A DNA stretch of 64,000 bases from Bacilli bacterium (GTDB lineage: Bacteria > Bacillota_I > Bacilli_A > RFN20 > CAG-826). The stretch is taken from assembly GCA_024399115.1 (NCBI GenBank), contig JAKSHZ010000001.1, forward strand, positions 23,801-87,800, in the 5' to 3' direction. The notes under the pieces are model-generated. The model did no database searches. It was not told where the DNA came from and worked only from the letters and a program-made list of their open reading frames with translations. This document shows, in pieces, positions 1-64,000 of this stretch. Numbering within the stretch: position 1 is the first letter of the stretch; each line of letters starts with the position of its first letter. Both the position numbers and the translations under genes were made by a program.

Positions 1-17
1 AAGGAGATAAATAAAAA

Positions 18-440
18 ATGAATTTCGCTAAAAGTATTGATAAAGAATCTGTTGATGAAACTATGTACAGAGTTAATATAGCACACGCAGAAAGAGACGG
101 AGATCTTAAAAGAAAGTTTGAAATTGAACAGGAGTATGTAGAAAATCTAAAGACTAAATTTCTTAATAAACTTCACAGTGATGAAGTTTTATTAATGACA
201 AACAAACTCATAGGAAAGCAGTATCTTCTTGCCGGAACCCCTGTAATTGAGGTAGCAATTGCAAACGATTTAATTGCAGTAATTGAAAAGTATGAAAAGA
301 AATACGGGTTCGATATTCTGGATAAAAGAGAACACTATGACAAAGTTGATGATTTAGCAGGAGATTTATTGAGATATATTTGTTCTATGCATAACGCAGA
401 ACTTATATATGGTAAAACAGATGTATTAAAGAGGATTTAA
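18..440 (+). CDS. hypothetical phage protein
   Basis: 140-aa ORF with AAGGAG RBS; stop overlaps the next start (TAATG). Confidence 0.6.
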   Translation: MNFAKSIDKESVDETMYRVNIAHAERDGDLKRKFEIEQEYVENLKTKFLNKLHSDEVLLMTNKLIGKQYLLAGTPVIEVAIANDLIAVIEKYEKKYGFDILDKREHYDKVDDLAGDLLRYICSMHNAELIYGKTDVLKRI

Positions 441-958
441 TGAGATACAACAAAAACGAAGTGCTTAAGTTATGTTATGAATTATGTGATGCCAACATTG
501 AAAAGATTATGGTTATCTGTCTCACAGAAAATGGTACACCTTTTGCCCATTCAGTGATTCGTACTGGAACTGAACAAGACTGTACAATCAGAGTCAAAGA
601 TATTATCAAGTATATTAGAAAATATAATTGTAAAAACTTTGTCCTTTGTCATAATCATACTAACGGGATTCTTGACCAATCTGAAGAAGATGATCATTTA
701 ACATCATTAATAATTGAATTGGAAAGTGATTTTGATTATAAACTGGTTGACCATATCATTGTAATGAAAGGTAATCCGACAGTACACTTCTCTTACAAAG
801 ATATTAACTTTAAGTTTGTCGCTGATAATTCAGTTATTAATAATGAAGTTCCAACTTCACTTCATAAAAAGATATTACTTGTTGCTAATAAAGCATCAGT
901 AAAAAAAGAAGTTAACAAATCACAAAGCAAACAAGTGATTTGTTTTGTTAAAAAGTAA
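440..958 (+). CDS. RadC-like JAB/MPN domain protein
   Basis: JAB motif: E near the N-terminus, LCHNHTNG...S.ED, LVDHII. Confidence 0.75.
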   Translation: MRYNKNEVLKLCYELCDANIEKIMVICLTENGTPFAHSVIRTGTEQDCTIRVKDIIKYIRKYNCKNFVLCHNHTNGILDQSEEDDHLTSLIIELESDFDYKLVDHIIVMKGNPTVHFSYKDINFKFVADNSVINNEVPTSLHKKILLVANKASVKKEVNKSQSKQVICFVKK

Positions 959-963
959 TTAAT

Positions 964-1088
964 AGTCGTGGTGGTAGATGTAATCATATATCATTAAAAA
1001 GGTATATGAGGATGCACCGGCTTAAAAAAAATAAGTACTTGATATATGAGAAGCTAGGAAACTGCTGCCACGACTTTCTTTTTTTTTT
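964..1088 (+). ncRNA. candidate structured RNA / terminator-like element
   Basis: 14-bp stem 964-977/1062-1075 with three G-U pairs, enclosing internal stems and followed by a U-tract. Confidence 0.4.
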
Positions 1089-1102
1089 GGAGGAGATTAA
1101 TT

Positions 1103-2038
1103 ATGAAAATTATAGCACGACTAATTATATATGGACTATTTCTTTCATGCCTTGTTAAAGCTTTCGTTGGACTTTCATTTTGGAGAACATACGAAGATGA
1201 AATAATTCCAATGGCCGCAGAGTTTGAAAAAGAAGAAGCTGAATATGGAAAGAATTACGGTTTCTCTTACACAAGAGAAATATATGAGAATCGATGGATG
1301 AATTTTATTAGAGAAAAACATTTTTTAGATGGTTCATTCAATGATGTGGTAATTGCATGGATTACAACTACACCTATAAAAGATACTTTAGTATACCTTT
1401 GGAATATCATACAATTAATTCTTATGCTTGAAGGTTTTATCTATCTTTATAACCGAGAGAAGAAAATCAGAGATGAAGAAGAAGGTATTATTAAAGATTA
1501 TCCAAAAGATATAAACATCGATACTGCAACTAACGATGAGATTTATGAAGCATTAAAACAACTTGATCCAACATTTGCCCTTAATCCTTACTCAAGGGGT
1601 GAACATAGAGATGATTTAATCAGAAAGTATAAAGAAGCAAAGCAAATGAGTGATGATTATGATTATACTATCAAGATTCATAAACGTTACAAAAAACTGT
1701 ATTGGTTCTTCTTATTCTTCTGGATTTTAGCACCGTTCTTTATTCCACTTATTATAGCAGGTGTTGGTGGATTAATGTTATCTTCATTCATTTTCTTTAT
1801 TACAGTACCTGCTGGAATATTTATGGGTTCTGTAGTATGGCCATTAGTTCTTAAACAGATGATATTTGTAGATGATGAAGAAGGTGATGCTATGGTAGCC
1901 AAAGGAAAATGGCGAGATGGTAAAAAAGTTTTCTACTCTGAAGTTATTATGGAAAAAATAAACCTCTCAAGAGAAGAAGAAAAAACAAATACAGCTTCAT
2001 TATTGACTGGCAATATATTAAGCAAGTTTTTCAAATAG
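1103..2038 (+). CDS. multi-pass membrane protein (moron-like)
   Basis: 311 aa, several hydrophobic segments, GGAGGAG RBS, own terminator. Confidence 0.65.
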   Translation: MKIIARLIIYGLFLSCLVKAFVGLSFWRTYEDEIIPMAAEFEKEEAEYGKNYGFSYTREIYENRWMNFIREKHFLDGSFNDVVIAWITTTPIKDTLVYLWNIIQLILMLEGFIYLYNREKKIRDEEEGIIKDYPKDINIDTATNDEIYEALKQLDPTFALNPYSRGEHRDDLIRKYKEAKQMSDDYDYTIKIHKRYKKLYWFFLFFWILAPFFIPLIIAGVGGLMLSSFIFFITVPAGIFMGSVVWPLVLKQMIFVDDEEGDAMVAKGKWRDGKKVFYSEVIMEKINLSREEEKTNTASLLTGNILSKFFK

Positions 2039-2056
2039 TTGTCAGGGTCATCATTC

Positions 2057-2089
2057 AAAACTCCACGGTTTATTCTGTGGAGTTTTTTT
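2057..2089 (+). terminator. rho-independent terminator
   Basis: AAAACTCCACGG/CTGTGGAGTTTT hairpin followed by a T-run. Confidence 0.8.
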
Positions 2090-2146
2090 ATGTCTATGGA
2101 CATTTTATGGAATACTTGCATTTTAATGCATTATTTACTTGTTTTT

Positions 2147-2184
2147 TACTTGTCTTTTGTATTTTGGTGTATTATAATGTAAGT
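2147..2184 (+). promoter_or_regulatory. sigma70 promoter for a leaderless mRNA
   Basis: TTGTCT-17-TATAAT-6 nt-ATG(2185); no RBS. Confidence 0.7.
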
Positions 2185-2472
2185 ATGTTAGACCTTAAGA
2201 AAGATATACCAGTAAGACAGGAATGTTTTGACGTGGTAGAAGACAAAATCGCACAGATTAGAGATTTATTATTAGAAGCGGAACAGACATTACACATGGC
2301 TGTTGAAACAAAAGATTGCCTTTTAACTAAAGAAGAAGTTGCAGAATACTTCAGATGTAGTCCTAATGCAATCCCAAGAGCTATCCCAAGATTCAGACAG
2401 AGTGGTAGTTCTTTATTCTTAAAAAGTGATGTTGATGCATATGTCAACAAGCGATTAAAACGAAATAAATAA
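2185..2472 (+). CDS. excisionase-like/MerR-type HTH protein
   Basis: C-terminal LLTKEEVAEYFRCS...LFLKSDVDAYV pattern; start reassigned to ATG 2185 from the promoter geometry. Confidence 0.65.
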   Translation: MLDLKKDIPVRQECFDVVEDKIAQIRDLLLEAEQTLHMAVETKDCLLTKEEVAEYFRCSPNAIPRAIPRFRQSGSSLFLKSDVDAYVNKRLKRNK

Positions 2473-2517
2473 GCAGTTTGCTTATAAAGAGATTATCTTT
2501 AACATAGGAGATTAAAC

Positions 2518-3249
2518 GTGAAAGCAAATGAATTAATCAAATTGCAGGAACCTTTCCCGGCACAGGACATTGAATGGAGACTTCAAAGCTGTGGCGAAAC
2601 TAAAGGTAAACTGTGGGGAAAAGTACTTGCATACATTACCTCAAGAGCCGTTCAAGAACGTCTTGATAATGTGTGTGGTCCTGATGGTTGGCAGTGTTCA
2701 ATTAAGAAAGAAGGTGATGCATATCTGTGTACACTTTCAGTTCGTGTAGAACACGAAGATGGAACTGTAGAATGGATTTCGAGAACTGATGGTGCTGATG
2801 CTACAGATATCGAAGCTGTAAAAGGTGGTATTTCTGGAGCTATTAAACGTGCAGCAGTTTTATTCGGATGTGGTCGTTATCTTTATCAATTAAAAGATAA
2901 TTGGGCTAATATTTCGGAACATGGTGCTTTTTCTGGTAAGACAAAAGAAGGTACATGGTTCAAATGGGACCCACCTACACTTCCAGATTGGGCATTACCA
3001 AAAACAAATAAAGTTCAAAATAAATCTGGTAAGGAAGAGACTTCGACCCCTACTTCCGTACCAGATAGTCCAGAAGTAACTAAGGCTATCAAGACCGTTA
3101 AAGATTATATCATAAATAACCAGTTAAACAAGGACTGGATTCCTAAAGCTAACAGTTATATTGAGACAAAAAATCTTGATGGACTTAACAGAATCGTTTC
3201 CTATATGGAAGCACAGATTGATAAAGCAATTACTGAAGAAGCAAGCTAA
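2518..3249 (+). CDS. sak: Rad52/Sak-like single-strand annealing protein
   Basis: LAYITSRAVQERLDNVCG.DGW and KGGISGAIKRAAVLFG.GRYLY motifs; adjacent to ssb. Confidence 0.85.
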   Translation: MKANELIKLQEPFPAQDIEWRLQSCGETKGKLWGKVLAYITSRAVQERLDNVCGPDGWQCSIKKEGDAYLCTLSVRVEHEDGTVEWISRTDGADATDIEAVKGGISGAIKRAAVLFGCGRYLYQLKDNWANISEHGAFSGKTKEGTWFKWDPPTLPDWALPKTNKVQNKSGKEETSTPTSVPDSPEVTKAIKTVKDYIINNQLNKDWIPKANSYIETKNLDGLNRIVSYMEAQIDKAITEEAS

Positions 3250-3261
3250 GAGGAATAAACT

Positions 3262-3660
3262 ATGAATGATATTAACGTAACAACATTGCAGGGAAGATTA
3301 ACTGCAGACGCAACAATTAAACAGTTCGACAATGGAAATCAGGTATTACAGTTTTCAATTGCTGTAAATACTTCATTCAAAAAAGGAGAAGAATGGGTAG
3401 ACTACCCTAACTTCTTCTCTTGTAAATACTACGGAAAATCTCTCGAAAAATTAAACGAAAGACTTAAGAAAGGAAAAGAAGTGACTCTTGTAGGTCACTT
3501 GAAACAGGACCGTTGGGAAAAAGACGGGCAGAAAAATTCTGCTGTTGTAGTTGAAGTTGAAAAACTCAGAGTTGCTTTGGACAAATCAGGGTCATCATCT
3601 GATACTTCATCGGAAACTTCGTCAGATCCCAGTGAATTCCCAGAGGACATTCCCTTCTAA
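3262..3660 (+). CDS. ssb: single-stranded DNA-binding protein
   Basis: GRLTADA, FSIAVN and LKKGKEV OB-fold motifs; acidic tail ending DIPF. Confidence 0.95.
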   Translation: MNDINVTTLQGRLTADATIKQFDNGNQVLQFSIAVNTSFKKGEEWVDYPNFFSCKYYGKSLEKLNERLKKGKEVTLVGHLKQDRWEKDGQKNSAVVVEVEKLRVALDKSGSSSDTSSETSSDPSEFPEDIPF

Positions 3661-3741
3661 TATCCCTCCACAAGTTCAGGCATTCGCTAACGCATTTGGG
3701 GAAATCGTGTAGCGAAAGGCGGCCACTGCCTTAAGTGTGGC
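3661..3741 (+). ncRNA. candidate pseudoknot RNA element
   Basis: AGGCA/TGCCT and GCCAC/GTGGC crossing stems, nested TTCGCTA/TAGCGAA stem, CCCTCCA at the 5' side. Confidence 0.5.
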
Positions 3742-3756
3742 AAATTGGGAGTAATA

Positions 3757-4293
3757 ATGACAAAGTCTAAAGAGAGAATAACAAAGATTACAAAGAAAGG
3801 AGCATTTAACTTTGCACTTAATGCTGCTTATTCTGCAATCAAATACAATGAAGAATCTTTTTTCGACAGTACTACCGGCTCAAATATAGTATTCATTATT
3901 GAAAGTGTAACAGGGTTAACTTTTGAAGTCTTTAGAAAAATGGTGCTTGAATCATTAGATTATGAAAATAAGTTTGACTACGATACCGTTGTCAAAGACG
4001 CAAAGACTTTAAGTATTAAAGAGCTTGCCGCTAAACACGAATGTTCTTATGAAGAAATGAGATATTACCTGATTAGTCGCAATATCAAATACAATAAGAC
4101 AAACCCAAAACTTACACAAGAAAGAAATACTGAAAAGATTAAAGACACTGCTATCAGATTAAACGGTAAATACACCTTATCAGAACTTTCGAATATCGTT
4201 GGTATTCAGTACTCATTCGTTAAAGAAATATGTCTTCGCTATGGACTTCCATATCGCAAGACTGCAAGGAATCGTGTATCAGTAACCCCATAG
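3757..4293 (+). CDS. tandem-HTH-like hypothetical protein; stop displaced by the IscB insertion
   Basis: Two HTH-like segments (SIKELAAKHECS, TLSELSNIVGI); last codons lie inside the element end. Confidence 0.55.
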   Translation: MTKSKERITKITKKGAFNFALNAAYSAIKYNEESFFDSTTGSNIVFIIESVTGLTFEVFRKMVLESLDYENKFDYDTVVKDAKTLSIKELAAKHECSYEEMRYYLISRNIKYNKTNPKLTQERNTEKIKDTAIRLNGKYTLSELSNIVGIQYSFVKEICLRYGLPYRKTARNRVSVTP

Positions 4294-4510
4294 CTAAAGC
4301 TAGGGGCTTGTAGCCCTTTACTGACTAGACTGAGTGATAAGCAGTGTTACTGCTTTGAACTACGTTATCTGTAAATGTATAGACACCAGTGGATGTAATA
4401 CCTAGTCCACTGCTCTGTGGTAAGTGATTAAACAAGACTGAGAGGTAGGTCTAGTGTTGCTTACAAGAAACTACAGATAACATTGTCTAAGGTATTCAAC
4501 TCTAACATAC
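4278..4510 (+). ncRNA. IscB omega-RNA (HEARO-like) scaffold
   Basis: ~240-nt non-coding stretch upstream of iscB with typical segments (GACTAGACTGAG, CTACGTTA, CTAGTCCACTGCTCTG, AACATTGTCTAAGG) and many stems. Confidence 0.85.
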
Positions 4511-4526
4511 AGGAGAATTTAAAATT

Positions 4527-5762
4527 ATGGTGTATGTATCAAATATTGAAGGTAAACCGCTGATGCCTTGTAAAGAGGCAAAGGCGAGGCATCTTTTAAA
4601 AGACGGCAAAGCAATCGTTGTAAGAAAAGAACCTTTTACAATCCGTTTGCTTTTTGAAGTGGATAATGTAACGCAAGAAGTTGCATTGGGAATTGATGCA
4701 GGTTCTAAACATATCGGAGTAAGTGCTACTACTGGTAGGAAAGAATTATATGCAGCAGATGTTGAGTTGAGAAACGATATCGTAGATTTGATTTCTACTA
4801 GACGTAAATATCGTAGAACTAGAAGGAACAGATTGCGTTATCGTAAGCCTAGATTCAATAATCGTGTTCACTCCAAACATAAAGGATGGCTGGCACCAAG
4901 TATCGAACAGAAGATTAACTGTCACTTAAAGATAGTTGAAGATGTACACAAGATACTTCCTGTTTCTAAGGTAATTGTTGAAGTTGCTTCTTTTGATATT
5001 CAGAAGATTAAGAATCCTAATATCGAAGGAAAGGAATATCAGCAGGGTGAACAGTTAGGATTCTGGAATGTAAGAGAGTATGTTCTGTTTAGAGATGATC
5101 ATACTTGTCAGTGCTGTAAAGGTAAATCTAAGGATTCAATTTTGAATGTACACCATATTGAATCAAGAAAGATTGGAGGAAATTCTCCAAACAATCTGAT
5201 TGCTTTATGTGAAACCTGTCATCGTGGTTATCACAAAGGAACTGTTAAGTTACCTAAGAACATTAAACGTGGTATGTCATTTAGAGATGCCACGTTTATG
5301 GGAATTATGAGATGGACTTTCTGCGAAAGATTAAGGGCTATATATCCAAATGTTTCTATAACTTACGGATATATAACAAAAAATACTCGCATAGAGAACA
5401 ATCTTCCTAAAGACCATTACATAGATGCTAGGTGTATAAGTGGTAATCCATTAGCTGAACCTTTAGGTTATGTCTGGTATATGAGAAAAGTACGCAGACA
5501 TAACAGACAGATTCATAAGGCTAAGATATTGAAAGGTGGTGTTAAAAAACTTAATCAGGCTCCTTATTTAGTTAAGGGTTTTAGATTATTCGACAAGGTA
5601 AAACTTGATAATAAATCTTGTTTTATCTTCGGTAGACGGTCTAGTGGTTCATTTGATATCAGAACTCTTTCAGGAGAAGTGATATCAAGATGTGCCAATA
5701 GTAAAAAATTAGAATTGATATCCAAAAGAAATGGATATTTATCAGAAAGGAGAAATGCGTAA
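4527..5762 (+). CDS. iscB: IscB RNA-guided endonuclease
   Basis: PLMP motif, RuvC-I GIDAG, arginine-rich bridge helix (RRKYRRTRRNR), RuvC-II IVE, HNH (HHIESR...NNLIALCETCH), RuvC-III DHYIDA. Confidence 0.95.
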   Translation: MVYVSNIEGKPLMPCKEAKARHLLKDGKAIVVRKEPFTIRLLFEVDNVTQEVALGIDAGSKHIGVSATTGRKELYAADVELRNDIVDLISTRRKYRRTRRNRLRYRKPRFNNRVHSKHKGWLAPSIEQKINCHLKIVEDVHKILPVSKVIVEVASFDIQKIKNPNIEGKEYQQGEQLGFWNVREYVLFRDDHTCQCCKGKSKDSILNVHHIESRKIGGNSPNNLIALCETCHRGYHKGTVKLPKNIKRGMSFRDATFMGIMRWTFCERLRAIYPNVSITYGYITKNTRIENNLPKDHYIDARCISGNPLAEPLGYVWYMRKVRRHNRQIHKAKILKGGVKKLNQAPYLVKGFRLFDKVKLDNKSCFIFGRRSSGSFDIRTLSGEVISRCANSKKLELISKRNGYLSERRNA

Positions 5763-5811
5763 ACTTCCTCCCCATAGTTAAAACTAGGGATTTCCGTTTA
5801 CGCTACTTCGT

Positions 5812-6012
5812 ATGAAGAAAATTAAGTATGGTGTAAAAACTGGCTTTTCGACCACAATTTGTCCTTATGACTTAAACACTGAAGAACCTATTTATGTAGG
5901 TTCTAAAACTTGCAGTGCTTTATGTTCACATAACATCAAAACAGATAAAGGTTATGTACTTTGTTCTCGCTGTGAATTACACAAAAGACCTTTTCACAAG
6001 GTAAAGATATGA
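5812..6012 (+). CDS. small Cys-rich hypothetical protein
   Basis: 66-aa ORF in a coupled operon. Confidence 0.55.
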   Translation: MKKIKYGVKTGFSTTICPYDLNTEEPIYVGSKTCSALCSHNIKTDKGYVLCSRCELHKRPFHKVKI

Positions 6013-6191
6013 GATTGAGTTATATAGCGTGTTATTTAATCGGGTTAGTAACGATGTATCTTAGCGTATTTGCTGACGATATGTTAGACCCTTATAAGTC
6101 TCTGATTAAACTTGGTGGATTTCTAATGGGTCTAATTCTCGTAGTAAATATTATGAGAATCGATAATAAAAATTTTGAGGATGAAGAATGA
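6009..6191 (+). CDS. small two-TM membrane protein
   Basis: Two hydrophobic segments; ATGA overlap. Confidence 0.55.
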   Translation: MRLSYIACYLIGLVTMYLSVFADDMLDPYKSLIKLGGFLMGLILVVNIMRIDNKNFEDEE

Positions 6192-6418
6192 GGTGGTACG
6201 AATACTTAATGCTCTTTGTATTCATTGCATTAATTGCAATTGTTAGTTGTCAATTAGTGCAGGATATCAAAGAAGTTAAAGATTATATACAAGAACTGTA
6301 TGTAAACGAAGCACAGCTCGAAGACTTGATCCAGACTAGTGCAAAAGAAACAAAAGACGAATGTAGAAGAATGACTGATACAGTCGTTGATTTCGTGATA
6401 AACGAAAGATGGAATTAG
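6188..6418 (+). CDS. small membrane-anchored or lipoprotein-like coiled-coil protein
   Basis: N-terminal hydrophobic helix ending IVSC; ATGA overlap. Confidence 0.55.
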   Translation: MRWYEYLMLFVFIALIAIVSCQLVQDIKEVKDYIQELYVNEAQLEDLIQTSAKETKDECRRMTDTVVDFVINERWN

Positions 6419-6419
6419 T

Positions 6420-6630
6420 ATCCAACTACTGTCAGTAGTGAAGATAGACGCTTGTCCGTATGGACTGCGAATCCCAAAAAAAATGTGGTTTGAGATACCC
6501 TGCTTCCGAAAGGTTGCAGGGTCTTATTCGGTTATTAACCGGCTGTCAGTCGGATAATATAACTCCTATCCGTATGGATGGAGATTTCTTTAAAAGATTT
6601 CAGTTCCACTCTTTTGAGTGGAACATTTTG
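6420..6630 (+). ncRNA. candidate multi-hairpin structured RNA
   Basis: At least six consecutive hairpins in an intergenic gap, two closed by TCC-GTAT-GGA. Confidence 0.45.
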
Positions 6631-6638
6631 TTTAACAC

Positions 6639-6812
6639 ATGAGAAAACTAATCAAACAAATGACACCCGAAGAAAAACGGGAATATTATCGTGAATATTA
6701 TAAAGCTCATAGAGAAGAACGATTAGCATCTTCTAAAAAATATAATCATTCACATAAGGCTGAAGTTAATGAATACAAAAGACTTTGGTATAGAAAAAAA
6801 TGCGGACTATAA
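6639..6812 (+). CDS. small basic protein (57 aa, not in the ORF track)
   Basis: MRKLIKQMTPEEKREYYREYYKAHREERL...; resembles the basic N-terminal arms of phage HNH proteins. Confidence 0.5.
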   Translation: MRKLIKQMTPEEKREYYREYYKAHREERLASSKKYNHSHKAEVNEYKRLWYRKKCGL

Positions 6813-6821
6813 GGAATAAAA

Positions 6822-7145
6822 ATGACTACAGAAGATTTAATTGAACAGTTCATTCAGGCAGGTGTTAAGGCCTACAAGATTATCCTCAGAGGAACTGAGA
6901 AATATGACAGACTTAACAGACACCTTCCTGTTGATATTGACGGTCAGGAAGTAAATTACTGGAGAGAATATGGTGTATATACAATGTCCATTTATCTCCA
7001 CAACTTATTACCTGACAGTCATCTTGAATGTACTTTAGATGGAAACGATTCATCGATTAGTATCGAACTTACAGACGAACAACAGCGATTCCTTAATGGA
7101 AAATTGTATGAGTTCCTTAAAAAAAATAATGCACTTTCTTTTTAG
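6822..7145 (+). CDS. hypothetical protein
   Basis: 107-aa ORF with AAGGA RBS. Confidence 0.6.
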   Translation: MTTEDLIEQFIQAGVKAYKIILRGTEKYDRLNRHLPVDIDGQEVNYWREYGVYTMSIYLHNLLPDSHLECTLDGNDSSISIELTDEQQRFLNGKLYEFLKKNNALSF

Positions 7146-7155
7146 GAGGTTTAAA

Positions 7156-7431
7156 GTGACAAAATTTGAAATGTGGTTATTTAACAACAGATGGAATATT
7201 GCAGCAGTTGTTACAATCTTGGTTGAAATAGTTCTTTCTATTTTGAAAGTAACTAATGGTTGGACTATCAGTTGGTTCATACTTTTAATACCGGCAGAGA
7301 TCATCCTTGTTTATAACCTGTTGATTGGTGCACTATGTTTGACTTGTTATCTGCTTGATATCGATGGCGAGATGTGGCGAAAAGAAAAAATTGATAAACA
7401 GATAAAAGAACATATGGATAAAAAGGAGTAA
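7156..7431 (+). CDS. small membrane protein
   Basis: AGGAGG RBS before in-frame GTG 7156; two TM segments. Confidence 0.55.
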   Translation: MTKFEMWLFNNRWNIAAVVTILVEIVLSILKVTNGWTISWFILLIPAEIILVYNLLIGALCLTCYLLDIDGEMWRKEKIDKQIKEHMDKKE

Positions 7432-7436
7432 CGAAA

Positions 7437-7853
7437 ATGAGTACAACAAAAGAGAAGATTACTGTAATGACTGCCTACGAAGAAGGTAAGAAGATTGAAT
7501 GTAAAAGCAGAGATTGTAATTGGGCTGAGTGGATATTACCACAAGAGCCTGCTTGGAATTGGGCAGAGTGTGATTACAGAATAAAAGAAGAACCAAAGTA
7601 CAGACCATACAAAGACATTGATGAACTGTTCAATGATTGGGCAGAAAAAACACACAGTATACCAGCAAATATGGAACAGTTAGTCAGACCATTGATTTGG
7701 GTAGAGTCAAAAGTTACTGGTATTGAAAGACTAATTACAACTTACGACAGACACGCTGAACTAGTTAAAATTGCAAAGCGTTGTATTAGTTTAGAATATT
7801 TATTTAATAATTATACTTTCCTTGATGAAAGTCCTTGTGGTAAGAAGGAGTAA
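7437..7853 (+). CDS. conserved phage hypothetical protein
   Basis: AYEEGKKIE...P.WNW..CDYRIKEEPKYRPY pattern common in phage early genes. Confidence 0.65.
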   Translation: MSTTKEKITVMTAYEEGKKIECKSRDCNWAEWILPQEPAWNWAECDYRIKEEPKYRPYKDIDELFNDWAEKTHSIPANMEQLVRPLIWVESKVTGIERLITTYDRHAELVKIAKRCISLEYLFNNYTFLDESPCGKKE

Positions 7854-8006
7854 AAAATGAGCAAAAAAAAAGGGAGCGGGAACTATTTTATTTTTGACAG
7901 GTTATTTTATTTAATGAGTTGTGAAAGCGTTTATTTAGAATCTTACCTCAAAAAGTTTGAAATAACTAAATCTACGGAGAAATTATAAAAAACTTAGGAG
8001 ATAAAT

Positions 8007-8273
8007 ATGACAGAAGTAGATGAACAGGTAAGAAAGTTTATTGATTTTTTGGATAATGATGAGGCATTAGATAAAACTATTAGACATATGAAAAAAATCA
8101 ATAAGTTTTTGAAAAATGAAATTGCAGAATCAAAAAAAGGAAACGAAGAACTTCGCTATTGCGGAAATTGTCAGAGTGTTTTTGATGCTGATGGATTTTG
8201 TTATTTATATAAAGACGGAAGATGTATAAATCAGAGTGAATGGACAAAAAGAAGTAAAGGAGTAGAAAAATGA
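8007..8273 (+). CDS. small Cys-motif hypothetical protein
   Basis: RBS AGGAG; CxxC motif. Confidence 0.55.
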   Translation: MTEVDEQVRKFIDFLDNDEALDKTIRHMKKINKFLKNEIAESKKGNEELRYCGNCQSVFDADGFCYLYKDGRCINQSEWTKRSKGVEK

Positions 8274-8548
8274 GTACAGATAATGAATTGTTAAGTGCAG
8301 TAAAAGTTACACTAATTGAAAAAGCAAATTTAGAAAAACGTGTAAAAGAACTTGAAGAAAAACACACAAGACTTTCCAAAATGCTTGAAATGGCAATAGA
8401 TTTCATTGAGCAAGAAGATATGCAGTGTAAACTGTGTTCGTTTTTTTCAAGTTGCAGAGAAAACTGTCCGTATGGAGATGAAACACCAATATCTGACATT
8501 ATTCGTGCAGAACTTGAAAAACGTGTTATGCAAAGAAAAGGAGAATAA
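8270..8548 (+). CDS. small coiled-coil/Cys hypothetical protein
   Basis: Coupled ORF; CxxC motif. Confidence 0.55.
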   Translation: MSTDNELLSAVKVTLIEKANLEKRVKELEEKHTRLSKMLEMAIDFIEQEDMQCKLCSFFSSCRENCPYGDETPISDIIRAELEKRVMQRKGE

Positions 8549-8550
8549 TA

Positions 8551-9030
8551 ATGTTATCTGACGAAGAAAAAGCAGAAGAAATATTACAAACAAAAGGCTC
8601 AATGACTTTTTGTGCGAAAGGTTGTGGCTACACAGAAAAAGTAAAAGAACTTATTGCTATAGGACTTGCAGAAGGCAGGAAAGAAGGTTACGAACAAGGT
8701 AAGAACAATGAACGAGAATCACAATGTGGAAAGAAAAACTATGAGAAAGATATAACAAGGTTAAAAAAAGAAAACGCAGAACTTTCTAATTCAGTAACCG
8801 AATTAACTAACACGAAAACCGAGTTAAAAACTAAAGTTACCGAGTTAGAAAAGCAGATTGAAAAAATGAAGTCCTTTATACATTCTGAAATTGACTTTTG
8901 TGTGTATTGTCCTTTAACAGACGAATGTGTGAATGACGAAGGAGCTTGTCCTTATGCTTATTCAACAGAAGAAGAACAGAAAAATCTTCTTATGGATTTT
9001 ATTAATAAGTGGGAGTCGGTAGATGAATAA
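8551..9030 (+). CDS. coiled-coil/Cys hypothetical protein
   Basis: RBS; three 21-bp heptad repeats around 8794-8856. Confidence 0.6.
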   Translation: MLSDEEKAEEILQTKGSMTFCAKGCGYTEKVKELIAIGLAEGRKEGYEQGKNNERESQCGKKNYEKDITRLKKENAELSNSVTELTNTKTELKTKVTELEKQIEKMKSFIHSEIDFCVYCPLTDECVNDEGACPYAYSTEEEQKNLLMDFINKWESVDE

Positions 9031-9256
9031 AGTTGTAATCAAAAGTTTAATAGGTCAGAACGGCGAATCTTTAGGAGCATATGTAGATTATGGTGATTTC
9101 TGCAAAATGCAAAGAGAATATGAAGAACAGATTGAAAAAATGAAACCTTATTGCAAAGAATTATGTAAGAATTACATCAAAACTGAGTTTATGGGGAATG
9201 ATTGTTATAATGGTGTATGTAGGAATTGTGATAAATGGGAGTTAAAAAATGAGTGA
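9023..9256 (+). CDS. hypothetical protein
   Basis: Overlapping-operon ORF sharing QIEKMK and KWE motifs with its neighbour. Confidence 0.55.
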   Translation: MNKVVIKSLIGQNGESLGAYVDYGDFCKMQREYEEQIEKMKPYCKELCKNYIKTEFMGNDCYNGVCRNCDKWELKNE

Positions 9257-9473
9257 AAAAGAATACAAAGAAAAATGTAATAATATGTTCGCTAAGAACT
9301 CAATCCTGCTTCATAGAATTGATGAACTGAAAGAACAGATTGAACAGTTATCCAATGACAATCACGTTCTAAAAACTTCTTTCATTATGCAGCAAGAACA
9401 GATTGAAGTATTAGAAGAAAAGTTGCAGAAAGCCAAAAATATGCTGCCTACTTGGCAAAAGGAAAAGCTATGA
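9249..9473 (+). CDS. coiled-coil hypothetical protein
   Basis: Overlapping-operon ORF. Confidence 0.55.
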   Translation: MSEKEYKEKCNNMFAKNSILLHRIDELKEQIEQLSNDNHVLKTSFIMQQEQIEVLEEKLQKAKNMLPTWQKEKL

Positions 9474-10399
9474 ATCCATTTTTATCTATCGTTATTATCT
9501 TCTGTGATAACGATGTACACTACATACCCGGTCTTCTTAAACAGATTGAAGAAAAAGTATTCGTCAGTTACGAAGTTGTTCTTATTTCCAATTGTAAATA
9601 TCATCTTGCAGACTTCAATGCAAAAAATGTAAGAATGTATCAAAGAGGATATAATGCATATCAATTCGACTCAAGACGTTTTGCAATTCCATATTGTACA
9701 GGTAAGTATATATGGTACATAGATGCCGATGACAGCATCCTAACTATAACTCCACTTCTTGAAAAAATGGATGATGATATAGTTATTTTCTGCTTTATGG
9801 AACAGAATAAAATCCTGTCTGTTCCTACTGCCACAAAAAGAATCATTGGAAGATTAGATGGTAAAAAAATAAAACGATACTCCTCTGAAATTTTACAAGT
9901 TGAAAACCCAAAAAACTTCTTAGGGTTTATCTGTTGCACTCTATGGAATAAATGGATCAAGAAAGAACTGGCCGATGAACTCTACCCTCAGCTTCCGGCA
10001 GGCTTAGAGATAGTTGCATCTGAAGATGTATTCTATACAAGTTATTACATAGACCGTTCAAAAACAATATGTCTATGTGCTGAAACTATTTACATTTACA
10101 ATAAAGAAAATGCAAAAGGATTTGACCCAAAGATGACTAATCAAAGATTTGAACACATCATCAAAGGCAGAAAAGAATCTCTTGAACTATTTAATCACTT
10201 TATTAAAGACCCGGAACATTACGAACCTATACAGCAGAGTATCTGCTATTTCTATATTAAATTACTGGAAACAGAAGATCCAAAATCAGCTTTCGAAACA
10301 ATGAAAAAACACTTCAAACTAGAAGACCTGAAAGCAAGTTTGAACTCTCCACTACTCTCTGTTGAAGATAAAAAGAAATTAACTACGATTGTATATTGA
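9470..10399 (+). CDS. glycosyltransferase family 2 (GT-A fold)
   Basis: LSIVI N-terminus, GKYIWYIDADD (DxD), LWNK and SEDVFY motifs. Confidence 0.85.
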   Translation: MNPFLSIVIIFCDNDVHYIPGLLKQIEEKVFVSYEVVLISNCKYHLADFNAKNVRMYQRGYNAYQFDSRRFAIPYCTGKYIWYIDADDSILTITPLLEKMDDDIVIFCFMEQNKILSVPTATKRIIGRLDGKKIKRYSSEILQVENPKNFLGFICCTLWNKWIKKELADELYPQLPAGLEIVASEDVFYTSYYIDRSKTICLCAETIYIYNKENAKGFDPKMTNQRFEHIIKGRKESLELFNHFIKDPEHYEPIQQSICYFYIKLLETEDPKSAFETMKKHFKLEDLKASLNSPLLSVEDKKKLTTIVY

Positions 10400-10407
10400 T
10401 TAATACT
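10379..10407 (+). promoter_or_regulatory. putative late promoter (TTAACTACGA-N13-AATACT)
   Basis: Exact copy of the 10-mer found six times in the window. Confidence 0.6.
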
Positions 10408-10428
10408 TAAACCCATAGAGGTAATCCT

Positions 10429-11115
10429 ATGGGTATTTGTATTGATTGTATTTACATTGGTGATGACAACCGCAGAACAGACAATAAACCAGCAACTTGC
10501 TGTAAGAAACCTGAAAGAAAGTTTATTGAAGACTTTATTTGTAGAAATGAAAATAACGCAGATTTAGATTTTGTAACCGGGAAATTAACATTCGGTTCTT
10601 GTCGTATTAAAAATATGTTTGGTGAATGTCTCTTTTTTGATGATGGTAAAGAAGAAAAAACTTTCTTTGCTTGGAAAAATGGTGAAGATATTATTTATGT
10701 TCTCGATGCAAACCCAACTTCTGATACTGAATACTATCTTGGCATTAATGATGATCCTGCCGGAAAAGTTATCACAGTAACTTACTTTGGTTGGAAATCC
10801 GATGAATTATATTGCTTTACTCAGACAGAGACTCCTAGTCAGTATGATGTAACATTTACTAATAACGGAACTATTTTTAGTACTATCAGTGAAGTCGGAG
10901 ATGATTACATCGTTGTTAATGAAATAACATATAATCGCACAGAAGAATTAGACAACCTTAAAATCTACATTGATGGTAAAGTTTATAACCGTTCCGAAGA
11001 AGATGATGTAATCATTCGTGTCGAAGTTCCTTCAGATGATGACCCTGAGCCTGATGATAGCACACAAATCGATGATCCAGTTGCACCAGAAGACCCAGAA
11101 GAAAACAATCCTTAA
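10429..11115 (+). CDS. hypothetical protein with Cys-rich N-terminus and acidic tail
   Basis: 228 aa; RBS and ATG lie in an 8-bp hairpin; preceded by the late motif. Confidence 0.65.
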   Translation: MGICIDCIYIGDDNRRTDNKPATCCKKPERKFIEDFICRNENNADLDFVTGKLTFGSCRIKNMFGECLFFDDGKEEKTFFAWKNGEDIIYVLDANPTSDTEYYLGINDDPAGKVITVTYFGWKSDELYCFTQTETPSQYDVTFTNNGTIFSTISEVGDDYIVVNEITYNRTEELDNLKIYIDGKVYNRSEEDDVIIRVEVPSDDDPEPDDSTQIDDPVAPEDPEENNP

Positions 11116-11116
11116 G

Positions 11117-11154
11117 TACTTGTATCACGATTTTATCGGTTGTAAAATTCCTAT
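11117..11154 (+). promoter_or_regulatory. sigma70 promoter, leaderless
   Basis: TTGTAT-17-TAAAAT-6 nt-ATG(11155). Confidence 0.7.
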
Positions 11155-11898
11155 ATGAAATTTATCCATATAGCAGACGTACACGCAAATAAGAATCGTA
11201 TTAAGCCATGTCTTAGTGCATTGAAACAGATAAGAGATTTTATCTTCACTAACAGTAAATCTAAAAAGGATGCCCCTCCTCTATTAATAGCAGGAGACTT
11301 TTGGGATGCCACAATTACAAATACAGAAAATTCTGGCTTCACTCAGTATATAGATATAATGGGTGAAATTGCAGCTTTAACAGAAGTATTTATGGTAGCC
11401 GGAACACCATCTCACGATGTTGCATCTTCCCTTAAAGTTTTCAAACCATTAGGTATTCATTTATTTGAAGAACCGGGAATTGAACATATGGATGGTTATA
11501 CTATTTATGCAATTCCTGAACCAAGAAAATCCAATTATATAGTTTCCTCTCAGCACGAACTTAATGAACGTATTTTACAAGATTTACGCAATAGTATTGA
11601 TATATTCAAAAGTATAAAAGAACAGAAGAGAAACCCGATTAATATCCTTATGTATCACGGAGAAGTCACAGGAAGTATTTATCAGAACGGTGTAAAAGTA
11701 CAAGAAACTTCATATGCTATGCCGGGAGTATGGCTTAAGGAACTTGATATGGATTATATAGCCTTAGGTCATATTCATTTGGACCAGCAGATAGAAAGTG
11801 TAGGACATTGCTATTACGCAGGTTCTGTAGCACCAATTGATTTCGGTGAACAACATAATGCCGGATTTAATTTAATTGATATCGAGGTTGACGAATGA
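11155..11898 (+). CDS. sbcD: SbcD/Mre11-like metallophosphoesterase nuclease
   Basis: HIADVH, IAGDFWD, GTPSHD, HG, YIALGHIH and YAGS motifs. Confidence 0.9.
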   Translation: MKFIHIADVHANKNRIKPCLSALKQIRDFIFTNSKSKKDAPPLLIAGDFWDATITNTENSGFTQYIDIMGEIAALTEVFMVAGTPSHDVASSLKVFKPLGIHLFEEPGIEHMDGYTIYAIPEPRKSNYIVSSQHELNERILQDLRNSIDIFKSIKEQKRNPINILMYHGEVTGSIYQNGVKVQETSYAMPGVWLKELDMDYIALGHIHLDQQIESVGHCYYAGSVAPIDFGEQHNAGFNLIDIEVDE

Positions 11899-14504
11899 AC
11901 AAAGTAACCGTAAAAAGAATAAGTTTTGGATTTCCTGTTAATACTACAAGAGAAATTCCTTATGAAGATTTAGATACACTTAAAAAAGAAAACTTTAAGA
12001 ATAAAAATCTCCATGTCAAATTAGTATTAGAAAAAGAACTTAAAAAGAGTTTCAATGCTTCTCAAATCGCATCTGATATACAGATGTCAACAGGTGCAGA
12101 AAAAGTTAAGATATCTTTTATTTATAACAACTCTTCCTCTGAACGTTCTAAGGAAGTGGCAGATGCACAGTCTATAACAGACAAGTTCAAGTTATATGCA
12201 AAACTTAATGAAATAAAATATTCCGACACTACTCTATCCTGCCTTGAAAACATTCAGAATAATATCACTCTTGATAATGCAGTTCCTAGTGATAGTTTCG
12301 AACTGGAGTTTGCCTCTGTAAGAGGTGCTATCGGAATTAAAGACGGCCAAAATATAGATGAAATTAATATCAATTTTAAGGAACAGTATTCTGATGGAAT
12401 CATCATCTTAGTAGGTAAAAACGGTGCTGGAAAGTCTACTCTTATTGAAAATCTTCATCCGTACCCTCAGATGCTTACTCGTTCAGGTGCATTAAAAGAC
12501 CATTTCTGCCTTAAAGATTCACACCGTATCTTAATTTATAAAATGTCAAACGGTGATAAAATTAAGATTATGATGCTCATAGACGGTGCGGCTAAATCTG
12601 TACTAACCAAATACAATGTTTTCTATCAGTCTGCAGGATCTGACGAATGGATTCCAGAAACCTCTATCGATGGAGGATATGATTCATATAAGAAATTCTG
12701 TGAATCTATATTCGGCTCATTGCAAATGTTTATGAGAACTTCATTCTTTGCAAATAAAGAAATTAAATCTATTCCTGACTTGGCAAATGCCACTAAAAGC
12801 GAAAAGATGACCCTGTTCTCTATATTGGCAGGCACAGATTACTTAGGTGCAATCTCTCAAAAATCTAAAGACTTTGCTAAAGAACAAGAGAAGATAATCG
12901 AAGAAATAAAATCCCAGTTAAAAGATTTTGATAACATTGAATACCGTCTCACAGAAGCCGGAAATCAAATTGTTATCAACAGTCAGGAAATTGACAATTA
13001 TCAAAAACTCATTGATATAGACCAGCAGGAACTTGAACTTTGTAACGAAGCTCAAAAGGAATATCTCAAACTTTCAGGCTCTTATGACATTATTCGTAAA
13101 AATCAGCAGGAGAAAATTGCAAGATTAGGTGACATCGAGAGAGAACAAACTGCAATTAACAATTCCATTGCTGCAGTAAATGAAGACTTGGAAAGCAAAG
13201 ATGTTATGGAAGAACAGCTAAAATGGTATGACAATGCTATGGCTACAAAAAAACAACTTGAAATCACTAAGTCTAAATTGGAAACAAACAAGTTCAATCT
13301 TGCTGCTAAAATAGATTCTCTTGAAGCAGAAGACAGAAAAACATCAAGAACAATTTCTGATTTGGAAAACGAAATCTATAAACTTAAGATTCAGGAAAAC
13401 TCTTTAGAAAAGGCTTTACCTAAATTAGATGGATCTTGTCCTGTTTGTGGTGCTCCATTATCAGAACACAAAAAAGAAGAACTTGAAAAAGATTTTAATG
13501 AAATCTCAGAACGTATCAAAACAATTAAGTCTAACACAGAGTCTAAGCAGACTGAATTGTCAGAATTAAGAAGTAAACTTAATGATAGAGAAATTAAGGA
13601 ACTTAAAAAACAACACGATGAAATTAAAGAAGCATTAAAATCAACTATTAATGATATTTCCGATATCGACAATTATGCTGCTGATATTGACGTTGATGAT
13701 ATTAAAGATATCTTAACACATTCTCAGTTTAAGCTGGATAATTATAATCAGCAATTGGAAAAACTTATTTCTGAACATCAGAAAGTTCAGTCTGACTTGG
13801 AAGAAATAGAAAATCAACTTACTAATATTCCAAAAGATTATACTGACAGAATTAATGTTCTTACTCGTGGCATTCAGGACTCTCAGCAACAGATTGCAAA
13901 TCGTAAAGCTGAAAATAAGACTCTGGAATATGAAATCAAAAGACTTGATGGATATAAAACTCAAGTCTCAGATATCAAAAATCAGATTAAAGAACATCAG
14001 CAGTTATTAAAGGAATATCAGTTACTTTCCAAATCGTTCAGCAATGAAGGTATACAAGCCTTAGAACTTGATTCTGCCGCACCTGAAATTTCAGATATTA
14101 CCAATGCAATTTTGAACGAAACTTATGGTGATAGATTTACTATCAGTTTTGATACACAAAGAGATACAAAAGATGGTCGTAAAATTGATGACTTTATCAT
14201 TTATGTATTTGATGCAGAAACTGGTAGAAAGAAGAAATTGGATGTATTAAGTTCAGGCGAAGGTATTTGGGTTAAAAATGCTTTGTATTATGCATTCTCA
14301 GTAATTCGTTCAAGAAGAACTGGATTCTGTTTTAAGACACGTTTCCTTGATGAAGCTGATGGTGCGTTAGATACAGAAGCAAGAGCAAAATACTTAAAGA
14401 TGATTGAGGTTGCTCATAGAATGTGTAATGCCACCCAAACCATCCTCATTACACATTCTCAAGAAATTAAAGAAATAGTTGATCAGAAAATCGAATTTTT
14501 ATAA
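11895..14504 (+). CDS. sbcC: SbcC/Rad50-like SMC ATPase
   Basis: Walker A GKNGAGKST, coiled coil, zinc hook CPVC, signature LSSGE, Walker B FLDEAD, H-loop ITHS. Confidence 0.92.
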   Translation: MNKVTVKRISFGFPVNTTREIPYEDLDTLKKENFKNKNLHVKLVLEKELKKSFNASQIASDIQMSTGAEKVKISFIYNNSSSERSKEVADAQSITDKFKLYAKLNEIKYSDTTLSCLENIQNNITLDNAVPSDSFELEFASVRGAIGIKDGQNIDEININFKEQYSDGIIILVGKNGAGKSTLIENLHPYPQMLTRSGALKDHFCLKDSHRILIYKMSNGDKIKIMMLIDGAAKSVLTKYNVFYQSAGSDEWIPETSIDGGYDSYKKFCESIFGSLQMFMRTSFFANKEIKSIPDLANATKSEKMTLFSILAGTDYLGAISQKSKDFAKEQEKIIEEIKSQLKDFDNIEYRLTEAGNQIVINSQEIDNYQKLIDIDQQELELCNEAQKEYLKLSGSYDIIRKNQQEKIARLGDIEREQTAINNSIAAVNEDLESKDVMEEQLKWYDNAMATKKQLEITKSKLETNKFNLAAKIDSLEAEDRKTSRTISDLENEIYKLKIQENSLEKALPKLDGSCPVCGAPLSEHKKEELEKDFNEISERIKTIKSNTESKQTELSELRSKLNDREIKELKKQHDEIKEALKSTINDISDIDNYAADIDVDDIKDILTHSQFKLDNYNQQLEKLISEHQKVQSDLEEIENQLTNIPKDYTDRINVLTRGIQDSQQQIANRKAENKTLEYEIKRLDGYKTQVSDIKNQIKEHQQLLKEYQLLSKSFSNEGIQALELDSAAPEISDITNAILNETYGDRFTISFDTQRDTKDGRKIDDFIIYVFDAETGRKKKLDVLSSGEGIWVKNALYYAFSVIRSRRTGFCFKTRFLDEADGALDTEARAKYLKMIEVAHRMCNATQTILITHSQEIKEIVDQKIEFL

Positions 14505-14789
14505 TTCCATCTTCTTCTCTATCTTTGATAATCTCTTATCAATCTTTTTAAGTTCCTTGATGGTATCAACTTCTTCGGTAAACTCATAACCACCATCAAG
14601 GTAAGTTCTTAAGATATCTAAGATAAAAGCAGTTTGAGTTTTATGAACGCTTCTTGCTGCATCTCGTATTTTTTGCTGGAATGTACGTTCAACACGCATT
14701 GTTAAAGTGATGTAGTGTTCATTATCATCTCGTTTAATGATACCACCAGTCCATTTGTTAATTTGAGGTACTTTCTTTTTGTCTTCCAT
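14499..14789 (-). CDS. ribbon-helix-helix-like regulator
   Basis: ITLTMRVERTFQQKIRDAA...TQTAFILDIL pattern. Confidence 0.55.
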   Translation of the reverse strand: MEDKKKVPQINKWTGGIIKRDDNEHYITLTMRVERTFQQKIRDAARSVHKTQTAFILDILRTYLDGGYEFTEEVDTIKELKKIDKRLSKIEKKMEL

Positions 14790-14879
14790 GACACATCTCC
14801 ATTAAAACATAATACTACTCACTCCAATATAATTATCGGAATCAGTAGTCAAAAACTATAGTCTTTTTTACTTGTTTGT

Positions 14880-14917
14880 TACTTGTTTTTCAGAATTATC
14901 TTTTGTAAAATAATCTT
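14880..14917 (+). promoter_or_regulatory. sigma70 promoter, leaderless
   Basis: TTGTTT-17-TAAAAT-6 nt-ATG(14918). Confidence 0.7.
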
Positions 14918-15751
14918 ATGGAAACATTAGCACTTAGAGGCCAAATAAAAAAGGTTAATAATTCATTCATAATTTACCCTGCTACAAAAGCAGATTGGTC
15001 TAATCTTACTTTATACACAAATTTGATTACTGACAAGTATTCTACAATAACTTTTAAGTCAGGTTCTGGTTCAAAATCATATTCTCAGGTTAAAACTGCT
15101 TGGGCATTAATCACAATGCTATGTGTAGCAAAACTTGGGAGAAAACCTACAAAGAAAGAAATCGATATTATGTATGCAGAAACACTTGATATGTTTGCTG
15201 ATAAGGAGTTACAGCAAGGCATCTTGTTTTCCGAACCGAAATATATTCCTGTATCTATCTCAAAGATGTCAAAACGACAGTTAGCAAGATACATCCAGTC
15301 TATGATGCAGATGCTTCACGAAAATACTCACGGTTTCTTATTATCACCTGACGATATGATTGAAATCAGTGAATTATTCTCAGAATGGAATAACTTCTTA
15401 TCTTGTCTTGATGTAGACCCTACTGACCTTGATGATAATGGAGAATACTTATCTCTGGAAGAATACAGACGAACTCATACGGTAAGTTATGCTTCCGGCA
15501 GAGTCACTGACAATTATGGTGGTCCACTGGAAATGGCACATATAGTTTCAAGAGGGTCTGATCCTGCATTTGAAAACTGTTGTTGGAATGTAATGATGCT
15601 TACACACGAAGAACACCAAGAAATTATGCATCAGGAAGGCTGGAACGCATTAATTGCAAGATACCCACATATTCGTGGAAGAGTTGATAGAGCATTCAAT
15701 ATGGCCCATCATATTTATAAAGTAGCTGAACAAAACGGGGTTGAACTGTGA
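14918..15751 (+). CDS. NinB-like plus C-terminal HNH-like protein
   Basis: SYSQ...SISKMSKRQLARYI (NinB-like) and AHIVSRG...MMLTHEEH..MH..GW (HNH-like). Confidence 0.55.
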   Translation: METLALRGQIKKVNNSFIIYPATKADWSNLTLYTNLITDKYSTITFKSGSGSKSYSQVKTAWALITMLCVAKLGRKPTKKEIDIMYAETLDMFADKELQQGILFSEPKYIPVSISKMSKRQLARYIQSMMQMLHENTHGFLLSPDDMIEISELFSEWNNFLSCLDVDPTDLDDNGEYLSLEEYRRTHTVSYASGRVTDNYGGPLEMAHIVSRGSDPAFENCCWNVMMLTHEEHQEIMHQEGWNALIARYPHIRGRVDRAFNMAHHIYKVAEQNGVEL

Positions 15752-16422
15752 CAAAGAAGGAAATTGCCACTCTATTTGGTTGGAAATGTGTTACTGCTGT
15801 TAATGAAGCATTCGTTAAGGCAGAATCTAAATGTCAGTCTATAAAGGACAAAAAAGGTCATTATAATAAAAAAACAAGTATCGATTACACACTTGAAGAA
15901 ACATTAATAGCTATGGACTGTTTAAGGTCAAAGATGACTTTTACTCCTATGATGAAAAGATACCTTATTGAAAATTTTATTCACAGAGATACTCCGTATG
16001 CATTAAAAGAAAAACCTTTGCATATCCCTAGAGAAGTAAGACATTTCATTTATTGGTGGGGAATATCCGAAGGTAGATTACAGGTATGTGTTAGTTGCGG
16101 CTATTTTGCAGTAAGAACTCCAAACAAACAGAATGCTAAACCTCAACCATACTGTACATTCTATGAACGATACTTTAATCATCTTACTAATAAGATTAAT
16201 ATCTATAAGCAGAAGTGTCCTACATATATCAAATCAAACACTACTCCATATGTATTCTTAGAAACAGGTCCAGTTTTAGTGGATCAAGTAGACAGAGATA
16301 ATAAGAAGTTATTACCAGCTCCTGTAAAAACTCTTGGTTTTGACCAGTCTGCTTTTAAGAGTAAGAGAAAAAAGAATGAGCCAATTATTATTTTAAGGGA
16401 TGCGTTTGAAGATGATTTTTAG
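15748..16422 (+). CDS. hypothetical protein with Cys cluster
   Basis: 224-aa coupled ORF; CVSC...C...C. Confidence 0.6.
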   Translation: MTKKEIATLFGWKCVTAVNEAFVKAESKCQSIKDKKGHYNKKTSIDYTLEETLIAMDCLRSKMTFTPMMKRYLIENFIHRDTPYALKEKPLHIPREVRHFIYWWGISEGRLQVCVSCGYFAVRTPNKQNAKPQPYCTFYERYFNHLTNKINIYKQKCPTYIKSNTTPYVFLETGPVLVDQVDRDNKKLLPAPVKTLGFDQSAFKSKRKKNEPIIILRDAFEDDF

Positions 16423-16477
16423 GATGATTAACATTAACACATAAATCAAATCCAAAACCAACAACCCTAACAGTACT

Positions 16478-16774
16478 TTAAGCAACATCGCTACCACACA
16501 TTACTAATTCAAGGATACGATTATATTCTTCCATTCTTTTGGAATAATCTTCTTTTACAACCTGAATACAATGTTCCTGCCGATTCTCAAGTTCTTTGAT
16601 TCTGCTCATAATATCCTCATCATCAGCATACATTGTTTCACACAAATCAATTAATGGTTTGTTATTTTTAGGGATAGATGTAATTGTTTCTTCATAATTT
16701 TTAGTCATATCAGTAATTCTATTTCTGATAACATTTGCAATCCAGTCTGCATCTTTTTCTGTAAGTGTAATCAA
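16478..16774 (-). CDS. hypothetical protein
   Basis: 98-aa ORF, TTG start. Confidence 0.55.
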   Translation of the reverse strand: MITLTEKDADWIANVIRNRITDMTKNYEETITSIPKNNKPLIDLCETMYADDEDIMSRIKELENRQEHCIQVVKEDYSKRMEEYNRILELVMCGSDVA

Positions 16775-16934
16775 AATATAAGCCTCAGTAATTCATCATT
16801 CAATTGTTTATACAACCTATCCGTTGTTAATGGCTTTATTGAAGCACCCCATAGCTAAAGCAAGGGGTTTTACGGCAACATCTGATAATGCAGAACCTTT
16901 CCCAAAGGTCTTCAAAATCAGTTATCTGTTTCAT
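16771..16934 (-). pseudogene. small gene interrupted by an IS200/IS605 mini-element
   Basis: Removing 47 bp gives MKQITDFEDLWERFCIIKPLTTDRLYKQLNDELLRLIF*, coupled to both neighbours. Confidence 0.55.
16838..16884. mobile_element. 46-47 bp IS200/IS605-end mini-element (single hairpin)
   Basis: ACCCCATAGCTAAAGCAAGGGG is nearly identical to the IscB-element end hairpin; flanked by ATAA. Confidence 0.7.
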
Positions 16935-17239
16935 CAGTCTTTGAATTTATAGATATCATCAGCAGAAACACCCATAGAAATAAGCAATAAAGTACAATAT
17001 CCGATAATATCACACACATCGTTTATTCTCGGTTTTTCATCCGGGTTACTGATTACTCTTCCCAATTTATCATCAAGACGAATAAGGATAGAATTTGTAG
17101 AATCACCCTTAAAGAAGATTTTTTTTGGCTTGAGAGCAGAATCACCATACTTCTCATTTTTATAGAGAAGTAAGTCTTTCATGGCATCCATAGTTTCAAT
17201 AATCTTCTTCTGAGATTCTGTAAGCATACTTTTATCCAT
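16934..17239 (-). CDS. nucleotide-modification-associated domain protein (DUF1599-like)
   Basis: KNEKYGDS...IRLDDKLGR...DIIGY pattern. Confidence 0.65.
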   Translation of the reverse strand: MDKSMLTESQKKIIETMDAMKDLLLYKNEKYGDSALKPKKIFFKGDSTNSILIRLDDKLGRVISNPDEKPRINDVCDIIGYCTLLLISMGVSADDIYKFKD

Positions 17240-17691
17240 TACCAGTCTCCATTTGTAATATCAGGCAACCATAACTTTGGATTAAATACAATTTTGTAAC
17301 GATAATTATCTACATCCGAATTAGGTTGTAACTGTTCTGAAAAATATGTAATATCCTGCTTCTGACCAAGATAGTGTCTTAGAAATTCATTTGGACCAGT
17401 CTTAACTACAATTTCTACATCACCGTCTTTATCAATTGCGACATGACTGTAGCCTTCACATACAAATACAGTTTCACCTAAACGAACATTGTAAAAAGTA
17501 ACTCTGCGATATGTGTCAAAGTTACCTTCACGCATTTCAAGTTTATTTACTGTTTTAGCATATTCACTTGTGTAAGTTGCTGCGTGACGTTCACGTTCAA
17601 AATGATTTTCACTGGCCATTTCTGTACAACCAGTAACAAAACCTATCATTGCACAAATTACAATGAATAAAATTACCAATTTTCTTTTCAT
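17239..17691 (-). CDS. putative lipoprotein
   Basis: Signal peptide with lipobox-like VTGC; RRVTFYN motif common in phage lipoproteins. Confidence 0.65.
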   Translation of the reverse strand: MKRKLVILFIVICAMIGFVTGCTEMASENHFERERHAATYTSEYAKTVNKLEMREGNFDTYRRVTFYNVRLGETVFVCEGYSHVAIDKDGDVEIVVKTGPNEFLRHYLGQKQDITYFSEQLQPNSDVDNYRYKIVFNPKLWLPDITNGDW

Positions 17692-17699
17692 AAAAACTC

Positions 17700-18119
17700 C
17701 TAAAGATACACTTTTTCAAATTCAATGCCACAACCTTTCAACAACTCTTTAGAAGCAATTGTATCAGGTGTATCAGCATATTTATCTGATGTGTAATATA
17801 TTTTTTTACATCCAGTTTGCACCAGAAGTTTTGCACAGTTAGAACAAGGAAACAATGTTACGTAAGCATCATATCCTCTTGGAAGTTTTCTGTGAGATGT
17901 AATTGCTGCCATTTCTGCGTGAATTACATATGGATATTTAGTCAATTCCAGACTACCTTCGTGCCCCCAAGGAAACTTAACTAAAGAATGACGAGGCATA
18001 TGATTATGCCCAACACCTACAGTTTTTTTACCCTTTTTAAGAACACATCCAACTTTGGTTCTTGGATCTTCTGACAACAAAGCAACTGCTTCTGCAGATT
18101 TCATTACTGCCTTAATCAT
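17700..18119 (-). CDS. dCMP deaminase
   Basis: HAE and PCSNC zinc motifs; SEDP.TKVGC. Confidence 0.9.
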   Translation of the reverse strand: MIKAVMKSAEAVALLSEDPRTKVGCVLKKGKKTVGVGHNHMPRHSLVKFPWGHEGSLELTKYPYVIHAEMAAITSHRKLPRGYDAYVTLFPCSNCAKLLVQTGCKKIYYTSDKYADTPDTIASKELLKGCGIEFEKVYL

Positions 18120-18451
18120 TTGACACCACCCTTATCGATTGCTTTATCAAGTAAACTGTCCAAATCAAGAAGAACTTTACATCGTTCTCCTTCACAAAAA
18201 CCTTCTGTAAACATTAAACACTTACCTCTTGTTTCAGGTTCACAAGATGAACATTCCACAAAACGTGTTTCGTAATATGCCCAACGTTTTCTACCTTCGA
18301 TAAGTTCTTTATGTTCGGCAGCGTGAATTGTCTGTAATTTTTGATAATCGAGTTGAAGCTGTTCTAATTGCTGTTTATATTTTTCTGCTTCATCACGAGC
18401 CTTATCCCTGTCCGAAAGTGCTCTTACTAAAGACTCCATACTTATCTCCAT
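18116..18451 (-). CDS. hypothetical protein
   Basis: Coiled coil followed by a Cys cluster. Confidence 0.55.
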   Translation of the reverse strand: MEISMESLVRALSDRDKARDEAEKYKQQLEQLQLDYQKLQTIHAAEHKELIEGRKRWAYYETRFVECSSCEPETRGKCLMFTEGFCEGERCKVLLDLDSLLDKAIDKGGVK

Positions 18452-18663
18452 TCATCCATGGATGTCGGATACACAACATCTGGAACTTCAATTTTAATAA
18501 AGCGGCCACAAATACAAGGACCCGGTTTATTCTGATTCTTAAAATAATCACACATACATTTAGTAGGCTGAATAATACAACAACATTTACCATCATTATC
18601 CTTAATGGCATTAGTTATTTTTTGATATTGCTCACGATTTGGATTTGCAATGATTTTTAACAT
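18442..18663 (-). CDS. ferredoxin-thioredoxin reductase beta-like small Cys protein
   Basis: DGKCCC...KCMC...GPCICGRFIK pattern. Confidence 0.6.
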   Translation of the reverse strand: MLKIIANPNREQYQKITNAIKDNDGKCCCIIQPTKCMCDYFKNQNKPGPCICGRFIKIEVPDVVYPTSMDEWR

Positions 18664-18677
18664 ATGTTTTCCTCAAT

Positions 18678-19394
18678 TCATTTATTTTCAACTTCATCTA
18701 TGAAAATTAAATCTTGAGCATAAGGCAAACTTCTTGCCCAAGTGATAAATGCTTCACTCCATTCAGTAAGTTTGTGGAATCTTCTCTGACCTTTGGAACA
18801 CATATTCAAAAGATTTTCGTAGTTCATTGTTACTGTACGTTTCTGTAACCAAGATTCTGGAAGAAGTCTGATGAGTTCTTTCCAATATCTTTTATCTTTT
18901 GTTTCGTTGTACTTCTGTCTTAAATTTTCCAAATCTCTTATAAGACAATCCCAATAAGTATAAACTCTTAAACCTAACCCAATTTCAATATTTTTAAAAT
19001 CATCCATCTCAAAACAATCCATTGTGATAGGTGTACTTGCTAACTTGTGCATTGTGCTGGTACTATTTGCAACTGTACCAACCTTGTAAGTTGAAAATTC
19101 CTTCCACCAATACAAGGGTGCAGTAATAGTTACTTCAACTTGAATCTGTCTAAGAAATTTACGATGTTCAGAACCAGCACAAATCAAAGTTTGTGCAAGT
19201 TTCATATCATTTTCTCCAATCTTTGCATATTCGTAAATATCATTATTTTTATGCAAAATAAACATTCCATCTTCAAGTCCTTCTTCACCACAGAATCCAA
19301 ACTCACTATCAATTTTATTCCAACTGTTTTTGGCATTTCTCATTCCAAAAAGTGCATTTTCAAAACCACAAACTCTTGTTCTTTCAAACTTCAT
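18678..19394 (-). CDS. ThyX-like (flavin-dependent thymidylate synthase-related) protein
   Basis: HRKFLRQI...APLYWWKEF.TYK...NSTSTMHK...LLPES..QKRT motifs; near the dCMP deaminase. Confidence 0.7.
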   Translation of the reverse strand: MKFERTRVCGFENALFGMRNAKNSWNKIDSEFGFCGEEGLEDGMFILHKNNDIYEYAKIGENDMKLAQTLICAGSEHRKFLRQIQVEVTITAPLYWWKEFSTYKVGTVANSTSTMHKLASTPITMDCFEMDDFKNIEIGLGLRVYTYWDCLIRDLENLRQKYNETKDKRYWKELIRLLPESWLQKRTVTMNYENLLNMCSKGQRRFHKLTEWSEAFITWARSLPYAQDLIFIDEVENK

Positions 19395-19424
19395 CTTTAT
19401 ATTTCTCCTTGATAAAAGTTTTCC

Positions 19425-19490
19425 AAAAAAAAAGGTGTCAGACTTAACCTATCTGACGTGAGGTTTCCCAAGGTATTCTGGAGGTATTAA
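19425..19490 (-). ncRNA. candidate pseudoknot RNA element (second copy of the type at 3661)
   Basis: Minus strand: TACCTCCA...ACCT-CAC-GTCAG-AT-AGGT-TAAGT-CTGAC, then a U-tract. Confidence 0.45.
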
Positions 19491-19509
19491 TGAACAAAAG
19501 ACCGAGGGA

Positions 19510-19683
19510 CTACTCGGTTTCTGAATCCACAGTTACAGTGTCAATTATAAAATCTTCATTGCATAATTGCACATCTTTATCAAAAAGTGATTTTGCCAAT
19601 TGTTCAGCTTCTTTTTTATTATTAGCATCAACATAGTATTCCTTTGTGAATACTCCTTCTAATGTAACTTCAAACTTAGCCAT
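19510..19683 (-). CDS. small hypothetical protein (57 aa, not in the ORF track)
   Basis: MAKFEVTLEGVFTKEYYVDANNKKEAEQLAK...; typical small phage protein. Confidence 0.55.
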   Translation of the reverse strand: MAKFEVTLEGVFTKEYYVDANNKKEAEQLAKSLFDKDVQLCNEDFIIDTVTVDSETE

Positions 19684-19689
19684 ACTTAT

Positions 19690-19850
19690 CTGCTACTTAA
19701 AATATGGACAAATATCCATATCAAGAAAATTACTGTTTCACCCTGTATGTTTTTGAAAACTAGAGTTTTCTACTCACAAGTTCTTGTACAGTCCACAGTC
19801 GTAAATTCCCGACTAACCATCGGTACATAGTCTATATGACTTGTTTATGC
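19690..19850 (-). ncRNA. TnpB omega-RNA (reRNA) scaffold
   Basis: Structured non-coding stretch 3' of tnpB (TATGTACCGATGGTTAGTCGGGAATTTACGACTGTGGAC...) running to the element end. Confidence 0.7.
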
Positions 19851-21020
19851 CAGTTTATAGACTTCTAAATCTCTCAAATTAAGACTTGCATTAAAATCCC
19901 TGTCATTTTCATATCCACAATCACATTTGTACCAGCGGTCTTTAAGTCTTAAGTCTGACTTAATAGCACCACATTTATGGCACATCTTTGATGATGGAAA
20001 GAATCTTCCAGCAACTCTAACTTCAATCCCAAGTTGATTGCATTTAGCAGTAAGTTTTTCTCTGAATGTATAGAAATTCTGCTCTGCAACTGCTTTTGAA
20101 AGATGTCGGTTCTTCATCATTCCTTTTACATTCAAATCTTCGATTGTTACAAACTGTGGCTTGGTTTTCACCACTTCTGCAACACAATGATTTATATAAT
20201 TGGAGTGGATATTATTTATCCTCTGATGAAGTTTCTGTACTTCAAGTAAGTTTTTCTGGATATTCTGTCTAGTAGCTTCTCCATTTTTATTGCGTTCTTT
20301 TAATGCTTCGTATTTTCTCGAAAGCGAACGCTGTTTTCTTTTAAGCTGTTTATTCAGTTTTCTCACAACGTGAGTTTTATTGATATTCTTAAAAACTCTG
20401 CCGTCACTAAGAACTGCAAAGTCTTTAAGACCCAAGTCAATTCCAATGCCTTCACCTGTCTGTTTTACTTTCTGAAAATCAGACTGTTCAACTAGAACTG
20501 AAACATAATATCTACCAGCTTTTACCGATACAGTTCCACTTTTAATAATGTATATATCAGAATTGGTTGGTATATACCCTTTCTCTTTTAACTGAACCCA
20601 TCCAAGTGTAGGTATCTTAATCCGATGTCTTTCACAAGGAATGATTGCTTTTGAATCTGTCTTTACGAAATACATCTTTACATCAGATTTTCCTTTCTTC
20701 TTGAATTTTGGAAACTTTGCCTGTTTTTTAAAGAATTTCTTGAAAGCACTTTCTGCATCCATAATTGACTTCTTTGCAGATTTAGAACTCACTTCCTTAA
20801 TCCATGAATAGTCAGAATTAGAAGGAATGAAATCATTATTAAGCCACTTTGAGAAATCCATACCGCTTACAAACTTCTTTTCTTTTTCATAAACTTCTTT
20901 GTTATGAGCAATATAGAAGTTGTAAATAAACCTGCAGATTCCGATTGTTTTATGAATCAAAACTTTCTGTTCTTCAGTAGGATTAATTTCTGTCTTGTAT
21001 GCTCTTAGCAATTTCTTCAT
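19845..21020 (-). CDS. tnpB: TnpB RNA-guided endonuclease
   Basis: N-terminal RAYKTEINPT HTH, RuvC GIDLG / IEDL / DRDFNA, zinc finger CHKCG...CDCG. Confidence 0.95.
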   Translation of the reverse strand: MKKLLRAYKTEINPTEEQKVLIHKTIGICRFIYNFYIAHNKEVYEKEKKFVSGMDFSKWLNNDFIPSNSDYSWIKEVSSKSAKKSIMDAESAFKKFFKKQAKFPKFKKKGKSDVKMYFVKTDSKAIIPCERHRIKIPTLGWVQLKEKGYIPTNSDIYIIKSGTVSVKAGRYYVSVLVEQSDFQKVKQTGEGIGIDLGLKDFAVLSDGRVFKNINKTHVVRKLNKQLKRKQRSLSRKYEALKERNKNGEATRQNIQKNLLEVQKLHQRINNIHSNYINHCVAEVVKTKPQFVTIEDLNVKGMMKNRHLSKAVAEQNFYTFREKLTAKCNQLGIEVRVAGRFFPSSKMCHKCGAIKSDLRLKDRWYKCDCGYENDRDFNASLNLRDLEVYKLA

Positions 21021-21092
21021 CCTCCTACTACCGCTATTAAACTACATAAACATTCAAGATGTTTAAAAACTCCACAAACATTCCACAAAATG

Positions 21093-21302
21093 TCAAAAGA
21101 GTTCGTTCTGACCTGACATTTCTTCCTCAAACATCTTCTTGTTTCGTTCGGAAATAGTTCGGTCAACCATCTTTTCCAATTCCAGTCGATGTTTATCTTC
21201 TGGACCCGGAGTTATGTAAGAATGCTTGCTAAACCACTTCTTCTGTAAGTCTCGCATTTCTTTCACAACACGAATGAACTGATCAATTGTTGTTATCGCC
21301 AT
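21093..21302 (-). CDS. small hypothetical protein, leaderless
   Basis: TTGAAT-18-TATAAT-6 nt-ATG; VKEMRDLQKKWF motif. Confidence 0.65.
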   Translation of the reverse strand: MAITTIDQFIRVVKEMRDLQKKWFSKHSYITPGPEDKHRLELEKMVDRTISERNKKMFEEEMSGQNELF

Positions 21303-21308
21303 AAGTTA

Positions 21309-21437
21309 ATTATACATCCGATAAATTCGGTGATTCAAGATATAATTGCAAAATACTTTATATTTTAATTTCTTTTTAAGTTATTTTTTATTTTTAACTA
21401 CTTGTTTTTTGGAATTTATCGGATGTAAAATATTGGT
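21309..21437. promoter_or_regulatory. divergent leaderless promoters sharing GAATTTATCGGATGTA
   Basis: Identical 16-mer in inverted orientation at about 21312-21327 and 21412-21427. Confidence 0.7.
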
Positions 21438-21881
21438 ATGAAATAATACGCAAAATTAGGATTTGTTAAAAGTAAATCTTCGACAACTTCTTACATTTTG
21501 GCATCTAAGGTGGGAGAAGTTAAAGGTCTGAAACTGGGTGTTTATAAAGACACTGCTGCAAATCAGGCTAAGGGTGTGGTTGGTTCTGAATACATTCGTT
21601 TCTCTGTCCCAAGAGAACCAAGTATCAGAAAATACTTCGCACATACATTCGAAAATGCTGACGGAGATGTTCTTACCAGTACAGAAGCTCTTGATGATAA
21701 CAACAGAACATTTGGTGATACAAAACGTATCGGTTCCAAAGATTTAATTCTTATCGAGTTTTCTGCTGATATGGAAACATTAATGATGTACTTCATTAAG
21801 AATAAAGGCACTGACAGATGGACAAAGCAGAACGCTTTTAGAGACTGGGTAAACGGAGAGCAGTTGATTGCAGAACGTTAA
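21438..21881 (+). pseudogene. hypothetical gene with a nonsense codon at position 3
   Basis: Promoter-aligned ATG AAA TAA, then an open frame to 21881. Confidence 0.55.
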
Positions 21882-21906
21882 CTACGAACTAGTTTTAAGC
21901 GAGTAT
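21878..21906 (+). promoter_or_regulatory. putative late promoter (TTAACTACGA-N13-GAGTAT)
   Basis: Exact 10-mer copy; no ORF downstream. Confidence 0.55.
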
Positions 21907-21913
21907 TAACACA

Positions 21914-22043
21914 GACTTCGTATGAAGCTTTGACAATTGAAGAAATCCCACATCCTTCTTGAGTTGTTAAAAACTCTTTAATCCCTAAGAGTAAATCACG
22001 ATGTGGACCAGAAATAGTGTGATTTATTTTTAGGGATTTTTTA
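21914..22043 (+). ncRNA. candidate late small RNA with a loop-loop pseudoknot
   Basis: Four hairpins; 20-bp stem with G-U pairs; loop CCACATC complementary to loop GATGTGG; U-tract end. Confidence 0.55.
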
Positions 22044-22073
22044 TTTCTCTTCGGGAGGGGAAGTATAAAAAGT

Positions 22074-22346
22074 TTACTTATATTGCTGCAATATATTATC
22101 TATTGTTTCAATAAGTTCTTTTGTTTTATCTCGTTCAATACCCGTTACGAGATATTCGACAGTAGTTCCAAGTTCTTGAGCAAGTAAAAATACTTCATCA
22201 GCCCTTGGGAGATTACCATATCGCTTACAACTTTTGTAAGCATCCAAATTGATATCTAACTTTTTAAGAGTATCTACTAAAGTTAGATTCTTTTGCTTAA
22301 GTAATTCTTTCACTCTTTCATAAAAACTTAAATATTGTTCATTCAT
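22074..22346 (-). CDS. CI-like XRE-family repressor
   Basis: HTH ending LPRADEVFLLAQELGTTVEYLVTG; divergent from the lytic operon; likely leaderless start at 22346. Confidence 0.85.
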   Translation of the reverse strand: MNEQYLSFYERVKELLKQKNLTLVDTLKKLDINLDAYKSCKRYGNLPRADEVFLLAQELGTTVEYLVTGIERDKTKELIETIDNILQQYK

Positions 22347-22366
22347 ATTTATATTATCGGAATAAA

Positions 22367-22458
22367 AAGAGTTATTTAACACTATTTTTTTATAAAAATT
22401 TTATTGACAAGAGTTTTATAACCCTGTATATTATATTTATAAGAGTTATATAACTCTT
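22367..22458. promoter_or_regulatory. three repressor operators overlapping a rightward sigma70 promoter
   Basis: Perfect palindrome AAGAGTTATATAACTCTT (22441-22458), variants at 22367 and 22409; TTGACA 22404 with 17-nt spacer to TATATT. Confidence 0.85.
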
Positions 22459-22484
22459 TGTATTAAAGAGAAAGGAGTTGGTAT

Positions 22485-23177
22485 ATGAAAACAAACGTTA
22501 TTATGGAATCCGTAAAAGACAGAGAGTTATTCGGAGTTATTATTCATCAAAATACAAAAGACTCTATGTTATCTCTTACAGATTTGCAAGAAGCCTACAC
22601 TCATGCACGAGTACTTAATGGTTGGAAAACAAAAGGAGAAATTCAGCACATTATTAATGGACAGGAAAATGCTGAACGAATCTATTATGTCCTCTTTGAG
22701 CAAAAATTAATAAATTGTGAATATTCTCAATTTATGGATATGGTTAAGAAAAATGGAATGGTCAAAGTATTAAAAGAGTTTGGAGTATATCGAACAACAG
22801 GTAGAGGCGAAAACAAAAAATCTGTATGCAATCCTTATATCTGGGTATTAGTTGCAATGGAATTAAATCCAATGATGTATGCAAAAGTTGTAACTTGGCT
22901 TACAGATACTCTCATCTTAAATCGTATTGAAGCAGGCAATTTCTATAAAGAATTATCATCTGCCTTATACAAACTTCCAGAAAAAATAGATTATCCAAAA
23001 CTTGCAGAAACCTTAAATATCAAGGTTTTTGGAAAACATGAATTAGGAATTAGAAATAAAGGTAGTAAAGAAGAACTTGAAAAACTTTATATTCTCGAAG
23101 CAAATATTGCTTTTGCGATTAATAAAGGCTACTTGAAAACTCAAAATGATGTAATCAAAGCAATATCAGAATACTAA
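22485..23177 (+). CDS. KilA-N domain protein (antirepressor-like)
   Basis: MKTNVIM...IHQNTKDSMLSLTDL...NPYIWVLVAMELNP pattern. Confidence 0.75.
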   Translation: MKTNVIMESVKDRELFGVIIHQNTKDSMLSLTDLQEAYTHARVLNGWKTKGEIQHIINGQENAERIYYVLFEQKLINCEYSQFMDMVKKNGMVKVLKEFGVYRTTGRGENKKSVCNPYIWVLVAMELNPMMYAKVVTWLTDTLILNRIEAGNFYKELSSALYKLPEKIDYPKLAETLNIKVFGKHELGIRNKGSKEELEKLYILEANIAFAINKGYLKTQNDVIKAISEY

Positions 23178-23342
23178 CGGAGATGTAAGTGACAAACAAA
23201 GATTTATTTATCTTAAACGCATCTTCTGACTTTGAGAAAGTCGAAGAGTACCTTAGGAAAGGATACACAGAAACTTCTGAGTGGAAAGAACGGTTAGAAG
23301 CCTTATCTGCTTCTTTGAATGTATTGTTAATGGAGATGGAGA

Positions 23343-23624
23343 ATGAACGCATACGTTAAGTTCAAATTAGATTACTCATTAGAGATTGATGGAATCTTCT
23401 ACGATATCAAAGCATCTGGTACATACGATGTTGAAGCGGCTTATTACGAAGGTAATATCGAAATCGATGACTATGGTGATGTAGATCTCGATGAAATTGA
23501 AATTGAATACGAAGGACCTGATGGTATTACAACAGTAGAACATGACTGTTCTATCTATCAGAGAATCTGTGAAGATGCTGAAAGCAAAGCCATAAATTAT
23601 GAAGGCGATGTTCAATGGAGGTGA
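23343..23624 (+). CDS. acidic hypothetical protein
   Basis: 93-aa highly acidic ORF. Confidence 0.6.
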   Translation: MNAYVKFKLDYSLEIDGIFYDIKASGTYDVEAAYYEGNIEIDDYGDVDLDEIEIEYEGPDGITTVEHDCSIYQRICEDAESKAINYEGDVQWR

Positions 23625-23923
23625 TGATGAGCAAGTTTACAATTAATTTTGGAGAGATGGAATACAGTCAGATGATTAATGACGTTGATTATTTGGCGTA
23701 TACATCAGGTGGATGCATTAATGGTGAAGCAGACCTTATTGGAGATGAACTTAAAAATGTCCAGTCTGTAGAACTTATTACTGACATCAACTTCTCACAA
23801 TATGATGAAACAGTTGAAGCGTATGTACCTTGTGAATTTGTAAATGAACTTTATCAGAAGTTCTGTAACTACATCTTATCAGAATGTACAAAGAATAAAT
23901 CTAAAGTAAGGGTGATAGCATAA
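23615..23923 (+). CDS. hypothetical protein
   Basis: ORF coupled to the replication gene; start may be a few codons later. Confidence 0.55.
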   Translation: MEVMMSKFTINFGEMEYSQMINDVDYLAYTSGGCINGEADLIGDELKNVQSVELITDINFSQYDETVEAYVPCEFVNELYQKFCNYILSECTKNKSKVRVIA

Positions 23924-24831
23924 TGGCAGAAACAACATTTATTCGTACTAAAAAAGATAGAGATTTTACTCTTTTAGATAACACTTTTTTAAGAGACCCA
24001 AATCTTTCTGCGGCAGCCAAAGGTGTATTTGCATACTTACTCTATTTACCAGAAGACTGGGTAATCTATCAGTCTGAATTAAAAAACCATTTCTCTAACG
24101 GAAGAGATTCTTTAAGAGCAATCATTTCAGAATTAGAAAGATTTGGATATATCATTAAAGAAAAAAATAGAACTGAAACAGGAAAGTTTAGTGGTTATAA
24201 ATATCAAATTGTAGAAAAGCCTGAACCATGTAGTATTAGCCGTGACGGGTTTTCCGCAGCGGCTAAACCGAAATCGGAAAATCCGACACTACTAAATACT
24301 AATAATAACCAAATACTAAATAAACTAAATACTAATACTACTAATACCCCTTCTCCATCTGAAATTGAATTACAGAAAAAACTGGATGAAGCAAACAAAA
24401 AGATTGAGGAACAAGAACAGACCCTATCTAAGCTCAATAAGAAAACCAAGAAGTCTGATACAACTACTCTTTGTGAACCTGACTTCTACACTTCTTTGCT
24501 TAATGCTTACAAAAAAGTTTTCTTCTCAGTAAGAAAATCTGGTGTTCCTTGTACCAAAGATTACAAGAAGTATGTTGATAAAGCATTACTTCGACTCAGA
24601 GAATTGGGTCTCTCTGATAATGAAGCACACGACAGAATGCTTGAAGCAATTAATAATGCTCCAACATTAGATTATTGGGTAAACGAAGCAAAATGTGCAT
24701 TCGCTTACATCGTTTCAGATTATGGTTTAAGTAAACTATGTGGCTCTTCACAGAACTTGAAAAAAGGCGGCGGTAGTGTCGTGGCACAGAAAGGGAATGG
24801 AGAGTTTGATGAATTAGGCATACCGTTTTAA
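23923..24831 (+). CDS. phage replication initiator (wHTH)
   Basis: FTLLDN.FLRD.NLS.AAKG..AYLL.LPEDW...ELERFGYI; upstream of loader and helicase. Confidence 0.85.
   Translation: MAETTFIRTKKDRDFTLLDNTFLRDPNLSAAAKGVFAYLLYLPEDWVIYQSELKNHFSNGRDSLRAIISELERFGYIIKEKNRTETGKFSGYKYQIVEKPEPCSISRDGFSAAAKPKSENPTLLNTNNNQILNKLNTNTTNTPSPSEIELQKKLDEANKKIEEQEQTLSKLNKKTKKSDTTTLCEPDFYTSLLNAYKKVFFSVRKSGVPCTKDYKKYVDKALLRLRELGLSDNEAHDRMLEAINNAPTLDYWVNEAKCAFAYIVSDYGLSKLCGSSQNLKKGGGSVVAQKGNGEFDELGIPF
24288..24347 (+). repeat. A/T-rich ACTAAATACT-type repeats inside the initiator gene (possible origin)
   Basis: Several copies of (A)CTAAATACTAA in the linker-coding region. Confidence 0.45.
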
Positions 24832-24843
24832 TTAGGGAGGAAG

Positions 24844-25254
24844 GTGGTTATGTTTGATAAGTATGTGAAAATTGATGACCGTATCTACTACGAGTCACAG
24901 ATGGAATTGATGAGTGAAAAACAGTTATATGCACTCATTGATGAATGTAAAAACGGAATCAAAGAAATCGAGATCCGTAAAAATGACTACAAGGTTAAGA
25001 ACTATGATGTTAATAACCTTGAACATTACAATAAGGTTTTGCAGAAGTTTGATTCAGCATCGGTTTACTTACAGTCTGATATCGTTTTGATTAACAAAAT
25101 TATCAAAGCAAAAAGAACTGCACAACTTGGTAATAACGAGGACTGGTACAAGACATTCATCAGAAATACAAAGTCTTGTATCACAAAACGTAAGTTTGAC
25201 AAAATTGTCAAAGAAACTGATGCAAGTATGGGATTTAAGTTGAATTATGAGTGA
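24844..25254 (+). CDS. hypothetical protein
   Basis: ORF with GGGAGG RBS. Confidence 0.6.
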   Translation: MVMFDKYVKIDDRIYYESQMELMSEKQLYALIDECKNGIKEIEIRKNDYKVKNYDVNNLEHYNKVLQKFDSASVYLQSDIVLINKIIKAKRTAQLGNNEDWYKTFIRNTKSCITKRKFDKIVKETDASMGFKLNYE

Positions 25255-25912
25255 GATTAATTTTTTTAATATGGACCTTGTGACAGAAAGTGATATCAGA
25301 ATTGATGATACACAGATTCTGAAAGATGCAAATGAAACTTCCAAGATCCCTCCAAGATTTTGGAATGCGAAGTTCAGTGATTTTGCTGATATCGTGACAA
25401 AAGATAATCAGGGTAATGTCGCTTACAACGTGACTGCTGATGTTAAAGAGTTTGCTTTGTCTAAGAGTTCCGGCAAGGTACTTGGTCTTTTCGGACCTAA
25501 CGGTGTCGGAAAAACTTATACAGCTTGTGCTGCAAGTCACGAAAGAGCCGTTGAAGGAAAGCATCCGGGGTTATATCTTCTTTGTAAACTTCTTCAGCCT
25601 ATGATTATGACATCACGTTCTTTCAAGGCAACCGAATCAGAAATGGACTTGTATGAGAAATATTCAAAGACTCCATTTCTTATTATTGATGAAGTTGGGA
25701 AATGTACAGACCCGGAGATGGAATGGAATTTTTTAACAACATTGTTTGCACTTAGATATGACAATAACCTTGATACAATCTTCACTACAAATATGGATGT
25801 GCAGATGTTTAAGGATTTCATCTTGAATACAAACAATAAAGGACAGGATGTTTATGACAGATTACATTCTTCACTTATTACGAGAGTTGTTAGAGGAGAA
25901 TCACACCGTTGA
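25247..25912 (+). CDS. DnaC/IstB-like AAA+ helicase loader
   Basis: Walker A GPNGVGKT, Walker B LIIDEVG, TIFTTN, DRL...GESHR. Confidence 0.88.
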   Translation: MSEINFFNMDLVTESDIRIDDTQILKDANETSKIPPRFWNAKFSDFADIVTKDNQGNVAYNVTADVKEFALSKSSGKVLGLFGPNGVGKTYTACAASHERAVEGKHPGLYLLCKLLQPMIMTSRSFKATESEMDLYEKYSKTPFLIIDEVGKCTDPEMEWNFLTTLFALRYDNNLDTIFTTNMDVQMFKDFILNTNNKGQDVYDRLHSSLITRVVRGESHR

Positions 25913-26361
25913 GTATAGACCTTACTGAACTTGAAGCATTCTGTGAAACACATACTTGTACAGAAATAATTAACAAGTATGGCAGACAAGGTTATATCTT
26001 GTGCTTGAATAATAACTTTGAGCACAAAGATAGCAGAGTTAAAATCACAGATGAATGGCTTGATGAATTAAGAGAGTTCTGTAAAACACATTACAGACAG
26101 GAAGTGTTAAATAAATACGGTAACAAGATTTGGTATTACTTGAAAAAATATAATATCAGAACTTGTAAGAAACCGTATAAAATTACGAAGATTCGGAATG
26201 ACGAGTTTTCAGATGAAGATGTTTTAGATATCTGCATCGTAAGTGGATATCAGAATGGGTTAACAATTATGCAGTTGGCAAAAGCCTTTCAGGTTTCACC
26301 AAATCACATTAATTACTTGATCCATCGTTGTAAAAAAATTGAGGAGTACTTATATGCCTAA
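25909..26361 (+). CDS. HTH-containing hypothetical protein
   Basis: Repeated EL..FC.TH motif and C-terminal HTH (TIMQLAKAFQVS). Confidence 0.55.
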   Translation: MSIDLTELEAFCETHTCTEIINKYGRQGYILCLNNNFEHKDSRVKITDEWLDELREFCKTHYRQEVLNKYGNKIWYYLKKYNIRTCKKPYKITKIRNDEFSDEDVLDICIVSGYQNGLTIMQLAKAFQVSPNHINYLIHRCKKIEEYLYA

Positions 26362-27637
26362 TAATTATATTAATGAATCTTATGAAAGAGCCTTGCTCGG
26401 ATGTATGTTGCTTGATAATTCTATCATCGATGAAATTTCACATCACTTGGAAAAAGTAGCATTTTGCGTATACAAAAATCAGGCTATCTATGACCAAATC
26501 TGTACTTTGTATCTTGAAAACAAACACGTTGATATTCTTGCTCTTACTCAGAGATGTAGAAATATTGACCCATCTTATATTGCAAGTTTAACAGATATCG
26601 CTTCTTCAGCAAATTACAATTTCTACTTGGAAGAAGTTAAAAAGTTATATCTTGCTCGTGACTTGAAAAATGAAGTTGTAGAAAAACTCAGCACTCTGTC
26701 TTCAGATAACGTAATTGAAACTATCCACTCAATTGATAGTCAGCTCACATCTTATATGACTTTTGAAAAGACAAAACCTTTGTCTCTCAAAGAAATGTGT
26801 GTTCCATTTACAGAAAAATTATCTGAAGTTATGAAAACAAAACCTGAATATCTCGGAGTTGATACAGGTTGGAAAAATCTTAATGATATTCTTGATGGAT
26901 TACAGAGTGGTAAATTAGCAATTTTAGGGGCGAGACCTTCTGTCGGTAAAACAGCCTTTGCTCTTCAGCTGGCCTCAAACCTTTGTCGTAATAACATTCC
27001 AACTGACATTGTATCATTGGAAATGTCTGCTCAGACATTGATGAACCGTATGGTGTCATTTGAAACTGGTATCCCTATTTATTACCTTACACACGGATTA
27101 ATTACATCATCAACTATGATGGGTAAACTTAATGTGGCAATGAATAGACTTTTCAACTACCCAATGAACATTCACGATTCAGGTATGGAAAATGAACAGA
27201 AACTTTATTCATTTATTCGTACTCAGGCAAAACTTTGTGGAACTAAAGTATTTATTGTGGACCATATTGGTTTAATCAGACATTCAAATGCCAATATGAA
27301 ACGTGTTGAACAGTTGGATGAAATCACAGATAAACTTGCACACTTGGCAAAAGAACTTGATGTTACAATTGTTTGCCTTTGTCAGCTTAAACGTGATGCA
27401 GAAGGTAAAGAACCTACACTTTCAGATTTGCGTGATAGTGGTGCTATCGAACAGAACGCAGATATCTGTATGTTCTTGCATCGTAATCGTGCAACCGGCA
27501 ATGAAACAGAAATCCCTTCAAAGATAATCGTAATCAAACATCGTGATGGTGCTTGTGGTACTGCGGATATGATTTTCTATCCAAAATTGACTAAATTTGC
27601 CGAATCTAGTGACGATTTCAGTAAAAATGCCGCTTAA
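26354..27637 (+). CDS. dnaB: replicative DNA helicase
   Basis: GARPSVGKT, SLEMS, VDHIGL, DLRDSGAIEQNAD, KHRDG motifs; GAGGAG RBS before ATG 26354. Confidence 0.95.
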   Translation: MPNNYINESYERALLGCMLLDNSIIDEISHHLEKVAFCVYKNQAIYDQICTLYLENKHVDILALTQRCRNIDPSYIASLTDIASSANYNFYLEEVKKLYLARDLKNEVVEKLSTLSSDNVIETIHSIDSQLTSYMTFEKTKPLSLKEMCVPFTEKLSEVMKTKPEYLGVDTGWKNLNDILDGLQSGKLAILGARPSVGKTAFALQLASNLCRNNIPTDIVSLEMSAQTLMNRMVSFETGIPIYYLTHGLITSSTMMGKLNVAMNRLFNYPMNIHDSGMENEQKLYSFIRTQAKLCGTKVFIVDHIGLIRHSNANMKRVEQLDEITDKLAHLAKELDVTIVCLCQLKRDAEGKEPTLSDLRDSGAIEQNADICMFLHRNRATGNETEIPSKIIVIKHRDGACGTADMIFYPKLTKFAESSDDFSKNAA

Positions 27638-27709
27638 GGTTTGACGTAAATTTTATTATATGTTAGATTTGATTTAAAGCCATGATATAGGTTAACAACA
27701 GAAGGTTTA

Positions 27710-27967
27710 ATGACTAAATTAGACAGTCTGATGCAGGCCAGCCTTGTCATCGGCAAATCAAATCCAGACATTTTCCTGTCATCAATTAATCTAGACACAG
27801 ATGATGAATTTCTTGTTGTTGTAAATGATAAAGTCGAAGCAATCATTTACCAGTATAAAGACTCTTGGTACATATGGTACACAAAAAAATGTTACCGTAC
27901 ACAAGTCTCAAGTTTTACTGCTGCTTGCGAGCAGATTGAAGAGGAGATTCAGAATTGCGTGGCGTAG
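27710..27967 (+). CDS. hypothetical protein
   Basis: 85-aa ORF. Confidence 0.5.
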   Translation: MTKLDSLMQASLVIGKSNPDIFLSSINLDTDDEFLVVVNDKVEAIIYQYKDSWYIWYTKKCYRTQVSSFTAACEQIEEEIQNCVA

Positions 27968-28326
27968 AAAATCCTCAGAAAGAAATCATTGTAGAAGAAT
28001 TAAAACGTGGTGTTCCAAGTTCTGAACTCTCCAAGAAATATGGAGTAGCAATGTCTACCATTACAACTTGGATTAAGGCACTTCCTAGAGATTGTACCAA
28101 ATCAAAATTCGATTTCAAAAACAGAAGAATCTCAGTTATGAGAAAAGTTAATATGGCAGAAGCCAAGATTTCAGATATGATTGCAGATTATGTTGTCTGT
28201 GATATTTCTGATGACGAATGGGAAGCTGTACAGAAATTCATTCAGCACGAACTTATCGAAGTAGCAACTTTTACTGGTGAAGACGAAGAAGGAACTATGT
28301 GCGATAACTGTTTATTCTGCAAATAG
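27955..28326 (+). CDS. HTH DNA-binding protein
   Basis: SSELSKKYGVAMSTITTWIK HTH. Confidence 0.6.
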   Translation: MRGVENPQKEIIVEELKRGVPSSELSKKYGVAMSTITTWIKALPRDCTKSKFDFKNRRISVMRKVNMAEAKISDMIADYVVCDISDDEWEAVQKFIQHELIEVATFTGEDEEGTMCDNCLFCK

Positions 28327-28327
28327 C

Positions 28328-28544
28328 GTGTTTACAAAAGTGTTTACAATTTTAAATACATTAGATTGTTATTGTATGCAGTTTCTTCTATATATTAGTG
28401 TATTCTAATGCACGTAAATGTAGGCTAATGCATATCTGGGGTTGTCCCCCACCCATCTGCTACACGATTTTTTATAAGCTATTTCTTTATATTACAAGGA
28501 ATTAACTTTTAGCCATTTTATAAGTGTTTACAAAATGTTGACAA
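28328..28544. other. putative attP site
   Basis: Paired arm-type repeats GTGTTTACAA (28328, 28340, 28524; variant 28535) flank a GC-rich segment 28436-28466, immediately upstream of the integrase. Confidence 0.65.
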
Positions 28545-28577
28545 AAGTTTATTTTTCCTTTAAATCGTTTAAACACT

Positions 28578-29702
28578 ATGAATAAACGACCCTTTTATCT
28601 TACCAAAAGAAAGCTCGCTTCTGGTAAAATAGTATACTATTTTTATACTTATGACAAGTTTGGCAACCGTACTGTTCCACAGTCTACTGGCTGTTCAAAG
28701 AAAACAGATGCCTTTAACTATTGTAGCTCACTTTTCAAAAAAGGCAACTTAACAAATCAAAATGTTAAGTTTAAGGTTTATGCTGCAAACTTTTTTGATG
28801 AAGAAGAACGATGGTATAAAAATAAAATGGTAGAAGGTGGTATTACAGAAAATACTGTAACCACTTATCAGATTAATCTGAGAAAATACATCATGCCTTA
28901 TTTCGGAGAGATGTATATTGATAAGATCACAACCTCAGATATCAAAGCATACAGAATCCATCTTACAGAATCAGGTCTGTCAAATAAGTCTATTAATAAC
29001 TCAGTAAACATCATTCGTATTATTTTTAATTATGCAATGGAAGATGATATCATTTATAAATCTCCAGTAAATAAAACTGTTGCATCATTGAAGGTAGAAC
29101 ATAAACGAGAAGCATTTACGGATGATGAATTGGATTATATTTTCAGCAATTATTTTGAAGATGAACGTTATTATTTATTCTTACTTCTTGGTCCATTAAC
29201 TGGTATGAGATTTTCTGAAGCCTTAGGTCTTACAAGAGAAAATATCAAAGACGGATATATTGAAATAACTCATCAGTATAACAATAACAAGATTAAGGAT
29301 ATTAAGACTAAGGAAAAAAGATTTATTACAATTCCAAAGAAACTGGAAGAAATGTTACGCAAACAGGTTGGTGACAGAACTTTTATATTCTCACAGAAAT
29401 TATTAGATATACCGATTGTAGAGTCTACAACAAGGCGAAATTTGTATAATTACTACAATTTTGAGATGTTGAGACGAAAAAAAGAGAACCAACTGACATA
29501 TCACTCATTCAGATATTATCTTAATACTTTACTATTATCAAAAAATATTCCAAAGTACAAAGTCGATTTTGTAATTGGTCATTCAGAAGGAAAAGGAAGT
29601 ATGACACAACTCTACACTACTTGGAAACCTAATATGTACGATGATGTACTGAAGGTTCAGGAAGAATTGTTAGATAGATTACTTAGTTTACGAAAGCGAT
29701 AA
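28578..29702 (+). CDS. int: tyrosine integrase
   Basis: TGMRFSE (R), KTK (K), HSFR (HxxR), IGHS (H), LY (Y); SAM-like core-binding region. Confidence 0.93.
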   Translation: MNKRPFYLTKRKLASGKIVYYFYTYDKFGNRTVPQSTGCSKKTDAFNYCSSLFKKGNLTNQNVKFKVYAANFFDEEERWYKNKMVEGGITENTVTTYQINLRKYIMPYFGEMYIDKITTSDIKAYRIHLTESGLSNKSINNSVNIIRIIFNYAMEDDIIYKSPVNKTVASLKVEHKREAFTDDELDYIFSNYFEDERYYLFLLLGPLTGMRFSEALGLTRENIKDGYIEITHQYNNNKIKDIKTKEKRFITIPKKLEEMLRKQVGDRTFIFSQKLLDIPIVESTTRRNLYNYYNFEMLRRKKENQLTYHSFRYYLNTLLLSKNIPKYKVDFVIGHSEGKGSMTQLYTTWKPNMYDDVLKVQEELLDRLLSLRKR

Positions 29703-29895
29703 AACCTTTACTTTCTAAAATCATCTTTCCGTATTCTGCTTTTTCGATATCAGGAGTTGTGAATACCTTGAGGGTATAATATCCATTCATTGAGAACAGA
29801 TAAGCAGGATATCCCATTTTGTTTAATTTTTTCTGATCATCTTTAGATTCAGAAGTTGAACTGTATTTACCTACACATACTGCATAAACTTGCAT
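29683..29895 (-). CDS. SPOR-domain protein
   Basis: YAVCVGKYS...LNKMGYPAY...LESKGFIAFV pattern. Confidence 0.65.
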   Translation of the reverse strand: MQVYAVCVGKYSSTSESKDDQKKLNKMGYPAYLFSMNGYYTLKVFTTPDIEKAEYGKMILESKGFIAFVN

Positions 29896-29910
29896 AATTA
29901 TTCTCCAAAA

Positions 29911-29940
29911 AGATAAGGCTACCTTTCGGTAGCCCTATCT
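29911..29940. terminator. intrinsic terminator hairpin
   Basis: GGCTACC-TTTC-GGTAGCC with flanking pairing. Confidence 0.6.
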
Positions 29941-29954
29941 TAATTAATATTAAG

Positions 29955-30272
29955 TTATTCTTTTTTGAAAGTCATAAATAATCCGGCTACCAATGCTACA
30001 ATTCCGACCACACCAGTAATAATTGTAGATACCAGAGACTCGTTGAAGCCCATAAAACCTAATAGAAGACCACCAACGGCAAATAGACAGATTGAAACAA
30101 TAACTTTCCAGTCTTTTGTTTCTGACTTTTTCCAAGCTGCAACAATTTCAAGTGCAGCACCCAAGAATGTGATTGCAATACCTGTGTAATCTGCAGCAGG
30201 TACATCTGTGAATACACACAAACATGATCCGGCAAGGATCAAAATAATTCCTAAAATTTTGAAGAATTTCAT
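29955..30272 (-). CDS. four-TM membrane protein (holin candidate)
   Basis: Four hydrophobic helices in the lysis module. Confidence 0.55.
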   Translation of the reverse strand: MKFFKILGIILILAGSCLCVFTDVPAADYTGIAITFLGAALEIVAAWKKSETKDWKVIVSICLFAVGGLLLGFMGFNESLVSTIITGVVGIVALVAGLFMTFKKE

Positions 30273-30273
30273 A

Positions 30274-30660
30274 TTACTCTTCCTCCTCTAAAATATCAGG
30301 AGTAATACTACTCCCGTTAATATCACTGTAGTCGAACCCAGAGCTATACAGGTATACTTCAAGATTGTATACTTTCTCTCTAGTTGCTCGTAACTTATCG
30401 ATAACTCCATCGATTCCTTCTGTGCTTGTCCTAAGCTCGTCTGAGAGTTCTCTAAGGCTGTTTCTGACTGCAGTAACTGTAGTTGCAGCTTCAGACAAGT
30501 CTCTGTAAGCTCTTTCAAGTTCAGATTCCAATTCTCTAAGTCTATTATCGCTTTGTCTAATTCTTGTGCGATAGTCGGAGTAAAGGATTCCCCCCAGAAG
30601 TAAGATGGCAATAAAAAGACCACCAAAAGCACAAAGTATTTTTTTAATCTGCTCACTCAC
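30274..30660 (-). CDS. i-spanin (Rz)-like protein
   Basis: N-terminal TM followed by a long coiled coil, in the lysis module. Confidence 0.6.
   Translation of the reverse strand: MSEQIKKILCAFGGLFIAILLLGGILYSDYRTRIRQSDNRLRELESELERAYRDLSEAATTVTAVRNSLRELSDELRTSTEGIDGVIDKLRATREKVYNLEVYLYSSGFDYSDINGSSITPDILEEEE
30288..30656 (-). CDS. embedded alternate-frame partner protein (Rz1 position)
   Basis: 122 codons open inside the Rz-like gene; signal peptide, coiled coil, C-terminal TM. Confidence 0.5.
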   Translation of the reverse strand: MSRLKKYFVLLVVFLLPSYFWGESFTPTIAQELDKAIIDLENWNLNLKELTETCLKLQLQLLQSETALENSQTSLGQAQKESMELSISYEQLERKYTILKYTCIALGSTTVILTGVVLLLIF

Positions 30661-30928
30661 TCGCTTCCTCTTCTGTTTTCTCTTTACTCATAACTTCTTT
30701 GTAAGCATTGATACCTTTCTGAGTAACATTGATTCCCAGATAAACCAAAGATACATAAAAGAAATAAGTAAGCACTTTAGAAAAAAGTTCCACCATTGAG
30801 TCAGGAACATTCTTGAGAACACATACGTCAATAACGAGAATAATTGCAGTAATTAAGACAATTACTCCCCAAGTAATCCATACGGAAAATTTACGACTTT
30901 TCAACTTATCTTCTGTCATCATCTCCAC
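30653..30928 (-). CDS. two-TM holin-like protein
   Basis: KLKSRKF followed by two TM segments and a charged tail. Confidence 0.6.
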   Translation of the reverse strand: MEMMTEDKLKSRKFSVWITWGVIVLITAIILVIDVCVLKNVPDSMVELFSKVLTYFFYVSLVYLGINVTQKGINAYKEVMSKEKTEEEASE

Positions 30929-31006
30929 CTTTGTAGACCATAAAAATAGTTGTTAAGGCTCCAATTGCGAAGCCCAAAACAAATCCAATAAAATAATATT
31001 CGGGCA

Positions 31007-31408
31007 TCATTTTTTTCTTAAAACTCCCAAAACATTTTCTCTACTTCTTAATTTGATTTTCGCACCATCCTGCTTAAAACCATCCTGTTCAAAAACAAGA
31101 ACCTGTTTATCTGTAATTCCTAACAGAATAGCAACATGGCCATATTTATTTGTTGGACTTGAGTTCCAAATAATAACATCTCCGGGAGTTGCCCGTGAGA
31201 TTGTAAACTTATCCAAATATTTCTTTTCAAGTGGCAGCTTGTCGTAATTCAACCAAAGGTCTTTTGCTCCATCTACGCCGCCAGTATGTGGAATTTCCCA
31301 CACGTCATAACAATACTGTCTAAAAACATCAACACACTGGAAACCAAATTTTTTATCCCAGTCCACACCTTTATTGATGTATTTTGTTACAAATTCGTCA
31401 AGTTTCAC
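31007..31408 (-). CDS. CHAP-domain endolysin
   Basis: D.DKKFGFQCVD, PGDVIIW, YGHVAI, FEQDG motifs. Confidence 0.9.
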   Translation of the reverse strand: MKLDEFVTKYINKGVDWDKKFGFQCVDVFRQYCYDVWEIPHTGGVDGAKDLWLNYDKLPLEKKYLDKFTISRATPGDVIIWNSSPTNKYGHVAILLGITDKQVLVFEQDGFKQDGAKIKLRSRENVLGVLRKK

Positions 31409-32139
31409 TAAATTACCCCACTCTTTTTAAGACGTTCATCAAGGACTTGGATGTAATATTTATTCTTTTCAATACAGTCCTGAAGAACCTGACTCCAATG
31501 CTGACTCTGTTCGACATTCTTAATTTCAGCTTCGTAAAGTTTAATCTTTCTAGCACAAGACTTACGGACTTCAGTCATAACCATAACAAGCCAGTCGTCA
31601 ATTAATGTCTGGAAACTTTCTTCTACGCTATTCCACTGTTCCATTACATTTTTATCACAGTTATCTAATGTGTTTTCAAAAAGAATTTCACGATGGATTT
31701 CACGTATCATTTCTAATAATTGATTACGATATGACGGATAGTTTTCCGGCATAAGTTCTCTTGTAAAATGGTTGTTGTTGATGTACTCGTAGAAAGGGTC
31801 TTTGAAAGCATAGAATAATGAACGCCTAGATGTCTGGCACATTTTCTCAATGCAACTTATTTTTGATATTTTGTAATTACAACTTTTGGTTTGTCTTCTC
31901 ATCGAACATCTCAGTTCGTAATCTACCGATTCGATGACTTCTTGTAAGTGATACATAACAGTCTGACAAGTCTGGTCGTATTCATAATCCGAAGTCTTAA
32001 GTGTTCCTTTTGAAATACTTAACCCTAACTTTCTTACTAGAAAGAGTGTAATTGAAATTACAGCAATTATTCCCACGAATATTACGATTAAATTTGAAAG
32101 AGGCATTGTTGTTAAATTTGCAGAAATTTCACCTTGCAT
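31408..32139 (-). CDS. single-TM membrane protein in the lysis module
   Basis: Probable start MQGEIS downstream of the late promoter; one TM plus a soluble domain. Confidence 0.6.
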   Translation of the reverse strand: MQGEISANLTTMPLSNLIVIFVGIIAVISITLFLVRKLGLSISKGTLKTSDYEYDQTCQTVMYHLQEVIESVDYELRCSMRRQTKSCNYKISKISCIEKMCQTSRRSLFYAFKDPFYEYINNNHFTRELMPENYPSYRNQLLEMIREIHREILFENTLDNCDKNVMEQWNSVEESFQTLIDDWLVMVMTEVRKSCARKIKLYEAEIKNVEQSQHWSQVLQDCIEKNKYYIQVLDERLKKSGVI

Positions 32140-32167
32140 AATAAACTCCCAAGTTCCATTTTTTACA

Positions 32168-32196
32168 AGAATAATGGGATTATTAATCGTAGTTAA
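32168..32196 (-). promoter_or_regulatory. putative late promoter (TTAACTACGA-N13-TATTCT)
   Basis: Exact 10-mer at 32187-32196, heading the lysis genes. Confidence 0.65.
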
Positions 32197-32225
32197 AAAA
32201 AGGCTGTCTAAATTAATAGACAGCC
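32195..32225 (-). terminator. terminator closing the accessory cassette
   Basis: GGCTGTCTA/TAGACAGCC hairpin plus a T-run on the minus strand. Confidence 0.75.
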
Positions 32226-32231
32226 AAAGAT

Positions 32232-32675
32232 TTAAGCTACAAAAGTAAAGTAATAGGTCATTGGGCATTTACCATGAGCATCCTCATCGTTGAAATAATC
32301 CCATACCAAATCACCGAAAAATTCTGGTTCATCCTGCAATTCATACTTTTTAGCAGTTCGCATAAAATCAGAATGGAAAGCGTTCATACAAGCCCAAAAT
32401 TCACACTTAGACATTTTGGACCAGTCAACTCCAACTCTTTGACCAACTTCTGTAGTTTGTTCCATTGTCCACTTCTGACCGTCTGGAAGATTTGAAACCC
32501 AAGTTTTACAAGTTGATTCATTCAACTTAGTTCCGTAGGCTTTTTTATATACATCTTTATAGACTTCAAGTGGATCATCTTCTTTCTGAACTGCATCTGC
32601 AAGAATCATCAGTAATCCATCAGTAGATATTTTACCTTCACGTTTTACTTCTGAAATAAGTTCTGTAAGTTCCAT
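32232..32675 (-). CDS. conserved helical phage protein (cassette)
   Basis: GQKWTMEQT...EFWACMNAFHSD...DED motif seen in gut-phage cassettes. Confidence 0.65.
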   Translation of the reverse strand: MELTELISEVKREGKISTDGLLMILADAVQKEDDPLEVYKDVYKKAYGTKLNESTCKTWVSNLPDGQKWTMEQTTEVGQRVGVDWSKMSKCEFWACMNAFHSDFMRTAKKYELQDEPEFFGDLVWDYFNDEDAHGKCPMTYYFTFVA

Positions 32676-32911
32676 TATTTAATCCTTTTTACAACTTCTT
32701 TGCCAAAGATATTTTTTGTCACAGTAAACTCTCCAATACTTTCTGGAAGGTTGTCAGAAACTACTAATCCAGTTTCTTCAACAGGTTCGGTCTCTACTAC
32801 TGATTTAGTTTGTACTACTGGTTCCTCAGTAGGTTCATCCCTTAGAAAGTATTGGTCGGTAACTACTACATAATGATTTTGGCAAAAAGCACACATACCA
32901 TTACACTGCAT
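32675..32911 (-). CDS. small hypothetical protein (cassette)
   Basis: N-terminal CxxxCxxC; coupled ORF. Confidence 0.5.
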   Translation of the reverse strand: MQCNGMCAFCQNHYVVVTDQYFLRDEPTEEPVVQTKSVVETEPVEETGLVVSDNLPESIGEFTVTKNIFGKEVVKRIK

Positions 32912-32913
32912 AC

Positions 32914-33232
32914 CTAGTAGACCGTGTACCCCATAGGAGTGTTTGATACAATTACGTGAGGTGTCGTTGCACCATAGTAACCAACATACTTTTTGCCTCT
33001 CTGCAACTGAGAACCAAGAATAGGATTTCCGTATTTATTCCATAATGGAATTGTGGCTCCATTTACAGTTACCTGAACTGGAAGATTTGCACCTGCCGCT
33101 GGAATTGTGTCACAGAGCCTAAAACAGAAACGGTCTCTATCAGTTGCTGATACGGTTGTAGAGAATGCAAGTACAACTGCATCTGCACCCACTGTAACTG
33201 AATTTGCACAATGGAAGTAATTACAAGCCATA
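32914..33232 (-). CDS. beta-rich hypothetical protein (cassette)
   Basis: AAGGAG RBS before MACN; predicted beta-sandwich pattern. Confidence 0.6.
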
Positions 33233-33271
33233 AAACTCTCCTTATGGTGAGGTTTTACCCTCACCATTCAA

Positions 33272-33874
33272 TTAGCAGTTACATCCATTCCAGATGTTAT
33301 TCTTGAAAAGATCACGCATGAAGTTTTCAAGATTCTGAGTCTGAATGCCCTGTGCAGTTACAAGACCTGTTGCAAGATTCTCATTCTTAGCATCCTGTAA
33401 TTCATCACGAAGCTTCTGAATTTCATTCTGCTGAATAAGAATACGAGTTTTCTCACCATCGTCACGAATTGCATTTTTGATGCCACAGCAACAATCCTGC
33501 ATACGATAGTTAGAATCTGCAATTGCAGCCTGTACTCCACTGAATCCTGCTCCAAGATTCTGGTTTACATTTGCAAGACCTAACTGAATTCCACCGAATC
33601 CATTACAGAGGTTCTGATTTACATCAGAGAAACCACGAGTGATTTCATTCTGCATACTACGGAATTCACTGAAAGTGTTCTGACTGTTCAAACCTTCATA
33701 AAGGTCTGATTTAAGTGAGTTGTTATTGTTGTTATTCCAACCTCCGCCTCCCATCAGGAAGAAAAGGATAAGAATAACCCAGAAAGATGATGAACCAGAC
33801 CCGAAGAATCCGTCATTATCTCCTCTAATGTTGTTTGCTAATGAAAGCAAATCTGATGAAGTAACTTCACTCAT
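33272..33874 (-). CDS. G/N-rich membrane/coiled-coil protein with CCC motif (cassette)
   Basis: WVILILFFLMGGGGWNNN, LCNGF, QDCCC, C-terminal GCNC; strong RBS. Confidence 0.7.
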   Translation of the reverse strand: MSEVTSSDLLSLANNIRGDNDGFFGSGSSSFWVILILFFLMGGGGWNNNNNNSLKSDLYEGLNSQNTFSEFRSMQNEITRGFSDVNQNLCNGFGGIQLGLANVNQNLGAGFSGVQAAIADSNYRMQDCCCGIKNAIRDDGEKTRILIQQNEIQKLRDELQDAKNENLATGLVTAQGIQTQNLENFMRDLFKNNIWNGCNC

Positions 33875-33959
33875 TTTAAGCCCCCTCCTAAGAAGCTATT
33901 ATTATGTTAAGTAAAATCTTGTCATTTTTGTAGGGAAGATAAATGTATTGTTTGTGGAT

Positions 33960-33993
33960 AAAAAAAAAGGACTAACCGACCAAAGTTAGTCCT
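33960..33993 (-). terminator. intrinsic terminator within the cassette
   Basis: AGGACTAAC/GTTAGTCCT hairpin plus a T-run on the minus strand. Confidence 0.75.
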
Positions 33994-34003
33994 AGGGGAA
34001 AGG

Positions 34004-34201
34004 TTACTTTTTCTTGAATATATTTAATAAGTAACTTGCTTTCTGTTTGGCATCTTCAATTTCTGAGTTTGAATACCTCCCGGAAGAAATTACTTCATTC
34101 AACATTTGTTCAGGAGTTTTCCCAGACCTTTTAATCTGATTTGAAAACTCATTAATCTGAGATATCAAGCTCTGGTTGTTCTGGTTGTTTTTCAGTTGCA
34201 T
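34004..34201 (-). CDS. small Q/N-rich helical protein (cassette)
   Basis: TPEQMLNEVISSG.YS pattern. Confidence 0.6.
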   Translation of the reverse strand: MQLKNNQNNQSLISQINEFSNQIKRSGKTPEQMLNEVISSGRYSNSEIEDAKQKASYLLNIFKKK

Positions 34202-34550
34202 ACTTCACTCCATTATCAACTCGATTTGCAAGTTTGTTTATTGTCTGAATTAAATTGTCATATTCCAACTTTGAAATACTAACAGGTGTACTTTCAGCTT
34301 CATATGATTCAGTTACATCTGTAAGTTTGAATATTCTTAATGATAGTTTGCCGATAGAATCGCATTCCTTGATATAAAGGATGTCGGCATTTGGATCTAG
34401 TAATAGATATGAATCTCCACGGTTCAAATGAAAATCTTTAGCCTGCTGCAGACTATTTACAGTAATGATTTCATGTTTCCCCGGATTAAAAACGTTTAAT
34501 AAATTTGTTGCTTGAGATATTGAATTGTAATCAAAACCCATAACTCCCAC
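34152..34550 (-). CDS. hypothetical protein (cassette)
   Basis: V.SLQQAK...LLLD...LYIK.CD.IG pattern. Confidence 0.6.
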   Translation of the reverse strand: MGVMGFDYNSISQATNLLNVFNPGKHEIITVNSLQQAKDFHLNRGDSYLLLDPNADILYIKECDSIGKLSLRIFKLTDVTESYEAESTPVSISKLEYDNLIQTINKLANRVDNGVKYATEKQPEQPELDISD

Positions 34551-34589
34551 CTCTTTATATTTACAATACTTTGGGTTTAGATAAAGTAG

Positions 34590-34633
34590 AATAGACTATT
34601 TATTGACTCTTTATGGAACTTGTATTGACCTCT
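34590..34633. repeat. four degenerate 11-bp direct repeats
   Basis: AATAGACTATT / TATTGACTCTT / TATGGAACTTG / TATTGACCTCT. Confidence 0.45.
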
Positions 34634-34929
34634 GGATATTTACTTGGTTTAATATTAAGTAAAGAAAGAATTTGAGTTGCATTTTCTCTGTTCTCAATCC
34701 ATTTGTACAACTTCTTGATAGAACGGTGTAATGCTTTACTTACTGAGTTTTCTTCGATTACTAGTAAGTCTGCACATTCTTTAAGAGAGAGTCCTTTTAC
34801 AAATCTTGTGTACAAAACTTCTCTCTCCCTTGCAGACAAATTAGAACTGTCGATTAAATCATAAGACTCTTTTCTTCCTAATGTGCTGAAAAGATTTTTA
34901 CAGAAAATAAATTCGTTTGTCATTTTCAT
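34600..34929 (-). CDS. sigma70 region-4-like HTH regulator
   Basis: LSAREREVL.TRFVKGLSLKECADLL...SVSKALHRSIKKL; GAGGT RBS before MKMTNE. Confidence 0.75.
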   Translation of the reverse strand: MKMTNEFIFCKNLFSTLGRKESYDLIDSSNLSAREREVLYTRFVKGLSLKECADLLVIEENSVSKALHRSIKKLYKWIENRENATQILSLLNIKPSKYPEVNTSSIKSQ

Positions 34930-34979
34930 AATGCTTACCTCTTTTGTAATTAAATCTATAAGCAATATTATTTATTATT

Positions 34980-35006
34980 TGATTAGATGAGACTGTCATC
35001 TAATCA
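34980..35006. promoter_or_regulatory. perfect inverted repeat in the divergent control region
   Basis: TGATTAGATGA-N5-TCATCTAATCA. Confidence 0.55.
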
Positions 35007-35043
35007 TCAATTACTATTCAAAAACCACTAAAGAGAGAGTTTT

Positions 35044-35691
35044 ATGGTAAGAGATAGGATTAAATTATTTTTAACTGATTTTGTACAGGTCGGATTATCA
35101 ATAATAAACTTATTATTATTGATAGCAATGATTTTTGATCCAAATGAAAGAGATACTTTCTTTTGGATTTACTTTGGAATGAGAGTTATGTTTATTCCAA
35201 TTACGATATTATTTGGGGATAGAGGAATCTGGGCGTTTTACTTTATTTACACCAACATCAAAGCCTTAGATATCACATTTGATAACTTAACTTGTGTTGC
35301 AATTATTTCATTACTTTTTACAATTCTTCCTAAAGTAGATAAAAAGAAAGCAATTGTTATTGCAGCATTGTATGTTACAGATATTTTTATTGTTGCCAGT
35401 ATTCACAATAAACAGCCATTTTATATTTATGTACATTTATTAGGATGTCTTGGATATTGTATAGCAATGTGGAAACTGAAGTCTTCAATTTCTAATAACA
35501 AAAGATTAAAGTTATTGCCTGACGAAATTAAAATACTTACATACCTTTCGGAAGGTCGTTTACAAAAAGAAATCCTTGAGTTCTCAGAAAATACTGTTTA
35601 TAGAAAACTCAAGGAGGCAAGAATAAGAAATGGTATTAAGGATAATGAAGAATTATTAATGATATTTATGGATAATAAAGATGCTTACTGA
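35044..35691 (+). CDS. polytopic membrane protein with C-terminal LuxR-type HTH
   Basis: About six TM segments, then L.PDEIKILTYLSEGRLQKEI...SENTV.RKL..AR. Confidence 0.75.
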   Translation: MVRDRIKLFLTDFVQVGLSIINLLLLIAMIFDPNERDTFFWIYFGMRVMFIPITILFGDRGIWAFYFIYTNIKALDITFDNLTCVAIISLLFTILPKVDKKKAIVIAALYVTDIFIVASIHNKQPFYIYVHLLGCLGYCIAMWKLKSSISNNKRLKLLPDEIKILTYLSEGRLQKEILEFSENTVYRKLKEARIRNGIKDNEELLMIFMDNKDAY

Positions 35692-36684
35692 CTAACTACC
35701 AATTGCAAACCAATCAAATGGTTCTGTTGCCATACCACTATTATAAACAGAATAGAAATCAAAACTGGTAGATGTAACATTTTCAATCATAGCAACTAAA
35801 ATTGAATTTCCACTATTATGTCTCATAGTTGTGGTAACGCTATAGTTTTCACTTGTGAACGGTATTGGTAATGTTATAGTACCTTTCGATAAATTATTTG
35901 TTTTCTTTCCCCACTGTAAAGTCAATCCGTTTGTAAGTTTCAGCCAAGAACCGTTTTCATTACTACCAGAGTTAAACAAGTTATTAATTGTATCGTAAAT
36001 ACTTGTAAGTTTATCACTTACATTTTGAGCAGTCCAAACATTTGTTACTGATGTTTTCGCATCATCAACAGTAACTGATGATGGTACTGGGAAATTTTTA
36101 TAAACTTCTTTAGCTTTGATAATGTAATTAAAACCAACCTGTTTTCCGTGAGTTGTTTTTCCGTTTCTTGGCTCACCATATTCGTCATCAAACTTAGTTG
36201 GTAAACCAAGATTTGCATAACCTTCTAATGTAGTATTAGTTCTATTATGGTTGTTACCATAGTCGTTTGTGTTACCTGCACTATCACTACTAGATGCACG
36301 AATTCCGTGAGTATGTCCTGCATCATCGTGTTTATGACCTTGAAGTTGGTCATCTCTAAATTCACCTAAACTTACTGGGTCGTGAGTTGCAATATCATAA
36401 GTAACGTTTTCACCTGCACCAACGATTTCAACTTCTCTTAAGTCTGGGAGTTTGAAATATCCTTCTGGAGTATCTTCATTATTAAAATAATCTCCGAAAA
36501 TATCATACAATTCCTGATATTCGGTGATACTAAGATTCTGACCTTTAAGAGAAATATATCCAAGTGGTAAATTTTCAGATGGCCATGCAAATATTGTTCC
36601 AATAGGAACACCGCCACCAAAACGAGTTTTTAGTCTGTCGTAAAACTCACCTAAAATTGATTTAATACCCTGATAATCAGCCAT
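35692..36684 (-). CDS. tail fibre protein with tail-collar domain
   Basis: VPIGTIFAWP...P.GY...GQ.L....Y.EL...FKLPDLR; C-terminal KL.NGL.LQWG...WFAIG. Confidence 0.85.
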   Translation of the reverse strand: MADYQGIKSILGEFYDRLKTRFGGGVPIGTIFAWPSENLPLGYISLKGQNLSITEYQELYDIFGDYFNNEDTPEGYFKLPDLREVEIVGAGENVTYDIATHDPVSLGEFRDDQLQGHKHDDAGHTHGIRASSSDSAGNTNDYGNNHNRTNTTLEGYANLGLPTKFDDEYGEPRNGKTTHGKQVGFNYIIKAKEVYKNFPVPSSVTVDDAKTSVTNVWTAQNVSDKLTSIYDTINNLFNSGSNENGSWLKLTNGLTLQWGKKTNNLSKGTITLPIPFTSENYSVTTTMRHNSGNSILVAMIENVTSTSFDFYSVYNSGMATEPFDWFAIGS

Positions 36685-36687
36685 CTA

Positions 36688-39600
36688 TTACTCCTCGAAA
36701 ACATCATCAAAATCTCTATCAGTCATTGAAACTGATACGTCTAAGAAATTACATTTGACTGAATTTGGGTCTTTTGCCCAGATTACAAAGTTCGAGTTTT
36801 CTGGATCCAAAGCCTGTGTAATTCCTTTAGTTACGAATCTAGATTGTGTCTTAAAATATTTATCAATTGCTGCATCCAAATCTTCAATTTCTTGTTCTGA
36901 TGGATTAGGAAGGTAAGCAATCTCATCTGCTCCATATTCAAGATAAATCTTATCTCCCGGAATGTATGGAACTTCTGTAGACCAGATTTTGTATGGAGAA
37001 GAACTTCTTCCAGTATTTTCAACTTTCTCATATTTAGAGACTATTAAGTTATGGTTTGCTACATCGTTCTTAATACGATAGAAAGTCCAGTTATTTGGAG
37101 TTGCATTTACGATTGGTGTCAATCTATCTACATAGATATTTTCAAGACTTGTACATCCTGAAAAACATTCATCCATGTTTGCACCAATCATCATTTCTAA
37201 TGGCATTTCCCATTTTTCAATTGTAACTAAGTTTGAACATCCTTCAAACATATAAGATAAATCTCTGACAAACATTGGTTCTGCTTCCCCTGAGCCTTCA
37301 CTTCCAATATCGGTCATTTCTACAACAGGAACATTTTTTACAGTTTCTAAAGATGTACATCCATAAAAACATCCTGAAGTATTAGATGCACGAGGTAATT
37401 TAGGGGAAGTTTTAATCATAGAACAATGATTAAAAGTCCCTCCTAAATCAACAGGAATTTCAAATCCATCTTTCATAGGTTGTGGTATTTCTGGAATTTC
37501 TTTTAAGGCATAACATCTGGAGAAACTTTCGTACAAATCAATGACAGTATTAGGAATCGCAGGTGCAGCAACAAGATTTTCGCAATCTGTAAAGCAATTG
37601 GCCAAAGATATGATACCATCTGGGAGTTCCGTTTCAGACATATCCAAATATACATTTATTTCATGACGCAAAACTTCACTTTCCTCTATTAAATCTCCGA
37701 TTCCTGCGTATAATACATTAGCTAATGGTGAATGATAATATTTAGCAGCCAAATCTGCCTGAGTTAACTCTGTCACCTTAATCTTATAAGGATGGTCAAT
37801 ATCATTATGGTCTTGCCAAAGGATCCAAGTACTAAGGATTCTAAAAGGAATATCAGTATTAATTGCTTTTACTATTTGTTTCATATTACCTAAAGAACCT
37901 TGAATATCAGATGCAGAAAATTTGTTTTCAAAAGCTTTGTAGATACTTTTTTCAACCTTAATTTCCATTTCAACATCTTCTGTGAAAATATCTGTGAGTT
38001 TATCGCAGAGATAAAAATCAAATTCTGTTCCTGTGAAATCGGTTGCTTCCCATAATGATATTTCAGTCAAATTAGAACATCCACTAAAAGTCAAAGATAA
38101 ATCTTTAACATTAACTGGAATATTGGAAATTTTTCTGAGATTTGTACAATTCATAAAACATTGCATCATTGATGTAACAGAATCAGGGATGCCTGTAATT
38201 TCATATAAATCCTCACATCCTTCAAATGTGGAATTCATATTAGTAATTCCGTTTGGTAAATCTGGTTGTTGTTGTAAATTTATACAATTAGCAAATGTAT
38301 TTGTTAAGGATCTTACCCCATCGGGAAGTTTTGGAGGATACATTAATGCTTTACAATTGTTAAAGGCATACATTAATCCATCAATAACTGGTAATTGGGT
38401 GTCTCTTAAATCCAGATATTTATATGGATATTGTTCAATGGTATATCCTAAAGGACATCTAATAGCACCGTCTATAATAGAGATTGCTAATGCTTCAACA
38501 GGAATCTCTGTTATATTGATTTTATATGGAATCATTGGTGGAACTTCACTAACCATAGAAATCCACTCTTCGAAATTCACGTATGGGATTTCGTTAGTAT
38601 CAGCTTTTACAGTTGAATTAATATTAAAAGGGAATGATGAAGTATGAACTTCAATATCCTTTAAGGCTTTCTCTAAGAGTAATTCTTCGTAAGGACCATT
38701 AACAATTATTTCTTGTATTGAAGAGTTAATAAATATTTCATCATATGCATCATACGTGTTTATACCTTCTCCACTAGAAGATATATTAAGTATAGGGCTA
38801 CTAGGCTCAATTTCCCATTTGTTAATCTTTGTTAATTTTGGACAATCAGCAAATGAGTGCCATAAAGCCATAGCTCCTGAAGGAATATTTGTAATTACTT
38901 CAAGATTTTCGCATCCTGCAAAAATTCCAGCTATAACCAATTCATTATTATTTGGTAATTTAGGGGATTGAATCATACTTGTACAATATTCAAATGTTTG
39001 ATTCAATGAACTTACTGAAGAAGGTATTGCCGGTATGTGAGTTAGGTTTTTACAATTTCCAAAGCAACCTGTTAAATCAACTAAATTTTTTGGAATATTT
39101 GGGATTGTAATAATTGCAGTTCCATAAAAAGTTCCGACCATTTCAGTAACTGATTCTGGAATAGTTGGAGTACTTTCTAAATTCTTACAATTTGCAAATG
39201 TGTAATACAAATTTGTAACAGTTGAGGGGATATTATTTATATGAGAAATACCTGTTCCTTGAAAAGAACCTAGCATAGTTTCAATTGAGTCTGGTAAAGT
39301 TCCAATTTCAGTAATTTTTTGACAATTTGAACAAATATTATCAATATTTTTTACTCCTTCATAAAGTGTTGGAAATACAATTAGATTCGAACAATTTTCA
39401 AAAGTTCCAGACAATTCAATTGCATTTATAAACTGTGGCGGCGTAATTAATGTTTTTAAGCCGTTGAATGAAGCGTGATAAATACCATCTGCTTTTGATA
39501 ATACAGTTTCTGACATTCCAATATATATATTTTTATATCTATTAAGTATAAAATTAAAAGAATTTTTATTTACAGGATCTAATGCTTCATCTGTTATATC

Positions 39601-40293
39601 AATTACATTAATTTCATACGGAGAATCTAAATCATTTTTTTCTTGGTGCTGTAACCATAAGTCTAATTCATAAAACCCAATACGTGTTTCAAGATTTTTA
39701 ACTATGTCCTCAAAGCCACCTATTCTTTGAGCTTTATGAAATAAGAAATCAATTAGTTTATATTTCGCAGTATAATTACTTATTTTTTTTTCAGAATCAT
39801 ATGCATAAATTGTTAAATTAGTATTTGTACCATCAAATGCATATATAGCTGTAGATTTCATTATTGAAAAACTTTCATCAGAAATTTCCCATTCAGAAAT
39901 CTCTTCTAAGTTAGTACAACCTTGAAAAATGTATTCAAAGTCTGTTAAATAACAAGGTATTCGGGGTATAACCTTTAAATTACCGCAATAACTAAAACAC
40001 CTATTCATACTTGCACAATTATTGTCTATTACGGGGGCAATAACTAAGTGGGGAATACCACTAAATGCCGAATCAAGATTTGTTAAACTTAACTTAGAAC
40101 GGGATAAGTTTACATAAATTGTAGGATTATATTTCATTAAATGGGTTACTGTTGACAATGCAGAATCTAAATCATTAATTTGAATATCATAAGGTTCATC
40201 TGCTGTATTTTGAGGCAATGACTCGAAAAGAGTATGTATTGATTCGTAATCAGAATCACATTCGTACCATCCATCATGTATATAAACACCCAT
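36688..40293 (-). CDS. leucine-rich-repeat (BspA/TpLRR-like) tail-associated protein
   Basis: Many IP.SV..L..TF..C..L repeats arranged in four modules. Confidence 0.75.
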   Translation of the reverse strand: MGVYIHDGWYECDSDYESIHTLFESLPQNTADEPYDIQINDLDSALSTVTHLMKYNPTIYVNLSRSKLSLTNLDSAFSGIPHLVIAPVIDNNCASMNRCFSYCGNLKVIPRIPCYLTDFEYIFQGCTNLEEISEWEISDESFSIMKSTAIYAFDGTNTNLTIYAYDSEKKISNYTAKYKLIDFLFHKAQRIGGFEDIVKNLETRIGFYELDLWLQHQEKNDLDSPYEINVIDITDEALDPVNKNSFNFILNRYKNIYIGMSETVLSKADGIYHASFNGLKTLITPPQFINAIELSGTFENCSNLIVFPTLYEGVKNIDNICSNCQKITEIGTLPDSIETMLGSFQGTGISHINNIPSTVTNLYYTFANCKNLESTPTIPESVTEMVGTFYGTAIITIPNIPKNLVDLTGCFGNCKNLTHIPAIPSSVSSLNQTFEYCTSMIQSPKLPNNNELVIAGIFAGCENLEVITNIPSGAMALWHSFADCPKLTKINKWEIEPSSPILNISSSGEGINTYDAYDEIFINSSIQEIIVNGPYEELLLEKALKDIEVHTSSFPFNINSTVKADTNEIPYVNFEEWISMVSEVPPMIPYKINITEIPVEALAISIIDGAIRCPLGYTIEQYPYKYLDLRDTQLPVIDGLMYAFNNCKALMYPPKLPDGVRSLTNTFANCINLQQQPDLPNGITNMNSTFEGCEDLYEITGIPDSVTSMMQCFMNCTNLRKISNIPVNVKDLSLTFSGCSNLTEISLWEATDFTGTEFDFYLCDKLTDIFTEDVEMEIKVEKSIYKAFENKFSASDIQGSLGNMKQIVKAINTDIPFRILSTWILWQDHNDIDHPYKIKVTELTQADLAAKYYHSPLANVLYAGIGDLIEESEVLRHEINVYLDMSETELPDGIISLANCFTDCENLVAAPAIPNTVIDLYESFSRCYALKEIPEIPQPMKDGFEIPVDLGGTFNHCSMIKTSPKLPRASNTSGCFYGCTSLETVKNVPVVEMTDIGSEGSGEAEPMFVRDLSYMFEGCSNLVTIEKWEMPLEMMIGANMDECFSGCTSLENIYVDRLTPIVNATPNNWTFYRIKNDVANHNLIVSKYEKVENTGRSSSPYKIWSTEVPYIPGDKIYLEYGADEIAYLPNPSEQEIEDLDAAIDKYFKTQSRFVTKGITQALDPENSNFVIWAKDPNSVKCNFLDVSVSMTDRDFDDVFEE

Positions 40294-40309
40294 AATAACC
40301 TCTCTTGTA

Positions 40310-43300
40310 TTAAGGATTTACCTTAAATAAGTTTGTTGGGATTGTTTCAAAACCCCAGTTTTCATCAATCATTCTGTTATAACCTAATATTACCTCACCA
40401 TCAGTTCGTATTTTAGATTCACCAACAGAAATGCCGTCAGCTTCACTTTCAAACATAAGGTCAAAAGTTTTATTAGGAATATCAAAACTTACATCTCCTG
40501 AGAGATAAGATTTAGCACCGTCAGATTTAACAACTCCAGATGCAATAAGCTCTAAAGGATTCTTTCCTTCTTCATCTGTAAAGTTTCCCGGTTTATTGAA
40601 GTGATAAATTGCAGATACGATTTCAACACCAGCTTGGGGGAGTTCGCTTTCATCCGTATTATTGGTTAATGTAAGAGTTCCGTTCTGGTCGATTACTATT
40701 TTTCCCTGATCATACCATTCGGTGTTTTCGAAATCTCTTTTTTGGATAACAAATCCATTTTCTTTTAATACAAGACGCTGGAATTTATTATTTGCACTTG
40801 TAATTTCAGTACCATTATCAAGACTTGTTCCACTAGTGGTCAAAGTAATGTTTCCAGCTTTAATTTCAACTTCGTAATCAAGACTCTGTGTAATTGGGTC
40901 AAGTTTCGGAGTAACCTTAATATGCTGCTCATCATTACCAACTTGGAAAGCACCTTTGTAAATAATATCTTCAAGGCCTGTATCTTCTGGTAACAATGTA
41001 CTTAATGCCCAGTAGTTACTCTTACCAAACTCTCCCATACCACCTTGAGAAATCAAACCGATATTCGCACAGATAGCAGAAAGACGTTTTACATATAAGT
41101 CCTGATAGTTCATGTTTGCTTTAACAATATCGCTAAGACTTGTACATAATGCGGTTACTGTAACAACTGCAGGAGTTCCTTCTCCAGCTTCTGTGAAAGG
41201 AGTAATCTGATACTGATATACGGTATTAAGGATTCTTTCTGAATATGGAGAATCTTTACCTTTCTGACCTAACAATGGTAAAGTCTGACTAAATATATTT
41301 CCGTAAATACCTTCGCCTACTTCACCTTTGTAAGCATCTTCATCCACCAAGAAAGTTCCATACAAATCTGGTGCATACCATTCTGTATCAATAATGTCAT
41401 CTAATGTAACACCTTCTTTAAGTGCATATTCAGAATCTAAGTCAGATTCTCTAGCCTTAGTGAACCCGATACGTTTAATAGAAATCTTGTATTTTAAGTC
41501 ACCGTAAAGGCTTCTGCTTGTGCTTGCAGGATAACACTTAATAATTACATTTCTATCAAGAACATCTACCGAAACATTATCTTCTTTTGTAAAGTTTGGA
41601 ATTTTCCAAGTTCCATAACCGACAGTATTTACATTTGCAACAGCCCAGTTTTCAGATTCGTTTCCATAAATGTTTATTGCTTTTACTCTGAATTTCCATT
41701 CACTAAGTGTTGCAGCTTCTGGATATCCATCTACAGTTCTATCAAAGATGTAAGTATCATTTACGATTTCAACTGGTTCAAAAGACTTAGTAACATAAGA
41801 ATATTTATTACCTTCTTCCAAGACAGGTTCTACTCCCTGTGGAATAGTTGTCGGAATAGTGAATAACTCATCTTCATAATAGTTATCATCTTTCTTGTAT
41901 ACTATATGAATAACTGGAATTTCACGTTCATATACAAATCCATTAACAGTTTCTGGAAGACTACTTGTTTCCGGCATTATTGGTCTAAGCTCGATGTAAT
42001 CTTTATATGCGTAACATTCAAGAGTAGGAACATCAATTGGTTTTACATCACTTGTGTAAACTCCACCAATGGACTCAGATGTTTTTTCTGCAAGTTCTGA
42101 TGCAGTTACATATGGTCTGAATTCAAAACTTTCAGCCATAGTAGGAAGTGTCATATTAGATTTGAATACAGGAGTTTTGAAACCTGCATGGAATAAGTCT
42201 TCGTTATAAGGAATAGCAACTAAATCGAATTTATCTTTTGCTTTAGGTGTAATAGAAGCAACAATTGCTTTAATATACATCTTGCCGATTTCACCGTATA
42301 CAACCAGATTGTCGTACTGAGGTCTGAACTGACTTAAGATACCATCTTGAACAGATTCTGCAGATGTTTCTGTACTCTTATTGATTGGGTTTTCTAATAA
42401 TATTAAATTAGTCAAACCTTTCTTCATTGAGTAAATCTTTTCATTGATTTCAACATGAGCACTTTCTCTAGCGACTCTTAAAGTTACACATCTTGAGGCC
42501 TGATATTTAGAAGGCTGAACAATTGTTACACCCTGTACAGATAATCCTTTGTCATCGAGTACACCAGTATATTCAAATGGTTCATCAGTAACAAAACCGT
42601 AAATCATTGAATCATCTTCAATAACTTCTTGGATTCTTGCACCACTATCAGTTCCTACAAGTAAAGTATCATCTTGGATCAATAAAGTATCTCCAAGAGA
42701 TAATGAGTATCCAATCATACCTACAGAGGCATTATAAGTCTCTCTCTGATATAACCTACAAGCCAAGTTGTACTTAGTAAGACACGCAAGCTGGTCTTTA
42801 CTAGTTACATATTCCATATTGAATTGTTCAATTTTCTTTGTTGGGTCTTCTGGTCTTTCACCTTTATCCATTACATAGAAATCATTAGTTCCGTAATTAT
42901 CGTCTTCATCAGTTAACGATGCTTGGAAACCACTTGGAAGTTCATCAAGAATCTTTGTATTAGAACGACTATGGCAGTTTCTCTGATTAAGAACTGTAAC
43001 AGGATAAGGGTTAGGTCTACCAATTAATGGCTCATATTTATTGTCATCACTTCTCTTTAAGTTTGCTCTACCCGTAGCAAGTAACTTAGGAAGCAACTGT
43101 TCCATTTTGATTTCTTTAGTGAGAACACCATTTGCTCTGAAACGATAATGTTTTAAGTTATCCGATTCTTTACAGTATTTTGTAGAACCTTTATTTAATG
43201 TCTGTTCAAGATACATTAATACTGGTTGATAATAGCCATTGAATGAATATGAATTATTAGTTCCTTCTTCTGCTGATAAATCATTCATTAAAAGAATAAG

Positions 43301-46300
43301 GCTCTGGATTAAATCCTCTCCAATATTATCTCTTAATGCATTGATAGGAACATCTTTAAGGCTTTCAAGAATATTTCGACCTTTTAATACAAGTTCAGTT
43401 ACCTGATTTGTGAAATGTATGTCAGCAATATGATGAGCAACCCAACTGTATCTTTCACATTCCATAATACAGTTAGAGCCAGCAGCACGATACATTTCAA
43501 TATCATCGTAATCAAAAGGTTCCCCATTTTCAAAGTGTGTTCGCTGGGCTTCAAATTCTACAGGTGTAAGGATATAACCATTGTTACGAACTTTAGCCAC
43601 AACAACTGCCAACGAAGGAGTTTCATCACTATCTACAAATGTTTCCGCTTCCTGAGTTCCGTAATCACCTGAGAAATCTGACCAACCTGCAGTTACAAAT
43701 TCATCTCTAGTTTTGTATCTTGCAGGATTTGTTGGGTCGAAGTTATTCTTAATCTGGAAAGGTGTTCCAGCATATGTCTGTTTTGTGCCATCAGTAACAT
43801 CATTACAGAAGTCATAGAAATCAGCAAATACCCCCATTTCTACATTATCATAAACTTTAGATTCAGAACCTAAATGATTACCGAATAATGAAAGTAATGT
43901 TACAGACGCTGAGTTTGAAGAAATATATTTTCTTACAACAGTTTCTGGAATTGTGTATTTGATAAGTGGGTCAACAATAATATTTCCACCCTCATCTTTT
44001 TCGATGTTGTCTGCAATAAATATTTCATCTCTGATTTGAGCAACAAAGTCATTACCGTTACAACGCTTAGAATATTCAAGAGGCTTAATTGCGATGTTTT
44101 CTTCATACTCTTCTTTAGAACATTCAACAATTTTAGTTTCATCTCCATCTGTAATCTTATGGAAGTAAGAATAAGTTTTAGAGATGTTTTCCGGGAACCA
44201 TTTCTGCTCGGTTTCAGAATATTTAGGATTAAAAGATTCTGCTATTACATTAAGTTTCTTTAATGATGAACCACCAGTATTAGAAACATCCTGTTTTAAC
44301 TGTAACCCGATATAACAGAATTTATCCAAGTCTTTGATTGTGGCAAATCTTTCAAGATAGTCCATTACACTTACAGAATCTGCATTACCAAATTCCTTTT
44401 CTGCAGCATTCAAAGCATCAATATATTTAGTCTTATCAAACTTATAAGTTCTTAAATATGTCCAGTTAATCAGATCCTGATAAGCAGTTGCAGTTACTGA
44501 ATCGCTAGGTGCACTTGTTTCTTCAAGATAACAAGGAGTAAGACGGATTACACGTACTTCAATATTATCAAGATATGTTGTATCAGTATGGAAATTAACC
44601 ATCTGTCTACATTCTTCTTCTGTAAATGTTTTCTGGAATACATAACGTCTTTCGTTCACATTGTAATCATCATTACCTGTATAAACTTTTTCATCATCAG
44701 CATAGATTTTAACCATAGGTCTACTTTCAATATAATGATATTCACCAGTTCCAGAGGATTTATTTTCAACTTTGTATTCGTTTTCGGACCCCGGATTTAC
44801 AGTGTATACATCATAAGTTGCTGGTCTTTCTCCTCGTACTGCATAAGGATACGAGAAACTTGTTACTTCTTCATATTTCTGTGTATAATTAAAACTAGAA
44901 GTAGATAATTCACCAGAAAGAAGTGCATTGCTTATTTCTTCTTTGGTCATATAACGCCAAGCGTTAGTATCTTCTTCTTCACGAATTGAGAATACAGGTG
45001 TACCAATCCATTTATTGTTATAGTCAGTATCAGTTCCCGGTGTTAAACCTTTATTTGCACTGATTTCACTAATTCTATCTGCAGCTCTGTAAGGTTTTGG
45101 ATAAACAGGACCTTCATCAAATACCATTTCATCAAAAGTATGCCAGCCCTGTGGATTATTGGCATCAGAAGGTTCTTCATCCATTCTTGCAAATCTCCAC
45201 TGAACTGCAATATGTAATGGAACTTTCTTATATCTTGTTTTACCATTATCTTGCCAAACAGCCATATAACCGTTAGGCATATTGAGTTCTACCTGAATCT
45301 TCTGAGGGCAACCGTCTGAGAAACGTACAGTATTAGTACGATATCCTTTTGGGATTTCTGCACCTTTATAAATGCGGTATTCTCTTGCATTATCTTCAAG
45401 TAGCTTATCATACAAATAAAGGATATTTGCTTTAATCTTTTTTTCTGAAACTGACTGTGGATAAATGTTTCCGTAAATCTGTTTATCCATTACGTTTTCA
45501 TCAGTTATCTTACTTCCAGCCTGAAGAATTTCAAGTTTTACATCATTGTTTTTCCAGATATTAGTAATATCGCCAACAGTACCTGTATCAGCATCGTCAC
45601 AACCTGATAACTGACCGTGAAGAATAGTTTTTCTATCTCCATAGTCAGATGACTGGTTATATGCAAGTACTGTATTTTCAATCTTGAAGTTTGTTAATCT
45701 AAGAGGACCATAACCAGCACAATACATTACGTGGAACTGCTGGCCTAAATCACCTTCATTAGCATCCTTAATATTTCTTACGTGGGTTTCGTGATATGGA
45801 GAACCAACAATATATGGATACAATAAATGTTTACCCATTACAAGTTGGTAACGCTTATCCAGAATTAATTCATTCTGAGCACCATCCACAGATAATAGAT
45901 CTTCTTTTTCTTTGTCACTGCTTTTTTCTTTATCATCATTTTTAAGACCCATATAAAGAAGATGCCCTGCAACACCCATAGAGAGCAAAGAACCAATACC
46001 AAGACCTACGATTTTTCCAATAGAAGCACTGGCAAGAACTGCAGAGCCTGCAGCAAAGGCTAAACCTATACCTGTAGCAGCCAAAGCAATACCACCAATA
46101 ATAGCCCAAGTTTTACCATCACCCTGAGGAATAAAGAATAAAGCAATTACATCCTGTTCTTTTACATCGTAATCAAGAGAAGTTTCTTCTCCGTTACACA
46201 TAGCAAGAATTTTATATGATTCGATATTTATTGTACGATATTCTGTAGTATCAGTTTCACTGTTGTAAACTTCTACTACCTTAGTCTCATCGCCTTTTGC

Positions 46301-46405
46301 AGTAATGTAATCTTCTACAATCTGTTTAAGATTTACACCACCACTTACCATAACAGAACTACTTAATTCATCTAAAATATCATCATAAAAACTTACTACA
46401 GCCAT
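40310..46405 (-). CDS. central tail fibre / tip attachment protein (lambda J-like)
   Basis: 2031 aa after the NlpC/P60 gene; gpI-like N-terminus, EVRVIRLT, LSLGD, RLSAICANIG motifs. Confidence 0.75.
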   Translation of the reverse strand: MAVVSFYDDILDELSSSVMVSGGVNLKQIVEDYITAKGDETKVVEVYNSETDTTEYRTINIESYKILAMCNGEETSLDYDVKEQDVIALFFIPQGDGKTWAIIGGIALAATGIGLAFAAGSAVLASASIGKIVGLGIGSLLSMGVAGHLLYMGLKNDDKEKSSDKEKEDLLSVDGAQNELILDKRYQLVMGKHLLYPYIVGSPYHETHVRNIKDANEGDLGQQFHVMYCAGYGPLRLTNFKIENTVLAYNQSSDYGDRKTILHGQLSGCDDADTGTVGDITNIWKNNDVKLEILQAGSKITDENVMDKQIYGNIYPQSVSEKKIKANILYLYDKLLEDNAREYRIYKGAEIPKGYRTNTVRFSDGCPQKIQVELNMPNGYMAVWQDNGKTRYKKVPLHIAVQWRFARMDEEPSDANNPQGWHTFDEMVFDEGPVYPKPYRAADRISEISANKGLTPGTDTDYNNKWIGTPVFSIREEEDTNAWRYMTKEEISNALLSGELSTSSFNYTQKYEEVTSFSYPYAVRGERPATYDVYTVNPGSENEYKVENKSSGTGEYHYIESRPMVKIYADDEKVYTGNDDYNVNERRYVFQKTFTEEECRQMVNFHTDTTYLDNIEVRVIRLTPCYLEETSAPSDSVTATAYQDLINWTYLRTYKFDKTKYIDALNAAEKEFGNADSVSVMDYLERFATIKDLDKFCYIGLQLKQDVSNTGGSSLKKLNVIAESFNPKYSETEQKWFPENISKTYSYFHKITDGDETKIVECSKEEYEENIAIKPLEYSKRCNGNDFVAQIRDEIFIADNIEKDEGGNIIVDPLIKYTIPETVVRKYISSNSASVTLLSLFGNHLGSESKVYDNVEMGVFADFYDFCNDVTDGTKQTYAGTPFQIKNNFDPTNPARYKTRDEFVTAGWSDFSGDYGTQEAETFVDSDETPSLAVVVAKVRNNGYILTPVEFEAQRTHFENGEPFDYDDIEMYRAAGSNCIMECERYSWVAHHIADIHFTNQVTELVLKGRNILESLKDVPINALRDNIGEDLIQSLILLMNDLSAEEGTNNSYSFNGYYQPVLMYLEQTLNKGSTKYCKESDNLKHYRFRANGVLTKEIKMEQLLPKLLATGRANLKRSDDNKYEPLIGRPNPYPVTVLNQRNCHSRSNTKILDELPSGFQASLTDEDDNYGTNDFYVMDKGERPEDPTKKIEQFNMEYVTSKDQLACLTKYNLACRLYQRETYNASVGMIGYSLSLGDTLLIQDDTLLVGTDSGARIQEVIEDDSMIYGFVTDEPFEYTGVLDDKGLSVQGVTIVQPSKYQASRCVTLRVARESAHVEINEKIYSMKKGLTNLILLENPINKSTETSAESVQDGILSQFRPQYDNLVVYGEIGKMYIKAIVASITPKAKDKFDLVAIPYNEDLFHAGFKTPVFKSNMTLPTMAESFEFRPYVTASELAEKTSESIGGVYTSDVKPIDVPTLECYAYKDYIELRPIMPETSSLPETVNGFVYEREIPVIHIVYKKDDNYYEDELFTIPTTIPQGVEPVLEEGNKYSYVTKSFEPVEIVNDTYIFDRTVDGYPEAATLSEWKFRVKAINIYGNESENWAVANVNTVGYGTWKIPNFTKEDNVSVDVLDRNVIIKCYPASTSRSLYGDLKYKISIKRIGFTKARESDLDSEYALKEGVTLDDIIDTEWYAPDLYGTFLVDEDAYKGEVGEGIYGNIFSQTLPLLGQKGKDSPYSERILNTVYQYQITPFTEAGEGTPAVVTVTALCTSLSDIVKANMNYQDLYVKRLSAICANIGLISQGGMGEFGKSNYWALSTLLPEDTGLEDIIYKGAFQVGNDEQHIKVTPKLDPITQSLDYEVEIKAGNITLTTSGTSLDNGTEITSANNKFQRLVLKENGFVIQKRDFENTEWYDQGKIVIDQNGTLTLTNNTDESELPQAGVEIVSAIYHFNKPGNFTDEEGKNPLELIASGVVKSDGAKSYLSGDVSFDIPNKTFDLMFESEADGISVGESKIRTDGEVILGYNRMIDENWGFETIPTNLFKVNP

Positions 46406-46779
46406 GTGTACACTCTCCCAATAAACTGTTTGTATCTGCTTACATTATCAAGATGAACACCAAGAGAATTACAGTGAATAAACTTTCCATTGCCTAAATA
46501 GACTCCTATGTGAGAGTTTATTCCATTCATATCTTTGATAAGAATGATATCGCCTTCATTCTTTGGCTCATCAACTTTCTTAACATTAATCTTTTTAATG
46601 CACTGATTTTCACAGTCTGCAAAATCTCTGTTACTTCTCATTGCATCTTCAACATCATAAAGGTTGTGTCCGAATCGTCTGGAAACTTCTATTGCCAACC
46701 CGTAACAATCAAGTCCACTAGAAATATCACGACCGTTATTGCAATAAGGAATATCGAGCAAATCGTCAATTTCAATCAC
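46396..46779 (-). CDS. NlpC/P60 tail assembly protein (gpK-like)
   Basis: GLDCYGL, HIGVYLGNGKFIH. Confidence 0.9.
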   Translation of the reverse strand: MIEIDDLLDIPYCNNGRDISSGLDCYGLAIEVSRRFGHNLYDVEDAMRSNRDFADCENQCIKKINVKKVDEPKNEGDIILIKDMNGINSHIGVYLGNGKFIHCNSLGVHLDNVSRYKQFIGRVYTWL

Positions 46780-46782
46780 CTA

Positions 46783-47310
46783 TTATTCCCCTTCCACCGC
46801 TGCTGGACATCTTGTTTTAGTACCTAAATCAACTGGTACACTTAACTGCATTGCCGGATCAAATACCAAGTTCCATTTAGCAGTCTGGTTATCCCAGTTA
46901 ACTGAAGTCATCTCAAATTCATAATGATTAAGTTTATTGAACACAAATTCTGTGTCTGAAATCTTTGCAAAATAAGCTTCCAATACACAACGAGGATTTG
47001 TATTAATAGTTCTAATCATTTCAATAATTCTTCTATCAATTGCAGATACTGTAATTGATGTATTACCAATCTTCTGACCATCTTCACTTGGAAGAGTACA
47101 ACTGAATACTGCTGGTAAATATTTCTTACCGTTATGTCTTACTGCTGTAGTTGAATTAATTAATCTGAAATGACCATTTTCCTGCCCAAAACTCTGGTCA
47201 CTCCATACAAGTTCATCGTGCTGAATATCAATTAAAAATGGGAAAGTTCCTTCTGTAGATGAACTGAACAATTCCTGAAGTGTTAATGTTTCTATCTGTT
47301 TCCCCTGCAT
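46783..47310 (-). CDS. minor tail protein (gpL/DUF1833-like)
   Basis: Position in operon; Y.PA.F..TLP...ID pattern. Confidence 0.65.
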   Translation of the reverse strand: MQGKQIETLTLQELFSSSTEGTFPFLIDIQHDELVWSDQSFGQENGHFRLINSTTAVRHNGKKYLPAVFSCTLPSEDGQKIGNTSITVSAIDRRIIEMIRTINTNPRCVLEAYFAKISDTEFVFNKLNHYEFEMTSVNWDNQTAKWNLVFDPAMQLSVPVDLGTKTRCPAAVEGE

Positions 47311-47313
47311 AAT

Positions 47314-48048
47314 TTACCCCTGAATCAAAAGAACTGCATTTGGATTATCAACGGCAAACTTTGTAGATGTAACTGTGAAATTATAAGTTCCCGGAGTTGT
47401 AATCTTGTCAAATGAACACATCACTGATCTGCGTTCCTGATAAATGCGTTTAATTGTAACTGGTACAACTACATCAGCTTCTGTTGTATAAAAAATAGAA
47501 AGGTCTGTATAAATAGGAAGTTCGTCTGGTAAACCGTTGAACACCAATTCAAGTTCACCGTTTTTAGCATTGATATGGTCGATGGATACAACCTTATTTG
47601 GTACTTCAATAAGTCCTGAATATACTTCTTTCCAAGTCATCTGAACTCTCATTGAAAGACCTGACTTCTGTGGTGATAAGGAAGATGTAATCTTATAAAG
47701 ACACATATCAGCCTTGTCTTTAGACTGTAAGTTATCTACTGGATGCTTAGAAATACAAGGAAACCAGAATGGATTTGAACGTTTATGTTTATACTTAAAC
47801 CAACGCACAAAACGGTCATATTCTGTATATCCTTCTTCATCAACTGGATACTGGTAGTCATTTCCTATTCCATTCCAGTCAAAATCCATCACAACTGTAT
47901 ACTGGTCAGGCACAGCAAGTGCAGTTGCTCTGCCTTCTTCGTATCCGTTTGAGTCTTTATCTTCAATGTATCCATTTTCGCCTATTTTGTAGCTTGAGTC
48001 ATCAATTATACGTTGATTAACACCTACAGGCCATCCTATTATTTTCAT
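47314..48048 (-). CDS. distal tail protein-like
   Basis: Follows the tape measure gene; N-terminal WP and F..WF...NPFWFP pattern. Confidence 0.6.
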   Translation of the reverse strand: MKIIGWPVGVNQRIIDDSSYKIGENGYIEDKDSNGYEEGRATALAVPDQYTVVMDFDWNGIGNDYQYPVDEEGYTEYDRFVRWFKYKHKRSNPFWFPCISKHPVDNLQSKDKADMCLYKITSSLSPQKSGLSMRVQMTWKEVYSGLIEVPNKVVSIDHINAKNGELELVFNGLPDELPIYTDLSIFYTTEADVVVPVTIKRIYQERRSVMCSFDKITTPGTYNFTVTSTKFAVDNPNAVLLIQG

Positions 48049-48055
48049 ACTAGGA

Positions 48056-48084
48056 ACTTTACTGTAGGTATTAATCGTAGTTAA
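48056..48084 (-). promoter_or_regulatory. putative late promoter, leaderless (TTAACTACGA-N13-TAAAGT-N7-ATG)
   Basis: Exact 10-mer at 48075-48084; ATG at the expected +1; no RBS. Confidence 0.65.
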
Positions 48085-51000
48085 TTACATTGTGTATCTT
48101 CTACCAGAATTGTTTGCTTCACGAGCTGCAAAAGCACCATCAACTTCACCATTAGCAACCGCTTCGTTAACAACTGCAACGATTGTTGCTCTGATATCAA
48201 GTTCTCCATTTGGTCCTTCACGCTGTTCTGTTTTACCAACCTTAACTCTATCACCAGCTTCATTAACGATTGTGATATTTACATTTCCTCTACCACCTGC
48301 TAATGAACCCGGAGTTTTTGTTGCAATTAAGTAATCATCAGGAGCAGTTGTAATAACCTTTCCACCCGGAGCAATAATAGCATCGTTTACACTCTGATAA
48401 GATAAGTCGTATCCTCTATCAATTGCGTTTTCGTGACGGAGATTTTTCTCGTAGTATTCAGCATCTGTTTTAGCCTGTTCAAGAAGGTCCGCAAGCATAT
48501 CTTTAAGATTCTTGAGACGAGATTCTTTATCATCCTGTTCGTCATCTTCAAACATACCGCTTATTAATGATGCAATACCACCTACACCTGCCATTGTAAG
48601 ACCGGCAAATACCATTCCCCATTCACCTTTAAGGGCAGCCTGTCCTGCAATTGTAAGGCCTGTCTGAATCATTGTAGAACCGATAGTTCCAAATATGTTA
48701 GCACCAATCTGTTTCCAGCATTTAGCAATTTCTTCTGAACCTGCACTCATGTCATCAATGTATTTACCCATTGTCTTGAATGTATCTGCTACACCACTGA
48801 ATAATCCTGATGAAAGTGAATCCGTGATTGAGCCCATTGCATCATCAAGCATTCCAGAAACAGACTTCTTAAATACTGCAGAATCAATTTTCTTGAACAA
48901 GTTAAATGATGTTTCATCCCAAGTGTTCTGTTCATCGAAATCTTCTTGAGTGATTTCACCCTTACTTAACTGATTTTTCAAAGCTTCATACTGTTCAAAC
49001 TGGCTACGGAGATTTTCTTGAGAGAATCCTAAGCTAGTAAAGAAATCAGAAGCATCTTTGTTGTTAATCAAGTTAAGGATTGTGTCCTGATAGTTCATTT
49101 CACCAAGACCAAGCTGATTCATTAAGTTCTGTTCTACAAAACTATTAGAACCAGTTCTTGTAGAGTTGATCGCAAAATCAGTTCCGAGTAAGAAACTATG
49201 TTCATATTGACCATTTAATACCTGATTAGTAATGCTATTTTCATTGAACTTATTAACGAATTCCAACTGTTTAAGTGCTTTAGTATTCTCATCAGTTGCA
49301 ACGTAATTTTGATAAATTGCAAGCATTAAGTTATCTTCTGCATTAATCAGTTCAGAGCTATTATCAATAATAGCCTGTGCCTCTGCATCGGATAAAACTT
49401 TTGATGCTTCATTGAACGCCCTATTTGTAGCATTCTGATTAGCAAATAACTTTTGAATATAATCATTACCGACAGCATAAGATACAAATGCACTCCAAGC
49501 CTTAGCATCAAGTTCTTTGTTAGAATGCATTGTATCAAAATCTCCACCGAAAGCAGATCTTTGATATTCACTAATTTGATTAAACCATTTTCTATATTCT
49601 ACTTCTGTTGCAACCTGTGCGGCCTGATATGCAGCCTTAGCATTATTATATCTTTCCTGTTGCTCTGATGTGGCACTACCTTTTTTAAGTTCAACGCTTT
49701 CCTGCTGAGATTTAGTCATTTCAGCCGAAGTAACAAGATTTTTGAAACTTTCATCATCAGTGAACAGTTTGAGAATATTTCTAACTTGGAATTTCTCGTT
49801 TTTAGCGAGTTCTTTATATTCATCTTTGTTAAGAGTATCAGTAAGTTTATTTGTGAAATCTTTGACTGTCGCTGTATCCCAACCTTTGAATGCACCTTTC
49901 TGAGCACCACCAGCCATAACACTAAGTTCAACTGATAATGCATCTGTAGATTTAGATAATTCATCAATCTTAGACTTGAATTCAGATAATGCACTAACTG
50001 TCTGAGTTAACTGAGTCTTCTGGTCAAGTAATGCTTTTGCGGCAGTTGTAGCGTTTTCACGCATTTTGATAAAGCCGTTTTCATTTGTGAAAAGAACATC
50101 ATAAGCATTGGCATCAGTTGCTTTAATGCTATTGGCAAACTCACCAAGATGTTTCTGATATTCTGGATCATAAATATTTGCTCCATCTTCCATTGTTGTG
50201 AATGAACTAGCGAGGAATTCTCTTAATGAGTCTGTTTCTTCTTGTAATGAGCTTGCATAAGCCTGAGTAACTTCTGTAGCAGATGTTAAACTCATTGCAA
50301 ATGACTGGAAGTTCTTAGCAGTTCCTTCCCAATCAATTGAACTTGTATTATCTCTTGAGTTGTTACCAGTTGAAGTTTTCTTACCAGTATAAGCGATTCT
50401 TGTTCCACCGTTTACAGAGAATACATCTGCAACTGACATATTATTAAGCATTGCTCTTGTAATATTCTTTACAGAGTTTTTCTGAGCCTGTTTTGCAAAG
50501 AGCTCTACAGCTTGGTCTCCTCTTGTAATCTGACCACTTTTGAAGTGCTCAAGGTCCACTCCAAGAGTTGAATTAAGAATACGCTGCCATAAAGGATATG
50601 TATCTTTACCTTTAGTCTGATGTGTTTCATCCCAACTGCGAATGTTACCAGCCTTTCCATATCGGCTAACTAAATATTCTGGTAACTGAGTAGCTAGAGA
50701 ACTATTTCTTTCTGCAAGCCTACCTAAAATCTTTTCATATCCCTCTGCAAATGTTCTATAATTTGCTTCTGTATTTCCTTTCATAGAACCATCTGCATTA
50801 AATAGATATGATTGTAATGCAGTTATTACAGCATTGGTGAATGCATCTGCTTGGATACTAGAAAGAGACATTACTTTAGCCCCTAAATCTTCCCAGTTCT
50901 TTTGGTTCGCTTCTTTAATTCTTTCCTGTTCTTCTTCTGTTTTACCATAGAATAATTCTGGTATATCATTAACGAAATTTTCAGGAACCATCTGAACTTG

Positions 51001-54000
51001 TTCAAGAGGATTAATAATACCAGAGTCAAGAATCTCACCAAATGTTTCCAAACTTAAATTAAGACCAGATAAAAGAGTTCCTGAATCATCAATCAGCGGT
51101 GCTAAACGTTGATATGCTTCATAACCTTTATTCCACAATTCTTTTTCTTGGTCTTCAGTGTATTTTTTGCCAGCATCTGTTTTGAGCCATTCCTGTTCAG
51201 ATTTTTGACCAAGTTTATACAAACTAGAATCTTTCTTAAAAGCATTAGTCTGGACTCTATCCCATGCCTTAGCAGCAATATCTTCAATATTAAGATAGAT
51301 TTGCTGGAACTGGAATTCTAATCCTTTTTCAGCTTCTTTCTTCTCAATTGCAGTTCTACCATTTTCGAAATAATCAATTCGTTTTTGATAAAACTCTCTT
51401 GCATTTTTTCTTCCCTCTTTTGATGCAAGATCAACTCCGTTTAGAATAGCATATGGATTCGTTTTTGCTAATTTGTTTACAATGAAATTTAATGGGTTAA
51501 AATCTTGAACCTCATCAGGTAATGAAGCATAATATTTTAATGCATTGTTACCAAACTTGTGCCAACCTCTTGTAGCACCACCTAAAGTTACGATTTGATT
51601 AAATCTCTGTAAACCTGCACTTTCACTACCAATAGTATATGAATCTAATGTTTTTCTAGAGTTTCTGTAAACTTCGGCCTGTAAAGCTCGTTTTTCAGAA
51701 ATGGTGGTTAATGCATTTAACTGATTAATTCTTTCCTGAATTCTTTTAAGTTCAGTTTCTGATGCCCCATCTTTCTTTTTTCTATCATATTCTTCTTGTA
51801 ATGCTTTAAGTCTGTTTTCACGAATTTCAATCATTTCAACATTGTGGTCAATATTTCTTAAATGTGCCCAATCTTGTAATCCGTTAAAAAGACCTTCTTT
51901 AATTTCAAGGAGATTTCTTCCGATAGAATCATTTTCACCGTGGTCGCCAATGTTTAATAACATCTGACCAAATTCTGCCTGAGCAAGTTGTTTTGCATCC
52001 TGTAAGTTCTGTTGTCTTGCTGCCCATGTCTTAGAACCAATATTTACAGCATTATTAAACATACCGCCGGGTCCAGTCATATTCTGGAAAACCTTTTCAA
52101 TGATGTTAGAAGTAATTTTACCTTCTTCTGTCATCTTACGGATCTGTTCAACACCTTTACCAAGTTCTTTGGAAAGTTCAGCATAAATAGGAATACCTGC
52201 AGTAGCAAACTCTCTTAATTGTCTTGTAGTTGCTTTTCCATTTGCTTCAATCTGAGCAAACGCATTTGCGATATTACCAAACTTCTGTTGGTTACCACCA
52301 GCAACATCTCCGATTTGTTTAAGAGTATCCATTAAGTTAGAAGCATATACACCAGACTGCTTTAACTGAACTGCAAAAGAAGATACAGTTTCTACACCGA
52401 AAGGTGATTTTACAGAATACTGTGCAATATCATTAAAAAGTGCATCTGCCTGAGACTGCGAACCATATACAATTCCGAGGTTTGTTTTTACAGTTTCAAT
52501 TCTTCCGAATGCTTCAAGAGATTCTTGAGAGAATTTTATAACTGCCTTAGTTGCATCTGTAATAGCCTTACCAAATGCTCCTAAACCTACTGCTTTTAAT
52601 GTACCAGACTGTCTATATCCAATATTTGCTAAGAGACCTGTTAATCCTGTTCTCTGTCTATATCCTGTTGCTTTATTAAATAATGTCTGTTCAAAACTTG
52701 TTTTATAACTTCCTGTTGCTTCAAAACGCTTAAACATTTCTGCCTGTTCCTTCGTTCTGATAGGAGCATATCTAGCTTGATCATATAACTTCTTTCGTTC
52801 TTCTGCAGACTGTTTTTGAGCATTTGTGGCCTCTGAAGTAGATTCCTTAAATTTTGACATTTCAGGATTTAATTCAGACATTATGCTATTAAGTTTTTCA
52901 AGAGTCTTTTGATATTCTTCTTGATTTAATGTTACCTTCTGAGATAATTCAATCTTTTCATTTTCTGAAATTGTGCTATCATTTAACATTTCCTGATACT
53001 TTTTGAGTTGATTATTTAATTCTTCAAAAGTACCAAGTAATCCAGATGCTTCTTGTACAATAACAGTATCACCTTCTTCATCCTTGCCATATACTGTAAA
53101 GTTTCCGATTTTTTTAGTATCTTCTCTATTATTAAACTCAAATGCTTTTTGGCGTTCAGCGATTGTCGAGAACTCATTTTTAGCAATTCTGTTAATATCA
53201 CTAAGATTCTTGATAAACTCACGATAAGTTGTTCTAAACTCAATCATAAGTGCATCATCTTTAGCACTGTCTTTTTGAATTCTATTAACTGCAGATTCAT
53301 ATCTGTCAAATCGAACATCATTTTGTCTCTTTGAGAATTCTTGTCTGTCAATTCTATCTAAGATACTAAATTCTTCTTTATCCTTCCAATTAATTACATC
53401 AGAGAAAACACCAGCTCTTCTAGAAGCTTCATTAAGCATATTAGATTTCTTATCTGCCAACAATTTTGTATCTTCAATAATCTGCTTAAGTTCATTCTTC
53501 TGAGCCTCGTATTCTTTAAGGGCTGTTGAAGCCAATGGGTCACTTGAATTTCTAAGTTTTTCCATATTGGCATCAAGTCTATCTATTGTTGATTTAATAT
53601 TATCAACATTCTTAATTGCAGCAATAAGACTTGTAAAAATCTGTGCATCTTTATCAGAAAGTAAACCTAAAACTTTACCACTAGTTTCTTCTACAACTCG
53701 ATGTTCGCCAGATACCTTACCGAGATTCCAAGGGTCTTTTGTAGCAATGATATTATCAGCATCATCAGTAACATAAGCACGACCATCTTTTGTAAGAATC
53801 AAGTCATTTACACTTTGAATACTCTTTAAGTCTGGAGAAACTAAATAAGAATCAGGAGATACAGAACTGATCTTTTTAGACTGTTCTTCAATATTTGTTG
53901 CAAGATTATTTAAGCTGGTTGTTACTTTTTCTGTAGCAATTTCAAATTCTTCTTCTTCATCTTCTAAATCTAAGTTGTATTCATCATTTAATAAGTCATC

Positions 54001-55665
54001 GTCATCATCTGAACTTGAAATCCCAAGTATATCTTCACGATGAGTAATGGCTTCTATGAAATTTTCTGCAACATTACGTAAACGGTCTTCTGTTAATAGT
54101 TGGCCATCATACAAGTCGCCATTGTGAGTCTTGAAGTCATCAACTATCCCCTGAATTGATGTAGTTTGTGGAGAACCAGTAGAGTGACTATCAATAAAGG
54201 ACTGAACTTTATTAATAAAGTGTTCTGTATATGTTTTAAATAGAACTTCAGGGTCCATTAAGCTAATTTGCTGTTCAGCAATTTGCTTAAACTTTGTGAC
54301 TGGTGTCGCAGATGACAAATTAAATTGTTTTAAAATGTTAGTGTAAGTCTCGTTATCTACACCCTTTTCGATTTGGTCTATTGCATTTTTAAATGATTCT
54401 GTATAAGTTTCGAAATTAGTAACAAGTTGATCAAAAACTTTTTTAAGGCTTTCTCCATTACTATTAAGAAATTCTTCGGCATCTTCTGATAATGGTGTTG
54501 TATCAGTAGGAGTCTTATCCATACCTGTAAAAAGTTTTTCATACAAACCTTGAAGTCCTGTAAAATCATTACTAAGCCCCTGAGAAATTCTTGATTCTTC
54601 TCTTTGAATTGTTTCAACTAAATTAACAATTGATTTGCCAAGTTCTGTAATATAGGTAATGTTCTGATAGTTTTCACGTAAGGTTTCATTTTTAGTAGAT
54701 TGTTGACCTGTTGGTCCTACACCATCAGTAACACCTACAAAATCAACAGTTTCATATCCTCTTTTATAAGCTAAAGCAGAAATTTCATCTGTTATCTTTG
54801 GTGTAAAATCACGTACTACCCCTTGAAAATTATATCTATCAGAAAAACTTCTAAAATCATCAGGGTCATTATTAATTTCATTAAAGATTTTACTCATTTC
54901 GATCAAATCTTTAGTTATTTTACGGCGTTCTTCTAATGTTTTTGTAGAATCATAAACTTGTTTTTCAAGTTCTTCAAATTCTTTAATCCAGTTAAGAGTG
55001 TACTCTCTTAATTTTGTACCTTCTCTTCCAAAGTAATTTAAATTATCCCATTCATATCCTTGAGAATCATTTACAACTAACTCATTACGTGGTAATGCAT
55101 ATCCTTTCGCAATATCTCTTCCAGAATGCTTAAAATATTGTACCTGTTCAAAGTCTTGAGACCAATATCCACCAGAATCTAACCACTCTCCTGTTCTACC
55201 ACTTCTTACACCATGCCCATAGGCAGGGTCCTGTTTTTGACCTGTAGGAGTTTGTCTATCTCCGGCACGATATTCAAGTTTTGCACCTTGGTCTAAAAGA
55301 GATTGAATAGTATCTAATTCTTGATTATATTTTGTAGAAAAATCTTTTAACTGCTGGTCTAAAGTATTACTAAACTCAGCAATTGCATTAATATTACCAT
55401 CATTATTTTTAAGAGAATCGTAAGTCTTTTTTAACTGTTCAATTTGAGTAAGAGCTTCTCGAATATGTTCGTTGTACTGTTCTTGTGCTGCAGAGTTCTT
55501 AATTAAACTTGCAGTATTACTGTCTAAAGAGTTTTTTTCTGATTCAAATGACTTCTGTGCATCATTTCTTAACTCACCAGCCTCTTCTTTTGCAACCGCA
55601 TTTAATAAATCAGCACTTGCATTTTCAATTAAATCATCTGTTTCGTTTTCAAAGTTTTCAGACAT
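48085..55665 (-). CDS. tail tape measure protein with a long N-terminal extension
   Basis: Tape-measure domain (SPFGV...IGDVAGG...GIPIY.EL...GKITS) near residue 1080; follows the tail chaperones. Confidence 0.9.
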   Translation of the reverse strand: MSENFENETDDLIENASADLLNAVAKEEAGELRNDAQKSFESEKNSLDSNTASLIKNSAAQEQYNEHIREALTQIEQLKKTYDSLKNNDGNINAIAEFSNTLDQQLKDFSTKYNQELDTIQSLLDQGAKLEYRAGDRQTPTGQKQDPAYGHGVRSGRTGEWLDSGGYWSQDFEQVQYFKHSGRDIAKGYALPRNELVVNDSQGYEWDNLNYFGREGTKLREYTLNWIKEFEELEKQVYDSTKTLEERRKITKDLIEMSKIFNEINNDPDDFRSFSDRYNFQGVVRDFTPKITDEISALAYKRGYETVDFVGVTDGVGPTGQQSTKNETLRENYQNITYITELGKSIVNLVETIQREESRISQGLSNDFTGLQGLYEKLFTGMDKTPTDTTPLSEDAEEFLNSNGESLKKVFDQLVTNFETYTESFKNAIDQIEKGVDNETYTNILKQFNLSSATPVTKFKQIAEQQISLMDPEVLFKTYTEHFINKVQSFIDSHSTGSPQTTSIQGIVDDFKTHNGDLYDGQLLTEDRLRNVAENFIEAITHREDILGISSSDDDDDLLNDEYNLDLEDEEEEFEIATEKVTTSLNNLATNIEEQSKKISSVSPDSYLVSPDLKSIQSVNDLILTKDGRAYVTDDADNIIATKDPWNLGKVSGEHRVVEETSGKVLGLLSDKDAQIFTSLIAAIKNVDNIKSTIDRLDANMEKLRNSSDPLASTALKEYEAQKNELKQIIEDTKLLADKKSNMLNEASRRAGVFSDVINWKDKEEFSILDRIDRQEFSKRQNDVRFDRYESAVNRIQKDSAKDDALMIEFRTTYREFIKNLSDINRIAKNEFSTIAERQKAFEFNNREDTKKIGNFTVYGKDEEGDTVIVQEASGLLGTFEELNNQLKKYQEMLNDSTISENEKIELSQKVTLNQEEYQKTLEKLNSIMSELNPEMSKFKESTSEATNAQKQSAEERKKLYDQARYAPIRTKEQAEMFKRFEATGSYKTSFEQTLFNKATGYRQRTGLTGLLANIGYRQSGTLKAVGLGAFGKAITDATKAVIKFSQESLEAFGRIETVKTNLGIVYGSQSQADALFNDIAQYSVKSPFGVETVSSFAVQLKQSGVYASNLMDTLKQIGDVAGGNQQKFGNIANAFAQIEANGKATTRQLREFATAGIPIYAELSKELGKGVEQIRKMTEEGKITSNIIEKVFQNMTGPGGMFNNAVNIGSKTWAARQQNLQDAKQLAQAEFGQMLLNIGDHGENDSIGRNLLEIKEGLFNGLQDWAHLRNIDHNVEMIEIRENRLKALQEEYDRKKKDGASETELKRIQERINQLNALTTISEKRALQAEVYRNSRKTLDSYTIGSESAGLQRFNQIVTLGGATRGWHKFGNNALKYYASLPDEVQDFNPLNFIVNKLAKTNPYAILNGVDLASKEGRKNAREFYQKRIDYFENGRTAIEKKEAEKGLEFQFQQIYLNIEDIAAKAWDRVQTNAFKKDSSLYKLGQKSEQEWLKTDAGKKYTEDQEKELWNKGYEAYQRLAPLIDDSGTLLSGLNLSLETFGEILDSGIINPLEQVQMVPENFVNDIPELFYGKTEEEQERIKEANQKNWEDLGAKVMSLSSIQADAFTNAVITALQSYLFNADGSMKGNTEANYRTFAEGYEKILGRLAERNSSLATQLPEYLVSRYGKAGNIRSWDETHQTKGKDTYPLWQRILNSTLGVDLEHFKSGQITRGDQAVELFAKQAQKNSVKNITRAMLNNMSVADVFSVNGGTRIAYTGKKTSTGNNSRDNTSSIDWEGTAKNFQSFAMSLTSATEVTQAYASSLQEETDSLREFLASSFTTMEDGANIYDPEYQKHLGEFANSIKATDANAYDVLFTNENGFIKMRENATTAAKALLDQKTQLTQTVSALSEFKSKIDELSKSTDALSVELSVMAGGAQKGAFKGWDTATVKDFTNKLTDTLNKDEYKELAKNEKFQVRNILKLFTDDESFKNLVTSAEMTKSQQESVELKKGSATSEQQERYNNAKAAYQAAQVATEVEYRKWFNQISEYQRSAFGGDFDTMHSNKELDAKAWSAFVSYAVGNDYIQKLFANQNATNRAFNEASKVLSDAEAQAIIDNSSELINAEDNLMLAIYQNYVATDENTKALKQLEFVNKFNENSITNQVLNGQYEHSFLLGTDFAINSTRTGSNSFVEQNLMNQLGLGEMNYQDTILNLINNKDASDFFTSLGFSQENLRSQFEQYEALKNQLSKGEITQEDFDEQNTWDETSFNLFKKIDSAVFKKSVSGMLDDAMGSITDSLSSGLFSGVADTFKTMGKYIDDMSAGSEEIAKCWKQIGANIFGTIGSTMIQTGLTIAGQAALKGEWGMVFAGLTMAGVGGIASLISGMFEDDEQDDKESRLKNLKDMLADLLEQAKTDAEYYEKNLRHENAIDRGYDLSYQSVNDAIIAPGGKVITTAPDDYLIATKTPGSLAGGRGNVNITIVNEAGDRVKVGKTEQREGPNGELDIRATIVAVVNEAVANGEVDGAFAAREANNSGRRYTM

Positions 55666-55690
55666 AACTCATTTCTCCTATTCTAGAGAA

Positions 55691-55719
55691 ATGATAAAGA
55701 GGTTTATTATCGTAGTTAA
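55691..55719 (-). promoter_or_regulatory. putative late promoter (TTAACTACGA-N13-TATCAT)
   Basis: Exact 10-mer at 55710-55719, upstream of the tape measure gene. Confidence 0.65.
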
Positions 55720-55839
55720 AAATACTAGTCAAAAAATTAGGTATTCACTTAACAAAATATAAATGATATATTTTTCATAATATTTAACTAACACTTTCTT
55801 GCAGGGTGTAGTATAATATTAATAAAGCAATCTATTTAT

Positions 55840-56079
55840 ATGGGGGTTATAAATATGGATACAGGAAGAGTAATAGGAGCTCTTTCCTATTGTACAACAA
55901 GAGAATCAATTGCCGACACATTTGATAAATTTGAAGTAAAAGAGCTGTCTCAAAAAATTGAATATTTGAATCAATGTATGGGTGCGGATGAAACATTTTT
56001 CTCTGGTGGAGATGAATTAAACGAAGAAGTGAAGTATGAATTAACTCTTCAAATGTTTGAACTCGGAGAATGGAGATAG
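55840..56079 (+). CDS. small acidic protein (moron gene 1)
   Basis: Antisense to the tail operon; TATAAT upstream. Confidence 0.55.
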   Translation: MGVINMDTGRVIGALSYCTTRESIADTFDKFEVKELSQKIEYLNQCMGADETFFSGGDELNEEVKYELTLQMFELGEWR

Positions 56080-56638
56080 TTATTTAAATATGGGAAAATT
56101 CGACCTTACAGATGATAAAATACAACAAATTGCAGATAAATTTATAGTAGATAAAGATGTTGTAAAAGAGATTGTTTCAGTATACAAAGATATAGACTCA
56201 ATACTTAAACAGCAATATTTAGCACATATTATTAGAGCCGCAGAAGAATTTGTGAGACAACAAATTGGTAATCCTACATTTATTATTAAATGTGTTCAAA
56301 GAAAACCAGAAGCAAGTTTAGAAGGTTTTGGTTCAGCTCAATATATAGAACTAAAGAATAGGTTTCTTATTTATTATCATCCATCTCAAAGTGAAAAAGT
56401 GTTACGGGTGATAATAGCTCATGAGTTGGGTCATTTAATACTAAGGGTTAAAGCAAAAAAGACTGGTCTAAAAAACACCGAACCATTAAGTACTATTTTT
56501 GGGTTAATAACTATCTTAGAAAAAAATAGATTTTATGAAGAAGAAACTTCTAGGTTTCAATATGAAACATGGGAGAATATGTTAGCTGACTTTTCTTTAT
56601 TACATAATCAATGGAAGGGAAAGGTTAATATAAGTTAA
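56057..56638 (+). CDS. HEXXH metallopeptidase-like protein (ImmA/IrrE-like; moron gene 2)
   Basis: R.IIAHELGHL motif; start may be 56090. Confidence 0.65.
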   Translation: MNSENGDSYLNMGKFDLTDDKIQQIADKFIVDKDVVKEIVSVYKDIDSILKQQYLAHIIRAAEEFVRQQIGNPTFIIKCVQRKPEASLEGFGSAQYIELKNRFLIYYHPSQSEKVLRVIIAHELGHLILRVKAKKTGLKNTEPLSTIFGLITILEKNRFYEEETSRFQYETWENMLADFSLLHNQWKGKVNIS

Positions 56639-56644
56639 TATAAT

Positions 56645-56670
56645 AAAGGATACCATAACTGGTATCCTTT
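56645..56670. terminator. bidirectional terminator
   Basis: AAAGGATACCA/TGGTATCCTTT between convergent genes. Confidence 0.75.
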
Positions 56671-57073
56671 ATTTTTTCTCCTTTTCCTTTTTAAGTTCTA
56701 CTATCGCTTCTACAGCCCACTCTTTCATTTTTAACACCATAGCACGTTCTCTGAAGTTCATTGTAACTCCAAAGCACTGACAGTAATCAATAATCTGCCT
56801 TGGTGTAAAGATACGGTTTCCATTTATATCTGTTTCACAATGTCTCCATATCTTGTAAAAATGATTGAATAACCAAGTAAAACCTTCCGGGAAAGGTAAT
56901 GGTTGAAGTTCGGCAAATTTTGGATCTTCTTTTGCAAGTTCATCAAATTTCTTTTCACCAAACTTATCAATAAATTCTTGTCGTTTTTCAGCGTTACTTG
57001 TCCACTCTGTCTTTTCTTCCCTCTTCTTTGTTAAGTTATTCATATAACTCTTAGTATAAGAATAAGGTGTCAT
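56669..57073 (-). CDS. tail assembly chaperone, frameshift extension (gpT-like)
   Basis: In the -1 frame of the upstream chaperone, open from the slippery site. Confidence 0.7.
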   Translation of the reverse strand: MTPYSYTKSYMNNLTKKREEKTEWTSNAEKRQEFIDKFGEKKFDELAKEDPKFAELQPLPFPEGFTWLFNHFYKIWRHCETDINGNRIFTPRQIIDYCQCFGVTMNFRERAMVLKMKEWAVEAIVELKKEKEKK

Positions 57074-57092
57074 AAGTCTGAAATAACGCTGA

Positions 57093-57130
57093 AGAGGAGC
57101 TTTAACTTTCTCCTCTAGTTCGATAAAAAA
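57093..57130 (-). other. -1 programmed frameshift signal
   Basis: T TTT TTA heptamer (57130-57124) followed by an AGAGGAG/CTCCTCT hairpin. Confidence 0.8.
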
Positions 57131-57537
57131 TTGTTCTGATTTGATTCGAAGCGAGCAATGTCAGTAGCAATTACAGGAGATTTGTAAAGAATATTCTTTA
57201 CATCTTTCATTGTTACTTCTGTTCCATCTTCATTCAAAAGTTTTTTACCGTCTTTACCACGGATGTCACATACAAGTGCGGCAGCGTATTCTGAAAGCAT
57301 TTTGTCTGTTGCTGTAGACTTTGCTTTTACATCTTCAATTTTATTAACTTCATCTTTTGCTTTCTGAAGTTTATCCTGAGCTACAGAAGCAGCACTTGAG
57401 TTTGGACCATACAATTTGAATTCAATTCCTGTTCCAACACCACGTACTTTTACTTCGTACCAGATACCATTTTCTTCATTGTCTTTTGAGTAGAAATCTG
57501 CAATATTAATTACATTTTCATTCATAATTTTAATCAT
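57115..57537 (-). CDS. tail assembly chaperone (gpG-like)
   Basis: Between tail tube and tape measure genes; E..GIW motif; ends in NF at the slippery site. Confidence 0.8.
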   Translation of the reverse strand: MIKIMNENVINIADFYSKDNEENGIWYEVKVRGVGTGIEFKLYGPNSSAASVAQDKLQKAKDEVNKIEDVKAKSTATDKMLSEYAAALVCDIRGKDGKKLLNEDGTEVTMKDVKNILYKSPVIATDIARFESNQNNFLSN

Positions 57538-57553
57538 CCTTATATTTGTAAAG

Positions 57554-57585
57554 TATAAGGTAACTGGAACAAACCAGTTACCTTA
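57554..57585. terminator. hairpin after the tail tube gene
   Basis: ATAAGGTAACTGG/CCAGTTACCTTAT. Confidence 0.6.
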
Positions 57586-57606
57586 TCTCTCCTAACTACA
57601 CTCTCT

Positions 57607-59340
57607 CTAGATGTCGTAGTGTTTTGAAATACTTGCCCAGTCTTTGTAAACTGCTTTTACATCGAGATATGTAATATCATCGAGTGTAATATCGCAAGTA
57701 GCTTCGTTGCCTGTAACAGTAACATCGCCAAGAGTAACTTCTTCTTTTTCTTCACCCTTTGTTGCTGTGATAACTACGTCACCTTCAAAAGGAACTTTTG
57801 AAGTAACAGTAATTTTACCTTCAGTCTTATCAAGAGTAATATCATCAAAAAGAACTTTACCTCTTGTTTCCTGTGCTTCCACCTTCTTACGAATACGGAA
57901 GAAACGACAAGCTCTTTCTTCAAAACTCTGGAACGGCAAGGAAATAGTAAGTTCTTCAGCTCCCTGAGAAATGTCAGTATCTGTGAACTTAGCTTTGAAA
58001 ATCTGAATTACATACAAGTAATTTGGATTATCTTCCTGATCTTGGAAACAGAATGTAATTTCTACATCCTTGTCACCTGTTGCCATGTTGTACAATTCTT
58101 CTGAATAACCTTTGATAAGGTATGCATCCAAAGTTCCAGTAATGTCCAAAGACATTGGAGCTGTTGAGATAGCACCTTTTTCGAAGATAGCAAAAATCTG
58201 TTTAAGACCATTGTTAAGTTCGAATGTAAGGTTAGAACCGTACTGAACACGATGTCCGTTGATGTAAAGGAATCCTTCACGAGCAGTAAACTGGTCTGTA
58301 GTTGTACCAACTTTCTGAGCCAACTCTTCAACCCAAGCTTTTGCTTCTGCAGGAGTTTTTCCTACAACTTTATCGTCATCCATTCCAACATAGAAGCGAC
58401 CTTCCTTGCTACGAGCATCATCATCAGCGAGTGCATCAATGATACCTGTTGGTGCAGCATAATATGTAGTAGAACTATCATATTCAGTAGCACGTTTGTA
58501 GCCATCACCATCTTCAATGTAGAATTTTCCAGCCTTGAAAGCAGCTTCATCAGCAACTTCAACTTCAACGTATCCGTCACCAGTCTGAAGAAGATCTGGG
58601 TTATTTGCACCCATAAATCCGAAACTACCAGTTACAATCTGACCCGGACTTACACTAAGAGACATAGTATTTACAGCAAGATGTTCAAATTCCTGATATA
58701 AATCTTCGTCTTTGATACCGCCATACTGAGCCAAAGCTGAGTATTTAATATCTTCAGTACCACAAGTAAGTTCGTCAATTTCGAATTCATTTCGTTCCTG
58801 TTCATCTTCAAAAATAACGATAGCATCTTCACGAGCCTTATTGCCACCTTTCCAACCTACAAGATATTTAGCCTTCAAGCCGCCATCTTTTTCAGTTCCG
58901 TTTGAAATGAACTGGTCTTCTGTAAGTGTTCCTTTGAAATCAAATTTGATAGCAGAACCATCATCAGATGTCCAAGGCTTCCACTTATTTCTAAGTGCAG
59001 CTTCAAAGATATCGTCATATGTTTCTGGAGAAAGTTCGATATCAAGAGAACCTTCAGATGAAGAGTTTCCTTTTCTAGGTGCAGACTTTGTTCTACCTTT
59101 ACGAAGTTCGTTTGATTCGATAGATTCTGTAGAACCTTTGATTGAGTGACCTGTACGTCTTGTCAACTGTGGATATTCAAAGACATCCGATTCCTGTACT
59201 ACAGGGTCAGTTTTAATACGACCAAGTGCAGCTTTTTCAAAGGCTTTTGCAGAAACATCTCCACCTGTAACTTCACGAGAGAAGAACAGACTTGAGTCTG
59301 AACCTGTTTTAATATTGAATTGTGGAGTAACGTGTGCCAT
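57607..59340 (-). CDS. major tail tube protein with insertions and a C-terminal beta domain
   Basis: ESIESNELR...G.LDIEL...VNTMSLSV.PG.IVTGSF...LNNGL...ITGTL; GGAGG RBS before ATG 59340. Confidence 0.85.
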   Translation of the reverse strand: MAHVTPQFNIKTGSDSSLFFSREVTGGDVSAKAFEKAALGRIKTDPVVQESDVFEYPQLTRRTGHSIKGSTESIESNELRKGRTKSAPRKGNSSSEGSLDIELSPETYDDIFEAALRNKWKPWTSDDGSAIKFDFKGTLTEDQFISNGTEKDGGLKAKYLVGWKGGNKAREDAIVIFEDEQERNEFEIDELTCGTEDIKYSALAQYGGIKDEDLYQEFEHLAVNTMSLSVSPGQIVTGSFGFMGANNPDLLQTGDGYVEVEVADEAAFKAGKFYIEDGDGYKRATEYDSSTTYYAAPTGIIDALADDDARSKEGRFYVGMDDDKVVGKTPAEAKAWVEELAQKVGTTTDQFTAREGFLYINGHRVQYGSNLTFELNNGLKQIFAIFEKGAISTAPMSLDITGTLDAYLIKGYSEELYNMATGDKDVEITFCFQDQEDNPNYLYVIQIFKAKFTDTDISQGAEELTISLPFQSFEERACRFFRIRKKVEAQETRGKVLFDDITLDKTEGKITVTSKVPFEGDVVITATKGEEKEEVTLGDVTVTGNEATCDITLDDITYLDVKAVYKDWASISKHYDI

Positions 59341-59435
59341 TCCCAATTCCTCCCTTTTGAAAGCCTTACGGCTAAGATGAGAAAAAAACATCTCTAAGAA
59401 AATGCGGAAGAATAGAGATGTTATCTTATAGATAA

Positions 59436-59464
59436 AGAATGGCTTGTTTTATATTCGTAGTTAA
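59436..59464 (-). promoter_or_regulatory. putative late promoter (TTAACTACGA-N13-CATTCT)
   Basis: Exact 10-mer at 59455-59464, upstream of the tail tube gene. Confidence 0.65.
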
Positions 59465-59466
59465 AC

Positions 59467-60207
59467 TTATCTGTCGAGATCTGACTGCCAGTCAATTGTT
59501 ACTGGACACCAGATAAAATCGTCTTCTGTCATATTTGGTCCACGATATGTTCTGACAATTCTTACACCTTCCATAATCAGACCCGGTCTAAATAACTGTG
59601 CAATTTCGTCATAGCGGTCCAAAATAGCATCAGTTCCCCAGTTATTAGGAACACAGATATTAACCTGTAAAAATCCAGTCCATCTGATACGACCTTTACC
59701 ACCCAATTCAATCTGATTAGGTGCAGTTGGATGAAAATAGATTTCATACCAAGGATTTGTATAGGCCTCAGAGATTTCACTTCTTTCTTCGACACTGTTT
59801 TCAAATACAACAGAATAGATAGGCATCAAGATTTTCTTATTCTGTTCGGCATCGTAAAGTTCAAGTTTTCTTTTTATCTGTTTTGTGTTATCTCTGATAA
59901 TAATTGTCTCTTTGATAGCATCATACAGTTCATCATCTTCTGGTGAACCTTCTTCAGTTTGATAGAAGTTTGGATAGATTTCCTTATACCACTTAATAAG
60001 TTCAAGTTCTTTTGGACCATCTGCCTTAAACTTCTCTTCATCTGTCATTCCCGGAGTGTACTCTGGCTTAAAGTATTCAAAAGCAGGTAAACAATCAGGA
60101 TTCTCTTTGTTATCCTGATAATACTGGTGACATTTTGAAACAGCATCAATAGAACCTAATTCTAAGAACTTATTAATAATTAATCTTTCAACATATGCGT
60201 CTGTCAT
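59467..60207 (-). CDS. tail terminator-like protein
   Basis: V.FEN...G.LQVNI.VP...G......D.IA.LF...PV.I.W; position before the tail tube gene. Confidence 0.7.
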   Translation of the reverse strand: MTDAYVERLIINKFLELGSIDAVSKCHQYYQDNKENPDCLPAFEYFKPEYTPGMTDEEKFKADGPKELELIKWYKEIYPNFYQTEEGSPEDDELYDAIKETIIIRDNTKQIKRKLELYDAEQNKKILMPIYSVVFENSVEERSEISEAYTNPWYEIYFHPTAPNQIELGGKGRIRWTGFLQVNICVPNNWGTDAILDRYDEIAQLFRPGLIMEGVRIVRTYRGPNMTEDDFIWCPVTIDWQSDLDR

Positions 60208-60212
60208 TTAAC

Positions 60213-63071
60213 TTATTCTCCTTGAATAATTACAAAATTGTTATAATCATACTCGTGAGTTCCAAGAGTACTTTCATATTTTTTCAAATCCTTAATAATT
60301 TCATCAGATACAGTTGCGGCATTAAACCCTTCGGCATTGATTACTGCAGCAAGAATATTACTATCCTGTCCTGTTTCTAATATCTGGTTCCATTGGGCTT
60401 CAATAAGGCGAATCCATCCTTTTGGTGCCTGATAAGTAAAATGGTCTTTTACACCATGTTCTCTTTGAAATTTCCCTTCACCCTGCCAAGGTCCAGAATC
60501 TTTTTTGTAATAACCATATTCAAGACGTTCCCATCTTGGATGTGTGTTAGTATATGTGAAGTTGATACTCTTAACTTTTGAAGTCTCAACTCGTTTAGTA
60601 AAAACTTCTGCTACTTTTTGAATAGAATTCAAGTCTCCCGGTTTCATAAACCACTCATCATGTTCTTGAAAATCACTATCCAACATAGAGAATGTCATAC
60701 CTTTATACTTAAATTCCCAATAATCTCTTACACGTTCATCATCTGGTATATGTTCCCTTTCGATTGTATATGTTACTTTCTTAGCACCTTGTACCATATC
60801 GCTTAAAATATCTTCTGGATCTCGTTCAAACTTAACGCCTTCAAAAGTCTCCGTTTTCTTATATTTACCTTTCTTAATATACACACGAGTTTCTTCATAA
60901 TGATATCTTTCATCTACTGGTGTGTTAGAAATTAATAATTGGAAGAAAATGGCAGCTCGCATATTACCATAGTTATTTTTAAGAATTTGATTTTTAACTA
61001 TTGACTCAGGAACTGGCCAAGGTTTTAAGCCAGATTTACGCACAATTGCTGTAGGTTTAGCCAAATTCATATGATAAGTCCAAGTCTGTTTTATATCTTT
61101 CGCACCGTATTTTGATATTTTTACAGCACCTACATTAATTTCATTCTCTTGAATAATTAATGCCTTTTTCTTTTTCTTAAAATTTATTGTATAATTAATA
61201 TTTTGCTTAAATTCATATCCAAACCCTTGGATAGTATTTGCTGATTTAGGAGTAACATTTTTTTGTGTTTTAGCAACAGATGCAACACTTTTCATTTTTT
61301 TCTCAAAATTACCAACAACTTTTTGAGATATTTTATCCATATTTAATTTAGGCATTTTAGCTAACAATTTTAAATCTGCTTCACGTTTTAGTTCTTGAAC
61401 TTGCTTTTCAAACATACTAGATGCTTTTTTAATTGACAAACTAATTGCTTCATGTAGGCTTAATGCTGCGAATTCATCATTATGAAACTTTTCAAAAGAT
61501 GCATCTGCTTTTCTTTTATTTTCTGCAGCCTGTTTTATTTCTTCTTCAGTTTCAGGCTTTTTTAATACAAGCTGACCATTAATAACAGAATAAACATACT
61601 CTCCGCTAGCAAGTTTCATTATTGTATCTTTATTCTTTTCCGCTTGTATCTGGTCATAATTTTTATAATAATCAATGGTTTTATCAATCATTCTTATAAC
61701 TTCAGAAAGATTGTTTTTGCACTTTTGAACAAAATATTTTACAAAAAAGTTGTATGTAAAATCTAATTCATCATCTTTAGCAATTTTAATGTTTCCAGAA
61801 CCTGTACGAGATTGTTCAATATCCAATAAGGTTCCGTCATTTTTCATATCTACTAAAACAAAACTTTTATCATTAGGTTTCCTTTCTTTAAGACTTGCAT
61901 TCTGTTCTTGAAACCATTTTTCATATTGTTTAGCAAAATCATCTGTAACATTTTCAAAATCATCAATACCAAATCCTGTGTGTTGCCATTTAGGTTTGAT
62001 ATAAATCAAAGCAGTATTTTTAAATGGAGTTTCCCCTTTTTCATCACGATAATACTTTGCAAACTTTGATTTTTTTTCTTTTATAATTTTAAGCTTCTCT
62101 TGAAAATCTGCTAAACCTTCCTTAAATTCCTCTGTAGATAAATCAGCTAAATATTCGAGTTCTGATGCATCTACAGATTCCAAAAATGCAGATTGGACAA
62201 TCAACTTTTCCAAACTTTCGTCTTCTTCCCACCTGTCGAAAGTTGTTAACAATTCTACAAATCTATCATATTCCTTCCTTTTGTGCTCTTGAAGAAAATC
62301 AAGAGTGGCACCATACTGTGCTGCAGGATTATTTGCATGGGCTTTTTTCTTAGCCTCAGTTACCCAATAATCTCTAATCGATGTAGAATCAGGATGTTTT
62401 TTATAAAATTCAATTTCACTTTTCGTGAAATTTAATGGCACAAAATCCTTAACAATATTATTTTGCTGATAATATTCCTTAGCCACTTTTGCATGAACAG
62501 TGTCTAAACATTTTTTTAATACAAAAGGATTATTAGACATATAATCTCTATATTTTGAGATTTCTTTAGTAAAGATGTCATGAATTTCTGTATTTGTATC
62601 AATTATTTCTGACGAAGTAAATGTAGAGTATTTTTTTACATCTGGAGCTTCTTCATCCTCACCTTCTTCAATAACAAAGTTTGGTTGACCTTCCGCATCG
62701 TATGTAGCAGAAACCTTATAAACACTTTGAACTTTGTTAAACATTTCAACTGTTTCATCACAAGCAATTCTTACAATATCAGATGCAGATATCTTTGAAT
62801 TAATTAACTTTTGAACTTTACTATAAAGATTTCCGGGAGCTTCCAAGTATACATTCTTTACAGCTTGATAATCCGCCATCCGTTTTTTCTTACCATTTTC
62901 ATCACTTATATAAAAAATATCATTATCTAAATTATATTTTTGATTTATTGCTATAGCTCGTTCTACAACATCTTTTCTGGTGAGTACTGTAATTTCAATA
63001 TCTTGCTTAAATTTGTTATATTTATCTTGATAAACTTTTTTAAGTTCTGCAATTTTTGAATCGTAATCCAT
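60213..63071 (-). CDS. HK97 gp10-like neck/tail-completion protein with a very long N-terminal extension
   Basis: C-terminal TPVD...LEYG...QAP.G..R motifs; canonical gene position. Confidence 0.6.
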   Translation of the reverse strand: MDYDSKIAELKKVYQDKYNKFKQDIEITVLTRKDVVERAIAINQKYNLDNDIFYISDENGKKKRMADYQAVKNVYLEAPGNLYSKVQKLINSKISASDIVRIACDETVEMFNKVQSVYKVSATYDAEGQPNFVIEEGEDEEAPDVKKYSTFTSSEIIDTNTEIHDIFTKEISKYRDYMSNNPFVLKKCLDTVHAKVAKEYYQQNNIVKDFVPLNFTKSEIEFYKKHPDSTSIRDYWVTEAKKKAHANNPAAQYGATLDFLQEHKRKEYDRFVELLTTFDRWEEDESLEKLIVQSAFLESVDASELEYLADLSTEEFKEGLADFQEKLKIIKEKKSKFAKYYRDEKGETPFKNTALIYIKPKWQHTGFGIDDFENVTDDFAKQYEKWFQEQNASLKERKPNDKSFVLVDMKNDGTLLDIEQSRTGSGNIKIAKDDELDFTYNFFVKYFVQKCKNNLSEVIRMIDKTIDYYKNYDQIQAEKNKDTIMKLASGEYVYSVINGQLVLKKPETEEEIKQAAENKRKADASFEKFHNDEFAALSLHEAISLSIKKASSMFEKQVQELKREADLKLLAKMPKLNMDKISQKVVGNFEKKMKSVASVAKTQKNVTPKSANTIQGFGYEFKQNINYTINFKKKKKALIIQENEINVGAVKISKYGAKDIKQTWTYHMNLAKPTAIVRKSGLKPWPVPESIVKNQILKNNYGNMRAAIFFQLLISNTPVDERYHYEETRVYIKKGKYKKTETFEGVKFERDPEDILSDMVQGAKKVTYTIEREHIPDDERVRDYWEFKYKGMTFSMLDSDFQEHDEWFMKPGDLNSIQKVAEVFTKRVETSKVKSINFTYTNTHPRWERLEYGYYKKDSGPWQGEGKFQREHGVKDHFTYQAPKGWIRLIEAQWNQILETGQDSNILAAVINAEGFNAATVSDEIIKDLKKYESTLGTHEYDYNNFVIIQGE

Positions 63072-63457
63072 TAAGAAGCTCTTCTACAATGAAGAGTATG
63101 TACTAAGATATATTTGCCGCTAGGATTACTAGTAGCAACGCTGATAATATTATAAGTAATACCCTCGTAAAGCACTTTATCTTTGCTTTCTTTAGGGATA
63201 ATAGAGATATCATCCATAGTGCAAGAGAAGGATACATCTCCTGCCTGAATAATGTTAGATAACTCTCCAATTGCTTCTGCTGTATAAGTTTTCATTACAC
63301 AGCGACCTTTGTATTCAGCGAACACAGGTTCTACCTTTTTTGTCTTAGGATTATATGCTGGTTCACCAACTTCCTTTTTCAAAGAAAATGGATTACCAAA
63401 TAAGTCGAAGAGATTATTTGCAACTTCTCTCATTTCAGGATAATTAAATGTAGCCAT
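63071..63457 (-). CDS. head closure / head-tail joining protein
   Basis: L...FG...YNP.T...IQAGD...P...DKV...Y.II...NP.G pattern. Confidence 0.7.
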   Translation of the reverse strand: MATFNYPEMREVANNLFDLFGNPFSLKKEVGEPAYNPKTKKVEPVFAEYKGRCVMKTYTAEAIGELSNIIQAGDVSFSCTMDDISIIPKESKDKVLYEGITYNIISVATSNPSGKYILVHTLHCRRAS

Positions 63458-63466
63458 AATTCTCTC

Positions 63467-63709
63467 CTATTTCTTAAAGTTCTTTTTACCATTTCCTGTA
63501 AGTTTTTGATGACAACTAGCACAAAGCCAACGACCTTTAGGTTTGCCAGTTTTTGAATACGAAGTGTGATGAAACTGAAGTTTTTTACCTGTAGCACCAC
63601 AATGACTGCAATGTTTTGGTTTCTTTAGTCTTCCATCACGAAGAGCATTGTTAATCTTTGCTCTTGCAAGTTTCTTTTTGTGTTCTTCTGGAGTTTTTGC
63701 GTCTGACAT
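63467..63709 (-). CDS. small HNH-like zinc-binding protein
   Basis: CSHCG...HHTSYSK...WLCASCH. Confidence 0.7.
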   Translation of the reverse strand: MSDAKTPEEHKKKLARAKINNALRDGRLKKPKHCSHCGATGKKLQFHHTSYSKTGKPKGRWLCASCHQKLTGNGKKNFKK

Positions 63710-63718
63710 TCGTTCTCC

Positions 63719-64000
63719 TTAAGGTAACCAACAAGCCTTATGATTTACATCTTTCAGAGATTCTTTATCAATGTATAAACCTCTTAACAATGAATTAAGA
63801 GCAGCATATTTAGATATGTAATCGAGTTCATTCTGGTCTGTACTTGAATTAGCAAAATATTCAATTTCTACAGCACCTTCGATTCTCTGTCGTTTTACAG
63901 CACCATTAGTATTAAGAGTTGTGAACAATTCTGAATCCTGCTTGAATCCATAATAAGCAGCTTCACAAATAGCATCTTTTAAGCATTTTGGAATTCCTTT
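63719..64000 (-). CDS. head-tail adaptor (DnaT-like family), 3' part only
   Basis: Frame continues past the window edge; IP...KDAICEAA...VKRQRIEGAVEIEY. Confidence 0.6.
   Translation of the reverse strand, partial: KGIPKCLKDAICEAAYYGFKQDSELFTTLNTNGAVKRQRIEGAVEIEYFANSSTDQNELDYISKYAALNSLLRGLYIDKESLKDVNHKACWLP

Follow-up and report, generated by a model that had tools for sequence, protein, structure and literature searches.

The stretch of DNA analysed here (the window, 64,000 nt, C1:23801-87800 of a 2.13-Mb assembly in 189 contigs) contains a temperate, tailed phage, and between two convergent genes of its immunity region lies a unit that probably encodes a genuine late small RNA, so far undescribed, whose loops make a kissing contact within the molecule. 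A gap of 192 nt separates the + strand ORF, which stops at 21881, from the - strand HTH gene, whose stop is at 22074, and no ORF of at least 20 aa exists on either strand in 21885-22070. An undescribed non-coding RNA had been proposed at this place in an earlier note, and the non-coding stretch, the strong terminator and the lack of an Rfam family match agree with that proposal. The parts of the locus are as follows.

21438-21881, + strand: gene of the 146-aa family (profile match 21438-21869, with one TAA inside)
21878-21887, + strand: motif TTAACTACGA, on the -35 side, overlapping the TAA stop (21879-21881) of the upstream ORF
21901-21906, + strand: -10-like hexamer GAGTAT, 17 nt after TTAACT
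21914-22046, + strand: predicted non-coding RNA of about 130 nt, proposed from its fold, with no ORF and no Rfam family
21916-21927, + strand: 5'-proximal 4-bp hairpin CTTC-GTAT-GAAG
21929-21971, + strand: long hairpin with 10 outer pairs (21929-21938/21962-21971) and 5 inner pairs (21940-21944/21956-21960), present in the minimum-energy and centroid folds
21948-21954, + strand: CCACATC in the apical loop of the long hairpin, P(unpaired) 0.96
21961-21965/21972-21976, + strand: alternative small hairpin GAGTT/AACTC, which competes with the 10-bp outer stem
21980-22038, + strand: terminator hairpin with a stem of 20-21 bp and a 19-nt loop (22000-22018)
22000-22006, + strand: GATGTGG in the terminator loop, exact complement of 21948-21954 over 7 nt
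22039-22046, + strand: U-tract TTTTATTT, directly after the terminator stem
22074-22382, - strand: convergent, repressor-like HTH regulator (phrog_8 at 2e-8, phrog_4 at 3.5e-5)

The hairpins named in the earlier note, the 20-nt stem with two G-U pairs and the U-tract were all found where it had placed them. Its set of hairpins needs one correction, that GAGTT/AACTC is replaced by the 10-bp outer stem in the minimum-energy fold. The inner stem of the long hairpin (AAGAA/TTCTT) carries an 11-nt apical loop, ATCCCACATCC, at 21945-21955. The inverted repeat of the terminator (21980-21999/22019-22038) is 20 nt long and 90% complementary as DNA, and its two exceptions are G-T oppositions, which turn into G-U pairs on the + strand only. 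The + strand folds at -42.2 kcal/mol (z -5.53), and none of 200 shuffles was as good. In contrast, the - strand folds at -31.9 kcal/mol (z -2.54), and 4 of 200 shuffles were as good. The + polarity claimed for the RNA therefore holds. In the minimum-energy fold, the molecule consists of two rods of about 16 and 20-21 bp with an 8-nt joint at their bases.

The 3' element has the form of an intrinsic terminator, a stable hairpin with a U-tract immediately behind. Among the 4817 hairpins linked to a U-tract in the 2.13-Mb assembly, a crude script ranks it 16th by stability. The consensus terminator scan takes loops of 3-8 nt only, so the hairpin at 21980-22038 with its 19-nt loop does not appear in it. 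No Rfam model reaches its gathering score at the locus, and of all 4227 families run on 21300-22500, the two with any hit up to E 10 were tsr26 (E 1.4) and 6A (E 8.6). Iterons or direct repeats, which bear on readings of the locus as an origin, an attP or a packaging site, were not seen there.

The earlier note had also pointed out the exact complementarity between GATGTGG in the terminator loop and CCACATC upstream, and this is correct. A 7-nt match to anywhere upstream was obtained in 702 of 20000 shuffles. When the partner had to lie in a hairpin loop of the refolded shuffle, the count fell to 9 of 4000, a post hoc figure, as the site was picked for this feature. In the minimum-energy fold, G22000 pairs with U22018 and a weak 3-bp helix takes up part of GATGTGG. 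Freeing the terminator loop costs 2.9 kcal/mol versus -9.1 kcal/mol for the loop-loop duplex. The complementary loops suggest a kissing contact within the RNA, and their sequence alone cannot tell pairing in cis from pairing in trans.

The motif at the 5' side of the unit, TTAACTACGA, has 14 copies in the assembly, as compared with 17 occurrences of a reversed control pattern. Contig C1 (182 kb) carries 10 of the copies, 6 of them within the window, and the remaining ~1.95 Mb carry 4. All 10 copies of C1 are located within C1:2,886-101,497, every one is oriented toward the sequence behind it, and nine are followed by an ORF start 36-118 nt downstream. For example, the copy at 55719 precedes the tape-measure ORF (2526 aa), which starts at 55665. 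The copy at 21878 had been singled out as the one among six in the window without an ORF behind it, and it proved to be the sole one of the 10 in C1 without such an ORF (at least 20 aa). Two copies come directly after a hairpin plus T-run. The hexamer 17 nt downstream of TTAACT, which was taken as -35-like, has T at position 6 in 10/10 copies and A at position 2 in 8/10, against a background of 0.34 (T at position 6 by itself) and 0.10 (the two jointly). A fixed spacing of 17 nt and a position upstream of and co-oriented with genes are features of a sigma-70-type, phage-specific promoter class, for which promoter activity is predicted. The phage also encodes a protein with sigma-70 region 4 only. 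The motif enrichment and orientation, the -10-like hexamer at 17 nt and this protein together suggest that TTAACTACGA is a phage-specific promoter element, and the transcription start at the unit is predicted at ~21913-21915.

The region-4 protein and the other phage genes that matter for the unit are listed below.

23923-24831: DnaD-like gene
26339-27637: DnaB-like gene
28578-29702: integrase
34600-34965, - strand: 121-aa LtrA-like protein with sigma-70 region 4 only (Sigma70_r4_2 at 4.8e-9, above the cut-off)
48085-55665, - strand: tape measure, 2526 aa
C1:93467-94051, just outside the window: Terminase_6N large terminase (match 6e-16)

The 121-aa protein is probably the factor that serves the TTAACTACGA promoters. 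LtrA, a family of small region-4 proteins, is one of four late-activator families in phages of Gram-positive bacteria (PMC3753634). A pattern search of IMG/VR with the region-4 protein as anchor found no relatives. The 'late' promoter of the earlier note stands as a repeated, phage-specific promoter-like element. The word 'late' is deduced from the sigma-70 region-4 protein and from the kinds of genes behind the motif (tail, tape measure, lysis), and one copy serves a 228-aa ORF without PHROG or Pfam match, just upstream of a phosphoesterase and an SbcC-like gene. Two one-mismatch variants of the motif, TAAACTACGA, are located at C1:94584 (-) and C1:3337 (-) with a -10-like hexamer at equal spacing; they may widen the promoter class, and one of them is just upstream of the terminase region. 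The leader after the copy at 59464 contains ACATCTCTA ... TAGAGATGT and then seven T (window 59375-59420, - strand), a terminator-like site between promoter and gene, which is not chosen in the minimum-energy fold of the 91-nt stretch.

Tail genes, an IstB-like gene, Rad52, SSB and a CHAP lysin are also present in the window. The GC content is 34% for the window, 35% for C1 and 35% for the other contigs. The first bases of C1 are repeated by its last ~38 bases, and C1 may be circular at 182 kb. It also contains a 2-kb repeat of 84-87% identity with copies ~80 kb apart (C1:101575-103522 versus 181100-182044 plus 1-1061), so C1 may carry two related elements or be joined at a repeat. Two known RNA families were met elsewhere in the window. 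A full-length HEARO RNA (4278-4500, +; 126 bits versus a gathering score of 83) immediately precedes a 411-aa HNH-endonuclease ORF (4527-5762, +), forming an IscB-like unit within the phage, and its first 25 nt recur right after the HNH ORF (5769-5793) and 11 kb away (16846-16870) with 80% and 92% identity, respectively. A 391-aa transposase ORF of phrog_506 (19845-21020, -), which we take to be TnpB-like, is followed after 46 nt by a RAGATH-18 RNA (19730-19799, -; 68.7 bits versus a gathering score of 44.9). This pair is located ~0.4 kb to the left of the 146-aa gene.

Downstream of the unit, the stop codon of the HTH gene is 28 nt past the U-tract. An RstR-family model matches the regulator at 9e-6, which is below its cut-off. 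Divergent promoter-like sites are found at 22381-22432, including a near-consensus TTGACA-17-TATATT at 22404-22432. The - strand version of the terminator hairpin is weaker and has its T-run displaced. The predicted 3' end of the RNA is at ~22046 and the repressor stop at 22074, and an overlap of the two transcripts would need a repressor 3' UTR that reaches the hairpin.

Upstream of the unit, codon 3 of the 146-aa gene is TAA (21444-21446), at a position where all homologs have Tyr; homologs P0001-P0005 start with MKYYAK.... The TAA could reflect a nonsense mutation or a variant, or else an error of the assembly, and public data hold both an intact version of the gene with 98% identity (P0001) and a frameshifted one (P0006). 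The family is rare; a word search gave 6 clusters, a set of 1.84 billion proteins contains 41 representatives, and the closer protein relatives, with 55-98% identity, come from Logan and ENA assemblies. The 146-aa protein has no match in Pfam, PHROG, PADLOC or NCBIfam, and the protein atlas returned hypothetical clusters only. Its AlphaFold model (pLDDT 86.7) gave nothing at E 0.001 or better with Foldseek against PDB and BFVD, and the best VIA-align score was Z 5.5, with profilin- and GAF-like rows tied.

Relatives of the unit were searched for by nucleotide sequence and through its neighbors. In blastn, 21300-22500 had no match among 50,697 phage records, and a 221-nt query had short matches only (at most 38.3 bits) in 401 genomes of the family. 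A tblastn search against phages found none. A single 127-aa query found no relatives in IMG/VR, and the genome of the window itself was the sole match to the 146-aa family profile among 401 genomes of the order. Alignment A1 gave 0 loci in IMG/VR, 0 in GTDB contigs and one in JGI metagenomes (L021). Alignment A5 gave two loci in IMG/VR (L057 and L058), and alignment A6 gave 0 in GTDB. The proteins of L021, L057 and L058 are 44%, 42% and 36% identical to the 146-aa protein of the window, respectively. At L057, the next gene begins 2 nt past the stop codon, and at L058, small ORFs come after the homolog; neither has a comparable RNA. With the repressor as anchor, one 39%-identical locus (L059) was found, with a co-directional Sel1-repeat gene behind it and no analogous RNA. 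A 20-nt variant of the promoter pattern had 0 matches in IMG/VR, and a 16-nt variant of the motif had 34 single matches on 34 contigs, which were read as chance.

A comparable unit is present at L021, with the following parts.

2199: stop of the 146-aa homolog, followed by a 12-bp palindrome and then a TTGACA-17-TAAATT site
2294: predicted start of an RNA of ~105 nt, which ends in a 12-bp terminator with UUUCUUUUU

The 9-nt terminator loop at L021 holds AAUCGUGC, which is complementary to GCACGAUU over 8 nt, with letters unlike those of the window. In the fold from 2294, a 5' hairpin exposes all of GCACGAUU in its apical loop of 13 nt. An 8-nt match to anywhere upstream was seen in 141 of 20000 shuffles, and only in 2 of 4000 with the partner in a refolded hairpin loop. 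Because L021 was examined with the prediction already in hand, it is a fair test of the loop match. A lack of conservation of the loop complementarity in relatives had been named as grounds for dropping the idea, and L021, the only comparable unit, keeps the match with other letters. As a case of compensatory loop change, this consists of two examples only, with one relative that keeps the match and two (L057 and L058) without the RNA. The L021 fold hangs on the assumed start at 2294, and from 2280 part of the 8-mer is paired.

The two loci have the same layout. Nothing can be aligned between the window RNA and the L021 RNA past a shared 8-mer, the order of the hairpins differs, and the promoter-like site of L021 is of the ordinary type. 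The two RNAs may be analogous rather than homologous. At both loci, a phrog_15937 gene is located divergently upstream, and BLASTP aligns neither protein to the other. DnaD-, DnaC/IstB- and DnaB-like genes follow downstream in the same direction at both. L021 has no convergent gene, and a tRNA and replication genes follow co-directionally. The tRNA (2572-2656, 85 nt, 180 nt after the terminator) scores 53 bits with Rfam and is not called by ARAGORN, and the stretch of 500 nt that leads from the terminator to the replication gene (~2400-2900) looks structured and relatively GC-rich. The terminator arms of L021 were also used as an IMG/VR query, and the one match was an unrelated, ordinary terminator.

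The explanation favored here is a stand-alone small-RNA unit that uses the phage's own promoter class and acts at the repressor junction, and it is given an even chance of being right. RNA polymerase, probably directed by the 121-aa LtrA-like protein, would start at ~21914 from a promoter of the class that would also serve tail, tape-measure and lysis genes, and would stop at the hairpin and U-tract ending at ~22046, so that a non-coding RNA of ~130 nt would be released. The apical loops of the two rods would form a 7-bp kissing helix (CCACAUC with GAUGUGG), which may lock the RNA into a compact, nuclease-resistant shape. Because the two genes are placed tail to tail, the 3' hairpin of the RNA would be the exact antisense of any 3' hairpin of the repressor mRNA, that is, of repressor transcripts reaching it. 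The unit would halt transcription from the phage promoter ahead of the repressor gene, and its terminator loop could pair with the 3' end of the repressor transcript and hasten decay during the lytic programme. Since L021 has no convergent gene, the repressor-directed role cannot be the conserved function. Counted against this reading are also the single comparable relative and the two relatives, L057 and L058, without the RNA. When the RNA was scanned for duplexes with either strand of C1, no trans target stood clear of background, and the best non-self duplex was an 8-10 nt match inside an ORF at C1:~129,975. CRISPR-repeat mimicry was considered and rejected; the three repeat clusters picked up by a crude array finder are on other contigs, where the RNA had no blastn-short hit.

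The unit could instead be a by-product. The hairpin would then be the terminator of the 146-aa gene and shield the repressor as an insulator, the promoter-type motif would be there by chance, the RNA would be a functionless run-off product and the loop match would be idle. The terminator is indeed placed where any terminator between convergent genes would be, two of the three relatives of the 146-aa gene lack such an RNA, and the simpler shuffle test gives only 702/20000 for the window. However, 100 nt of strongly folding sequence separate the stop codon from the terminator, a stem of 20-21 bp with a loop of 19 nt seems longer than is usual for plain terminators in general, and the loop match recurs with other letters in L021 (2/4000). 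This explanation is considered unlikely, while keeping some real weight. A bolder reading takes the window and L021 as two members of an undescribed phage RNA class, in which an upstream apical loop kisses the RNA's own terminator loop just after a rare 146-aa gene in the immunity/replication region, and the contact would set termination efficiency (gating via the loop, not the stem) or self-association. It is doubtful and has a small chance of being right.

The remaining two explanations were regarded as less probable still. The unit might be a gated leader of the lambda PR'-6S/StxS kind, where transcription runs from the promoter into a terminator and the read-through, its level set by a factor or by the loop contact, would go antisense over the repressor into + strand early/replication genes, and at L021 into the tRNA and replication genes. 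The replication module is downstream and co-oriented at both loci, the L021 tRNA comes soon after the terminator, and the sRNA StxS is the product of a late promoter with a terminator shortly behind it (PMC7547250). Nevertheless, a 309-nt convergent gene and the near-consensus promoter at 22404-22432 precede the next + strand gene, no antiterminator stood out among the genes named above, and the loop contact competes with neither arm of the terminator, so no switch is evident from the sequence. A gated leader is left with a slim chance. An oligomeric or structural RNA, in which the loops would pair between molecules into dimers or rings for assembly or packaging as in phi29 pRNA, is the least probable, and hardly to be expected. 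An RNA that carries two complementary 7-nt loops could pair not only in cis but also in trans, and the unit shares its promoter class with structural genes. The pRNA analogy of the earlier note nevertheless gained no support from the comparison, in which no pRNA match appeared with all Rfam families up to E 10 and the phage was found to have a Terminase_6N large terminase, a tape measure and an integrase. In addition, the unit sits in the immunity/replication region away from the head genes, and two rods of similar length with an 8-nt joint would favor pairing in cis.

Terminator loops are usually deemed inert. A functional loop contact would make this RNA a simple, mutable test case for the part that such a loop plays in RNA stability, antisense recognition or termination control at a lysis-lysogeny junction. 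A loop-gated terminator or self-association, if true, would be a principle uncatalogued for phage or bacterial terminators. Most of what is known of phage small RNAs comes from a handful of model phages, and this one would come from an uncultured gut phage with no close relative in the collections searched, together with a defined promoter class and a candidate sigma-like activator.

Several known systems resemble the unit in part. DapZ and MicL are 3'-UTR-type, Hfq-dependent enterobacterial regulators with known seeds and targets. As in these, the putative promoter is partly inside the upstream ORF, at its end, and the terminator of that gene also serves the RNA, whereas the duplex scan of C1 found no target here. 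The lambda OOP RNA, which is short and has a promoter and a terminator of its own, is antisense to cII at the 3' end and overlaps the cII coding region. Here too, a short unit faces the 3' end of an oppositely oriented gene for a lysogeny regulator, but the predicted RNA ends 28 nt before the repressor stop and its promoter class is that of the structural genes. The immunity RNAs P1 c4 and P4 CI are processed from a longer operon transcript, and through downstream targets they block translation or cause termination. They share with this RNA the short, structured form, the immunity region and loops complementary to segments of the same transcript, while here no downstream target was seen and no Rfam match was found. 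In phi29 pRNA, loop-loop pairing between molecules drives oligomerization into a ring. Loop-loop complementarity in a phage RNA is the common point, and this RNA differs by having no Rfam match, a different genome position and a temperate, tailed phage with terminase packaging.

Two further comparisons concern systems with a terminator. At lambda PR', a late-type promoter followed by a strong terminator at ~130-190 nt gives the short RNA 6S/StxS (PMC7547250). Unlike PR'-tR', the unit has no late genes behind its terminator and belongs to 10 dispersed promoters rather than one; the next gene is convergent, the later + strand genes have their own near-consensus promoter, and no Q-like factor stood out among the phage genes named. 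In par of pAD1 (RNA I/RNA II), as in other Gram-positive antisense pairs that overlap at their 3' ends, convergent units have a common hairpin terminator, and the complementary terminator loops make the first contact in a kissing complex (PMC7472228). A type I toxin-antitoxin system of the par/Fst type would have a small hydrophobic toxin ORF, and none was found on either strand in 21885-22070, where all ORFs are shorter than 20 aa. The partner here would be the repressor mRNA instead, with an overlap of transcripts that is only putative. In par, the terminator loop is the kissing site for a convergent RNA, as it may be in the phage unit, where this loop has a second candidate partner within its own RNA.

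What the first reader, a model, noticed from the sequence alone, without database searches (positions are those of the whole stretch)
32232..35691. Seven-gene cassette of unknown function facing a membrane-bound LuxR-type sensor
Seen: a self-contained unit between the tail fibre and lysis genes, bounded by its own terminators. It holds a sigma70-region-4 HTH, two small proteins, an internal terminator, a G/N-rich TM plus coiled-coil protein with CCC and terminal CxC, a Cys-tipped beta protein, a CxxxCxxC peptide and a helical W..EQT protein. Divergent from it is a ~6-TM protein with a LuxR HTH, across a perfect 11-bp inverted repeat (34980-35006). From recall, similar gene sets recur in gut phages of other phyla without an assigned function. 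Inference: a signal-responsive lysogen module, perhaps building a Cys-crosslinked surface or coat-like assembly, or mediating communication or dormancy. This is the best candidate for an undescribed multi-gene system here.
Basis: partly seen in the sequence, partly recalled or inferred. Interest (0 to 1): 0.8.

Follow-up and report, generated by a model that had tools for sequence, protein, structure and literature searches.

The report
Conserved phage stalk-and-knob gene module
The cassette is a real, widely conserved but undescribed phage gene module that appears to build a hydrophobically anchored coiled-coil stalk carrying a tail-fibre-like knob, and its core protein also occurs in lytic E. 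coli phages where it could be tested directly.

Summary
The cassette is not a local oddity. Its 200-aa core protein (p200) belongs to a family with no Pfam model and 3,507 representative clusters. In 98 related loci the order sigma-region-4 HTH > p132 > small protein > p200 > small beta "knob" > helical protein recurs, always on one strand. The knob slot holds either the window's p117 or a C1q/BclA-like protein. A model of p117 matches a bead of the Pseudomonas phage Pa193 tail fibre and many phage fibre or receptor-binding proteins. p200 relatives also occur in virulent Edwardsiella, Aeromonas and E. coli T1-like phages next to tail-fibre genes, and are almost absent from plasmids.

My best reading, about 40%, is a two-piece accessory phage fibre (stalk plus knob) with its own assembly factors and activator. 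The lysogen-signalling, coat or dormancy reading is poorly supported. The membrane LuxR-like protein accompanies only 3 of 98 loci, the host assembly shows no Spo0A, and no partner protein has an export signal. The function remains untested.

The parts
35044..35691 (+). 215-aa membrane protein with 4-5 hydrophobic segments and a C-terminal LuxR/GerE-like HTH, divergent from the cassette. It is an occasional companion, not part of the core.
   Evidence: ORF. Hydropathy. No Pfam hit. A profile of 5 relatives hits TraR at 0.01 and GerE at 0.011. Relatives occur in only 3 of 98 loci. Paralogues elsewhere in the same genome.
34980..35006 (.). Perfect 11-nt inverted repeat with a 5-nt spacer (TGATTAGATGA/TCATCTAATCA) in the divergent intergenic region. 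Candidate operator.
   Evidence: the half-site is unique in the window. As RNA it folds at -13.6 kcal/mol, z -4.2, with no U-run after it. No matching repeat was found in L019, L012, L004 or L007.
34600..34965 (-). Sigma-70 region-4-only HTH protein. The probable true start is the ATG at 34929. Presumed activator of the module.
   Evidence: Pfam Sigma70_r4_2 4.8e-9 and Sigma70_r4 1.8e-8. NCBIfam 'positive control sigma-like factor' 6e-7, below its cut-off. An HTH gene lies upstream in 79 of 98 loci.
34152..34550 (-). p132: N-terminal helix, small beta core (residues 27-75) and C-terminal helix. Relatives carry a Q/N/M/P/Y-rich N-terminal extension. Proposed assembly factor.
   Evidence: phrog_21718, function unknown. 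Alignment A3. AF2 model with pLDDT 76.5. No significant fold match; best Z is 4.6. Present in 90 of 98 loci.
34004..34201 (-). p65: small helical protein. Met/Gln-rich small proteins hold the same slot in relatives.
   Evidence: phrog_22984. p65-type or c3-type genes in 51 of 98 loci. Homology between the two types was not shown (hhalign probability 12.6%).
33968..33993 (-). Intrinsic terminator after p65. It splits the cassette into two transcription units.
   Evidence: -13.3 kcal/mol, z -3.2, followed by a U9 run. It has no counterpart in L019, where the p65 and p200 genes overlap.
33898..33925 (-). Promoter-like site (ATGACA-16-AATAAT, 10 of 12 matches) in front of p200.
   Evidence: This is a consensus match only; the region has no excess of such sites (27 found, 28.6 expected).
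33272..33874 (-). p200, the core protein. It has an acidic N-terminus, a Gly-flanked hydrophobic segment, an N/Q-rich coiled coil punctuated by G-F motifs, an invariant CCC, a second coiled coil and a C-terminal CxC.
   Evidence: Alignment A1. 115 relatives. 3,507 representative clusters at E<=1e-3. phrog_16490 and phrog_9288, both unknown. No Pfam family. Hydropathy and flanking charges. Cys tails.
32914..33267 (-). p117: beta-sandwich 'knob' with a fold like tail-fibre bead or knob domains.
   Evidence: AF2 model with pLDDT 79 and pTM 0.71. VIA-align Z 6.5, rmsd 2.9 over 89 residues to Pa193 tail fibre gp47 residues 245-340, next Z 3.5. 42 BFVD matches at E<=1e-3, many of them phage fibre or RBP proteins. 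p117-type genes in 32 of 98 loci.
32675..32911 (-). p78: small protein with an N-terminal CxxxCxxC and a conserved C-terminal G.YEVKK.IFGK motif.
   Evidence: Relatives in L019 (with Cys) and L004 (without Cys). The radical-SAM hits are only to the Cys motif (E 0.047 in Pfam and 0.006 in PHROGs); 78 aa is too short for such an enzyme.
32232..32675 (-). p147: helical DUF7841 protein. A ferritin-like ~200-aa protein holds the same slot in most relatives.
   Evidence: PF25223 at 2e-15. Present in 8 of 98 loci, against 68 for the ferritin-like c2. The two are unrelated by hhalign. A 294-aa crAss-like-virus protein named DUF7841-domain-containing matches the p117 model (rank 11).
32202..32225 (-). 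Intrinsic terminator closing the cassette.
   Evidence: -15.9 kcal/mol, z -6.0, followed by a U7 run.
31408..32139 (-). Roughly 243-aa protein with one N-terminal TM segment and a helical body, lying between the cassette terminator and the CHAP endolysin. Whether it belongs to the module is uncertain.
   Evidence: ORF 31408-32268. The terminator overlaps its 5' part, so a later start near 32139 is inferred. TM at residues 50-86 of the long ORF. 55% identical relative in L019 only. No family hit.

Best explanation
The cassette is one variant of a conserved, phage-specific module that builds a two-piece fibre-like assembly. In my reading p200 is the stalk: an N/Q-rich, probably trimeric coiled coil with a glycine-flanked hydrophobic N-terminal anchor and cysteine clusters (CCC mid-helix, CxC at the C-terminus). 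p117 is a small trimer-type knob of the kind found at the ends of phage tail fibres, coupled to the Cys-rich stalk end by metal or disulfide bonds.

I read p132 and p65 as dedicated assembly factors that may shield the hydrophobic segment. p147 (DUF7841) takes the place a fibre-assembly chaperone would take. The sigma-region-4 protein switches the module on, and in this phage a membrane LuxR-like protein adds an extra input.

All parts would be made and assembled in the cytoplasm. The product is most likely an accessory, membrane-active fibre of the virion or infection apparatus rather than a lysogen surface coat.

Shown: the gene content, the conserved order, the family sizes, the predicted knob fold, the Cys pattern and the phage restriction. 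Inferred: trimer state, stalk-knob coupling, chaperone roles, virion location and any membrane activity.
For: 1. Conserved module. In 98 loci found through p200, a p132-type gene is present in 90, a knob gene in 86, an HTH gene in 79, a c2 or p147 gene in 76 and a small p65/c3 gene in 51. All labelled genes share the p200 strand in 98 of 98 loci.

2. The knob slot holds fibre-knob-type proteins.
- The p117 model gives one standout PDB match, Pa193 tail fibre gp47 bead III: Z 6.5, rmsd 2.9 over 89 residues, next row Z 3.5.
- It has 42 BFVD matches at E<=1e-3. After five small relatives these include proteins named tail fiber, T7 tail fibre, tail-collar fiber, receptor binding protein, hyaluronidase tail fiber, collagen triple helix and coiled stalk of a trimeric adhesin.
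- The alternative knobs (c6, c25) hit BclA_C below its cut-off in 6 of 9 proteins scanned. As a profile they hit C1q at 5e-5 and BclA at 0.039.

3. Position. Tail genes lie just upstream in 37 of 98 loci, in the window itself, in eiAU after the host-specificity and tail proteins, and in BASEL phage KarlJaspers directly after the lateral tail fibre and its chaperone.

4. Phage restriction and presence in virulent phages. A gut-phage p200 hits 53 phage records but 1 of 72,556 plasmid records. A profile built without Gram-negative members scores eiAU gp08 at 6e-22 and bas06_0034 at 7e-12.

5. No export signals. Only p200 has a hydrophobic segment among the seven cassette proteins, which fits assembly in the cytoplasm.

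6. Cys coupling. CCC is nearly invariant. The three knob-less relatives (L002, L003, L004) all lack the C-terminal Cys cluster, and L004's p78 relative also lacks its Cys motif.

7. A 294-aa crAss-like-virus protein named DUF7841-domain-containing matches the p117 model (rank 11). This suggests that knob and DUF7841 work together.
Against: - No virion proteomics or structure covers any member. The one proteomics paper I could link, on phage B2, concerns an unrelated protein.
- The module carries its own regulator and terminators, and it sits in variable places. It lies inside the head gene block (L079 type), ahead of the capsid genes after a CI-like repressor (L040), and beyond the lysis genes, between an antirepressor gene and recombination genes, in a C. 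perfringens phage. That pattern suits an accessory 'moron' as well as a virion part.
- A strongly hydrophobic segment is unusual in a soluble fibre.
- The ferritin-like and Q/N-rich partners have no precedent in fibre modules that I know of.
- L006 and L074 have a knob gene, yet their p200 lacks the C-terminal Cys cluster.
- The 98 loci are redundant. Many are near-identical contigs from one gut dataset, and p132 collapses to 32 sequences at 70% identity, so the counts are not independent.
- The Pa193 region that p117 matches is itself a fitted AlphaFold model.
- Stalk-knob binding was not tested.
Confidence: 0.4

Rival explanations
1. The same stalk-and-knob assembly stays in the membrane of the infected or lysogenic cell. 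p200 is anchored by its N-terminal segment and acts there, for example in superinfection exclusion by blocking DNA entry or masking a receptor, or in some other envelope takeover. It is not built into virions.
For: Own regulator, own promoter-like site and terminators. Variable genome position like a moron. A single hydrophobic anchor in p200. Three unrelated protein types in the knob slot, which suggests fast turnover against a variable target. From my own knowledge, exclusion genes commonly sit beside fibre or RBP genes (T5 llp, T1 cor) and also occur in virulent phages.
Against: The knob and the other partners have no signal peptide. The p200 N-terminus is acidic with 0-2 K/R in all 37 sequences of A1, so the bulk of the protein would face the cytoplasm, away from incoming phage. 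Strong conservation of CCC and the coiled coil from Proteobacteria phages to Firmicutes phages argues against a host-receptor-specific role.
Confidence: 0.2
2. One reading: a signal-responsive lysogen module that builds a Cys-cross-linked surface or coat-like layer, or mediates communication or dormancy, under control of the membrane LuxR-type sensor.
For: The parts list resembles spore-surface components: BclA_C/C1q-like knobs, a ferritin-like partner in relatives (ferritin at 6.6e-5) and Cys-rich tips. A membrane LuxR-like gene and a palindrome face the cassette.
Against: The LuxR-like gene is present in only 3 of 98 loci. No Spo0A was found in the 91.5%-complete host assembly. p200 occurs in virulent phages of non-sporulating Gram-negative hosts. 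No cassette protein other than p200 has a hydrophobic or signal-like segment. The window's own cassette has neither the BclA-like nor the ferritin-like protein.
Confidence: 0.08
3. p200 is a lysis accessory with a spanin-like or fusogenic action. It has an N-terminal membrane anchor, two coiled-coil segments and intermolecular Cys links, and would act with the adjacent lysis genes.
For: The architecture resembles the i-spanin Rz (my recollection of Rz; p200 features). In the window the cassette abuts the lysis block of CHAP endolysin and a 2-TM holin-like protein. Weak PDB profile hits are to class I fusion heptad repeats.
Against: eiAU encodes its holins and lysis accessory protein about 20 kb away from its p200 gene. 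In other phages the module lies in head or early regions. The host assembly shows no Omp85, so there may be no outer membrane to fuse. The window already has a separate TM-plus-coiled-coil protein with a weak Rz-like hit (phrog_739, 9e-4).
Confidence: 0.07
4. The cassette is mobile cargo unrelated to particle or envelope function, for example an undescribed defence or counter-defence system.
For: Self-contained regulation and variable insertion sites. All core families are of unknown function.
Against: No PADLOC match apart from an HTH-only hit. Nearly absent from plasmids, 1 of 72,556 records. No enzymatic domain in the window's cassette. The knob proteins have fibre-type folds.
Confidence: 0.08

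Closest known systems
Two-part phage tail fibres with a separate distal adhesin or knob and a dedicated chaperone (T4/T2 gp37 with gp38, lambda Stf with Tfa). Recalled from knowledge.
   Same: A stalk gene followed by a small knob gene and then a helical chaperone-like gene. Position next to tail-fibre genes in many members. The knob fold is shared with fibre domains. There are no export signals.
   Different: p200 has no detectable sequence relation to any fibre family. It carries a hydrophobic anchor and a CCC motif. The module has its own sigma-region-4 regulator, Q/N/M-rich partners and, in most relatives, a ferritin-like partner. Virion location is unproven.
BclA exosporium filament of Bacillus and Clostridium: collagen stalk, C1q-like C-terminal knob, anchored on a Cys-rich basal layer.
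   Same: Relatives carry a stand-alone BclA_C/C1q-like knob directly after the stalk gene. The ends are Cys-rich.
   Different: There is no collagen repeat. The knob is a separate small protein. The window's own knob (p117) is not C1q-like (hhalign probability 2%). All BclA_C hits fall below Pfam's cut-off. The hosts include non-sporulating bacteria, and this host shows no Spo0A.
i-spanin Rz of phage lambda.
   Same: Similar size, an N-terminal hydrophobic anchor, two coiled-coil stretches and conserved cysteines (Rz features recalled).
   Different: There is no o-spanin partner. The gene lies away from the lysis genes in eiAU and many others. The family occurs in phages of a host with no Omp85 hit. 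The only PHROG spanin hit in the window belongs to another protein.
Class I viral fusion proteins (coronavirus S2, influenza HA2, retroviral TM subunits).
   Same: The order of elements is alike: a Gly-rich hydrophobic peptide, a long N/Q-rich heptad region, a cysteine cluster and a second helical region. 28 of the 29 weak PDB profile hits are to S2 HR1 or HA2.
   Different: All E-values are 0.033 or worse, and the PDB holds very many such chains. There is no C-terminal membrane anchor, no known proteolytic priming and no enveloped particle. p200 could not be folded here.
Single-domain sigma-region-4 or LuxR-type phage activators, such as the PBSX positive control factor Xpf.
   Same: The HTH protein matches sigma-70 region 4 and the NCBIfam 'positive control sigma-like factor' at 6e-7 over region 4. 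It sits at the head of the genes it would control.
   Different: It has region 4 only (64-123 aa in relatives). The score is far below the NCBIfam cut-off (29.3 against 136 bits). Its target promoters are unknown.

Membership tests
Phage tail fibre / receptor-binding protein module | Knob or bead domain with a fold shared with known fibre proteins | tested here: met
   The p117 model matches Pa193 gp47 residues 245-340 at Z 6.5, rmsd 2.9 over 89 residues. It has 42 BFVD hits at E<=1e-3 that include named tail fibre and RBP proteins. The c6/c25 knobs hit C1q at 5e-5.
Phage tail fibre / receptor-binding protein module | The proteins are physically part of the virion | not testable with these tools
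   I found no proteomics or structure for any member. Phage B2 ORF16, detected in virions, is unrelated.
Phage tail fibre / receptor-binding protein module | Trimeric stalk that binds the knob | not tested
BclA-type exosporium filament | BclA_C/C1q-like C-terminal domain | tested here: not met
   For the window's cassette, p117 has no BclA_C hit and is unrelated to the c6/c25 profile (hhalign probability 2%). Relatives at the same slot do carry it, below the cut-off, in 6 of 9 proteins scanned.
BclA-type exosporium filament | Collagen-like GXX repeat stalk and a sporulating host | tested here: not met
   p200 has no GXX collagen repeat. No Spo0A_C match in the 91.5%-complete assembly.
Two-component spanin (Rz/Rz1) | i-spanin encoded with an o-spanin lipoprotein inside the lysis cassette of a diderm host's phage | tested here: not met
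   No lipoprotein partner lies in the cassette. The eiAU p200 gene is about 20 kb from its holin and lysis genes. No Omp85 hit in the host assembly.
Class I viral fusion protein | Significant sequence or fold relation of the HR1/HR2 regions, and a C-terminal membrane anchor | tested here: inconclusive
   The best PDB profile hit is E 0.033, to S2 HR1. There is no C-terminal hydrophobic segment. No structure of p200 was predicted.
LuxR/GerE-type regulator (the 215-aa membrane protein) | C-terminal LuxR-type HTH recognised by a family model | tested here: inconclusive
   Pfam finds nothing at E<=0.1. A profile of 5 relatives hits the TraR DNA-binding domain at 0.01 and GerE at 0.011.
Sigma-70 family (the HTH protein) | Region 4 present; region 2 present for a true sigma factor | tested here: not met
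   Region 4 matches at 4.8e-9, but only residues 42-88 match and the protein is too short for region 2. It is a region-4-only protein, not a complete sigma factor.
Known anti-phage defence systems (PADLOC) | Any cassette protein matching a defence-system model | tested here: not met
   Of 12 proteins scanned, only the HTH matched anything, and that was the HTH part of a CARF model at 2e-4.
Ferritin-like proteins (partner c2 in relatives) | Four-helix ferritin fold with metal-binding E/H motifs | tested here: inconclusive
   Profile A6 hits four ferritins at 6.6e-5 to 4.7e-4, but only over profile positions 9-68. Conserved H, E and Q residues are listed. It was not folded, and c2 is absent from the window's own cassette.

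The most novel reading that the evidence does not exclude
p200 may be a phage counterpart of a class I fusion or membrane-insertion machine. A glycine-rich hydrophobic peptide, an HR1-like N/Q-rich trimeric coiled coil, a cysteine cluster and a second helical region would be delivered with a fibre-type knob and kept soluble by Met/Gln-rich chaperones. Under this reading, tailed phages from Proteobacteria to Firmicutes share a previously unseen device that inserts into the host membrane during infection. The Cys clusters and the ferritin-like partner might point to a metal-stabilised stalk.
Probability: 0.12. Interest if true: 0.9.

Novelty: new variant of a known kind. Interest (0 to 1): 0.66.

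Why it matters
The core protein family is very large: 3,507 clusters at 50% identity, 1,593 of them at E<=1e-10. It spans phages of Firmicutes, Proteobacteria and contigs binned with spirochaetes and other phyla. It has no Pfam, NCBIfam or PADLOC entry and no solved relative, and I found no paper on it. It comes with a fixed set of partner genes, which points to a shared piece of phage biology that current annotation misses.

If it is an accessory or membrane-active fibre, it bears on host recognition and DNA delivery in many gut phages. If it is an exclusion device, it bears on phage-phage competition.

Members sit in virulent E. coli K-12 phages of the BASEL collection. The question can therefore be settled with ordinary genetics and virion proteomics.

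Tried and rejected
- **Single-protein and broad-alignment scans.** The search for related loci with the single p200 protein found no relative in viral contigs. The wide alignment A1 had no conserved stretch to search with. The closer alignment A2 worked.
- **Family libraries.** No Pfam family for the p200 or p132 families. No NCBIfam or PADLOC family for any non-HTH protein. No Pfam family for the Gram-negative four-gene block.
- **ESM Atlas.** Only unnamed viral clusters came back, and no usable named hit.
- **p132 fold.** No significant match. Foldseek's best E was 0.16. VIA-align's best was Z 4.6 to the collagen XV trimerisation domain, within the noise range the tool describes.
- **PDB sequence profiles.** p147 gave nothing. 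p132 gave nothing meaningful. p200 gave only weak heptad-repeat hits.
- **Profile-profile comparisons.** c2 against p147, p117 against c6/c25 and p65 against c3 showed no demonstrable homology. These pairs are positional equivalents only.
- **Fused forms.** None found among proteins of 537-2000 aa. The tool itself calls this weak evidence, and the range between about 350 and 537 aa was not searched.
- **Complex prediction.** Complex prediction for p200 x3 plus p117 x3 was not available, so binding is untested.
- **Expression.** No RNA holder was listed for the region. Three runs hold all or part of it, one of them possibly the source sample, and I did not lay reads.
- **Earlier findings.** Nothing came back by place, by sequence or by words. 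One call failed on the word limit.
- **Literature.** 'DUF7841' returned 0 papers. BclA/prophage/C1q/phage returned nothing relevant in the listing. Drexlerviridae + lateral tail fiber + sugar-binding protein returned 0. Hanrivervirus + mass spectrometry + structural proteins returned 0. The C. perfringens phage names returned 3 papers, none with proteomics judging from the listing. I saw the vB_YenS_P400 paper in a listing only.
- **Phage B2 virion proteomics.** I read passages only. ORF16, detected in virions, is not a p200 relative (hmmsearch E 0.2).
- **Inverted repeat.** No matching repeat upstream of the HTH gene in L019, L012, L004 or L007.
- **Spirochaete host.** The closest genome locus is labelled Treponema, but this assembly has no Omp85 hit. 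The FlaA search found nothing in any control genome either, so it is uninformative.

Full report
**1. What is in the window**

The minus strand between the tail fibre gene and the CHAP endolysin carries seven consecutive ORFs. The tail fibre gene is 35692-36684 (Pfam Collar and Gp53-like_C) and the endolysin is 31007-31408.

| Name | Coordinates | Main feature |
|---|---|---|
| HTH | 34600-34965 | Sigma70_r4_2 at 4.8e-9 |
| p132 | 34152-34550 | phrog_21718, unknown |
| p65 | 34004-34201 | phrog_22984, unknown |
| p200 | 33272-33874 | phrog_16490/9288, unknown |
| p117 | 32914-33267 | no family |
| p78 | 32675-32911 | starts MQCNGMCAFC |
| p147 | 32232-32675 | DUF7841 at 2e-15 |

Two hairpin-plus-U-run terminators sit directly after the stop codons of p65 and p147. 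They fold at -13.3 kcal/mol (z -3.2) and -15.9 kcal/mol (z -6.0). A 10-of-12 promoter-like site precedes p200. The simple scans show no excess of such sites in the region, so their placement is what carries weight.

The divergent 215-aa ORF (35044-35691) has 4-5 hydrophobic segments. Its C-terminal stretch is only marginally recognisable as a LuxR-type HTH, with TraR at 0.01 and GerE at 0.011 and no Pfam hit. The perfect 11-nt inverted repeat at 34980-35006 is real and unique in the window.

The whole 64-kb window looks phage-like. It holds Rad52-like, DnaB and DnaC-like genes, an integrase, lysis genes, the cassette, tail genes and a 2,526-aa tape measure. No host gene lies in it, and the integrase sits between the replication and lysis blocks.

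**2. The cassette is one variant of a widespread module**

p200 has 115 relatives in the word-indexed search, none with a Pfam domain or an informative name. A profile of 37 of them finds 3,507 representative clusters at E<=1e-3, 1,593 at <=1e-10 and 160 at <=1e-30 among 1.84 billion representatives.

Using p200 as bait I collected 98 loci:
- 3 from GenBank phages.
- 15 from species-representative genomes, out of 332 pattern matches.
- 80 from IMG/VR, the best 80 of 473 confirmed matches.

The genome loci carry labels such as Treponema, Oscillospiraceae, Lachnospiraceae, Erysipelotrichaceae, Faecalibacillus, Gastranaerophilales and Bacillales.

Iterated local profiles and clustering of the neighbouring ORFs give the following counts out of 98 loci.

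| Gene type | Loci |
|---|---|
| p132-type | 90 |
| Knob gene directly after p200 | 86 |
| Sigma-region-4 HTH | 79 |
| ~200-aa helical 'c2' or p147 | 76 |
| Small p65- or c3-type | 51 |
| Membrane LuxR-like | 3 |

Every labelled gene is on the p200 strand in all 98 loci. IMG/VR locus L019 has the complete window set, including the LuxR-like gene and the 286-aa ORF, but with the LuxR-like gene co-directional.

These loci are not independent. Many are near-identical contigs from one gut dataset, and p132 collapses to 32 sequences at 70% identity.

The module's location varies. Tail genes lie upstream in 37 loci, head genes flank it in 27, and the other 34 have a different or unknown context. In a C. 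perfringens phage it lies beyond the lysis genes, between an antirepressor gene and recombination genes.

**3. The parts**

- **p200.** It has a short acidic N-terminus, with 0-2 K/R in all 37 sequences of A1 and 1-5 D/E in 36 of them. One glycine-flanked hydrophobic segment follows. Next comes an N/Q-rich helical region punctuated by G-F motifs, then a nearly invariant CCC, a second coiled-coil stretch, and usually a C-terminal GCGC-type cluster.
- **p117.** The AF2 model is a confident beta sandwich (pLDDT 79, pTM 0.71). Against about 48,000 PDB representatives it has one standout match: chain 2 of 9b45 at Z 6.5, rmsd 2.9 over 89 residues, with the next row at Z 3.5. From passages of the paper (PMC11456595), that chain is Pa193 tail fibre gp47 residues 1-340, described as three trimeric 'beads'. 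p117 matches the third bead. That part of the deposit is a fitted AlphaFold model.
- **p117 against predicted viral structures.** There are 42 matches at E<=1e-3. The top five are small uncharacterised relatives. They are followed by long proteins named tail fiber, T7 tail fibre, tail-collar fiber, receptor binding protein, hyaluronidase, collagen triple helix and coiled stalk of a trimeric adhesin. Rank 11 is a 294-aa crAss-like-virus protein named 'DUF7841 domain-containing'. This suggests that the p117 fold and the p147 domain can occur in one polypeptide.
- **Alternative knobs.** In other loci the knob slot holds c6 or c25 proteins. These hit Pfam BclA_C below its cut-off in 6 of 9 scanned. 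As a profile they hit C1q at 5e-5 and BclA at 0.039. They are not detectably related to p117.
- **Ferritin-like partner.** The c2 partner, in 68 loci, matches ferritins at 6.6e-5 to 4.7e-4 over its first two helices. It is unrelated to p147.
- **p132.** The model has a well-predicted small beta core and a C-terminal helix, with no significant fold match. Its relatives carry Q/N/M/P/Y-rich N-terminal extensions.
- **Export signals.** None of the cassette proteins except p200 has a hydrophobic or signal-like segment.

**4. The family reaches virulent Gram-negative phages and is restricted to phages**

A profile built without Gram-negative members scores Edwardsiella phage eiAU gp08 at 6e-22 and E. 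coli phage KarlJaspers (BASEL Bas06) bas06_0034 at 7e-12, over nearly the full length. Both keep the Gly-rich hydrophobic N-terminus and the CCC.

In eiAU the gene follows the host-specificity and tail proteins, and lies about 20 kb from the holin and lysis genes. In KarlJaspers it follows the lateral tail fibre and its chaperone, and is annotated 'putative sugar-binding protein'. The Aeromonas phage protein hits 84 phage records, mostly Escherichia, Yersinia and Salmonella siphoviruses. A gut-phage p200 hits 53 phage records but only 1 of 72,556 plasmid records.

**5. The host**

The window lies on a 182-kb contig of a 2.13-Mb assembly in 189 contigs, 35% G+C, 91.5% complete. No Omp85 and no Spo0A_C match was found. 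Both searches rang in control genomes. The host is therefore probably a monoderm that does not sporulate, though the assembly is incomplete.

**6. Interpretation**

The most economical reading of the anatomy is a two-piece fibre. The stalk is p200, hydrophobically anchored and rich in cysteine. The knob is a small trimer-type protein with a fold used in tail fibres. Assembly would take place in the cytoplasm with help from p132 and p65, plus a downstream helical protein in the place a fibre chaperone would take. A region-4-only activator would switch it on.

The three knob-less relatives (L002, L003, L004) all lack the C-terminal Cys cluster, and L004's p78 relative also lacks its Cys motif. 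That fits coupling through the Cys tips. There are exceptions: L006 and L074 have a knob but no terminal Cys in p200.

I favour a virion or infection-apparatus role, at about 40%, for four reasons:
- The family is restricted to phages.
- It is present in virulent phages.
- It frequently neighbours fibre genes.
- The partner proteins have no export signals.

The self-contained regulation, the variable position and the hydrophobic anchor keep a cell-membrane role alive at about 20%, for example superinfection exclusion. The spanin-like, defence-cargo and lysogen coat or signalling readings each have specific evidence against them (section 7 and the rival entries).

One intriguing but weak lead remains. 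Of the 29 sub-threshold PDB profile hits for p200, 28 are coronavirus S2 HR1 or influenza HA2 segments, with a best E of 0.033. The order of elements also parallels class I fusion proteins: a Gly-rich hydrophobic peptide, a long heptad region, a Cys cluster and a second helix. PDB over-representation of those proteins and shared composition could explain this on their own.

**7.

The claim that similar gene sets recur in gut phages of other phyla without an assigned function is borne out.

The lysogen, signal-sensing or dormancy interpretation is not. The LuxR-like sensor is a rare add-on, the core occurs in lytic phages, and the host shows no sign of sporulation. Whether the cassette is expressed in a lysogen could not be examined.

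**8. Limits**

No experiment or expression data bear on function. The stalk-knob interaction and the trimer state are inferred. Locus counts are inflated by redundancy. All BclA_C, ferritin and LuxR assignments are below curated thresholds or cover only part of the protein.

I searched the full-text library for DUF7841 and for several phage and keyword combinations and found nothing describing this module. Papers outside that library and supplementary tables were not seen.

Noticed in passing
L104:5821-7645 (Escherichia phage KarlJaspers) and L103:10475-12329 (Edwardsiella phage eiAU): In the Gram-negative phages the p200-like gene is followed by a conserved trio: a ~110-aa helical His-rich protein, a ~165-aa protein and an 85-aa Met-rich helical protein. 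None has a Pfam family. The Met-rich one resembles the small Met/Gln-rich slot of the Firmicutes module, so this block may be the same module in another order.
   Followed up: partly
window 19845-21020 (-): TnpB-type gene (OrfB_IS605, HTH_OrfB_IS605 and the Cas12f1-like TNB domain) inside the phage's early region. I did not look for a guide RNA or for element ends.
   Followed up: no
window 4527-5762 (+) and G000:C1:18128-19384: Two RRXRR-HNH endonuclease genes on the same contig.
   Followed up: no
G000:C1:13403-14716 (outside the window, upstream): Reverse transcriptase gene (RVT_1 at 5e-21) in the phage-like region of the same contig. It could belong to a diversity-generating retroelement or a retron.
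   Followed up: no
window 28578-29702 (+); G000:C1 as a whole: The integrase sits between the replication block and the lysis block, with only about 250 bp to the next phage gene. The window holds no host gene. Large ORFs beyond the terminase (C1:97-106 kb) have no Pfam hit, and a second integrase lies at C1:151287-152522. It is unclear whether the element is integrated, where it ends, or whether C1 holds several elements.
   Followed up: partly
G000:C119:11053-11739 (L102:2054-2740, -) and G000:C1:155224-155388: The membrane LuxR-like protein has paralogues in the same genome. One is a 228-aa full-length copy on a small phage-like contig, 32% identical over 174 aa. The other matches only the HTH part.
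   Followed up: partly
window 30274-30660 (-): A 128-aa protein with an N-terminal TM segment and a coiled coil gives a weak 'Rz-like spanin' hit (phrog_739, 9e-4). Yet the host assembly shows no Omp85. An almost equally long ORF (30288-30656) overlaps it in another frame.
   Followed up: no
window 36688-40293, 40310-46405 and 48085-55665 (-): Very large tail proteins: a 1,201-aa protein with BspA-type leucine-rich repeats, a 2,031-aa protein with no family and a 2,526-aa tape measure. These imply an unusually long tail.
   Followed up: no
L063:6584-7639: In one IMG/VR contig p132 and p200 are read as a single 351-aa ORF. This could be a real fusion or a sequencing frameshift.
   Followed up: no
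window 35096-35124: A second perfect inverted repeat (12 nt arms, 5 nt spacer: TATCAATAATAA/TTATTATTGATA) lies inside the 5' part of the LuxR-like gene.
   Followed up: no
L020:2208-2956 and relatives (clusters c35, c5): In one gut-phage lineage two small membrane proteins precede the HTH gene, between the tail genes and the module. One is a ~105-aa TM-plus-coiled-coil protein, the other a ~140-aa protein with a central TM segment. They may be holin-like, and no endolysin was recognised in those 14-kb loci.
   Followed up: partly
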